Assembly: GCA_002269645.1 (NCBI GenBank)
Contig: NIVC01000033.1
Span: 175,335 to 239,334 of the forward strand
Length of the DNA: 64,000 nt
Origin: Macrostomum lignano
Lineage: Eukaryota
Reading direction: 5' to 3'
Shown: one piece after another, positions 1-64,000 of the stretch
Numbering within the stretch: position 1 is the first letter of the stretch
Layout of the letters: each line of letters starts with the position of its first letter
Translations under genes and position numbers: made by a program
Notes under the pieces: generated by a model
Seen by the model: only the letters and a program-made list of their open reading frames with translations
Told to the model about the DNA's origin: nothing
Databases searched by the model: none

Positions 1-719
1 ATATGAGAACTACTATCCGAGCTAAGTGCAAAGGAGCTTCAGTGGAGGTGAGACAGGAGACGCGGATGAAGCATGGTAAGTACATGTACATTAAGTTGTA
101 AGTAAATTAGCGGCAATACTATTGGTTATATAGAAACTGTGAATTTTTTACAATACCCATTAATCTGCAGGTCGGATGGATTCGGAAAGTGCAGTTCGGT
201 TTTTCGAGAATTGCCACTTCAAGAATTGCACGTTTCATTTTTAATGAGCAACTTCTGATGAACAGACTACGACTACTATGTTGTTTTTGTGTTAGGCGCG
301 TTTTCTGCTAAATACTCGTAGTTTTGTGGCTAAATAGTTTTGACTATCATTTTTCTTCTCACTAATATTACTATTGTTATGATTATCATTACTGTGAACA
401 TTATTCCCTTATGCCGGTTAATATATGAATACTTTAACTAATCGTCTATGGTTCAAACGTCTGTTAAAGCTGAAATAATGGCCAGTTGAGTTTGTCATTA
501 CGCCAGGCTGTGTCTTCTGGACAATGTACCCTTCGTGGAGGTCATGGAGGTCCAAAACAAAGTGGCCCTAAAATTAAAATGATGCTGGCCATCCAAGTTG
601 CTAAAATAATATTAGCTGTATTGAAAGCTGGCTGCTTGACAGCGTTTAAATAATAAGTATTGAATATTTATTAACTATTAATAACTATTAATATTTAAAT
701 GCATGACGAACGCTTTTGA

Positions 720-2470
720 AAAAATACCATCGGATACCATGCACCCCTGGAATTTAAAAACTCATATAGACACCTGGGATAAAATCCCATTGAATCCTGT
801 CGACACCTGGGAAAAATCCCCAAAATCCCCACCGAATTCCATAGACACCTGGGATAAAAATTCCCCATTGAGTCCCATAGAAACCTGGGAAAAAATCCCC
901 AGAGTCCTATAGGCACCTGGGATAAAACCCCACCGAGTCCCACAGACAACTGGGATAAAAATCCCCACTTAGTCCCACAGACATCTGGGATAAAAATTCC
1001 CCATTGAGTCCCATAGAAACCTGGGAAAAAATCCCCAGAGTCCTATAGGCACCTGGGATAAAACCCCACTGAGTCCCACAGACACCTGGGATAAAAATTA
1101 CCGTTGAATGCCATAGACATCTGGGATAAAAATCCACACTGAATCCCATAGACGCCTGAGATAAAAATCCCCACTGAATCCCATAGACGCCTGAGATAAA
1201 AATCCTCACTGAATCCCATAGACACCTGAGATAAAAATCCCCATTGAATCCCATAGACACCTGGGATAAAAAACACCGCTGAATCCCATAGACACCTGGG
1301 ATAAAAATCACCGCTGAATCCTATAGACACCTGGGATAAAAATCCCATTAAATCCCATAGACACCTGGGACAAAAATCCACACTGAATCCCATAGACACC
1401 TGAGATAAAAATCCCATTAAATCCCATAGACACCTGGGACAAAAATCCACACTGAACCCCATAGACACCTGAGATAAAAATCCCATTAAATCCCATAGAC
1501 ACCTGGGACAAAAATCCACACTGAATCCCATAGACACCTGAGATAAAAATCCCATTAAATCCCATAGACACCTGGGACAAAAATCCACACTGAATCCCAT
1601 AGACACCTGAGATAAAAATCCCATTAAATCCCATAGACACCTGGGACAAAAATCCACACTGAATCCCATAGACACCTGAGATAAAAATCCCATTAAATCC
1701 CATAGACACCTGGGATAAAAATCCACACTGAATCCCATAGACACCTGAGATAAAAATCCCATTAAATCCCATAGACACCTGGGACAAAAATCCACACTGA
1801 ATCCCATAGACACCTGAGATAAAAATCCCATTAAATCCCATAGACACCTGGGACAAAAATCCACACTGAATACGAGCTAACAACAAACAAATGAGATAAA
1901 AATCCCATTAAATTTCCATAGACACCTGGGACAAAAATCCACACTGAACCCCATAGACACCTGAGATAAAAATCCCATTAAATCCCATAGACACCTGGGA
2001 CAAAAATCCACACTGAATCCCATAGACACCTGAGATAAAAATCCCATTAAATCCCATAGACACCTGGGACAAAAATCCACACTGAATCCCATAGACACCT
2101 GAGATAAAAATCCCATTAAATCCCATAGACACCTGGGACAAAAATCCACACTGAATCCCATAGACACCTGAGATAAAAATCCCATTAAATCCCATAGACA
2201 CCTGGGATAAAAATCCACACTGAATCCCATAGACACCTGAGATAAAAATCCCATTAAATCCCATAGACACCTGGGACAAAAATCCACACTGAATCCCATA
2301 GACACCTGAGATAAAAATCACCGCTGAATCCCATAGACACCTGGGATAAAAATCACCGCTGAATCCTATAGACACCTGAGATAAAAATCCCATTAAATCC
2401 CATAGACACCTGGGACAAAAATCCACACTGAATACGAGCTAACAACAAACAAATGAGATAAAAATCCCCA
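720..2470. repeat. Minisatellite of 34+35-bp subunits forming a 69-bp higher-order unit (AATCCCATAGACACCTG core)
   Basis: Directly visible; gives the 23-aa periodicity of the overlapping ORFs; lies in TLCD5 intron 1. Confidence 0.95.
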
Positions 2471-2491
2471 TTAAATTCCATCGATGCTCAC

Positions 2492-2729
2492 CCTGCATTT
2501 CCCAGTAGACGGCGTTGCGCCTAAAGCTCGCCAAATCCCAGCCGGCCAGCGCCGTGACCAAGCAGGCGTGCGCCACCGTCACCATGCGGCAGCGCCATTC
2601 GCGCGAAAAATGGCGCGTGGCGCCAAACACGGCCAGAAATTTGTAGGCGCCGGTCCAGCAGGCGAAAGCGAAGGCCACTTCGGCTGCCAAGCGGCCGGTG
2701 CTGGCTGAGCAGCCAAGGTCGGCGGGCAT
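2492..2729 (-). CDS. TLCD5: TLC-domain membrane protein (TLCD5/TMEM136-like), first coding exon; the remainder probably lies beyond the left window edge
   Basis: ATG at 2729; the translation ...FSREWRCRMVTVAHACLVTALAGW resembles the TMEM136 N-terminal EWSCRLVTFTHG motif (recalled, not searched). Donor GTGAG at 2491 (phase 1). No in-frame continuation exon was found in 1-700. Confidence 0.7.
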
Positions 2730-2859
2730 GCCGGGATTTCAATACTTGGCTTCACTTGAGCTGCAATAAACTGCGGTTTCTACTGCCAGTAGCAGATCTG
2801 GGAAATTCTCTGCCGATCATGAATAAAAAGCAGTGTTTAAAATGAAGCTGGAACTTTAG

Positions 2860-3550
2860 GGGTGATTTTGGGGTGGCTTAGAGATGATTATGGAGTGGCC
2901 TAGGGATGATTTTGTGGGGGCTTACGGATGATTTTAAGTGGCTTAGAGATGATTTTGGGGTGGCTTAGGGATGATTTTGTGGGTGCTTAGGGATGATTTT
3001 GGGTGGCTTAGGGATGACTTTGGGGTGGCTTAGGGATGATCTTGGGGTGGCTTAGGGATGACTTTGAGGTGGCTTAGGGATGATTTTGGGTGGCTTAGGG
3101 ATGACTTTGGGGTGGCTTAGGGATGATTTTGGGGTGGCTTAGGGATGATTTTGTGGGGGCTTAGGGATGATTTTGTGGGGGCTTAGGGATGATTTTGGGG
3201 TGGCTTAGGGATGATTTTGGGTGGCTTAGGGATGATTTTGTGAGTGGCTTAGAGATGATTTTGGGGTGGCTTAGGGATGATTTTGTGGGGGCTTAGGGAT
3301 GATTTTGGGGTGGCTTAGGGATGACTTTGAGGTGGCTTAGGGATGATTTTGGGGTGGCTTAGGGATGATTTTGTGGGGGCTTAGGGATGATTTTGGGGTG
3401 GCTTAGGGATGATTTTGGGGTAGCTTAGCGATGACTTTGAGGTGGCTTAGAATGATTTGCGAGTGGCTTAGGGATGATTATGGAGTGGCATAGGGATTAT
3501 TTTGAAGTGGCTTAGGGATGATTTTAGGGTGGCTTAGGAATGATTTTGAT
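2860..3550. repeat. ~22-bp G-rich minisatellite TGGCTTAGGGATGATTTTGGGG
   Basis: Directly visible, between the SCYL3 3' end and TLCD5. Confidence 0.95.
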
Positions 3551-4043
3551 GCCTAGTATGAAGAACTCGAGGTAAAATAAGAAACTAAGGAAAAGTCTCT
3601 AGCAAATAACAGGACACCCAAACTGAATAAAATGCGCCGTGACTACTAACAGTAAAATATAATAACCGAATATATTTAGCAACGAGACTTGCACTAAAAT
3701 TCAAATCTTGACTTATTTCGCATGCAGTGGCAATGTAGCGAGCAAACGCATCAGTGCAATTACTATAAACCATGCAATAGAATTGAAGCAAAGGTTATTA
3801 AATATCATCCTGGAAGCAAATCATAAGTTTTCTTATCACCAATTAAGACAGAGAAGGATAACGGCAGTAAAACAAAGAAGCTACCAAGAAAACGCCAATA
3901 GCAGAAATTTCAATAGCCAGAACAAATTCCGAAAGAGCAACTGTGGAACTTTTTTGAGTTCTGGAGCAATTCTCTGTCTCGGACAGTTTTTGGCCCCTGC
4001 TGGAGATTAGCGATTAGAAAGAGATCCGGCTGACTGATGGCAA

Positions 4044-7000
4044 TTAAGCATCTCCGGCTGATGCTGGTCTCTCAGTTGCCGCAGGCTGCTGGTCCTCGCC
4101 GGCGCCTCCGTTGCACCGGCCGGGAGCAGCGGCGCTCGCGTCCTCGTCGCCATCGACCTCCTCGTCGAGTCCCCAGGCGTCGCCGTCGTCGCTCCAGCCG
4201 TCCGCAGCGTCCGCTTCGCCGCCTTCGCCCTCCGCCATCGCCAAGGCCAGCGCGGCAGACGGTGCCGTCTGCTGCTGCTGCTGCTTCTTCTGCTCTTTAG
4301 TTGCCATGGAAACCGACACCGGAGATGACGCACCGCGGATGCTGGGCTCCAGTTCGGCCAGAAATTCGTCGATCTGCCGGCCGGCGGCGGTCACCACCGG
4401 CTTGATGGTCAGTGCCTCGGCCGTCAGGCCGGCCGTTTGTGATGACGAAGGCGGAGGCTGCTTGGACGGTGCGGGCGCCGGCTGGCTGTCCGACGCAGCG
4501 ATTTCGACGTCCCCAGCGTTGCCGGCATCGCTACCGCCGCCCCCCGCCATCCCATCGCTCTCCCATTCGTTGCCCCAGTCTGCATCGTCGTCATCCGGGT
4601 CGGAGAGCGTCGCCACTGGCGGCGGCTCCTCAGCAACGGTTGCCAGGCGGGAGTTGTCGTCCTGGGCAGCCGATTTTCTGGGAGGATTGCGGCGGTGAAA
4701 CGGTAAACCATGAAACCCAATCCCAATGAACCCCAATGAAATCCGGAATCCCACACCCAAACCCATACCCAATCCGGAATCCCACACCCAAACCCATACC
4801 CAATCCGGAATCCCACACCCAAACCCATACCCAATCCGGAATCCCACACCCAAACCCATACCCAATTTGGAATCTCACACCCAAACCCATCCAGACAATC
4901 CGGAATCCCATACCCAAACCCATACCCAATCCGGAATCCCACACCCAATCCGAAATCCCAAAAACAAACCCATACCCAACCCTACCCTACTCAACCCTAC
5001 TCAACCCTACACTCAAGCCCACACTCAAGCCCACACTCAACCCCACACTCAACCCCACACCCAACCCCACACTCAACCCTACACTCAACCCCACACTCAA
5101 CCCCACACTCAACCCCACACTCAACCCCACACCCAACCCCACACCCAACCCCACACCCAACCCCACACCCAATCCCACACCAAGCCCCTCGCTCTCCGGC
5201 GGCTCACAGTCGGTGCCGGTCAGCCAGAATCCTGGCCGACTCGGCCTCCACCATCGCCGCCTGCCGACGGGCCTCGGCCGCCGCGGCCTCCTCCGGCCCC
5301 TTGTAGCGGTCGCTGAGAGCGGCGAGGTCTCTCAGCGGCAGCGGGGCGGAGCCGGCGCCGCAGCTGCTGCTGCTGTTGAAGCCGCTGTCACCGACGCCCG
5401 CCGCCGTCCCCAGCTGGTCGGTCGGGTCGCCAGGCGCGGCGCCGAGGAGCCGCCGACGCGGCTGGGCGTCGGTGAACAGCGACTGCCTGGTGGCGTCGGC
5501 CTTGTCGCCGAACAAAGCGGCGTAGCCGGCCAGCGGCAGGAGGGCGGCGACGGCCAGGTGGGTCCGCGCCACCAGCCGGTCGTGTCGGTCGCGAAGGCCC
5601 AGCAGCAGCTCGGGAATCAGCGAGCGATGCGCGCTGCGGAATGGACGGACGAGTTGCTTTTTTATCCGAGTTTTGTCACTGTTTCTCTGGCTAAATCTTC
5701 ATTCTTATACAGGAATCGCCATTTCCATAAATAAATCCTCATTTCCCATTTCTAAATCCTCATTCTCATACAGGAATCGCCTTTTCCATACCTAAATCCT
5801 CATTTCCCATTCCTAAATCCTCATTTCCCGTTCATAAATACTCATTTCCCATTCCTAAATCCTCATTTCCCATTCCTAAATCCTCATTCTTATACAGGAA
5901 TCGCCATTTCCATACCTAAATCCTCATTTCCCATTCCTAAATCCTCATTTCCCATTCCTAAATCCTCATTTCACGTTCCTAAATCCTCATTTCCCATTCC
6001 TAAATCCTCATTTCACGTTCCTAAATCCTCATTTCCCATTCCTAAATCCTCATTTCCCATTCCTAAATCCTCATTTCACGTTCATAAATCCTCATTTCCC
6101 ATTCCTAAATCCTCATTTCACGTTCCTAAATCCTCATTTCCCATTCCTAAATCCTCATTTCCCACTCCCAAATCCTCATTTCCCATTCCTAAATCCTCAT
6201 TTCCCATTCCTAAATCCTCATTTCCCATTCCTAAATCCTTACTTTCCATTCCAAATCATCATTTCCCATTCCTAAATCCTCATTTCCCATTCCTAAATCC
6301 TTACTTTCCATTCCAAATCATCATTTCCCATTCCTAAATCCTCATTTCCCACTCCTAAATCCTCATTTCCCATTCCTAAATCCTTACTTTCCATTCCAAA
6401 TCATCATTTCCCATTCCTAAATCCTCATTTTCCTCATTTTATGCTCAATGAAAATCCCCATTTCCCCAGAGCGGCTCACCCGGCCCAGTCCAGCAAGTGG
6501 CAGTAGGCCGGGAAATGCTCCAGCAGTGCGCAGCGCACGGGCAGATCCCGGATGCGCAGCACCATGGCCAGGTACGGCACGAGTTCGCGCTGAAAATTGG
6601 CCTCGCTTAGTAGGCAGTCGCCGTCTGGGGGCCTGGCGGCGCCCCGGTAGGGACGCAACAGGTATGGCAACAGGTAAGTGGCTGCCATGGGGTGCGTGAG
6701 CGGCAGGCGGCCAAGAAGCAGCCGGCCGAGGCGCCTGTGGGCGGTCGGTTGGGAAAATTAGTGGGGCGGATTTAGGATCCTCAAGGGCGGATTTAGGATC
6801 CTTAAGGGCGGATTTAGGATCCTCAAGGGCGGATTTAGGATCCTCAAGGGCGGATTACGGATCCTCAAGGGCGGATTAAGGATCCTCAAGGGCGGATTAA
6901 GGATCCTTAAGGGCGGATTAAGGATCCTCAAGGGCGGATTAAGGATCCTTAAGGGCGGATTAAGGATCTTCAAGGGCGGATTAAGGATCCTCAAGGGCGG

Positions 7001-10000
7001 ATTAAGGATCCTCAAGGGCAGATTAAGGATCCTTACGGGCGGATTAAGGATCCTTAAGGGCGGATTAAGGATCCTTAAGGGCGGATTAAGGATCCTCAAG
7101 GGCGGATTAAGGATCCTTAAGGGCGGATTAAGGATCCTTAAGGGCGGATTAAGGATCCTCAAGGGCGGATTAAGGATCCTCAAGGGCGGATTAAGGATCC
7201 TCAAGGGCGGATTAAGGATCCTTAACCCCAAGACTGCGGATGGCCTGCTCTGCAGGTCATGGTCTCATATCTATGGTCTGCGGCTCAATTTGCTGCTGAT
7301 ATGTTAAAACATTTCTAATGAGTCTTAGTTTGCGGCTGTGGCCTGCAGAGCAGGCCATGAAAAAGTCGGTTGTTTTAAGTAATTTTTTTGTTCCTTTTAA
7401 CAGCTGATTTTTTCTATACTATGGCGCAACAGGGATACTAAACGAGTTATGAAGTGTGAATATATTTTCTCAACAGTCATTGGAATAGTGAATAAAAGTT
7501 CAAAGACATAGTGAAAAATTTACGAAAACAAGTAATACGAACAAGTTTAAAATGATAAGCGAGTAATTCAACAACGACCAACAAACATCGATAACACCAA
7601 GTACGAGTAGCAGTCATAGGCATAACAGCAGGTGAGTCACAATTTAACAAATAGTTATAATTAATTTTGATTGGCATGCCAATCTCCGAAGCAGGGCACA
7701 GCGCAAAGACCTGGATTTCCCTGGCAGTGATCGCAACAATAGACAGTTTTCTTGACTCGGCCACTCTTGTAACACTGTCTGCAACGCTTGGCTGGCCGAG
7801 CCTGGGCACCTGTTGGCCGGAGGCGCTTCAGGAGATGCTGCTGCCTATTGGGTCCTGTGCCAGGCTGTGCTTGAATTTGCCGGCTCCGTGCAGGTCCAGT
7901 AGTCTGGATGAAGCCCTTGATGGTTAATTCCAGGAACTTCAGGAAGTCGTACGAGCCGCCACGGGACTGGTACACAACCCAACCGTTTCTGACAAGGACC
8001 AAGAAAAAGTGGGCCCCTAGCTTGGCAAACCACTTTTGTGTCCTTCTGTTTGGGCTATACGGCTGTAGGCCAGAGTCCAGCTTATCAACACCGCCCATAA
8101 AGCTATTGTACGATGTTGCTGTTAGAGGCTTGAGTTCGACAACTTCCTGATTTCCTTGAATGGTGCGGTGAACATGTTGAATGGCGGCGGCATTTTTGGT
8201 GTCAATAAAATACACCGTCTTTGTACCAGATGCCTTTCTGACGACGTACTTCACAGCAAGTACACTGCCGCTTCGCATGAAGGCACAGCCTGGAGCGGGC
8301 ACGGCCAGATCTCTCAATTCAACGGGGACACCGCGGTTTGCACGCACTGTGCAGGTCAGCAGTGTGCCGTGATGCAGCAGGTAGTCTGCTAGGCGATGCG
8401 ATCCGAACCAGCTGTCGCAAACGACATGGTAGCCAAGGTCCAGTACATATCGGCATGTCTCAACCAGCACCTTCTCGCTCATCGAAAGTCCTTCACATCC
8501 CAGATCTTGACCAAACTTATCATTCTCGGCTTTGCTCGAATGCACAAGAAAGTTGCAAACATAACCTGTTTTTGCCTCGCACAAGCAATAAATTTTAATG
8601 CCATACCGCGCTTTCTTTGCTGGAATATATTGGCGGAACAGTACTCTTCCTCTGAACAGCACCAGTTCTTCGTCTACGCTTAGCTCCTTCTCTGGCATGT
8701 ACACGTTCCGGCAGATCCGCGACACACAGTTGATGAAGGGCCTGGCCTTAGCCAGAGGATCAGCGGCGTCAAAGTTGGAGCAGTCATAGAAGCGTAGTAG
8801 ACTGCTGATCTGCTGAAACCTGTCTCTTGGCAGACATGCTTGCTGCTGGAAGAATGGCGTAGAATAGAACCCGCTTTTAGACCAATAGTGGGTCACTTCC
8901 GGTTTTTTTACTACTCCCATATAAAGGGACATTGCGACGAACTTTGAAATCTCATTTACAGTGACATCCTTCCAGCTGGAAAATCGCGATGGTAGCTGTT
9001 CATCCTGAAGATCTTCGAACTCGCGCCACGCTCGAGCATTCGTCCAGTCGCACAGCTTCTGTAGCAATTCGGGTGTCAGAAACATTCGGCTGAAAGCTAC
9101 TGGATCTTCGTCAGCGTTCTCGGGTTGCGGCAAATCCGGATTGACACCTGGCATGCCAAGGAACTCCGGATCCTGGTTCGGCTTCTGATCTTGGCCAGGG
9201 TGGCATGCATGCCAAACATTGGTTGCACCATGGGCAGCGGCTAAGCCTTCATCTACCTCTTGCATTTCCATGCCTCCTTGTTCGGTTTCGTCCTCATCAT
9301 CAGTGAAAAAACTGTCGTCTCCTTCTTCAAACTCGGGATCAGTATCAGTATCAAAATGCTCCGCTTGAGCCATAATGACGATAAGTAGTGTTAAAAAATT
9401 GAAAAGGACGTTAATAGAAACTGCTCTAGCTTAAAAACTGAGCCACAAGCTGTACAAATACAATCCAAAAGTTTCAAAGACTAAATACTCAGTAGGAGCT
9501 GCTACCGCAAACTAAAGACATGTCAGCCAAAGATTAAAAAATGTTCATGGCCTGCAGGGCAGGCCAAGCCGCAAACTGTGTCTATGACATGAACTCATCA
9601 ACGCAGTCTAGGGGTTAAGGGCGGATTAAGGATCCTCAAGGGCGGATTAAGGATCCTCAAGGGCGGATTAGGGATCCTCAAGGGCGGATTAAGGATCCTT
9701 AAGGGCGGATTAGGGATCCTCAAGGGCAGATTAAGGATCCTTAAGGGCGTATTAGCCCCTGAAGGGCGGATGTAGCCATCATATAGGATTCTAAAGGGCG
9801 GATTTAGGATTTTTAGGGGCGGATTCAGGATTTCCAAGAGCGGATGTAGGCCCCTTAAGGGCGGATGTAGGATTCTTAGGGGCGGTTTTATGATTCTTAA
9901 GGGCGGAAACCCTCACCTGGCAACCAGGCCCTCCGGCAGCTCGAACAAACGACTCTTCAACGCCACGTAGAACTGCCTCAGTTCGTCTTCGCTTTTCAAC

Positions 10001-13000
10001 GAGAAGTCGGCCAGAAAGCCGGACAGCTGGGTGAAGCAGTTGGCCGAAAATGCCACGTGACGCTGCAGCCGTTTGGCCGGGGTTCGCTCGGTTGGCGAGG
10101 CCGAGCACAGGCAGTTCTTGGCCAGGTTGCGCAGCTGGTCTAGGTGCTGCCGCCGCCGCTGCTGCTGGGGCTGGGGCTGGGGGTCCGGCAGCTTCGAGCA
10201 TCTGACGGCGTCGATGGCGTCGCAGATGTCGAGGGCGGTGCGGCCCAAGCAGTACAGATCGAAGGAGTCGCGTCTGTCGGCGCTGAACACGTAGGCCTGT
10301 ATGATGGGGATGGAGATCAGTGTGTTTTTCAAGTCCTCGCTGCGCTACTGCTAGTAGGATGGTACAGAATTTTAACTGTAGTTTTTTGTTATAGACCACA
10401 GATACTACATGTAAGTGTTACAATAACTAGATCGGCCACTCAGCACATATGTGTGTAAGCTACTTGCAGTTCAGTAGTAAGTTAAACAGAAGCATGTTGA
10501 TGTATTTTTAAAGCCAAGGCTCATTTTATTGGCTCTTACCCGCCCCCTGGCCTAGCTTAAACCCTTTAACAGCGCCTTTCCACACTACCCCCGCGCCCCG
10601 TCCCAATTTTATTGCCTTTCTCGGAATTCCAGCCTAAAGCTGCCATGTACATTTCAGTTGAGTAGCTAATGTACATTATGGCTAAACCAATTAGCAAGTT
10701 GCTTACGCCTGCAAGCTTGGCTGGCTTCTTATCAAAAATCATTTCAGCTGACTTATTTTTAATATTTTTCAGCTGAAATAGCTAAGATGTATTCTTTTTT
10801 GCTACTGAACTGAAAGTAGGCTGTTTTACTTAGCATATGTATGCCTGAGTGGCCCATCTAGTTGTTTTACTGTCTGTGTTTAACATGTTCAGGTCAGGGC
10901 AGGGGTATTTTTTGTCAGGTGTCGCGTTTTGGTCAGGAATAATTTTGATCAGGGGTACTCGTAATTTTAGTTAAATTTTACTTTTGAGTCTCTTGCTGAA
11001 TAAAAAACAACAAGCAGTTTTCGCATAATTTTTGTTAATAATTAACGAAAAGTCAAACCCGGAAATAACGAGATAAAAAATGTGTTTTACACTATAATAG
11101 CTTATTGACACTTAAAACAAGCCACCAACCTCGTCCCTATCGATTGCGCAATCGCCTAGTCGAGTTCGCACTGTCTTCAGCACATCAGCTGACATCTGAC
11201 CGAATGGTCGGCATAGCTCGAACCCGCCCAGCTTCCACTGGCCCTGGCTGGTGCAGAACAGACTGCGCTGGCACACATTATTGTGGGACAGCTGCGCCTG
11301 CGGCAGGGGTGGGTTGGAGCGGATTCTACATTTTCCTGTTTGGGGCGATTCTTGTGGCCATTTTATGGCAATTTTAGAGCGATTCTTGTGACAAGTTTGG
11401 GGCGATTATTGTGACAAGTTTGGGGCGATTCTTGTGACAAGTTTGGGGCGATTCTTGTGACAAGTTTGGGGCGATTCTTGTGACCAGTTTGGGGCGATTC
11501 TTGTGACGAGTTTGGGGCGATTTTTGTGACAAGTTTGGGGCGATTCTTGTGACAAGTTTGGGGCGATTCTTGTGACAAGTTTGGGGCGATTCTTGTGACG
11601 AGTTTGGGGCAATTCTTGTGACAAGTTTGGGGCGATTCTTGTGACCAGTTTAAGGCGATTCTTGTGACCAGTTTGGGGCGATTCTTATGACGAGTTTGGG
11701 GCGATTCTTATGACGAGTTTGGGGCGATTCTTGTGACAAGTTTGGGGCGATTCTTGTGACCAGTTTGGGGCGATTTTTGTGACAAGTTTGGGGCGATTCT
11801 TGTGACAAGTTTGGGGCGATTCTTGTGACGAGTTTGGGGCGATTTTTGTGACAAGTTTGGGGCGATTCTTGTGACAAGTTTGGGGCGATTCTTATGACGA
11901 GTTTGGGGCGATTCTTGTGACCAGTTTGGGGCGATTCTTATGACGAGTTTGGGGCGATTCTTGTGACCACTTTGAGGCGATTATTGTGACCAGTTTGGGG
12001 CGATTCTTATGACGAGTTTGGGGCGATTATTGTGACAAGTTTGGGGCGATTCTTGTGACGAGTTTGGGGCGATTTTTGTGACCAGTTTTGTGCGTTTCTT
12101 CTGACCACTTTGGGGTGATTTATAATTTTTTGTGACGAGTTTGGGGCGATTCTTATGACAAGTTTGGGGCGATTCTTGTGACCAGTTTGGGGTGATTCTT
12201 GGGACCACTTTGAAGCGATTCTTGTGACCAATTTGGGGCGATTCTTGTGACCACTTTGAGGCGATTCTTGTGACAAGTTTGGGGTGATTCTTGTGACAAG
12301 TTTGAGGCGATTCTTGTGACCAGTTTAAGGCGATTCTTGTGACAAGTTTGGGGCGATTCTTATGACGAGTTTGGGGCGATTCTTGTGACCAGTTTGGGGC
12401 GATTCTTATGACGAGTTTGGGGCGATTCTTGTGACCACTTTGAGGCGATTATTGTGACCAGTTTGGGGCGATTCTTATGACGAGTTTGGGGCGATTATTG
12501 TGACAAGTTTGGGGCGATTCTTGTGACGAGTTTGGGGCGATTTTTGTGACCAGTTTTGTGCGTTTCTTCTGACCACTTTGGGGTGATTTATAATTTTTTG
12601 TGACGAGTTTGGGGCGATTCTTATGACAAGTTTGGGGCGATTCTTGTGACCAGTTTGGGGTGATTCTTGGGACCACTTTGAAGCGATTCTTGTGACCAAT
12701 TTGGGGCGATTCTTGTGACCACTTTGAGGCGATTCTTGTGACAAGTTTGGGGCGATTCTTGTGACAAGTTTGAGGCGATTCTTGTGACCAGTTTAAGGCG
12801 ATTCTTGTGACCAGTTTGGGGCGATTCTTATGACGAGTTTGGGGCGATTCTTGTGACAAGTTTGGGGCGATTCTTGTGACCAGTTTGGGGCGATTTTTGT
12901 GACGAGTTTGGGCGATTTTACGCAAATTTAGGATGATTCTTAAGGCGATTTTTGTGAAATTTTTTAAACTATTAACTGGTTCTTAAAAGTTTATGGGACA

Positions 13001-14258
13001 ATCCTTCCTGAGGGATTTCAATCTATGAGGGTGAGGTCAGTTTTCACAGCAAGCTGGTGGAACCAACTGTAGCATGCAGGAAGGCCAGAGCAGAGCAGAT
13101 GCTGTGGACGCCCTGAACTGCTTCATCCGGGTAGAGGTCGGGCAGGTAATCCTCCAATGGTGACACCAGCTCGGTGACAATTCCAGTTAGCCAGGACTGC
13201 TGTATTGAGTCCAGGAACTTCACTATAGAAGGGTGGCGCACCGATTTGAGTACCTGCATTTTTTCAATGGAAAAAATTTAGTCATTAGACTATGACTGAG
13301 CTGGGCTAAGCAAGGTTCACTGATTCCAAATTGAAATACTATGAAATATAAATACTTGTCTAAATTTTAAACTCTTATTAGTTGCTACTTATTATTAAAA
13401 ATATTTAACCTTATTAGTTAGGTAGTATATAAAATTTAAAACAATTTGATTCTCTAATGACTTATGAGCAAGTAAAGTCTAAGTCTAATGTATTTCAAAT
13501 TTAAATAAGATAATAATTACTAAATTATGTCATAAAAAATATTCTCAAATTATATAATATATATATCTTTAATTTTTTTAATCTCAATATAATAAAAAGT
13601 ATATTTAACTATACTTTTATATATACTCGCTGAAATGGCTAACTAGCTATATTTTATAGATATTTTTATCAGTCTACTATTGAAACTAGTAAATATACAT
13701 CACAAGCCTATATCTTGGATTATATAAAATTCAATATATCTAAGCTGAGTAGATTGATCTATTGGTTTAATGTGTATCTCTTCCTAGATGACTGGCAACT
13801 CAAATGTGAAACCTTACAAGCATATATATATATCAAAGCAAAATTTTCCTATGTAAAAAAAATTTTATGTTGAAAATTTCAAAATTTTATTCATATACAT
13901 GTAACAAACCTTCTTCATTTCATAATAAATCAGACTTTATTTTGCTTAAAATTTATGCTCATTAATTTTTATTATTTATAACAATAAACAATGATCAATA
14001 TAACAATGTCAATATTGATAGAATTTAAAATAAATGACTTACAAGGGCATTTCTTAAGCACTCATTTGCAATTGCTTCTTCGTTGCTTTTATATATGAAG
14101 CATGTCAAAGATGAATTTATATGGGAAGACTTAACAAATTTATGATTAGCTTCAGTAACATGGAATGTTGAATACTCAATGCTATAGCTTCCAAACTTGT
14201 GAGTCTGCATATCATTAAAAGCAAACTCTGAGGCACTGACTGAAACATCGTTACCCAT
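4044..14258 (-). CDS. SCYL3: SCY1-like pseudokinase 3 (PACE1): N-myristoylation motif, pseudokinase domain, HEAT repeats, acidic low-complexity tail; 754 aa
   Basis: Exons 14043-14258, 13068-13253, 11130-11297, 9917-10296, 6480-6734, 5208-5633, 4044-4677. All junctions are GT-AG and phase-consistent, total 2265 nt. Motifs MGNDVS, LKSVRHP, HNNVC..WKLGGFE, LLPYLL and LLLGLRD match the SCYL3 family. Confidence 0.92.
4725..5182. repeat. 31-bp (AATCCGGAATCCCACACCCAAACCCATACCC) then 12-bp (CCACACTCAACC) tandem arrays, SCYL3 intron 6
   Basis: Directly visible. Confidence 0.92.
5695..6430. repeat. 21-bp minisatellite CCTAAATCCTCATTTCCCATT, SCYL3 intron 5
   Basis: Directly visible. Confidence 0.95.
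6762..7225. repeat. 21-bp minisatellite GGGCGGATTAAGGATCCT(C/T)AA, left of the piggyBac
   Basis: Directly visible; the array continues at 9615-9907. Confidence 0.95.
7226..9614 (-). mobile_element. Full-length piggyBac DNA transposon (2389 bp) in SCYL3 intron 4
   Basis: TTAA at 7222-7225 and 9615-9618. Termini are CCCCAAGACTGCG and (reverse complement) CCCCTAGACTGCG, a 13-bp TIR with 1 mismatch. Internal inverted repeats at 7328-7360 and 9545-9576 share the core GGCCTGC-N3-GCAGGCC. Confidence 0.95.
7661..9373 (-). CDS. piggyBac (PGBD4-like) DDD transposase, 570 aa, uninterrupted
   Basis: Catalytic triad contexts LSVDEEL, VVCDSWFGS and GGVDKLD; acidic N-terminus; C-terminal Cys-rich domain CRQC...CDHC...LCAVPCFGDWH. 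Confidence 0.95.
   Translation of the reverse strand: MAQAEHFDTDTDPEFEEGDDSFFTDDEDETEQGGMEMQEVDEGLAAAHGATNVWHACHPGQDQKPNQDPEFLGMPGVNPDLPQPENADEDPVAFSRMFLTPELLQKLCDWTNARAWREFEDLQDEQLPSRFSSWKDVTVNEISKFVAMSLYMGVVKKPEVTHYWSKSGFYSTPFFQQQACLPRDRFQQISSLLRFYDCSNFDAADPLAKARPFINCVSRICRNVYMPEKELSVDEELVLFRGRVLFRQYIPAKKARYGIKIYCLCEAKTGYVCNFLVHSSKAENDKFGQDLGCEGLSMSEKVLVETCRYVLDLGYHVVCDSWFGSHRLADYLLHHGTLLTCTVRANRGVPVELRDLAVPAPGCAFMRSGSVLAVKYVVRKASGTKTVYFIDTKNAAAIQHVHRTIQGNQEVVELKPLTATSYNSFMGGVDKLDSGLQPYSPNRRTQKWFAKLGAHFFLVLVRNGWVVYQSRGGSYDFLKFLELTIKGFIQTTGPARSRQIQAQPGTGPNRQQHLLKRLRPTGAQARPAKRCRQCYKSGRVKKTVYCCDHCQGNPGLCAVPCFGDWHANQN
9615..9907. repeat. Continuation of the 21-bp GGGCGGATTAAGGATCC array, right of the piggyBac
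   Basis: The unit register resumes exactly at the duplicated TTAA. Confidence 0.93.
11335..12925. repeat. 23-bp minisatellite GTTTGGGGCGATTCTTGTGACAA, SCYL3 intron 2
   Basis: Directly visible; contains a 468-bp internal duplication. Confidence 0.95.
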
Positions 14259-14874
14259 ATCTTTAAAACGTATGCTTTATCTGCGTACTTTAGTAAAAAT
14301 TAGTTTAAATAATTACGGTAATGTTACTTCATAAGTTCATCCATCATATCATACCAGAAAAAAGACAATAAAAAATATACTGTGCTAGTTGATGCACATG
14401 ATACACAAAACATGCCTATAAATATTAAGCTATCGCGTTCGCCTCAACTACAAGCTATGAATGAATATACTGCTTAGCATTACATTAAACTTGCCATACA
14501 AAGTAGTAACGGGAGTGCTTTGCAATAAAAACTTATTTGCTAATTTCAAATAATGAAATCAGTTCGTGAAATTCGTTTCTTAGACATTATTATTTTTATT
14601 TTCGTAGGTAAAATATTAGTTAACATGGCAAAAGCAACACAACTTAAATCAACTTTAAGAAATGTGTTTAAGTTTTCTAATCATGGGCTTTGTGTTTTAT
14701 AAATTACTAAATGCGCCACGCTAAGTAATTATTTTGTTTTAAATTGAAGTTGCTTACATTATCGTAGCAACAAAGCTTTTATTTTAAAATTCTTATCGCG
14801 AAAAATTTATTATTTTTTGTCACTTTGGGGTATACACTTTTTCAGGATATCATCCACTTTTTTCTGTAGAGATT
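14259..14874. promoter_or_regulatory. Putative bidirectional promoter between SCYL3 and AK8
   Basis: The divergent ATGs are only 616 bp apart; the region is very AT-rich and contains no satellite. Confidence 0.6.
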
Positions 14875-21859
<6,985 letters not shown>

Positions 21860-21993
21860 TGGAGCCGTTCGAAGGTTTTTTGCTGAGCCGACTTGGTCCG
21901 GGCCGTGACAGACTGTTTTTTAATATAATAACTCGACTGTTTTACCATTTTTACGTGAACTGCTTTGAATTGCTTGTTCTTGTGTTTTTTGAG

Positions 21994-21999
21994 AATAAA
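21994..21999 (+). terminator. Polyadenylation signal of AK8
   Basis: AATAAA 135 nt after the stop codon. Confidence 0.6.
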
Positions 22000-22071
22000 T
22001 AAACTCATTAGGTAATTAAGCGCTCTTTACCAGACTGATTGCTGACGACATCAACTTCACTGATTCACTGC

Positions 22072-22510
<439 letters not shown>

Positions 22511-22976
22511 AGACAGGCTGAGCAGCCAGAGCCGAGCCAGGCACAGAAATTGAATTCATTTCGGCAAGAAGCTCAGACACGGCAGCCATAAACGGCTCCC
22601 AGCTGATCTATGCCCGCCATAATTAGCCGCATTCTCCCTCACAAGAGCCCCCCCCCCCCACAAAAGGCTGCTTCGCAAAAGCCGCAGGGTGCGAATAGGA
22701 AAGGATTATCCCAATTGCCGGACTCGTAAAAGATTTCCCCTTTGATCAGCGGATGCGCGGAGAATCCGCCAAGAAGGCCAAGCAGAGGCGAATGCCAGCC
22801 AGCACTGGGTGAAGATTTTCGCCCTGGGCAGAAAAACCAAAATTTGATATTCAGGCGAATCGCCACTTTTGAAGATTTTTTAATCTGATTTGTGCTTTGA
22901 ACCATTTTCTAAGCGGCATATTGGCACCGGAATATCGGCGGTGTGCACTATGGAATATGCAGCGCAGTGAGATGCT

Positions 22977-25014
22977 GTAGATAGACACTGTAGATAGGAA
23001 CTGCAGATAGACACTGTAGATAGACACTGTAGATAGAAGATAGACACTGTAGATAGACACTGTAGATAGCCACTGTAGATAGACACTGTAAATAGACAGA
23101 CACTGTAGATAGATGCTGTAGATAGACACTGTAGATAGACACTGTAGATAGACACTGTAGATAGACAGACACTGTAGATAGATGCTGTAGATAGACACTG
23201 TAGATAGACACTGTAGATAGACACTGTAGATAGAAGATAGACACTGTAGATAGAAGATAGACACTGTAGATAGCCACTGTAGATAGACACTGTAGATAGA
23301 TAGACACTGTAGATAGACAGACACTGTAGATAGACAGACACTGTAGATAGATGCTGTAGATAGACACTGTAGATAGACAGACACTGCAGATAGATGCTGT
23401 AGATAGACACTGTAGATAGATAGACACTGTAGATAGACACTGTAGATAGTCACCGTAGATAGAAGATAGACACTGTAGATAGACACTGTAGACAGACACT
23501 GTAGATAGACACTTTAGATAGACACTGTAGATAGACACTGTAGATAGACACTGTAGATAGACAGACACTGTAGATAGACACTGTAGATAGACACTGTAGA
23601 TAGACACTGTAGATAGACAGACACTGTAGATAGACACTGTAGATAGACACCGTAGATAGAAGATAGACACTGTAGATAGACGCTGTAGATAGACACTGTA
23701 GATAGACACTGTAGACAGACACTGTAGATAGACACTGTAGATAGACACTGTAGATAGACACCGTAGATAGACACTGTAGATAGACACTGTAGATAGACAC
23801 TGTAGATAGACACCGTAGATAGAAGATAGACACTGTAGATAGACACTGTAGACAGACACTGTAGATAGACACTGTAGATAGACACTGTAGATAGACACTG
23901 TAGATAGACAGACACTGTAGATAGACACTGTAGATAGACACCGTAGATAGAAGATAGACACTATAGATAGACGCTGTAGATAGACACTGTAGATAGACAC
24001 TGTAGATAGACACTGTAGATAGACACTGTAGATAGACACTGTAGATAGACACTGTAGATAGAAGATAGACACTGTAGATAGACACTGTAGATAGACACTG
24101 TAGATAGACACTGTAGATAGACAGACACTGTAGATAGACACTGTAGATAGACACCGTAGATAGAAGATAGACACTATAGATAGACGCTGTAGATAGACAC
24201 TGTAGATAGACACTGTAGATAGACACTGTAGATAGACACTGTAGATAGACACTGTAGATAGACACCGTAGATAGAAGATAGACACTGTAGACAGACACTG
24301 TAGATAGACACTGTAGATAGACACTGTAGATAGACACCGTAGATAGACACTGTAGACAGACACTGTAGATAGACACTGTAGATACACAGTGTAGATAGAA
24401 ACTGTAGATAGACAGACACTGTAGATAGACACTGTAGATAGACACTGTAGATAGACACCGTAGATAGACACTGTAGACAGACACTGTAGATAGACACTGT
24501 AGATACACAGTGTAGATAGACACTGTAGATAGACAGACACTGTAGATAGACACTGTAGATAGACACTGTAGACAGACACTGTAGATAGACACTGTAGATA
24601 GACACTGTAGATAGACACCGTAGATAGACACTGTAGACAGACACTGTAGATAGACACTGTAGATACACAGTGTAGATAGAAACTGTAGATAGACAGACAC
24701 TGTAGATAGACACTGTAGATAGACACTGTAGATAGACACCGTAGATAGACACTGTAGACAGACACTGTAGATAGACACTGTAGATACACAGTGTAGATAG
24801 ACACTGTAGATAGACAGACACTGTAGATAGACACTGTAGATAGACACTGTAGATAGACACTGTAGACAGACACTGTAGATAGACACTGTAGACAGACACT
24901 GTAGATAGACACTGTAGATAGACACTGTAGACAGACACTGTAGATAGACACTGTAGATAGACACTGTAGATAGACACTGTAGATAGACACTGTAGATAGA
25001 CACTGTAGATAGAC
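22977..25014. repeat. 13-bp minisatellite GACACTGTAGATA
   Basis: Directly visible; source of the spurious 537-aa and 680-aa ORFs. Confidence 0.97.
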
Positions 25015-25555
25015 TATATTCAGCGGCTATAGAGTCCATCAAGTACTCAATATCTGTCAGCACAGCTGATTGATCTCTGAGCAGCCAGGGTCAACAAGCG
25101 CAGCAGCTCAGCCAGCTGTCAATAAGACATCGACCAGGAAGTGGGCGAGTTCCGCATACAGAGCTACTCGACGCGCTGTGCGTGACTCCGCCGGAGCGAC
25201 TCGCTCCCGCTGCAACCTCCGGGCCCTACAATTTGAAGCCTAATCCGGTCCGCGCGTTCACCGCAAGAGGCTGGATTGCATGCCTGAGGCGTCGAGCTCG
25301 CGAGCCCTACCAGAATAATTAGAGTCTGCAGGACTGGCAGCCACTGATAAGGGGAGATTTTCCTCCCCTTTGCTGCTGATTTTGATTTTGCTGCTGATAT
25401 CATCAGAAGGTCCTCCACTATCTGAATCTGAATGAGAAGTTCACTGGAGTCTCGTTTTCACCAGTGCTTAAACATTCTGGTGTCAACATGAGAACGATAC
25501 GTATGCTTGGATAAGTACGCAGTCATACGCGCAGGCAGACACAAAAAGGTTAAAC

Positions 25556-26892
25556 AACCAACCGAAACTCTAACCAAAACCCAAACCAAAACACTAATCA
25601 AAACCCTAATCAAAACCCTAACCAAAACCCTAACCGAAACCCTAATCAAAACCCTAACCAAAACCCTAACCAAAACCCTAACCAAAACCCTAACCGAAAC
25701 CCTAATCAAAACCCTAACCAAAACCCTAACCAAAACCCTAACCGAAACCCTAATCAAAACCCTAACCAAAACCCTAACCGAAACCCTAACCGAAACCCTA
25801 ATCAAAACCCTAACCAAAACCCTAACCAAAACCCTAACCAAAACCCTAATCAAAACCCTAACCAAAACCCTAACCAAAACCCTAACCAAAACCCTAATCA
25901 AAACCCTAACCAAAACCCTAACCAAAACCCTAACCAAAACCCTAATCAAAACCCTAACCAAAACCCTAACCAAAACCCTAACCAAAACCCTAACCGAAAC
26001 CCTAATCAAAACCCTAACCAAAACCCTAACCAAAACCCTAACCGAAACCCTAATCAAAACCCTAACCGAAACCCTAACCGAAACCCTAACCAAAACCCAA
26101 TTAAAACCCTAACCAAAACCCTAACTAAAACCCTAACCAAAACGCTAACTAAAACCCTAACCAAAACCCTAACTAAAACCCTAACCAAAGCCCTAACCAA
26201 AACCCTAACCGAAACCCTAATCAAAACCCTAACCAAAACCCTAATCAAAACCCTAACCGAAACCCTAATCAAAACCCTAACCAAAACCCTAACCAAAACC
26301 CTAACCGAAACCCTAACCAAAACCCTAAATAAAACCCTAACCGAAACCCTAACCAAAACCCTAACCGAAACCCTAATCAAAACCCTAACCAAAACCCTAA
26401 CCAAAACCCTAACCGAAACCCTAATCAAAACCCTAACCAAAACCCTAACCAAAACCCTAACCAAAACCCTAACCAAAACCCTAATCAAAACCCTAACCAA
26501 AACCCTAATCAAAACCCTAACCAAAACCCTAACCAAAACCCTAACCGAAACCCTAATCAAAACCCTAACCAAAACTCTAACCAAAACCCTAACTAAAACC
26601 CTAACCAAAACCCTAACCAAAACCCTAACCGAAACCCTAATCAAAACCCTAACCAAAACTCTAACCAAAACCCTAACTAAAACCCTAACCGAAACCCTAA
26701 CCGAAACCCTAACCAAAACCCAATTAAAACCCTAACCAAAACCCTAACTAAAACCCTAACCAAAACGCTAACTAAAACCCTAACCAAAACCCTAACTAAA
26801 ACCCTAACCAAAACCCAAACTAAAACCCTAACCAAAACCCTAACCAAAACCCTAAACAAAACCGTAAAAAAACTCTAACCAATACCCTAACC
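25556..26892. repeat. Telomere-like 12-bp array (AAAACCCTAACC)n
   Basis: Directly visible; the minus strand reads GGTTAGGGTTTT. Confidence 0.95.
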
Positions 26893-27537
26893 CTGTCTCG
26901 CCTTCCGAAGACTCTCACTCATAAACTCTCTATTTCGACACCCCCGACTCACAGACAGAGTCGATACAGACAGATACTACAGGCGCATAGCGCTTGTATG
27001 CAGACACATTTAAAGGCCCATAATCAGACTCATAAAGCTTCAAAATTTCCAAAGAGAAAGGCTACTTCATGCTCATAATTGCAGCTTTTAAAATAGAGCG
27101 ACCATTTCTCTCTCAGTGAATGCCGACCTCCCAGGGAATCTTTGCCTACTCAGATCAATACGGTCCATTGGCTAATCTCATACCGCTCCATTGTGCGGCC
27201 ATTGCACTCGCTTGAAAATCCGCACTGCTCACAAGCAACTTGGACACAGTCTAACACTGGAGCACTCCTGTGAGCCCGGGTGCCAGTTTTATAATGCCAC
27301 TTTCCCCAGAGCGGCGCCAGTGACTGACTGACAGGGCGCAACACTGGCTGAGAAAGGAAAGAAACCTCAATGCAGCTCAATAGGAGAGTGTCGTCTGCTC
27401 ACAGCTGACTGTCAGGGCAGCCTGGCAGGTCGTGCTGTCCAATATCTGGTGCCACTCGGCACTTGGCTATGAATTTTTAATAGCCACATTTCGCCAAGCA
27501 ATCCTTAATGAATGTTGTACTTTTAGGCCGCTTTTGT

Positions 27538-28793
27538 ATCTGGCTTAACCACGCTTAGTATCTGGCGTAACCACACTTAGTATCTGGCTTAACCACGCTT
27601 AGTATCTGGCTTAAACACGCTTAGTATCTGGCTTAAACACGCTTAGTATCTGGCTTAAACACGCTTAGTATCTGGCTTAAACACGCTTAGTATCTGGCTT
27701 AATAACGCTTAGTATCTGGCTTAACCAATCTTAGTATTTAGCGTAACCACTCCTAGTGTCTGGCTTAACCACGCTTAGTATCTGGCTTAAACACGCTTAG
27801 TATCTGGCTTAAACACGCTTAGTATCTGGCTTAAACACGCTTAGTATCTGGCTTAAACACGCTTAGTATCTGGCTTAAACACGCTTAGTATCTGGCTTAA
27901 ACACGCTTAGTATCTGGCTTAAACACGCTTAGTATCTGGCTTAAACACGCTTAGTATCTGGCTTAAACACGCTTAGTATCTGGCTTAAACACGCTTAGTA
28001 TCTGGCTTAAACACGCTTAGTATCTGGCTTAAACACGCTTAGTATCTGGCTTAATAACGCTTAGTATCTGGCTTAACCAATCTTAGTATTTAGCGTAACC
28101 ACTCCTAGTGTCTGGCTTAACCACGCTTAGTATCTTGCTTAACCACGCTTAGTATCTTGCTTAACCACGCTTAGTATCTTGCTTAAACACGCTTAGTATC
28201 TGGCTTAAACACGCTTAGTATCTGGCTTAATAACGCTTAGTATCTGGCTTAAACACGCTTAGTATCTGGCTTAACCAATCTTAGTATTTAGCGTAACCAC
28301 TCCTAGTGTCTGGCTTAACCACGCTTAGTATCTTGCTTAACCACGCTTAGTATCTTGCTTAACCACGCTTAGTATCTTGCTTAAACACGCTTAGTATCTG
28401 GCTTAAACACGCTTAGTATCTGGCTTAAACACGCTTAGTATCTGGCTTAACCAATCTTAGTATTTAACGTAACCACTCCTAGTGTCTGGCTTAACCACGC
28501 TTAGTATCTTGCTTAACCACGCTTTAGTATAAGGCTCAGCCGAGATTAGTACAAGGCTTAACCAAGCTTAGTATAAGGCTTAACCGAGATTAGTATAAGG
28601 CTTAACCGAGATTAGTATAAGGCTTAACCGAGATTAGTATAAGGCTTAACCGAGATTAGTATAAGGCTTAACCGAGATTAGTATAAGGCTTAACCGAGAT
28701 TAGTATAAGGCTTAACCGAGATTAGTATAAGGCTTAACCGAGATTAGTATAAGGCTTAACCGAGATTAGTATAAGGCTTAACCGAGATTAGTA
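27538..28793. repeat. 22-bp minisatellite CTTAACCACGCTTAGTATCTGG switching at ~28526 to CTTAACCGAGATTAGTATAAGG
   Basis: Directly visible. Confidence 0.95.
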
Positions 28794-30060
28794 ATAAAGG
28801 TATGGCGTATGATTAATTTTTTTTACTTTTCATTCGGACCCTGGATCAGCAGTCGATCACACTTCTACGTGCTTAAAAATCTTACGATTGCGAATATTTC
28901 GAATCGCTTTTTCTCCAGCACAAAACCTCTGTAGTAGTCAGTGGCATAAACTAAGGGCTTATTATTTAATATGAGCTGGCTTTTCTCTAACCCAGCTCTC
29001 AGTCAGTTGCTCAAAGGAACTCTGACATTATCGAATATTTAATAATTTGATACGAAGCTTCAGGCAGGGAGTAAAAGTGCATGAAGGGTCAGCTAAGGTC
29101 AAATATAATCTCGAATTACTTTCCTCCCGTCTCGAGCGCCAGCAAGAGAGGAGTGGCTTCCCATTTCGCTTCATATTTTCCCAGATCCGTGCTCATTAGC
29201 ATGCAAGCTCACGGTTTGCTGTTCCGGCTCTGCTTTGCCAAAGCAGACCGGCCAATGAATGCATTGATTTACCACGAAGAAATTCAACATCTTCGTTTTG
29301 CCGAGGTCTTCTTTCAGCAGCAGCAGCCAGCTGTGTAGCCAACCGCCTGGCTTCAGTTCTGCATTTTTATATTTACTGTTTGTTATACTCGATAAAATCT
29401 CGCACAGCGTTTACAAGTTTGAACAAAAATATTTTATTCAAATTGGTTATGAAAGAATGGTAGATGGGAAAATAAATATATCTGACGTATAGAGAAACCC
29501 TTGAGAGCTGCGACTGCGAGCCGTGAAAGAATGATGAGAATCTGCTAGCTTGACAGCAACTTTTAAAAAATGTAAGTGAAACAACAGCGGATTTTAACAA
29601 ATTCAGTAACTGAAAAATGCGATGCGCGGGAGAATTCATACACAGTTGAGGCGAGGTCTGCGATGCGGTAGAGTGCAGTAGATTAAGGACAGGTATTCGG
29701 CTTAATAAACCAGACAATAAAGTTAGCAACAGAAATTTTGTTTAAATAAACTCTACTTTAGGTGTCCGTGGTAGAAGATAGCGCAGTGCTTGGATATTGC
29801 TGCTTCTGCTGCAGCTAAATTTCGCGTGGTTCTGAAACCGCGGCCAAACCAGTTCGAAAAAAATAGTTTCAAGAATGCAAAATTAGAGTTAAATCTGTTA
29901 CAGAAGGTATAATATTTAAAAACGTTAATGAAGTTGGGAGAAACAGGCGTACTTCATTCTTCCTACGGAGAAATTAATGGTGGGATTCGCCGGTGCTTCT
30001 AGGAATTCATATTCTCCGGCTTTATTAACGACCATGCAGCGATCTTATTTGTTATTTCAC

Positions 30061-33000
30061 TTACAGCACGGCGCAGCTGGAGCGCGCCAAATGGGGACAG
30101 AAGCACTTTTGTTCGTTGCCATAGATCCACAGGGTGCCGTTCCGACCACGCCAGGTGTAATCTACCTGAGTCACGGGCACCGCGTGCAGCACCTGGCGCT
30201 GGCGCAGGATTCGAGCCTCGGTGCGTTTTGCCTGCTCGGCGTGATAATCCAGCATGGCCTGGGACAGCTGGCGCACCTCCTTGGAGAACTGCGTCAGCGG
30301 GAGGCCCTCCGCGGCCGAGTCGGTCTCGTGCAGCAGGACGCCGGTGACCTTCGACAGGCGACTCTCCAGCAGGTCCATGCGCTCGCACATCAGCTGGTTG
30401 GACGAGATGCTGTCGCTGGAATGATGACAGCGATTTGATTGAAGCGACGCAGGCGAAAGATTAAAGAAAAAATAGTGAACTAAGCTACATCCCCCGAAGA
30501 CCTAATCTAGAACAGTCTTAAACACACCAAGCTACATCTTCCGAAGCCCTAAGCTACAACAGTCTTAAACACACCAAGCTACATCTTCCGAAGACCTAAT
30601 CTAGAACAGTCTTAAACACACCAAGCTACATCTTCCGAAGCTCTAATCTAGAACAGTCTTAAACACACCAAGCTACATCTCCCGAAGCCCTAATCTAGAA
30701 CAGTCTTAAACACACCAAGCTACATCTCCCGAAACCCCGAAACCCTAAGCTATGACAATCTGCTCAGTTTACAGAAACTGAAAACTCACAATCGAACGGT
30801 GAGCTGCATGTAGCGCTGCAGTTTGCCCTTTCCCAGGCAGGCCTTGCAGTGCAGGTGGCCGACCCCGGTGCAGTAGGGGCAGCCGTACTCCCCGGTCTCG
30901 TTGCATTCGTGACACGCGTGCCGGCCGTACACCGCCTGCGACGGAAACTCCAGTCGGCGGCTGCCGGGCCCGGCGAAGTCGCCGCCGAAGCAGGTATCGC
31001 AGTCGGCGCGGCCGCTGCCGTGACAGGCGACGCACACCTGCCAGCCGCGCCCGTTGCAGGCGGAGCAGAGGATCACCCTGGCCGTGCCCGGGATGGCCAC
31101 GCGCTGCTCGGAGCTCTCGAACGGCCTGCCGCCCGGTCGGCACTCGATGTCCCACAGCGACTGTGGGAACTGCCGGCAGGCGTTCTTCAAGTTCTCCAGC
31201 GGCTCCACGGCCGAGTGAACGTTGCGGGTCTCAACGTACGTGTCTAGCGAGTACTGCGGACGGCGGGCAGGCTTGAGTTCTCAGACTCCGAAGGCACTCC
31301 TCAAAATCTCCCATAACTTTAAGAGCTTTAATCTCTTTGGTGATGAGGCATCGAAAGCAGAGAAATTTCACATTCGTCTTAATTCTCTACTGCAGAGACT
31401 CGTCCATCATCCATCATTTTTCAAGCCCTAAAGTGATGTCGTTCATGTGAAATTTCCCTTGAGAGGCGACGAGCTAGCCAAGTGGCAAAGTGACTGGTTG
31501 GCCGCATTACTCCCTCCCGAGTTGTTATAAAATTTACGACGAAAAATAAGCCCGGAAATTCCGAACAACCTTGCACCCCACTGAACTTGATGTATCTCTC
31601 TATTCTGGTCTGGTATTCCACCTGAACAAGTGCGGCTGTGCAACCCGCAGACTCCACCAACCTGGAAAGCCCTCCGCTGGCTGATATTCCGGAATTTAAT
31701 CTCTTTGATCTTGCCGCCGCACAGCAGGAAGTGCCTCCTGGCCCAGGCCTTCAAAGCGAGCCGGCACTCGTCTTCAGTGGCGGGGCTCAGACTGCAAGTT
31801 TAATTAAATGAGGGTTGAGCGCAGGTGAAAATTACTGTTAAACAAATTAATAACATATAGGCTAATTATAGATAGCATTAGTTACGGGTCCTACAGTAGA
31901 GGACTCAAATTAGATTTGCTTTTTTTCTGAACAACTGCGAGTTGACAAAAATAATCCCTCTGAAAAGTGACACCAATATTTCCTAAAAATACACAGTCTT
32001 CAGTCGCTAGCAACAAAGGGTGACAGAAAGCTACCCTTAAAAATAGCTGTAACTGCACACAGCTCGCCTAATGAGAGCAGGAGCGGCTCACAGTGAGGAA
32101 AAAACACGGAGCAGGAGACGGAACAGAGAGGGCTGGCCAACAACTGCCTACACGCCCTCACTGGGAGCCCCAGCTGTTGGTTGTCAAAGCAACACCGACA
32201 GAGTAGAGAGGGGAGATGCGAAAGCCTGAGCATGCACGGCCGCAGGAAATTGGCTTTGAGTTGCTCAAGAGAGTACAAATCCAGCGCACGCGCCTCTCGC
32301 ATGCCTTCATTCTCTATTCAAAAGTTCCCAACTCAGATCTCCGGTTCTCGCGCGCTTAAGGGAAGGACATTGCGTAGCAAACGGGTACTCTTCAAAATTG
32401 TGAAAAACATTTTCCCTAGTATAGTAGAGAGAGAAGTAGGGGACAGCGGAATCCAGTTCATTCCAGTTGACACGGTCGCGGTTTGAGGGGGTGGCGCGGC
32501 GACTGTGTTTATTACGACTGGGGGCGTGGCGTGCGGTCCTGGGGCTGGACGGGATTGATGGCCGCGGAATGGTGGATTTTTTCATTTTTTTGCTTGCGGA
32601 AAGCTCGGCCCGCCCACCACCCTCGGAGCGGAAGCAGCACTGTTTACCAAGCCGGCAGCCAAGAGTACTTATTCGGTACAGATCCCCGACCCCCGAGCAG
32701 TAGGCTGATGCAGCTAACTGCTTGCACAATATTGCGCAATGTCTCTATTGAGTCAGAGTAGTGCAAGAACTGCTACACGCTTTTAGAAACAACCAAAAAA
32801 CCAACCAACCAACCAACCAACCAACCAACCAACCAACCAACCAACCAACCAACCAACCAACCAACCAACCAACCAACCAACCAACCAACCAACCAACCAA
32901 CCAACCAACCAACCAACCAACCAACAACCAACCAACCAACCAACCAACCAACCAACCAACCAACCAACCAACCAACCAACCAACCAACCAACCAACCAAC

Positions 33001-33470
33001 CAACCAACCAACCAACCAACCAACCAACCAACCAACCAACCAACCAACCAACCAACCAACCAACCAACCAACCAACCAACCAACCAACCAACCAACCAAC
33101 CAACCAACCAACCAACCAACCAACCAACCAACCAACCAACCAACCAACCAACCAACCAACTAACCAACCAACCAACCAACCAACCAATTAGCTAACTAAA
33201 CAATAAAACAAGCAAAAAAACTAAAAAGGCAGCCAAGCATCACCTGCACAACGCGGCACCAAAGCAGGACTCATTAGCCGAGGTAGTGCTCATCAGGGAC
33301 TCCGCGCAGGACACCCGGTAGTCGGGCAGTCGCAGGTTGTTATCGAAGTCGCCGCAGCCGGAGTCGCAGTCGTCATCTTCCGCTTCGTCGTCTCGCTGGA
33401 AGGAGATTTTTCGTCTGCCTCGGCGTTCCACGATGCCGCAGTCGAGGTTGTCAAAGTTTGGCGACTCCAT
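30061..33470 (-). CDS. SSUH2: SSUH2 homolog (DnaJ-like CxxCxGxG zinc-finger repeats, C-terminal CaaX), 391 aa
   Basis: Exons 33244-33470, 31662-31791, 30790-31253, 30061-30415; phase-consistent, 1176 nt. Repeats [32 protein letters not shown]; SLWDI and [19 protein letters not shown] motifs; ends CAVL*. Confidence 0.88.
30480..30752. repeat. 47-bp tandem repeat, SSUH2 last intron
   Basis: AAGCTACATCTTCCGAAGCCCTAATCTAGAACAGTCTTAAACACACC, about 5-6 copies. Confidence 0.9.
32800..33186. repeat. (CCAA)n microsatellite
   Basis: Directly visible. Confidence 0.97.
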
Positions 33471-34026
33471 GGCAGCTGGCGTCTTCTGTTCTCCACTGGC
33501 TCAAAATCCTCTGGCCTCCCTCGCTGCGAATTCATTCAGATTCCCTTTTTATTGGGGAAATCGCTCCGTGCAATGGGCGGTGCGTGAGTGGGAGGGTGCG
33601 GGCCGACCAGGGAGAATGGCGGAGGAACTTGGGGTGGGCGTACGGTCGGTTGCTGGGCGGGTCCCGGGGCGGTTTCTGGCAATTTGCGTACCTACCCTCT
33701 CCCGGGGAAGGCGGCTCTGCACTCCCCAAGCCTAACACCGCGCACTGAAGGAGGAAGGGAGCCAATTGACAGGGGAAACCCGCCAATCCGAGGGCAACGC
33801 TATCTCTGACTGACGGGGCAAGTGCACTACATTGTATAATAGTTAGAACGCTTGTGGCCTCAGCTTTTTAAACACTTAGTCCTCTACTATAGGGGAATGT
33901 AAAAATTAACTTATGAAAATGAAATAAATTAAAATTCCCTTAGTTTAGTTTTAAAATCGTTTTTCAACTTTTCAGCGTTATTTTAAACTACCGCAAATAC
34001 AGACTGGAAACAAAAACTCACAAACA

Positions 34027-36120
34027 AATCTAGACCTCCACATCCCCAATCTAGATCTCCACATCCCCAATCTAGACCTCCACATCCCCAATCTAGATCT
34101 CCACATCCCCAATCTAGATCTCCACATCCCCAATCTAGATCTCCACATCCCCAATCTAGACCTCCACATCCCCAATCTAGATCTCCACATCCCCAATCTA
34201 GATCTCCACATCCCCAATCTAGATCTCCACATCCCCAATCTAGATCTCCACATCCCCAATCTAGATCTCCACATCCCCTATCTAGATCTCCACATCCCAA
34301 ATCTAGATCTCCATATACCTTATCTAGATCTCCACATCCCCAATCTAGATCTCCACATTCCCAATCTAGATCTCCACATCCCCAATCTAGATCTCCATAT
34401 ACCTTATCTAGATCTCCACATCCCCAATCTAGATCTCCACATCCCCTATCTAGATCTCCACATCCCCAATCTAGATCTCCATATACCTTATCTAGATCTC
34501 CACATCCCCAATCTAGATCTCCACATTCCCAATCTAGATCTCCACATCCCCAATCTAGATCTCCATATACCTTATCTAGATCTCCACATCCCCAATCTAG
34601 ATCTCCACATTCCCAATCTAGATCTCCACATCCCCAATCTAGATCTCCATATACCTTATCTAGATCTCCACATCCCCAATCTAGATCTCCACATCCCCAA
34701 TCTAGATCTCCACATCCCCAATCTAGACCTCCATATACCTTATCTAGATCTCACATCCCCAATCTAGATCTCCACATCCCCAATCTAGATCTCCACCTCC
34801 CCAATCTAGATCTCCACATCCCCTATCTAGATCTCCATATGCCCTGCTAGTGGGCACCACCCGGAACTGCATTCTGCAGGGCGCCCTCGATAGATCTCCA
34901 CATCCCCGATCTAGATCTCCATATACCTTATCTAGATCTCCACATCCCCAATCTAGATCTCCACATCCTTAATCTAGATCTCCACATCCCCAATCTAGAT
35001 CTCCACATCCTTAATCTAGATCTCCACATCCCCAATCTAGATCTCCACATCCTTAATCTAGATCTCCACATCCCCAATCTAGATCTCCATATACCTTATC
35101 TAGATCTCCACATCCCAATCTAGATCTCCACATCCTTAATCTAGATCTCCACATCCCCAATCTAGATCTCCACATCCTTAATCTAGATCTCCACATCCCC
35201 AATCTAGATCTCCACATCCTTAATCTAGATCTCCACATCCCCAATCTAGATCTCCACATCCTTAATCTAGATCTCCACATCCCCAATCTAGATCTCCACA
35301 TCCTTAATCTAGATCTCCACATCCCCAATCTAGATCTCCACATCCCCAATCTAGATCTCCACATCCCCAATCTAGATCTCCATATACCTATCTAGATCTC
35401 CACATCCCAATCTAGATCTCCACATCCCAATCTAGATCTTCACATTCCCATCGATTATAGATCTCTGGGTCCAAAGATCTCCACATCCTCAATCTAAAAT
35501 GCGAGCTCGTAGATTTCCATATCCCTAATCGGCATCGACAGGAAGATCTCGACATGCCGAATCGACATGCAGATCTCGATATCCCCAATCGACATGCAGA
35601 TCTCGACATCCCCAATCGACATGCAGATCTCGACATGCCCAATCGATATGTAAGTCTCCAAATTCCCAATCGACATGTAGATCTCGACATCCCCAATCGA
35701 CATGCAGATCTCGACATGCCCAATCGACATGCCCAATCGACATGTAAGTCTCCAAATTCCCAATCGACATGTAAGTCTCCAAATTCCCAATCGACATGTA
35801 AGTCTCCAAATTCCCAATCGACATGTAGATCTCGACATCCCCAATCGACATGCAGATCTCGACATGCCCAATCGACATGCAGATCTCGGCCTCCCCAATC
35901 GACATGCAGATCTTCAAATTCCCAATCGACATGCCGATTTCCAAATTCCCAATCGATATGCAGATCTCCAAATTCCCAATCAACATGTAGATCTCGACCT
36001 CCCCAATCGACATGCAGATCTCCAAATTCCCAATCGACATGTAGATCTCGACCTCCCCAATCGACATGCCGATCTCGACATCCCCAATCGACATGCAGAT
36101 CTCCAAATTCCCAATCGACC
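34027..36120. repeat. 21-bp AATCTAGATCTCCACATCCCC array (to ~35445), followed by a related ~27-bp AATCGACATGCAGATCTCGACATCCCC array
   Basis: Directly visible. Confidence 0.93.
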
Positions 36121-36684
36121 AGTAGATCAGCATGCCCATAATTCAGAAGCAAGCATACAACCCACTGCACGCACACGACACGAACTGGTCCACCGTTCCA
36201 TTAGTTCCAAGCTAGGCTAAATTTAACCGCAGAATCTATTTTTTGTCCCACAGTCCTTTCAAGTCCGCTTAATTCCTCCTGATATGCAGACTGTAAACAG
36301 GCTAAACTGTGAAGCGCTGTCGCAAACAGCTGTGCATGTCCGGGATCGGGGATCAGATCTCCGCGGCGTCGGGTTGGGAAATATTGCCCTCTTACCCTGT
36401 TAATGATCCCTGACGCCATTGTGACCAAACCAAATTTTTTTCGACTTCATAACAGCGGCGATCCAGGACGCAGTTCTGCGCTGGGCAGCGGCAATACGAC
36501 TATTTTAAAAGGCTGACTTATTTATCGTAAACACGCCACCGGCATAAACGGGCTTTCAGGAAAGCCAGCTCGCGTGCGTAAGCCGGCTGGAGGCTCCCTC
36601 CGTGTTTTTCTGGATATTTCCCGAAACGGCATTATGACGAAATAAATATCACGCGACTCTCTATACGTAACTAGCAAGGTGGGC

Positions 36685-36692
36685 TTTTTATA
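36685..36692 (-). promoter_or_regulatory. TATA box-like element (TATAAAAA)
   Basis: GCTATAAAAAGCCC on the minus strand in unique CpG-rich DNA, about 270 nt upstream of an ATG (36419) and a GTAAGA donor (36395). Confidence 0.4.
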
Positions 36693-36759
36693 GCTCGCAC
36701 TCTGCGTCTGTTCAATAATATTTGCGATTTAGATATTCACTGCTGCTTGCCGACTGTTT

Positions 36760-37615
36760 TCTCTCCCACCTCTCCCTCTAACTCCTCCCTTTCAACTCTC
36801 CTTCCCACCTCTCCTTCCCACCTCTCCTTCCCACCTCTCCTTCCCACCTCTCCTTCTCACCTCACTCTCCCACCTCTCCTTCTCACCTCACCCTCCCACC
36901 TCTCCTTCTCACCTCTCCCTCTCTTCTCTCCTTCTTAATCATCCTCTCACCTCTGCCTCCCAATTCTCCCTCTCACCTCTCCCTCCCACCTCTCCTTCTC
37001 ACCTCTCCCTCTCACCTCTTCTTCTCACCTCTCCCTCTAAATCACCCTCTCACCCCCTCTCTCCTCTTCCTCTTACTCACACACTCTCTCTCTCTCTACT
37101 TCTCAATTCTCCCTCTCACCTCTCTCTCTCAATTCTCCCTTTCACCTCCCTCTCTTAATCACCCTCTCACCTCCTCTCACCCCCTCTCACCTCTTCCTCT
37201 CACCTCTCCTTCTCACCTCTCCCTCTCACCTCTTCCTCTCACCTCTCCTTCTCACCTCTCCCTCTCACCTCTTCCTCCCACCTCTTTTTCTCACCTCTCC
37301 CTCCCACCTCTTCTTCTCACCTCTCCCTCCTACCTCTCCTTCTCACCTCTCCCTCTCTTCTCTCCTTCTTAATCATCCTCTCACCTCTGCCTCCCAATTC
37401 TCCCTCTCACCTCTCCCTCCCACCTCTCCTTCTCACCTCTCCCTCTCACCTCTCCTTCTCACCTCTCCCTCCCTCCTCTCCTTCTCACCTCTCCCTCCCA
37501 CCTCTCCTTCTCACCTCTCCCTCTCACCTCTCCCTCTCCCTCTCACCTCTCCCTCTTAATCACCCTCTCACCCTTCCCACCCCCTCTCACCCCCTCTCAC
37601 CTCTTCCTCTTACTC

Positions 37616-37664
<49 letters not shown>

Positions 37665-38071
37665 CTCAATTCTCCCTCTCACCTCTCTCTCTCAATTCTC
37701 CCTTTCACCTCCCTCTCTTAATCACCCTCTCACCTCCTCTCACCCCCTCTCACCTCTCCCTCCCACCTCTTCTTCTCACCTCTCCCTCTTAATCACCCTC
37801 TCACCCCCTCTCACCTCTTCCTCTTACTCACCCTCTCTCTCTACTTCTCGATTCTCCCTCTCACCTCCTCTCACACCCTCTCACCTCTTCTCACCCCCTC
37901 TCACCTCTCCCTCTCACCTTTCCTTCTCACCTTTCCTTCTCACCTCTCCCTCTCACCTTTCCTTCTAACCTCTTCCTCTCACCTCTCCCTCTCACCTTTC
38001 CCTCTCAGTCTTCATACTCATATGTTAGCTCACAATGTCAATGTTACAACGCCGCAAGTCAGCCGCTCAAT

Positions 38072-38163
<92 letters not shown>
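36760..38163. repeat. CT-rich low-complexity tract (to ~38010) and (CA)n (38072-38163)
   Basis: Directly visible. Confidence 0.93.
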
Positions 38164-38165
<2 letters not shown>

Positions 38166-38350
38166 GCTCTCGAAATGTTGAGTCAGACAGACACACAAAG
38201 CACGCAAACTTGTCATTTTTGAGCTAAGCTCAAGTGACAGGGACATTGCTAGGCTATAAGATAAGAGTCTAGTCTCAATCTGCGGACTAACTTTTATCCA
38301 AATATCTTTGCCTAAACTTGTAGCCTTAACCCAGCGACAGCGACTCTGTT

Positions 38351-38365
38351 GTTGTCATTGGCAAC
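38351..38365. promoter_or_regulatory. RFX X-box-like motif GTTGTC-ATT-GGCAAC
   Basis: Fits the GTYNYC-N(0-3)-RGYAAC pattern; 277 nt upstream of the ATG at 38642. Confidence 0.45.
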
Positions 38366-38641
38366 CAAGTAAATCTGCGCAATTTTCCGCCAAACAGACA
38401 AATAGTGAGGCGCTCGAAAGAGCCACTCAATATATAGAACAGAGTGCTATATTCATATAGCATAAATCGCCATGGTTACGGGTTGTTAGAGACAACAAAA
38501 TTTGTGCGACTAAAATCTGAGCGTGCTTATATAAATACGAATCTTGTCGATAGTTAATGAGGTTTACAGGCTCAGACGGCTGTGCTCAGCGGATCTCAGA
38601 CTCATCTCATCAGTTAACAACCGCCCTCACCTGCAGACAGC

Positions 38642-41600
38642 ATGGGTTGCGAAGGCAGCAAATCCGCCGCGGTTGGAAGTCAAGGTGAGGCCGGATTAAC
38701 TGCCTGCATTGGATTCTGGGAAATGCTCAGACTCGATTCTACACAGGTTCCTCTATGCTTCCCCCTTTGGTTCTTTATCTGTCCCCAATCCCTCTAATGC
38801 CTCTATCCCTCTATCCACCAATCCCCAATCCCCAATCCCTCTATTCCAATCCCTCTGCCCCCAATCCCACCATCCACCAATCCCTATATCTCAAATCCCC
38901 CTATCACGAATCCCTCTATCCCAAATCCCTCTATCCCAAATCCCCCTATCCCCAATCCCTCTATCCACCAATCCCCAATCCCCAATCCCTCTATTCCAAT
39001 CCCTCTATCCCCAATCCCCCTATCCCCAATCCCTCTATCCACCAATCCCCAATCCCCAATCCCTCTATTCCAATCCCTCTATCCCCAATCCCCCTATCCC
39101 CAATCCCTCTATTCCAATCCCTCTATCCCCAATCCCCCTATCCCCAATCCCTCTATCCACCAATCCCCAATCCCCAATCCCCCTATCCCCAATCCCTCTA
39201 TCCCCAATCCCACTATCCACCAATCCCTCTATCCCAAATCCCTCTAATGCCTCTATCCCTCTATCCTGTCCGTGCTACCGCATCCCTCTCCTCTCTCGTG
39301 TCTTCTAGATCTCTCTTCATACTTTTTTAGCCTGCCTCCTGTTGCTATGCAACGCATTCTTTGTCAACCGCCCGCCGCTTCCAGCGCCCGCCCCAGCAGC
39401 CGGCAAGCGACAGGCAGCCGCGGCTGCCACTGAAAGCGGACGGACGGCCGGAGCGACGGCAGCGGCTGAGTCTTCGCGGCAACCGGATGATGCGGCCCCG
39501 GAGACTGAGGAGGTCGCACCTGTTGAGAAACAGGACGACCCTAATGGTAAAGCACATTGGGATTTGGCTGGATTGCTAATCTAGCCAATCACAGATATGA
39601 TACAATAGAATGGATTGCTAGTCTAGCCAATCACAGAGATGATAAAATAGAATGGATTGCTAGTCTAGCCAATCACAGAGATAATACAATAGAATGGATT
39701 GCTAGTCTATCCAATCACAGAGATAATACAATAGAATGGATTGCTAGTCTAGCCAATCACAGAGATAATACAATAGAATGGATTGCTAGTCAAGCCAATC
39801 ACAGAGATAATACAATAGAATGGATTGCTAGTCTAGCCAATCATAGAGATTATACAATAGAATGGATTGCTAGTCTATCCAATCACAGAGATTATACAAT
39901 AGAATGGATTGCTAGTCTATCCAATCACAGAGATGATACAATAGAATGGATTGCTAGTCTATCCAATCACAGAGATAATACAATAGAATGGATTGCTAGT
40001 CTAGCCAATCACAGAGATAATACAATAGAATGGATTGCTAGTCTAGCCAATCACAGAGATGATACAATAGAATAGATTGCTAGTCTAGCCAATCATAGAG
40101 ATTATACAATAGAATGGATTGCTGGTCTAGCCAATCATAGAGATTATACAATAGAATGGATTGCTAGTCTAGCCAATCACAGAGATGATACAATAGAATG
40201 GATTGCTAGTCTATCCAATCACAGAGATAATAAAATAGAATGGATTGCTAGTCTAGCCAATCACAGAGATAATACAATAGAATGGATTGCTAGTCTAGCC
40301 AATCATAGAGATTATACAATAGAATGGATTGCTAGTCTAGCCAATCACAGAGATGATACAAAAGAATGGATTGCTAGTCTAGCCAATCACAGAGATAATA
40401 CAATAGAATGGATTGCTAGTCTATCCAATCACAGAGATAATACAATAGAATGGATTGCTAGTCTAGCCAATCACAGAGATAATACAATAGAATGGATTGC
40501 TAGTCTAGCCAATCACAGAGATGATACAATAGAATAGATTGCTAGTCTAGCCAATCATAGAGATTATACAATAGAATGGATTGCTAGTCTAGCCAATCAT
40601 AGAAATTATACAATAGAATGGATTGCTAGTCTAGCCAATCACAGAGATGATACAATAGAATGGATTGCTAGTCTATCCAATCACAGAGATAATAAAATAG
40701 AATGGATTGCTAGTCTAGCCAATCACAGAGATAATACAATAGAATGGATTGCTAGTCTAGCCAATCATAGAGATTATACAATAGAATGGATTGCTAGTCT
40801 AGCCAATCACAGAGATGATACAAAAGAATGGATTGCTAGTCTATCCAATCACAGAGATTATACAATAGAATGGATTGCTAATCTAGCCAATCACAGAGAT
40901 TATATAATAGAATGGATTGCTAGTCTATCCAATCACAGAGATGATACAAAAGAATGGATCGCTAGTCTATCCAATCACAGAGATGATACAATAGAATGGA
41001 TTGCTAGTCTAGCCAATCACAGAGATGATACAATAGAATGGATTGCTAGTCTAGCCAATCACAGAGATTATACAATAGAATGGATTGCTAGTCTAGCCAA
41101 TCACAGAGATGATAATATTGAATGGATTGCTAGTCTATCCAATCACAGAGATAATAAAATAGAATGGATTGCTAGTCTAGCCAATCACAGAGATAATACA
41201 ATAGAATGGATTGCTAGTCTAGCCAATCATAGAGATTATACAATAGAATGGATTGCTAATCTAGCCAATCACAGAGATTATATAATAGAATGGATTGCTA
41301 GTCTATCCAATCACAGAGATGATACAAAAGAATGGATCGCTAGTCTATCCAATCACAGAGATGATACAATAGAATGGATTGCTAGTCTAGCCAATCACAG
41401 AGATGATACAATAGAATGGATTGCTAGTCTAGCCAATCACAGAGATTATACAATAGAATGGATTGCTAGTCTAGCCAATCACAGAGATGATAATATTGAA
41501 TGGATTGCTAGTCTATCCAATCACAGAGATAATAAAATAGAATGGATTGCTAGTCTAGCCAATCACAGAGATAATACAATAGAATGGATTGCTAGTCTAG

Positions 41601-43987
41601 CCAATCATAGAGATAATACAATAGAATGGATTGCTAGTCTAGCCAATCACAGAGATGATACAATAGAATAGATTGCTAGTCTAGCCAATCATAGAGATTA
41701 TACAATAGAATGGATTGCTAGTCTAGCCAATCATAGAGATGATACAATAGAATGGATTGCTAGTCTATCCAATCACAGAGATAATAAAATAGAATGGATT
41801 GCTAGTCTAGCCAATCACAGAGATGATACAATAGAATAGATTGCTAGTCTAGCCAATCATAGAGATTATACAATAGAATGGATTGCTAGTCTAGCCAATC
41901 ACAGAGATGATACAATAGAATGGATTGCTAGTCTATCCAATCACAGAGATAATAAAATAGAATGGATTGCTAGTCTAGCCAATCACAGAGATAATACAAT
42001 AGAATGGATTGCTAGTCTAGCCAATCACAGAGATGATACAATAGAATGGATTGCTAGTCTATCCAATCACAGAGATAATACAATAGAATGGATTGCTAGT
42101 CTAGCCAATCACAGAGATAATACAATAGAATGGATTGCTAGTCTAGCCAATCACAGAGATGATACAATAGAATAGATTGCTAGTCTAGCCAATCATAGAG
42201 ATTATACAATAGAATGGATTGCTAGTCTAGCCAATCATAGAGATGATACAATAGAATGGATTGCTAGTCTATCCAATCACAGAGATAATAAAATAGAATG
42301 GATTGCTAGTCTAGCCAATCACAGAGATAATACAATAGAATGGATTGCTAGTCTAGCCAATCATAGAGATTATACAATAGAATGGATTGCTAGTCTAGCC
42401 AATCACAGAGATGATACAATAGAATGGATTGCTAGTCTATCCAATCACAGAGATAATAAAATAGAATGGATTGCTAGTCTAGCCAATCACAGAGATAATA
42501 CAATAGAATGGATTGCTAGTCTAGCCAATCATAGAGATTATACAATAGAATGGATTGCTAGTCTAGCCAATCACAGAGATAATACAATAGAATGGATTGC
42601 TAGTCTAGCCAATCACAGAGATAATACAATAGAATGGATTGCTAGTCTAGCCAATCACAGAGATGATACAATAGAATAGATTGCTAGTCTAGCCAATCAT
42701 AGAGATTATACAATAGAATGGATTGCTAGTCTAGCCAATCATAGAGATGATACAATAGAATGGATTGCTAGTCTATCCAATCACAGAGATAATAAAATAG
42801 AATGGATTGCTAGTCTAGCCAATCACAGAGATGATACAATAGAATAGATTGCTAGTCTAGCCAATCATAGAGATTATACAATAGAATGGATTGCTAGTCT
42901 AGCCAATCACAGAGATGATACAATAGAATGGATTGCTAGTCTATCCAATCACAGAGATAATAAAATAGAATGGATTGCTAGTCTAGCCAATCACAGAGAT
43001 AATACAATAGAATGGATTGCTAGTCTAGCCAATCATAGAGATTATACAATAGAATGGATTGCTAGTCTAGCCAATCACAGAGATGATACAAAAGAATGGA
43101 TTGCTAGTCTATCCAATCACAGAGATTATACAATAGAATGGATTGCTAATCTAGCCAATCACAGAGATTATATAATAGAATGGATTGCTAGTCTATCCAA
43201 TCACAGAGATGATACAATAGAATGGATCGCTAGTCTATCCAATCACAGAGATGATACAATAGAATGGATTGCTAGTCTAGCCAATCACAGAGATGATACA
43301 ATAGAATGGATTGCTAATCTAGCCAATCACAGAGATTATACAATAGAATGGATTGCTAGTCTAGCCAATCACAGAGATGATACAATAGAATGGATTGCTA
43401 GTCTATCCAATCACAGAGATAATAAAATAGAATGGATTGCTAGTCTAGCCAATCACAGAGATAATACAATAGAATGGATTGCTAGTCTAGCCAATCATAG
43501 AGATTATACAATAGAATGGATTGCTAGTCTAGCCAATCACAGAGATGATACAATAGAATGGATTGCTAGTCTAGCTAATCACAGAGATAGTACAATAGAA
43601 TGGATCGCTAGTCTAGCCAATCACAGAGATAATACAATAGAATGGATTGCTAGTCTAGCCAATCACAGAGATAGTACAATAGAATGGATCGCTAGTCTAG
43701 CCAATCACAGAGATGATACAATAGAATGGATTGCTAGTCTAGCCAAGCAAGGACAAAGAACAGTCGAGCACACAATTCAATACTAAAATCGTCCACCTTC
43801 AGCCGCCGAAGCCGGCCAGCTGGCTGGGAGTCACGTGACTGACTCTGAAGCCGCGGCATCGAAAAGCACCGTCGAAGCCGACCCGGAGCCGGCAGAGCAG
43901 AGTAAACACTTTTTTATTTAAGTTCAAGAAGTTCTTTAGCAATTGTTTTAGTGCAGCAATCCTCAATACATTTCAGAATCTGATTGA
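38642..43987 (+). CDS. Unrecognised small Ala/Glu-rich disordered protein (~104 aa) with N-terminal MGCxxS acylation motif
   Basis: Exons 38642-38684 (MGCEGSKSAAVGSQ), 39385-39546, 43803-43901, 43977-43987 (KSD*). All three introns are phase 1 and GT-AG, total 315 nt. AATAAA at 44258-44263. The terminal exon is the least certain part. Confidence 0.65.
38780..39265. repeat. ATCCCCAATCCCTCT-type ~15-bp degenerate array, intron 1 of the MGCEGS gene
   Basis: Directly visible. Confidence 0.88.
39565..43746. repeat. 42-bp minisatellite, ~100 copies (AATAGAATGGATTGCTAGTCTAGCCAATCACAGAGATGATAC)
   Basis: Directly visible; gives the 14-aa period of ORF 39557-40075. Confidence 0.98.
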
Positions 43988-44315
43988 TGGAGGAACAGGC
44001 AATCTGACACTGACAGAAACTATATGATGGTTAAATCATTAAAGTTTGAAAATATATTCCAATATTCTGTTTTACTGTACATGTATTTAACAGCGCTCTC
44101 AATGATGCTTTCTCTATTTTTAAGCTAAATTTAAAACTGTTTGAATTAAAATTAAAATATATGATGAATACTACTGAAGACTACTTTTGAGTAGTTTGCA
44201 GCCAATTTCCCCCAAAATATTCGAAATCAAGCGGAAATATTTTTGTTTATGGAGTAGAATAAAAGTGCATAAATTTCTCACCTGAGCAGTTATGCGCGTT
44301 TCGGGGAGTGTTTTT

Positions 44316-46230
44316 AATCTCATCTCAATCTCATTTCATTCTCATCTCAATCTCATCTCAATCTCATCTCAATCTCATTTCATTCTCATCTCAATCTCAT
44401 CTCAATCTCATCTCAATCTCATCTCAATCTCATTTCATTCTCATCTCAATCTCATCTCAATCTCATTTCATTCTCATCTCAATCTCATCTCAATCTCATC
44501 TCAATCTCATTTCATTCTCATCTCAATCTCATCTCAATCTCATTTCATTCTCATCTCAATCTCATCTCAATCTCATCTCAATCTCATTTCATTCTCATCT
44601 CAATCTCATCTCAATCTCATCTCAATCTCATTTCATTATCATCTCAATCTCATCTCAATCTCATCTCAATCTCATCTCAATCTCTTCTCAATCTCATCTC
44701 AATCTCATCTCAATCTCATTTCATTCTCATCTCAATCTCATCTCAATCTCATCTCAATCTCATTTCATTCTCATCTCAATCTCATCTCAATCTCATCTCA
44801 ATCTCATTTCATTATCATCTCAATCTCATCTCAATCTCATCTCAATCTCATCTCAATCTCTTCTCAATCTCATCTCAATCTCATCTCAATCTCATTTCAT
44901 TCTCATCTCAATCTCATCTCAATCTCATCTCAATCTCATTTCATTCTCATCTCAATCTCATCTCAATCTCATCTCAATCTCATTTCATTCTCTTCTCAAT
45001 CTCATCTCAATCTCATCTCAATCTCATTTCATTCTCATCTCAATCTCATCTCAATCTCATCTCAATCTCATTTCATTCTCATCTCAATCTCATCTCAATC
45101 TCATCTCAATCTCATTTCATTCTCATCTCAATCTCATCTCAATCTCATCTCAATCTCATTTCATTCTCTTCTCAATCTCATCTCAATCTCATCTCAATCT
45201 CATTTCATTCTCATCTCAATCTCATCTCAATCTCATCTCAATCTCATTTCATTCTCATCTCAATCTCATCTCAATCTTATCTCAATCTCATTTCATTCTC
45301 ATCTCAATCTCATCTCAATCTCATCTCAATCTCATTTCATTCTCATCTCAATCTCATCTCAATCTCATCTCAATCTCATTTCATTCTCATCTCAATCTCA
45401 TCTCAATCTCATCTCAATCTCATTTCATTCTCATCTCAATCTCATCTCAATCTCATCTCAATCTCATTTCATTCTCATCTCAATCTCATCTCAATCTCAT
45501 CTCAATCTCATTTCATTCTTATCTCAATCTCATCTCAATCTCATTTCATTCTCATCTCAATCTCATCTCAATCTCATCTCAATCTCATTTCATTCTCATC
45601 TCAATCTCATCTCAATCTCATTTCATTCTCATCTCAATCTCATCTCAATCTCATCTCAATCTCATTTCATTCTCATCTCAATCTCATCTCAATCTCATCT
45701 CAATCTCATTTCATTATCATCTCAATCTCATCTCAATCTCATCTCAATCTCATCTCAATCTCTTCTCAATCTCATCTCAATCTCATCTCAATCTCATTTC
45801 ATTCTCATCTCAATCTCATCTCAATCTCATCTCAATCTCATTTCATTCTCATCTCAATCTCATCTCAATCTCATCTCAATCTCATTTCATTCTCATCTCA
45901 ATCTCATCTCAATCTCATCTCAATCTCATTTCATTCTCATCTCAATCTCATCTCAATCTCATCTCAATCTCATTTCATTCTCATCTCAATCTCATCTCAA
46001 TCTCATCTCAATCTCATTTCATTCTCATCTCAATCTCATCTCAATCTCATCTCAATCTCATTTCATTCTCATCTCAATCTCATCTCAATCTCATCTCAAT
46101 CTCATTTCATTCTCTTCTCAATCTCATCTCAGAGAATTCTCAATCTCATCTCAATCTCATTCTCACCGAATTCTCAATCTCATTCTCACCGAATTCTCAA
46201 TCTCATTCTCACAGAATTCTCAATCTCATT
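44316..46230. repeat. 10-bp ATCTCAATCT-type array with TTTCATTCTC variants (40-50-bp higher-order unit)
   Basis: Directly visible; source of the spurious 665-aa and 668-aa ORFs. Confidence 0.96.
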
Positions 46231-46630
46231 CTCCTGCGTCATCGCTCATTTTCGCAGCATTCCAGCCTCAGTTACAGGCTTGTCACACTCTCAAGTGAAT
46301 ATTAAAATATTATAATTTACAACCCCTTAGAGAGCACTTCTCAGTCTCCAAGCACTCTCTCTGTTCATCGTTGGGTCTATTTTACTATGCCAGTCGTGGT
46401 TGAGCTCTCTAGCGGTGTGACCTTAATTGTAGCAGTGCAACTTTCTTTTCGTTGCTTTTAATAGAAGTAGGTATGCTTGCTCGGACCAGCAATGGCCAGG
46501 GTCGCACCTCTCGGCTCTCTCCCCGTTAGTCTGTGTCGCACACAGCAGCAGCCACCCGTGAAACCCTGCGTCAGTCTGTGGCAAAGTGTTTATTTGGAGA
46601 TTGACCTTTCCACGCTCTTTCTATTCACCT

Positions 46631-46645
46631 GTTGCCAATGGCAAC
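46631..46645. promoter_or_regulatory. Perfect palindromic X-box GTTGCC-AAT-GGCAAC
   Basis: Direct match to the RFX consensus, in unique DNA upstream of the DEG/ENaC locus. Confidence 0.45.
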
Positions 46646-46897
46646 GGGGTGAAGCCGTCACGCGACTCACCCCCCCCCCAACTCTCTAATCCTCAGCTGA
46701 GTACGAGAGGCCGTTCCGGAGCTGCCATTGGCTGGAGCAGATGTTGAATGCATTCTGAGCAGACGCAGTGGGGTGGTGGGGTCTTGTTTATCGCAGCGGG
46801 GGGTCGGGTGATGCACTTCTCACACCCAGTCCACCCGTCACACACTATTGATGGACTGGGCAAGTTGTCAAGTAGACTTTAACTTTGCTTTACAGTC

Positions 46898-47168
46898 TAG
46901 TAGTGTAGTAGTGTAGTAGTGCATTAATGTAGTAGTGTAGTAGTGTAGTAGTGCATTAATGTAGTAATGTAGTAGTGTAGTAGTGCATTAATGTAGTAGT
47001 GTAGTAGTGTAGTAGTGCATTAATGTAGTAATGTAGTAGTGTAGTAGTGCATTAATGTAGTAGTGTAGTAGTGTAGTAGTGCATTAATGCAGTAGTGTAG
47101 TAGTGTAGTAGTGTTGTAGTGTAGTGGTGTTGTGATGTAGTAGTGTATTAATGTAGTAGTTTAGTAGT
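46898..47168. repeat. GTAGTAGT / GCATTAAT composite repeat
   Basis: Directly visible. Confidence 0.9.
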
Positions 47169-47206
47169 CGAGTGGCCCGTCCTACTGTTAAGCTATATTG
47201 GCAATT

Positions 47207-47469
47207 AGGGTCGTCGCCATAGATTTTATGGTGGGGGGGGGGACAAAGCCAAGAATTCTACATGTACATTCTACATGTACATTTTTTGAGAATCGGCCGG
47301 GTGTTGTTAGCGCTTTATTTTGGCACTACAGGCACTCATTTTGGTATGCGCTATATTTTGGCGCCTGAAGCAAAATTATTGATTTCAATTTTCATAACGG
47401 ATCATGAGCTGGTGTGGGGGGACAAAGCATGGACATGTCCCCCCTGTCCCCCCTGGTGGAGATGCCCCT
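47207..47469. mobile_element. Degenerate MITE-like non-autonomous element
   Basis: Ends AGGGTCGTCGCCAT and (reverse complement) AGGGGCATCTCCAC are imperfect inverted repeats; internal GGGGGACA/TGTCCCCC motifs; no clear target-site duplication. Confidence 0.4.
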
Positions 47470-48699
47470 GAGCAAGAATGACGCAAGGCAAAGCATCATT
47501 ATGTGCATTATCTACAAGGAGACAGGGGGGGGGGTTGGGATAGGTAGGGAAACTAGGATAAGAAGAGAATCTGCAGCATCCCATTCCCCATCAGTTGAGT
47601 GACTGGCAAACCCCCGCGCTGCATACCAAAAAGTCTCACTGATAACAGCTGCTATACTTCAATCTGTCCAAAGTCCCACCTAACCCCAAGCCAAGTCTGC
47701 TACAACTCTGCTTTTGCAGGCAGGGGTGGCACTTGGCCCAGGGGGGGGGGGCACACAGTACAGATACTCAGTGCACAATGAGCCATTGTTGTTGGATGTC
47801 GGGGTATGTGGGGTGGATTGGGAGGTTAGCCTGAGAAGGTTAGAATTTTGTTATTCTCCGCAGACCGACCCACCCACTCTCAGTAGCGTTTATATAAAAC
47901 TGGGAGGCTGGGCTGATTGCAAAGGCGTCAACAGCCTAGGCAGTGCAAATTGAGCACCTACCGATCTCACCTATACTCACAACCTATTCCTATAGCGCAA
48001 ACATGGGCGGAGCCAATGGCAAACTGGTGTGCGGCGGCGGCGGCGGCCGCGGTGAGTGATCCCGCAACACATTCGTTGATTTCTCCCATACGTTGGCGTT
48101 GATATTTTGTCCTACCTTTACGCATTGCAGGTCACGGTCACGGTAACGGTCACGGTCACGGTAACGGGCACGGGCACGGGAAGGGTCACGACAAGTAGAT
48201 CCAACCGTGACTGTAAAAACTGTGACCACCTGCTGGCATAAACAGACTGATTTTTTCGTATTTTTCTGTTTTTTGTTATAAATTTCAACTTTACTTTGTG
48301 AAACTGAACAGTATTCAATAGCCCAGCAGCCCTTACTAAGACAGATTAAGACTGCTATCAACAATGCACTCTTGAGCAGCCATGTAATATTTCAAGAATC
48401 AACCACTAAATTCATGTGGAACTTGTCTAAATTATTAAAAGAAATACACACGCCCTATTACTGTTTAAAGTTTTGTTTCTGCAGTCTTTTGTTTTTATAT
48501 TGCTAAAAAGCGGTTCTTCTGCGTCATTCTCTATTCCAGCCGACTTGGTAAAATTTGACTGCTATAACTGTTGACGCTTACTTACCAGTAGTAGTCTACT
48601 CTGCAAATAGCCTAATTTTAAATCTTACAAGCATAAACTCAGCTGGGAAATTCGTATTTACTTAAAGTTCAACAACAACAAAATACGCGGCCAGGGTCT

Positions 48700-49030
48700 T
48701 AAAAAGCCTGCAGCGTCAGCAGCAGCATCTACATCAGCTGTGTGCAGTGCGACTCTGCGCGGATGATGTGGCCTGCCAGCTGCAGTCGCCCACAGCAGGC
48801 CAGTGTGAGCCGCGTCTCCTTGCTAATCGAGCGAGCCCGTCAGCATCCGGGTCTCAGTGTTGTACAGCAGAACAGTCTCGACCACCGCTTGGAACAGCGC
48901 CACCTTCTGGCGGTCAGGTGGGGCCTCGGACCGCAGTACTTCAACATGCAGCTTATATGGCGTTTACACTTCCGTAAGGAGCGTGCAGCTTATGATGGGT
49001 CTGAGAGACCTGCCAGCACAATGCCCCGTT
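48700..49030 (-). mobile_element. Decayed RTE-like LINE ORF2 fragment (region downstream of RT)
   Basis: Frameshifted pieces read AARSLRK..RQKVALFQAVVETVLLYNTET and RLQLAGHIIRAE, typical of RTE-type ORF2 after the RT domain. Confidence 0.65.
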
Positions 49031-49035
49031 CCGCA

Positions 49036-49560
49036 ATAATAATTATTATAATTGATTACACCTTCCCCAACTGGGCCAGATGTGCAACCGACAGCTCATC
49101 CGCAGCTATTGCGCGGCGCATCTGAAGGCTGCGTACGGCTGTTCAGTCCAAGGACTGGGGGTCGCCACACGTGTGTCTTGACGTACTTGACTCAGCTGCA
49201 GGGGGCTCCGTGCATCCAGATGCAGCAAAGAGGCGTTGCTGAGACATTCCACCAACCCCTGGCGACCACAGGCAGCTGGTGCTGCGGTATCGTGCAGGGA
49301 GATCCGGTGGTGCCGGTGTCCCCAGCGCGGTCCCCCTCCGGAGAGTCCAGGAGGTGGATGTTCGCTCACTCGGTAGCCCTTAGGTAGCGGACGAGCTGGC
49401 AGAGATTCTCGGGCCTGAAAACGTCGGAGGGGTCCGGGTTTGGACCGAGCTAGGTGAGCCTGTCCTGAGTAAAGGCGGGCATTCACAGATGAAGTGCTCC
49501 GCATTCTCGACACCGGAGAGGCAGAATCAGCTTTCATTCTCACTACGGATTTTTCCCTGG
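49036..49560 (-). mobile_element. 5'-truncated non-LTR retrotransposon 3' end (C-terminal CCHC knuckle, 3' UTR, AT tail)
   Basis: Reads (C)xFCLSGVENAEHFICECP then, after a frameshift, [23 protein letters not shown] ~320-nt UTR follows, ending AATCAATTATAATAATTATTATT. Confidence 0.65.
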
Positions 49561-50084
49561 ATGTGGCAATGCACGTGTTTGCTTACAATTGGACAAAATG
49601 CAAGCAGCCCAGATTTTTTAGAGAACTTTCCAACAGTTTGAATTCGCAATCGATTTTATAAAATGATACAACTGCATTCGATTAGGGCATGCCTGGATCG
49701 AGCAGCTCCAGTTTAGAATATTCAAGAATCGAATTGAAAAATTCAGACAGCCAACGGTGGAAAACTACCGCCAGATCAAATGCAACTCGTCTATCAAATT
49801 CTGTCGAGGGCGGGGCTCGGAAGTCGTTAGTCAGCTGTTTTCCACGCCCTCTTGACAGCCTTGGCAACAATTGGCACTTGAAAGTCGATCAGATTCGAGT
49901 AGCTATTGCCGCTCGAACCACCTGGCCTAGCAACTAGCGGCATGCAAATGTAAAGTTCGGTTGGGTTAAGGACCTAATGAGGGCTTTGTCGAAGTTTCTT
50001 GTTTGTGATCAAACCTCACTGAGTCCTCGCTCAAACAGTGCTCTAACAGCCTGCTCGAACCGTGATCAAGACGTTACCAGACTG

Positions 50085-50340
50085 TGCTCAAACCGTGACC
50101 AAACTGTGCTCAAACCGTGACCAAACTGTGCTCAAACCGTGACCAAACTGTGCTCAAACCGTGACCAAACTGTGCTCAAACCGTGACCAAACTGTGCTCA
50201 AACCGTGACCAAACTGTGCTCAAACCGTGACCAAACTGTGCTCAAACCGTGACCAAACTGTGCTCAAACCGTGACCAAACTGTGCTCAAACCGTGACAAA
50301 ACTGTGCTCAAACCGTGCTCAAAGCCCAAACCGTGCTCAA
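50085..50340. repeat. 22-bp array AAACCGTGACCAAACTGTGCTC
   Basis: Directly visible. Confidence 0.93.
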
Positions 50341-50410
50341 ATTGTGACCGACTATCACGATAGCTGCTATCCAAGTAGACACTCCAAGCCTCGAACAGCT
50401 CGCCTCCGGC

Positions 50411-53400
50411 ATGTTGCCAACGGTCGAACCTCCATCGACACCATGCAGCCGAGCCTGCCGCCTGTTTGGCGAATTCTCCAACACCACCACCATGCACGGT
50501 GTCAGGCGCGCTGCCGGCGCCCGCACGGTGAACGCCCGGCTCTGCTGGTCTCTGCTGACCGTGGCCTGCATCCTGGGCTTCCTGGTGCAGTTCAGCATCC
50601 TGCTTGATCAGTACAAGCAGTACCCGGTGTCCGTGAAGCGTCTGTCTCAGTCGGTGGCCTTCCACTTTCCCGATCTGACGTTCTGCGTGGCCGGCAACTT
50701 CTTGGAGCGGCCAGAGCTGGAGCAGAGCAAACAGCTGCTGGCTCTGGAGGCCAACCTTGAGAACCTGCAGATGGAGAACGAGAACCGAGTGCCGGACCTG
50801 TTCAAGCTGGTGTCCCGGATACGGTGGGATGGGCAGGGGTTCGAGTTGGACATTTGAGTTCAGAATTCGAGACTGGGATTGGGATTAGAGTTTCGGATTG
50901 GGATTCGAGTTTCGGATTGGGATTCGAGTTTCGGATGGGGATTCGAGACAAGGGCTTGCTTTGCTACAGAAATGAAATGAGGAAAGTGTTGTCAAAGCTT
51001 TGTTCGGATAAGTCTCGATGAAAATGCCTTCGCGCATTGAATCCATCCCACAGATTTTTGACTAAGCCGCTTAAACAACATCCTTCGAATCACTGCATGA
51101 CATTTGAGCAGATTAAAGAGCTTTGATAAGGTTAGCCGCACACATGTTAATTCCCTTTAGGATTTGTTTTTAGAGGAAAAAGCCTGTGCAGGAATTCGGC
51201 CTTCAGATTTTCGAAAAATGGTTGCTATTTGAGAGAAATTCTCGGCATCACGTGGCTGAAAACTGCTCACGTTTGGCGTGCAGCGTTTGCCAAAACAGCG
51301 TTCTGAAGCACTTGTGCCTCAGGGTTAGGGTGGGGTGACCACCTTCACCTCTTTTAGCAATATAATTGCTGTTCTATCTATGCGTCCTCTTTCCTCCCTG
51401 CTTATTTGCCTCTTATCTGTGCTTATCTGCCTATCATCTGTGCTTATCTGCCTCTCCTCTGTGCTTATCTGCCTCTCATCTGTGCTTATCTGCCTCTCCT
51501 CTGTGCTTATCTGCCTCTCATCTGTGCTTATCTGCCTCTCATCTGTGCTTATCTGCCTCTTCTCTGTGCTTATCTGCCTCTCCTCTGTGCTTATTTGCCT
51601 CTCCTCTGTGCTTATCTGCCTCTCCTCTGTGCTTATCTGCCTTTCTTCTGTGCTTATCTGCCTCTTCTCTGTGCTTATCTGCCTCTTCTCTGTGCTTATC
51701 TGCCTCTTCTCTGTGCTTATCTGCCTCTTCTCTGTGCTTATCTGCCTCTTCTCTGTGCTTATCTGCCTCTTCTCTGTGCTTATCTGCCTCTCCTCTGTGC
51801 TTATCTGCCTCTCCTTTGTGCTTATCTGCCTCTCTTCTGTGTGCTCATCAGCCTCCCCTCTGTGTACTCATCAGCCTCCCCTCTGTGTGCTTATCTGCCT
51901 CTCCCCTGTGCTTATCTGCCATTCCTCTATCCTTATCTGCCTCTTCTCTGTGTGCTTATCTGCCATTCCTCTACCCTTATCTGCCTCTTCTCTCTGTGCT
52001 TATTTGCCTCTCCTCTATGTGCTTATTTGCCTCTCCTCTCTGTACTTATCTGCCTCTCCTCTGTGCTTATCTGCCTCTTCTCTGTGTGCTTATCTGCCAT
52101 TCCTCTCTCCTTATCTGGCTCTTCTCTCTGTGCTTATTTGCCTCTCCTCTATGTGCTTATTTGCCTCTCCTCTCTGTACTTATTTGCCTCTCCTCTGTGC
52201 TTATTTGCCTCTTCTATCTGTGCTTATCTGCCTCTCATCTGTGCTTATCTGCCTCTTCTCTGTGCTTATCTGCCTCTCCTCTGTGCTTATTTGCCTCTCC
52301 TCTGTGCTTATCTGCCTCTCCTCTGTGCTTATCTGCCTTTCTTCTGTGCTTATCTGCCTCTTCTCTGTGCTTATCTGCCTCTTCTCTGTGCTTATCTGCC
52401 TCTTCTCTGTGCTTATCTGCCTCTTCTCTGTGCTTATCTGCCTCTTCTCTGTGCTTATCTGCCTCTTCTCTGTGCTTATCTGCCTCTCCTCTGTGCTTAT
52501 CTGCCTCTCCTTTGTGCTTATCTGCCTCTCTTCTGTGTGCTCATCAGCCTCCCCTCTGTGTACTCATCAGCCTCCCCTCTGTGTGCTTATCTGCCTCTCC
52601 CCTGTGCTTATCTGCCATTCCTCTATCCTTATCTGCCTCTTCTCTGTGTGCTTATCTGCCATTCCTCTACCCTTATCTGCCTCTTCTCTCTGTGCTTATT
52701 TGCCTCTCCTCTATGTGCTTATTTGCCTCTCCTCTCTGTACTTATCTGCCTCTCCTCTGTGCTTATCTGCCTCTTCTCTGTGTGCTTATCTGCCATTCCT
52801 CTCTCCTTATCTGGCTCTTCTCTCTGTGCTTATTTGCCTCTCCTCTATGTGCTTATTTGCCTCTCCTCTCTGTACTTATTTGCCTCTCCTCTGTGCTTAT
52901 TTGCCTCTTCTATCTGTGCTTATCTGCCTCTCCTCTGTGCTTATCTGCCTCTTCTCTGTGTGCTTATCTGCCATTCCTCTCTCCTTATCTGGCTCTTCTC
53001 TCTGTGCTTATTTGCCTCTCCTCTCTGTGCTTATCTGCCATTCCTCTATTTATCTTCTTCTCCTCTCTTTGCTTATCTGCTTCTCCTCTAGGCCTCTCAC
53101 CCTTTGTGCCTCTCTATATTCTCATTCGTGCCTCTCCCGCCTCTCCTCTCTGCCACTTTCTCCATCAAAAACTGTTTCAAATTCAGTTTTCTTTCTCTGA
53201 TTTACAGAGCAATTTGTTCTCGATTTATGGAACATTTTCAAAAGCACCGTTCTCTATTAAAAGGCTTTAAAGAGAACTTCTGCTTGCCTGTACGAAAATG
53301 GTTTCTAGCGAATTCAAAGGAAAATTGGCTAAATAATAGGTATGAGTAGGAGAAATCAGGGAACAACATTTGGTATTTCTGCTACTTTTCTCAACAAAAA

Positions 53401-56400
53401 TGTTTGTTAGCTACAATAAGCCCTAGTTTGAGGAAATTCCATTTCTTTTATGGGATATTAATGGACTTTATATGTACAACAGATTTCTTGGCACAACGAA
53501 ACCTCCTCAAAAATGCGCAGGTACTGCAGCGTGAACGAGAAGGATTTCTACCTGCCTCTAGAGGACATGCTGGTGGACTGCGTGATTCATGGAGTGCCGT
53601 GCAACGCCAGCATGTTCACCCAGCACAGCAGCAGCCAGTACCGTGGCTGCTACACGTTTCACAGCGAAAGAATTGAGAGAAGCGACAGAAGCGAATCCAG
53701 CGAAAAAATGGTGCGAATTTTCCCGTGGATATGGGGATGGGGAGACTCATCAGTTTTCAGCTTTGTTGTTCGTCAGCAGTTCAGTATGAATACACAATGG
53801 GGGACGTAGCCCACGTGGTCCCGCGCGGCGCTCTGATGTGCCAGCGGCCCAGGCTCGATTCCGAGTGTAGTCAAATAAATTTGAGGCCAAATTGGAATCT
53901 CGGCTTGGCTCTCTGCTCGTGCAATTAATACCTTTGTGGGCCAACCCCCAAGGCACAGCGAAGTGTACATGCCTAACGACAAACAACGGCCCTGTACACT
54001 TCTGTCAGTGTATGCCTGTACGTATGACTGTGTACGTATCTGCGCGCTTGTGTGCCTGCTCGGGGGAGTCGGTGAAATGGGCTTCGCCACTCGTGACAAT
54101 TGATCATTATCTACCTCTGAAACTGTATCTATAACTATGCATTGCCTCACCTTACGGACTTCCCAAGTCCAAATCAAGCAAGTGCGTGTTTTGTCTATGG
54201 CAAAGCCTCACCCAGGACTGTGCGAAGGCAAATCGATATACCCTTCCAACTTCTTTCCGAAGTCCGTTTAGGAAGCGTAACAGAATTTCAGGTGTTGCCG
54301 CTCTCCAATAATAACTTTTAAAGTTTCGTAGCTTTCAAGACAGTCAAGCTTTTTAACGGTTTTTTGTTTAAAAAAGCTTGATCGGTTCCACTTTGAGTTT
54401 GAAATCCGAACCAATGCAGTGTTGCGTCCCTTCAAGACTCTATGTACTTGTATATGGTGCTTCTTATTCATTGTCAGCCTAAGCGATATTTAGGACCTTC
54501 AACAAAAAGGCATCATAAAGCGATTGTTGATTTAGTAATTGGACTAGCGAACTCAGCCCCCCGTTGGTGCCAGTTAAAATTCCGATCACATTTCGATTGC
54601 CCCAAACAGATCGACCTGTTCTCCTACGGAATGCGTCTGGTGCTGTTCACGCAGAATGAGCACAGCAGCTCCTCCGCCGATGCAGAAACCGTAGCGAGCA
54701 ACCCGACGCTGCTGCCCGATGGCCGGTCGGATGGCGAGCGGCTGGACCGAGTTGAGGGCATCAAGACCATCATCCATCCGCACACGACCTACCCGGTGCC
54801 GGAGTTCCGGGGAGTCACCATGGCCTCGGCCAAGGCCTACCAGTTCAGCGTGCGCATGCTGGAGACCCGCAGCCTGTCGACCCCGGCCAAGCCGTGCCAG
54901 ACGGACCAGGCGGCGGGCTCGGTGCGCGTGCTGGACAGGACCAACGGCCAGCTGACGGAGTTCGCCTACGACCAGGAGGTCTGCCTGATGCGCTCCTATC
55001 AGACTTTTCTCTACTCGCAGTGCGGCTGCATCTCGTACGCTTATCCGGTTTTTGAGCAGTACCAGCTGCGGGACCAGTGCCACTACCTGTCAGCCGAATG
55101 GCTCAAATACCTGGCTACGACGCACTACGTGAGCTGGAATGAGACAGCGCGAAAGGTAGCTCATACGAATAAAAATTAGTTAAAGCGTCTTCCAGTTTCA
55201 TAAGTCTGAGTACTAAATTTTGAAAAACTATACCCTGGACGATCGAGAGAGACGAGCATATAGGAGAGTTCATTCAGAAACAATTAGAAAAAGTTTCCAA
55301 TATATTGTATCAATATCTAGCAGGACAGCAGACAAATAATCTAGATCAATGGAGAAGTCTTTATCCCGCGCCAACAAGATGCGGCAGAATTTTTGAGAGC
55401 ACTTTTTTTGGGAGGGGGCTGTAGCCTAGGGGTTAGAGCGTCGGACTCTCGACTTGAAGGTCGGGGGTTCGATTCCCAATCCCACTGGAACAATTTGTGC
55501 CCTTGAGCAAGACACTTAACTCTGCATTGCTTCAGTTCACCCAGCTGTAAAATGGGTGCCAGCATTAGCTGGGGTAATTGAGGGCGTGCGTGGCGACTTC
55601 CCTCTCCCAGTCCTTGGACTGAACAGCCGTACGCAGCCTTCAGATGCGGCGCGCAATAGCTGCGGCTGAGCTGTCGGTTGCACATCTGACCCAATTGGGG
55701 CAGGTGTAATCAATTATTATCATACCCTGCTCAAGGAGGGTGCCATCATGCCCGGTGGCAGACATCGCGATCGATCGAATGTCACCCCAATTCGCTCCTA
55801 GGCGGTCGACCGCCTGATCGATAGGAGCCTCTGTCACGATCGCTACTTTAACAGTCCGGAAGCGGCCGCAACCACTGAAGCTCTGAACAGCTGCGCGCAT
55901 CCGTGCGTCAGGCAGTCCTACACCAATGTTGTGTCCATGGCCAAGTGGCCCACCGCGGCTGCCTATCCGGTTCTGATGTCCCGGCTGAACATCATGTTCG
56001 ACCAGGCCAATCTGACTGGCAGGTGCGTTTCTACTTATTTCTTACAGTAAGGAGTCGAACTACTTAACGGTATTTCAAAGTATTTTCTGTTAAGCAATTT
56101 GCTTAAACAAAGCACCTCTTTGCACCTTCTCCGCTAAAGCCCGCTAGTATAGTTCACACAGTCAACTTCATTTGGTTTTATGAACTTACTTGACTGGAAT
56201 ATTCGACGCTTAAATGTACCTTCAGTTTTACCTTCATTCACCATCTACTCTTCTTTTCATCGCCGTCTTTCTCAGCCCTCCTTTTCCCAGCCCTTCTCGG
56301 CTCTCCTTTCCCTTCGCTTCGTCTTCATTATCTAACAAGAGTATCCGCTGAGCACACTGACTCAGACTCCATCAAACTCCTACAGATTCACCGTGCTCAA

Positions 56401-56845
56401 CGGATTCGCCAACAATCGGAGTCTGCCGATGAGCGAGCTCGAGCAGCGAGTCACGAAAATCGACGTCCTGGCCGAGAGCTACCTGGCCGATCTGGAGGTC
56501 GAGGAGCTGGCCTACACCATGGAGAAGCTTTTGTCGGATCTTGGCGGAAACCTCGGCCTGTGGATCGGTGTCAGCGTGCTGACAGTGCTGGAGATTCTCG
56601 ACCTGCTGCTGAGCTACATCCGGCTCGCTGTGGGTCGGCAGTTCGCCAGAAGATGCGGATGCCGTTCCCGTGGCTGCGGTGAATCCTCCAACCGGCGTTC
56701 GACTGTTTTGATGGAGCTCAGCGCTGGAAGCTACCGACAGAGACGGGCATCGGTCTATCCCAGCTGCTACCTGCACCAGGACTCGGCTGGGTCAAACAAT
56801 AATGGAGGAAGTGCTCGGTGGCAGCCGGAGACGCACTATTTCTGA
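50411..56845 (+). CDS. DEG/ENaC (amiloride-sensitive, FaNaC/ASIC-like) sodium channel subunit, ~609 aa (636 aa with the putative upstream exon 48003-48051)
   Basis: Exons 50411(or 50379)-50823, 53521-53710, 54610-55155, 55802-56022, 56386-56845; phase-consistent. FSNTTTMHG (HG motif), TM1, FPDLTFC, Cys-rich extracellular domain, TM2 LLSDLGGNLGLWIGVSVLTVLEI. The 50823/53521 junction is less certain. Confidence 0.88.
51400..53090. repeat. 21-bp pyrimidine-rich array TGTGCTTATCTGCCTCTTCTC with a ~696-bp internal duplication
   Basis: Directly visible; the variant GTGCTCATCAGCC occurs at 51841 and 52537. Confidence 0.95.
53799..54080 (+). mobile_element. tRNA-headed SINE-like element, family 2
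   Basis: GGGGGACGTAGCCCACGTGG (A-box-like) and GGCTCGATTCC (B-box-like, 53852-53862). The body GGCCAACCCCCAAGGCACAG..GTACATGCCT recurs at ~18812 and ~58059. Confidence 0.55.
55414..55723 (+). mobile_element. tRNA-derived CORE-type SINE with LINE-derived tail, in a DEG/ENaC intron
   Basis: A box TAGCCTAGGGG and B box GGTTCGATTCC (55466-55476). The central TGTGCCCTTGAGCAAGACACTTAAC..CAGTTCACCCAGCTGTAAAATGGG resembles the MIR CORE domain. The tail matches 49047-49171 (reverse complement). Confidence 0.8.
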
Positions 56846-57541
56846 TTGATAGAATTTTAATGTGAACCCAGCTCTTTTTGGTAGCTTTAAATTGAATTTT
56901 ATGAAGCTGATTGGGTTGAAATTTTAACTAAATTTTGTTTTGTTCAACAGCTAATGAGCATAATTCTTGTTTGTTAAAATGTACCGCTGCTGTACTACGT
57001 AATATTTGTTAATTTTTTTGCTATTCCTACCGAGTTCAAAAGATTTATCAGCACCGAATGACCGCTGCTTACTTGAATTCAGCACAGGAAGAGTTGCTGC
57101 AGAAAATCCGGACCGTTTAATTTCCGGTTTTCTAAGAAGCGATTTTTTAAAATTACTGGATGATTTGAAAGATTTGATGAGGGCAAGAAGACCCAGACTC
57201 TGCCTGACTCAATTGGCTCAGGTGCAGAAACTGAGGGAGAGGGATTTGAGCACAGGTGCGGCTGGACTGGACTAAAAAGCCAATCACGGGACTGCTGGAC
57301 AAGATAATTATGGATAGAAAGGAGCATTGCCTGTTTGAGGGTATAAACCCGAGCGTTTCTGACGTGGGCTTAGATGGATACAAGCTCGATTTTTTTATTA
57401 AGCCTTAAATCTAAAGAGCAAAGCTTCAAAGCCATAGAGATTTTTTTCGGTACTAGCAAAAAAGCGAATATTTATATCTGAGCACAGAGAAGACAAAGCT
57501 AGTTATTTCCCTTCTAGAGCAGAGCATCTACGTACGCAGCA

Positions 57542-60500
57542 ATGCCGCATGCTAAGGTTAATCCAGCAGCAAATAAATTTAACGAGAAGGACGCCGAGAT
57601 CTTGTCGAGCACCTCCATCGACAAACAAGATGATGTGAGTACTCGATGGGAGAGACAGTTTTAGGCATAGGGTAGAGAGCAGGCTAAAGCATAATACGCT
57701 TTATCAGCAACTTTACATGCACGGTTTTACCTATTTCTTTAAAATCCAGCGACTCAAAGTGTTCAGCCGGAGGTTTGAAGAATACCCCGATGCGAGCGTT
57801 GTGGACGTCTTCAAGAGCGGCATGCGGGTCTCGGCGTCCAGGCCCTGTCTGGGTACCAGGTTCGATATCAACTCGCCATTCACCTGGATGTCTTATCAGG
57901 AGGTAAAGTTCACTATGAACTTGTAATTTAGTGGGATGTGCTTGCGCCCTGCTGAATGCCCTGCTGAAGAGTTCAGTTAAGACATAAACTCATCATAATT
58001 TTGGGCCTTAATTTCGATTTCGGAAGCAGAACAGCTCAGTCCGCCCCCCCCCCCACGAGGGCCAACCCTCCAAGGCACAGAACTAGAGTACACGCCTGAG
58101 AAAGTCAGGACCGCTGCGCATCCTGTGTGAGCGTGTTTGAGTACGTGCCTGCGTACAGTATTGGCGCGTCTCTGTGCTCAGGAGCCAGCGGAATGGGCGG
58201 CATTGCCTCAGCGCTGGTTGTGGGAGGATATCACCGAAGGCGTTGCGCCAGGGTGCCAACAGCCCTCCTGTACATGTATACCACGAGTGTTTTGATTTTT
58301 TTATATTAAAAAGTTGACCGGTAACGGGCCGACTGTCTGTCACCACAGTTCATGATGGGTTGGTAATTCCTGGAATATCTAAGATCCCACTGAAGAGTAG
58401 CAAAGAAAAGAATGTGAAGCAAATCTCTTTTAGTGTGCTCAATATGTTGTGAATAAGGTTTCTTGTTCGTGTCACTGTCTCCTGGTTGACGTCACTGTCT
58501 CCTGGTTGACGTCACTGACTCTTGGTGGATGTCACTGTCTTTTGGTGGGCGGCACTATCTCTTGGTGGGAGTCCCTGTCTCTTGGTGGACGTCACTGTCT
58601 CTTGGTGGACGTCACTGTCTCTTGGTGGACGTCATTGTATGTTGGTGGACGTCACTGTCTCTTGGTGGACGTCACTGTCTCTTGGTGGACGTCATTGTAT
58701 GTTGGTGGGCGTCACTGTCTCTTGATGGACGTCACTGTCTCTTGGTGGACGTCACTGTCTCTTGGTGGACGTCACTGTCTCTTGGTGGACGTCACTGTCT
58801 CTTGGTGGACGTCACTGTCTCTTGGTGGACGTCACTGTCTCTTGGTGGACGTCACTGTCTCTTGGTGGACGTCACTGTTTCTTGGTGGACGTCACTGTCT
58901 CTTGGTGGACGTCACTGTCTCTTGGTGGACGTCACTGTCTCTTGGTGGACGTCACTGTCTCTTGGTGGACGTCACTGTCTCTTGGTGGACGTCACTGTCT
59001 CTTGGTGGACGTCACTGTCTCTTGGTAGGCTTTTGGTGTGTGCTGTACACTCAGATGCCCTGTCGAAGAGGTGGCTGAAATGGAGCTCTTGTTATTCAAC
59101 GAGCCTGTAGCGGGTGATTCGGGGGGGGGGCGGCCCCCGGTAGGTTGACTGTCGTAATAACTAGCAGCCCATTGACTTCTGACAGACTTATAACACAGAC
59201 TTATAACACATAACTTGAAAAAAAACTTACAGGTGTTCACCGAAGCGCTCAACATCGGTGCATTCCTGGCCGCCGTTCTCAAACTGCCGCCGGAAAGTTT
59301 TGTGGGAATTTACACCAAGAACCGCGCCGAGTGGGTGATACTGGAGCTCGGCTGCTACCTGTACTGCCTCACACCAGTGCCGCTGTACGACACCTTGGGC
59401 CCGGAGGCCACGGACCACATTCTGATGCAGACTCGCATTAGTGTCATCCTGTGTGAGACTCCCCAGCACGTGACCAATCTGCTGCGCTTAAAGAACTCCG
59501 CCCAGCTCCTGCACATCATCCAGCTGAGCGGCCGGATACCAAAGGTCAACGAGATCAAGCAGCAGGCCTGGGGCTGGCAGGAGGCGCTGAAGGCAGGGCG
59601 GGAAAATCCAGTCGAGCAGCGCCAGCAGCCCAACAGGAAAAGCCTGGCTCTGCTGTGCTACACCAGCGGAACTACCAGTGAGTCAAGGGAAAATGAATCC
59701 CAGAGGCAAACGTATCTAAAATCAAGTCTCTTCAAGTTGTTTGACAGTCTTTGAAGCCTTACATGTAGTTTTTTGTCGCGAGTCTTATTCCATTAAGTAT
59801 CTGATGACTGCATGGCGTGTAGGCAGAAATCAGCAAATCATTTTTTCTTCTAAAATTGCTACAATCGAGAAAAATCCCGGAACTCAGAAGCTGATTTCAG
59901 CAGGTGTAGCATTCTCCTGTTTGATTTAATGCCCCTCCGGAGACAGAAATAGGCGATACGCTTGTAGCTCGTAGGTTAATGGAGTCTACCGGCAAAATCG
60001 AAAACCACAGGCTTGGGAAGCAGCAGTCAAGGTTTATTATGGCAAAAGCACAAAATGCTGAAAGACAGATGTGGGCAGACAAGGACAGTATGAAGGGAAG
60101 AATCGCATTCTTACATTCTTTAATATTTTCCCTTTGCTTTGCACCCAGGCCTCCCGAAGGGCGTTCAAATTACGCACGGCAATTTAATAGCCGAATCGCT
60201 GGCCATGACGGACCTTTTGATAACTCACGGCAAGCAGGTGAGAGAACAAGTTTGCTAAAAGTTTGAGGTTGCTGACAGTTAATTGATTCGATTGACTGTC
60301 GACAATATTTTATCTGGCTGAGTCTAATTAAGCATGCAGAAAGTGTCGACAGCTTCAAACCCGGAACTTTTACAGTACGTGTCCACCGCCAGCTGCGATG
60401 ACGTCTACCTGAGCTACCTGCCCCTGGCTCACATCTTCGAGCGAATTATGCACGTTTTATGCTTCATGCATGGCATGAGAATCGGATTCTACCGTGGCGA

Positions 60501-62202
60501 CATTCTCACCCTAGTCGACGACATGAAGGAGCTCAAGCCGACCATTTTCTGCACTGTGCCTCGGCTGCTGAATCGGATTTACGACAAGACCTTGGCCCAG
60601 GCGAACTCCAACTGTCTTAGGGCTGCCATCTTCCGCATGGCGCTTAGGCGCAAAACTAATGAAGTTAATCGGCGAGTCATTCGGAAGAATTCCATCTGGG
60701 ACTCGCTGGTGTTTAGCAAGATTCAGGTGAGAGCCCCCTGCTATCAATGTTGATGCATAGGTCATGACTCATGATCCCGTACTTTAACTACTAGATGGAC
60801 CACTTAGGCGAATTATGTTGACGTACTAATGACACCTGCCCCCCTCTGCGTACGCCACTGTGCTATTGATTCAGCCATAATGTGTATACATAAGCCAGCA
60901 ACATTGAAAATTAAAAAAGGCAGCTTTAGGAAGGACAATGAAAAATTGTGGAAAGACGCGATTAGCGCGGTGAAAAATCGGCTATTCAGGTTATGGTAGT
61001 GGTCATTAGTAATGTGAGGCGTTCCTCCAGCAAGTCTCAAATCAGCTTCTTTATAATTTATATTTTGGGCTATTCAAAAAGGATCATAAAGTCCAAAATA
61101 GAGCAGCAAACTTATTTTGAACCCATTGAGCAGGCCTCCACCGGCAACCGCATCCGGCTAGTCATTGTGGGCTCCGCCCCTCTAGCCGAAGAGGTGATGC
61201 GCTTCTCAAGGGCGGCCTTCGGCTGCCCGGTGGTGGAAGGCTACGGCCAGACGGAGACCACAGGTGGTTCCACCGTCACGCTACCAGGCAATCCCCAGAC
61301 GGGCAACGTCGGAATGCCGCTGTTCAACAACGTCGTCCAGCTGCAGGACGTCCCGGAAATGGGCTACTACGCTAAAGACGGCTCGGGCGAAGTCTGCATC
61401 AAAGGCTTAAACGTCATGCCTGGCTACTTCCATATGGAAGCGGAGACGGCCAATATCATGAACTCCGACGGCTGGATGCACACGGGTGACATTGGTCAAT
61501 GGTCCAGCGACGGTTTTCTGAAGATCATCGACCGAAAGAAGCACATTTTCAAGTTGTCCCAGGGCGAGTACGTTGCTCCAGAAAAGATTGAACAGATTTA
61601 CAGCACCAACGTCTACGTGTATCAGGTGTTCGTGCACGGAGACAGCCTGGAGAATTTCATTCTGGCCGCGGTTGTGCCCAACCCGGAGGCTGTGATGGCT
61701 TGGGCAAAGAAGCGGCGCAAACCGGAAAATTTGAAAGACCTGTGCAACGATTTGGAACTAAAAACGGAGATCCTGCAGAGTATGCAAGCCACGGGGAAGG
61801 CTAATGATCTCAAGTCTTTCGAGCAGGTACGGCGACATCGTATGTAAAGTTTTACTGCGCAATTGGTTTTGTGTAAAGGCTAATCATATGCGGTAATGGA
61901 GGCTCAGTGATATATCGAATCGAAGTGTACTACATGTGTCTCGCTAAGGCCCTTTACAACCAATTCCAACTTCAATCCATTCCAACGCCAATTTACATGT
62001 AGGTTTTAGAAGGCATTCAGCAGCTAGTATGAGGCTATATCGCCTACCATCCTGTCACTTGCAGGTGCGGGACATACACCTGCACCACGAGCCGTTTAGC
62101 GTTGAGAACGGCCTCCTGACGCCAACGTTCAAGGCTATGCGCAACGAGTTGCGTCGATTATTTGGCGAAACGTTCACAAAGATGTACCGCGACCACCGAT
62201 AG
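57542..62202 (+). CDS. ACSL: Long-chain fatty acyl-CoA synthetase (ACSL1/5/6 family), 653 aa
   Basis: Exons 57542-57634, 57750-57902, 59233-59677, 60149-60237, 60376-60726, 61134-61826, 62065-62202; 1962 nt, phase-consistent. Motifs YTSGTTSLPKG, SYLPLAHIFER, EGYGQTE, GWMHTGDIG, IIDRKKHIFKLSQGEYVAPEKIE, ENGLLTPTFK. Confidence 0.94.
58470..59026. repeat. 20-bp array CTTGGTGGACGTCACTGTCT, ACSL intron 2
   Basis: Directly visible. Confidence 0.96.
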
Positions 62203-63693
62203 GCGTCCGCGTGATCCATCTTCTGGATGCAACACTGCCCCGCTTGATGCAGATGCACTTTTTAATAATAATCTCTTAATCTCTTATACTTTCACTTGCA
62301 AATTTATTTTATTTTTTCTTCTTCATAAAGACAATTGCAATTTTTTTTCTCGAACTTTTTCAAATCACGTTTTTGGACAAACAATATTCTTGCTGATCTC
62401 ATCATATTTTAAAACAACTAATGCAATTGCACGCTGAAGGCTAAAGAACAGAAAGGTGAATGCATATGGTGTGGTAAACCACAAGAATAAACCCGACTCG
62501 GTCTTCATGTAATATGCCAGAACCGATAACTGTTCTCCCTTTTTCACTCTGAATCGACTCTCAAGCTGGAAATTAAACCATAGACCAACGAATGAAAACC
62601 AATTGTTAGCAAGTCTTCAATGCAACAACTGGAGCGGTGGATAAAATATTATAGACCATACGGCTGTTGAATCTTCAAGTCATTCGATGTTTTTGGTCAC
62701 CGTGTCGTATACTAACGGAAGCAAACTTTCGAAAAGTACTGCGTTTGACATTAAGGACAGAACTCCCAAGAGCGACAGCGTTCTCGGCACAGGTGCATGG
62801 ACTGCTCCCATAATTGAGGGTCCCTCTAGTCGACGCCGTAAGCTGAGAGCAAGGCATTGGCGCAGTGGCGATTTCATGGCTGATCACTTGACTCTGCGTT
62901 GAAGAAGCGATATCAAGAGAGCCCTGCACCTACCTGCCATAGCTACTTTGTCTTCACGGGAAATCACTAAATGAGATGGAAGTACTACAGCAAATAAACG
63001 AAGGACGCTACAAAGTAATCAACAAGGCCCGTAAAATTTTATAATTTCTGCAGAGAGTTTAAGTTTGCAAACAGCTATATCAGCGTTCAAAACGCTGATA
63101 TGCTATTACAAACTTATCATAGATATTTAATGTTAGACCCACCCATTTGCCTGCACTAAAACAGCCACGCAGACAATGCGTGCCCTCTCTGTGTTAATTT
63201 ATCTAACTGCTCAACTATGCAAAAAAGCAAATAAGATGGGTGGGGCGGAAAAATATTACGCCACCACCCCAACGCTGCCCCAAACACAATTCCGAGCATT
63301 ATAAATACAATGCAATTGAAAGAGCCGAGGCTCTCCACTGCCGAGTTGAGTAAAGTTTGAGCTCAAACCTAAGAAAAGGACTTGTCTCAGTTCTTCGAAG
63401 CTTCTGTCTGTCGTGACAGAGGGGTAGCAGGCGTGTAAGGTAGTTTGCGTGAGAGGCCTTTCAGAGACTACCGATAAACGACCTGTTACAAGCTAGTTCA
63501 GAAACGGCTGTAGAGAAGCTGCCTGTTCCAGATGAACCTGAACTGTTTGAGGTGAAAGCGAATTTATAGAGGCGCTGTGGGTGCGAGTTTTCATTCCGTT
63601 AGTAAGTCTACCAAAAGACATTTGTCTCTACTGCAACTTCTTCGGATTTTGAGATATGCAGCTCCTTAAAAGAGAGATGTATAACTATATACA

Positions 63694-64000
63694 TCTGCTG
63701 TGCTCCGTGCCTACAACGTGCCGCAGCAGCTTATCTCCGCCATCATGGCGCTGTATCAGGACACCACCGCCGCGGTAGCGACGCCAGACGGACCGTCGGA
63801 CCTGTTTAGCACGACGTCCGGAGTGCTACAGGGTGACACTCTGGCGCCCTTTCTCTTCGTGCTGGTGATGGACTGGGTGCTCAGGATCGGCCTGCCGACA
63901 TCAGAGGACGGCTTTCTGCTGCAAAGGCGCACCAGTAGACGGCACCCGGAGAAGAAACTGTCTGTCCTTGGCTACGCGGACGACCTCGCCCTGCTGTCTT
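63694..64000 (+). mobile_element. 5'-truncated RTE-like LINE, reverse transcriptase core, runs off the window
   Basis: Open frame AVLRAYNVPQQLISAIMALY...SGVLQGDTLAPFLFVLVMD...LGYADDLALLS. Confidence 0.9.

Follow-up and report, generated by a model that had tools for sequence, protein, structure and literature searches.

Dual acylation occurs in proteins that share the N-terminus M-G-C-x-x-S-K, including Galpha-i/o, the Src-family kinases Lyn, Yes and Hck, BAALC and RP2. Gly2 carries myristate, Cys3 carries palmitate, and Ser6 and Lys7 are favoured by N-myristoyltransferase. Substrates of this enzyme present Gly2 after removal of the initiator Met and have an uncharged, non-bulky residue at position 3, Ser, Thr, Ala, Gly, Cys or Asn at position 6 and no Pro at position 7, with Gly2, Ser6 and Lys7 mattering most; a Cys beside the myristoylated Gly is the classic context for palmitoylation by a membrane DHHC enzyme. 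Among these proteins BAALC is small and largely disordered. BASP1, GAP43 and MARCKS are likewise disordered, of small to medium size and rich in Ala, Glu and Pro, and they combine an N-terminal lipid anchor (myristate with a basic patch in BASP1 and MARCKS, palmitate on a Cys-Cys pair in GAP43) with a polybasic calmodulin/PIP2-binding effector domain. Leishmania HASPB is a hydrophilic acylated surface protein with tandem amino-acid repeats that is exported to the outer leaflet.

The gene described here encodes a 104-residue Macrostomum lignano protein with a Met-Gly-Cys start, and lies within the 64,000-nucleotide stretch that was analysed (NIVC01000033.1:175335-239334; the window). Direct splicing and translation give four exons on the + strand separated by three GT-AG introns, with all junctions in phase 1. 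Coding exon 1 (38642-38684, 43 nt) encodes MGCEGSKSAAVGSQ plus one nucleotide, and is followed after a 700 nt intron (38685-39384) by the Ala-rich exon 2 (39385-39546, 162 nt). Intron 2 (39547-43802) is 4256 nt long and precedes exon 3 (43803-43901, 99 nt), which encodes the acidic C-terminal part; the 75 nt intron 3 (43902-43976) then leads to the coding part of exon 4 (43977-43987), which contributes the last two nucleotides of a Lys codon, Ser, Asp and the TGA termination codon at 43985-43987. The coding sequence is 43+162+99+11 = 315 nt including the stop, and exon G+C is 58-69%. Donor and acceptor are G|GTGAGG and cttccag|C for intron 1, G|GTAAAG and ccttcag|C for intron 2, and A|GTAAAC and atttcag|A for intron 3. 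The 3' UTR (43988-44263, + strand) terminates in the polyadenylation signal AATAAA at 44258-44263, the first such sequence past the stop codon and 271 nt downstream of it. The four-exon model, the downstream AATAAA and the translation had all been given correctly in the preliminary description, as had the observation that the list of open reading frames shows exon 2 as the sole coding exon; the frame in question is 39342-39584 (80 aa), and the default cut-off of the list is 60 aa.

The gene is also, as had been remarked, set among satellites. Intron 1 holds a C-rich minisatellite with a 15/74-nt unit (38778-39266), and intron 2 consists almost entirely of a 42-nt minisatellite (39569-43746; 99.5 copies, 94% matches), each unit of which contains AGCCAATCA; a 44-nt array (44316-46165) lies downstream of the gene. 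Two further syntenic copies, L002 and L003, have the same exon structure and the same N-terminus, MGCEGSKSAAVGSQ, and intron 2 is 281 nt long in L002 (about 4.5 minisatellite units) and 518 nt in L003 (about 10 units). All splice sites, the reading frame, the stop codon and AATAAA are kept in the three copies, and the coding sequences differ by a single indel, an in-frame 9-nt deletion in exon 2 of L002.

The locus had been presented as unrecognised, but this is not the case: the protein is identical, residue by residue, to GenBank PAA93085.1 (hypothetical protein BOX15_Mlig029592g2), and in both GenBank and UniProt it is already entered as a hypothetical protein, on the strength of annotation based on RNA-seq. 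The GenBank gene span of 5346 bp corresponds to 38642-43987 of the window. Annotation of this assembly used only RNA-seq and de novo transcript assemblies, together with TransDecoder (PMC5730564), and because it is purely transcript-derived, the model is built on transcripts spliced at these junctions. Support for the gene model comes from how its exons are spliced, from the transcripts behind the annotation and from comparing the copies, rather than from the open frame alone, and we conclude that the gene is real, transcribed and restricted to M. lignano.

The proposal that the product is lineage-specific holds up well. A word-indexed search at E<=0.01, and then at E<=10, found no homologues outside M. 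lignano, and exhaustive phmmer over 1.84 billion representatives returned M. lignano copies only; no Pfam family was matched by hmmscan at E<=10, no PDB sequence at E<=10, and no Rfam family over the whole window. UniProt A0A1I8F701 carries the name TEX54 ('Testis expressed 54') and is an 82-aa frameshifted copy from an older M. lignano assembly; it shares residues 1-51 with the protein described here, and its last 31 residues follow a different frame from the three Mlig_3_7 copies. TEX54 proteins of other species were not among the matches: a search of 5.8 billion proteins gave nothing outside Macrostomum at E<=10, and neither did exhaustive phmmer over the 1.84 billion representatives at E<=0.001, so that no homology to vertebrate TEX54 was detected. 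In the literature TEX54 appears only in gene lists. Mlig029592 and Mlig033986 are absent from the full-text literature and from the supplements of M. lignano papers that were searched.

One GenBank model might suggest that these exons belong to a longer known gene. The paralogue g1 is annotated as encoding 131 aa and begins at the equivalent of an upstream ATG at 38557. However, the g1 model requires a non-canonical GT..CC junction 4 nt past the canonical acceptor and is an artefact, and use of the canonical junction at that locus yields a 104-aa MGC protein. An in-frame TAA precedes the start codon by 27 nt, the gene is bounded by a conserved upstream TATA box and the conserved downstream AATAAA, and no other gene is annotated on the + strand between 33.5 and 44 kb of the window, all of which make a longer gene exceedingly improbable.

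The promoter and 5' UTR region (38342-38641, + strand) is conserved between copies far better than the introns, with 0.014 substitutions per site between the window and the diverged copy L002 compared to 0.074 for the pooled introns (Fisher p=0.0003); the 3' UTR diverges by 0.056. This region includes a putative TATA box, TATATAAA, at 38528-38535 (+ strand), about 107 nt 5' of the start codon and kept in both other copies. Translation would start in a strong, Kozak-type context (acagcATGg, with A at -3 and G at +4), and the upstream ATG (38557-38559, + strand) is in a different frame and a weak context (ttaATGa); if it lies inside the transcript, the spliced mRNA would carry an out-of-frame uORF of 58 codons.

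A possible ciliary role had been suggested on the basis of an upstream X-box. The best site for GTNRCC N0-3 RGYAAC close to the transcription start is a palindrome, ATCGCCATGGTTAC, at 38466-38479, with two mismatches to GTNRCCNNRGYAAC; it is centred on CCATGG, includes one perfect RFX half-site, and is present about 165 nt upstream of the ATG in all copies. Several small myristoylated proteins, including cystin, NPHP3 and RP2, are found at cilia, and a ciliary membrane protein under RFX/X-box control would fit both observations. However, the window has 35 matches of this quality where shuffles predict 57.5, and the site is a chance-level match. Nor is its retention informative, because the copies agree over about 98.6% of the entire 300-bp promoter. 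The X-box thus does not sustain a ciliary role, which we consider very improbable.

A further question is whether the open frame is translated and selected as protein. Relative to L002, the nonsynonymous divergence of 0.026 is about one third of the intron rate of 0.074 (p=0.016), and the synonymous divergence of 0.066 matches the intron rate. Between the diverged copies dN/dS is 0.27-0.39 and the excess of synonymous change has P=0.03-0.11, both resting on the 11 substitutions available, and no other + strand frame has as high a synonymous share as the MGC frame. Preservation of the frame and suppression of nonsynonymous change between the diverged copies therefore give moderate support for coding at this number of substitutions. 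The alternative is that the transcript is real and the open frame is a by-product of G+C-rich sequence, either in a young or non-coding transcript or as a barely selected de novo ORF, with the N-terminal motif being fortuitous. Mononucleotide shuffles of the coding sequence are free of in-frame stops in 8.4% of trials, so that the open frame by itself is weakly significant, and its codon usage sets the sequence apart from neighbouring genes: GC3 is 0.59, where ten neighbouring conserved exons have 0.68-0.91, and the synonymous-codon log2 odds are -12 relative to the neighbouring conserved genes. The product also has no homologue, domain or confident fold, the selection signal is statistically thin, and the joined exons are stop-free in antisense too. 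Against this, the frame crosses three splice junctions in three diverged copies and the sole indel has a length divisible by three, nonsynonymous change is reduced as noted above, the start context is strong and that of the upstream ATG weak, and TransDecoder called the sequence coding in the published annotation (PMC5730564). A fortuitous open frame is thus rather unlikely. As for a gene on the opposite strand, the antisense reading has the better codon score but was rejected, since GT-AG borders are seen only when the introns are read on the + strand and the antisense frame shows 1 synonymous to 10 nonsynonymous substitutions. Taken together, the evidence for coding is moderate, and coding status is likely, if insecure in view of codon usage and composition.

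The predicted protein is 10.1 kDa with a pI of 4.31 and 27% Ala, and has no aromatic residues. It contains 8 basic residues (5 of them Lys) and 19 acidic residues; residues 1-26 have a net charge of +2 (K7, K22, R23 and E4), and the acidic tail (residues 53-104) has a net charge of -11. An AF2 single-sequence model is of low confidence (pLDDT 61.7, pTM 0.17) and has one helix, at residues 23-44 in the exon 2 product, indicating a protein that is almost entirely disordered. The earlier characterization as acidic, Ala/Glu-rich and mostly disordered agrees with these values.

All three genomic copies start with the N-terminus MGCEGSK, even though exon 1 of L002 differs at three synonymous positions; it has no nonsynonymous differences. 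This N-terminus conforms to the PROSITE PS00008-type pattern G-{EDRKHPFYW}-x(2)-[STAGCN]-{P} and in addition has Lys7 and Cys3, the only Cys in the protein. The MGCxxS start was thus properly regarded as a motif of the acylation type, fitting the N-myristoylation consensus with a palmitoylatable Cys3 in all three copies, and a membrane-anchoring role for it is a plausible prediction from sequence. We note that MGC with Ser at position 6 is a short motif that some proteins carry by chance, and that it was noticed post hoc. Its conservation is seen among copies within one species, with no orthologue outside M. lignano.

The protein could instead be made and remain a soluble, acidic, disordered protein with neither lipidation nor membrane binding. 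The case for acylation is made by a sequence motif, and Glu4 adjoins Cys3 with no basic residues nearby, which is atypical of the best-studied Met-Gly-Cys proteins. On the other hand, Gly2, Ser6 and Lys7 all fit the preference of N-myristoyltransferase, Cys3 adjoins Gly2 in the classic palmitoylation context, and the N-terminal exon is the part of the protein without amino-acid change between copies. A soluble product is accordingly quite unlikely. In M. lignano embryos N-terminal lipidation tags, including the myristoyl and palmitoyl Lyn tag, have been assayed (PMC12633465), so that both the acylation machinery and an assay for it exist in this organism.

Comparison with the described systems shows likeness in general organization. 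The resemblance to Met-Gly-Cys proteins does not extend past the first seven residues, there being no sequence relationship beyond these and no kinase, GTPase or other domain, although small size and extensive disorder are common to BAALC and this protein. The comparison with BASP1, GAP43 and MARCKS had been overstated. The modest size, the disorder and the Ala/Glu/Pro-rich composition stand, along with a predicted N-terminal lipid anchor and likely inner-leaflet tethering. However, there is no match to Pfam BASP1 (PF05466), Neuromodulin or MARCKS at E<=10, nor any phmmer match, and this predominantly acidic protein lacks the polybasic effector region on which the action of these proteins depends, and which in BASP1 and MARCKS adjoins the myristoyl group and acts as an electrostatic switch. 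The features of GAP43 are similarly missing, as there is a single Cys, no IQ motif, and no Pfam Neuromodulin_N or Neuromodulin match, and the predicted anchor is myristate plus palmitate rather than either arrangement found in the three proteins. The relationship is one of analogy and not homology. HASPB is also lineage-specific, hydrophilic, acidic and repeat-like or disordered, with an N-terminal myristoyl and palmitoyl signal as its sole recognizable feature, but it is from an unrelated organism and is unrelated in sequence, and nothing here suggests export to the outer leaflet.

The best reading, to which we give about an even chance, is that a real transcribed gene encodes a dual-acylated, membrane-tethered, acidic disordered protein. 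A plausible scenario is that Met1 would be removed and Gly2 co-translationally N-myristoylated, which is proposed because G2-C3-E4-G5-S6-K7 fits the N-myristoyltransferase consensus; Cys3, adjoining Gly2, would next be S-palmitoylated at a membrane, as in Galpha-i/o, Lyn/Yes/Hck and BAALC. This would anchor the N-terminus stably on the cytosolic side of the plasma membrane or of a different compartment where palmitoylation takes place, with the Ala-rich segment and acidic tail projecting into the cytosol and perhaps acting as a tethered polyanion or scaffold. In a broader version, which we think unlikely, the gene is specific to Macrostomum, may have arisen de novo and is constrained more tightly in its promoter than in its coding sequence, and its dual-lipidated product would organize a membrane domain, whether in the plasma membrane, in raft-like membrane or in cilia, in functional convergence with BASP1, BAALC or HASPB. 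The exon structure, the identity with a transcript-derived annotation, the three conserved copies, the motif, the composition and the lack of homologues are direct observations; that the protein is translated, carries the two lipids, sits at a membrane and has some role there is inferred.

The significance of the gene beyond M. lignano is small, and the main value of the analysis is corrective, in that the gene was already annotated, the link to cilia was built on a chance-level motif, and coding status is likely though insecure. If the predicted acylation is true, the locus would provide a native and very short myristoyl and palmitoyl membrane tag for M. lignano transgenesis and add a compact, well-conserved promoter to that toolkit, and the protein would be one more example of a lineage-restricted, lipid-anchored disordered protein.

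The four-exon gene at 38642-43987 (+), whose 104-residue product begins MGCEGSK, was read correctly from the sequence, but it had been annotated previously. Rebuilding the CDS from the proposed junctions gives exons of 43, 162, 99 and 11 nt (the TGA at 43985-43987 is counted in the fourth) and three introns that are all GT-AG, all in phase 1 and all provided with good polypyrimidine acceptors; the first AATAAA 3' of the stop lies at 44258-44263. Boundaries, phase, product and AATAAA all agree with the preliminary description, as does the placement among satellites, with a 15/74-nt C-rich minisatellite inside intron 1, an intron 2 (4256 nt) composed nearly entirely of 99.5 copies of a 42-nt unit (39569-43746), and a 44-nt array 3' of the gene. 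The protein had been called unrecognised, but GenBank PAA93085.1 (hypothetical protein BOX15_Mlig029592g2, UniProt A0A1I8ICH8) is identical to the 104-aa translation, and the GenBank gene span of 5346 bp on NIVC01000033.1 corresponds to 38642-43987. This contig of assembly GCA_002269645.1 (Mlig_3_7) agrees with positions 28642-53987 at all 25,346 bases compared, which places the window at 175335-239334 of the contig, in the genome of a free-living flatworm. The gene is already known, as a hypothetical protein and no more, and no mention of its GenBank names (Mlig029592 and Mlig033986, for copies of the gene) was found in any full text, or in the supplementary data examined for M. lignano papers. 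The Mlig_3_7 annotation has RNA-seq-guided transcript assemblies (StringTie/TACO and de novo assembly) as its sole source; transcripts were cut on the basis of trans-splicing and poly(A) evidence, and TransDecoder served as the filter (PMC5730564). An annotated CDS that equals the proposed model and comes from a transcript-only annotation implies that the assemblies included spliced transcripts with these junctions.

The M. lignano genome is neopolyploid and comprises three subgenomes (PMC10733133), and the assembly contains two more syntenic copies of the gene, L003 (NIVC01001461.1) and the more diverged L002 (NIVC01003645.1), whose CDSs differ from that in the window by ~1.3% and ~3.6%, respectively. 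Both retain every splice site, the reading frame, the stop codon, the TATA box and the AATAAA. Gene length is 5346 bp in the window as against only 1341 and 1247 bp for the other two, a difference due to the unit number of the intron-2 minisatellite, which has ~10 units in L003 (10746-11185) and ~4.5 in L002 (10804-10994). This copy number is 10- to 20-fold apart between recent duplicates, and every 42-nt unit carries a CCAAT-box-like motif, AGCCAATCA, within an imperfect palindrome. Two database models of the gene are artefacts. PAA67714.1, a 131-aa GenBank model of the L003 copy (L003 10001-11426), starts at an upstream ATG and depends on a GT..CC junction lying 4 nt past the canonical acceptor, and the canonical junction at this locus yields the 104-aa MGC protein; UniProt A0A1I8F701 (82 aa, from an older assembly) is frameshifted after residue 51, and its name, 'Testis expressed 54', is supported by none of the searches in this analysis.

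Minisatellites are extraordinarily dense throughout the 64-kb window: TRF reports 55 rows, and the distinct arrays number more than 30, with periods from 4 to 144 nt. Most have a unit of their own, and many occur within introns of conserved genes. An intact 570-aa piggyBac-type transposase ORF (7661-9373, minus strand; Pfam DDE_Tnp_1_7, E=5.9e-61, plus its zinc finger) is flanked by arrays of a common 21-nt unit, GGGCGGATTAAGGATCCTCAA, at 6764-7222 and 9617-9907. Other features are adenylate-kinase-domain exons (16122-21859, +; Pfam ADK), a Cys-rich 391-aa gene with weak DnaJ-CXXCXGXG/GRXCR-like matches (30061-33470, -), a DEG/ENaC (ASC) channel gene (50411-56845, +) and a long-chain acyl-CoA-synthetase-like gene (59215-61847, +; AMP-binding).

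The 104-aa gene is quite probably protein-coding. The MGC frame is intact across the three junctions in all three copies, with a single CDS indel, of 9 nt. The window and L002 differ by 5 synonymous and 6 nonsynonymous changes (dN/dS 0.39), and L003 and L002 by 6 and 5 (dN/dS 0.27); in exon 1 all three changes are synonymous. Introns have diverged more (0.074) than nonsynonymous sites (0.026; Fisher p=0.016) and as much as synonymous sites (0.066), and among plus-strand frames the MGC frame has the top synonymous share, the substitution test resting on 11 changes (P=0.03-0.11). The start codon is flanked by A at -3 and G at +4, with an in-frame TAA 27 nt 5'. The sole nearby upstream ATG, at 38557, is in weak context and lies ~22 nt past the end of the TATA box, and therefore may be at or 5' of the transcript start. 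Counting against coding, the exons are 58-69% G+C and composition-matched shuffles remain open in 8.4% of cases, the joined exons are likewise open when read antisense, GC3 is 0.59 as against 0.68-0.91 in ten conserved neighbour exons, and the synonymous codons score -12 log2 units relative to local preference. The CDS favours AAA, GAA, ACT and TCT, whereas neighbour genes take G/C-ending codons; such odd usage would fit a young gene or weak translational selection.

A ciliary role had been proposed from an upstream X-box. The candidate, ATCGCCATGGTTAC at 38466-38479, matches one RFX half-site perfectly and shows two mismatches in total, and the window contains 35 matches of equal quality as against 57.5 +/- 7.9 in shuffles; the site is evidence for nothing, and the analysis found nothing to support a ciliary role. 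The site is retained in all copies, as is the entire 300-bp upstream region (38342-38641), which shows 0.014 substitutions per site compared with 0.074 in introns (p=0.0003, diverged copies), lower also than the 3' UTR (0.056) and the CDS (0.036). This constraint is real and mildly interesting, and points either to a compact promoter under constraint or to gene conversion. We note separately a closer X-box match at 4300-4313 (GTTGCCATGGAAAC, palindromic, 1 mismatch), which falls in a minus-strand region (4044-4865) with an acidic ORF, close to where the window begins.

The protein (10.1 kDa) has the acidic, disordered character attributed to it, with a pI of 4.31, 27% Ala, 19 acidic and 8 basic residues, no aromatics and one Cys; AlphaFold2, run without an alignment, returns pLDDT 61.7 and pTM 0.17, with an Ala-rich helix (residues 23-44) as the sole element. 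No Pfam family or PDB sequence match was found at E<=10, and no homologue beyond M. lignano at E<=10 among 5.8 billion sequences or by exhaustive phmmer of 1.84 billion representatives. The protein search returned two clusters, both from M. lignano, in keeping with the proposed lineage specificity; at the level of sequence the protein is an orphan.

Function is hinted at only by the N-terminus, M-G-C-E-G-S-K, in which Gly2, a small uncharged residue 3, Ser6 and Lys7 match the N-myristoyltransferase consensus. A Cys adjoining a myristoylated Gly, as in Met-Gly-Cys proteins, is a classic palmitoylation context. The sequence is compatible with the proposed dual acylation, which is predicted from a seven-residue motif that was spotted post hoc and whose conservation is assessable across very recent duplicates only. 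The likeness drawn to BASP1, MARCKS and GAP43 holds for the general look, all being disordered, Ala/Glu/Pro-rich and acylated (predicted here), and by analogy the protein may be tethered in a similar manner. However, those proteins act via a basic effector region whose ligands are acidic lipids and calmodulin, whereas residues 1-26 here have a net charge of just +2 and no basic cluster, and no homology to them was found (Pfam, E<=10; phmmer, 1.84 billion representatives). The protein is not a member of that group and lacks their switch, and no family membership was found; BAALC and Leishmania HASPB are closer analogues.

Most likely, judged from its sequence, the product is a disordered polyanion with a myristoyl and palmitoyl anchor at its N-terminus, which would keep the tail on the cytosolic side of a membrane. 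It is a small, acidic, disordered and species-restricted protein with a plausible, predicted dual-acylation signal, and since lipidation tags, including the Lyn myristoyl and palmitoyl tag, have already been assayed by mRNA injection of M. lignano embryos (PMC12633465), a direct test of the predicted anchor is practical.
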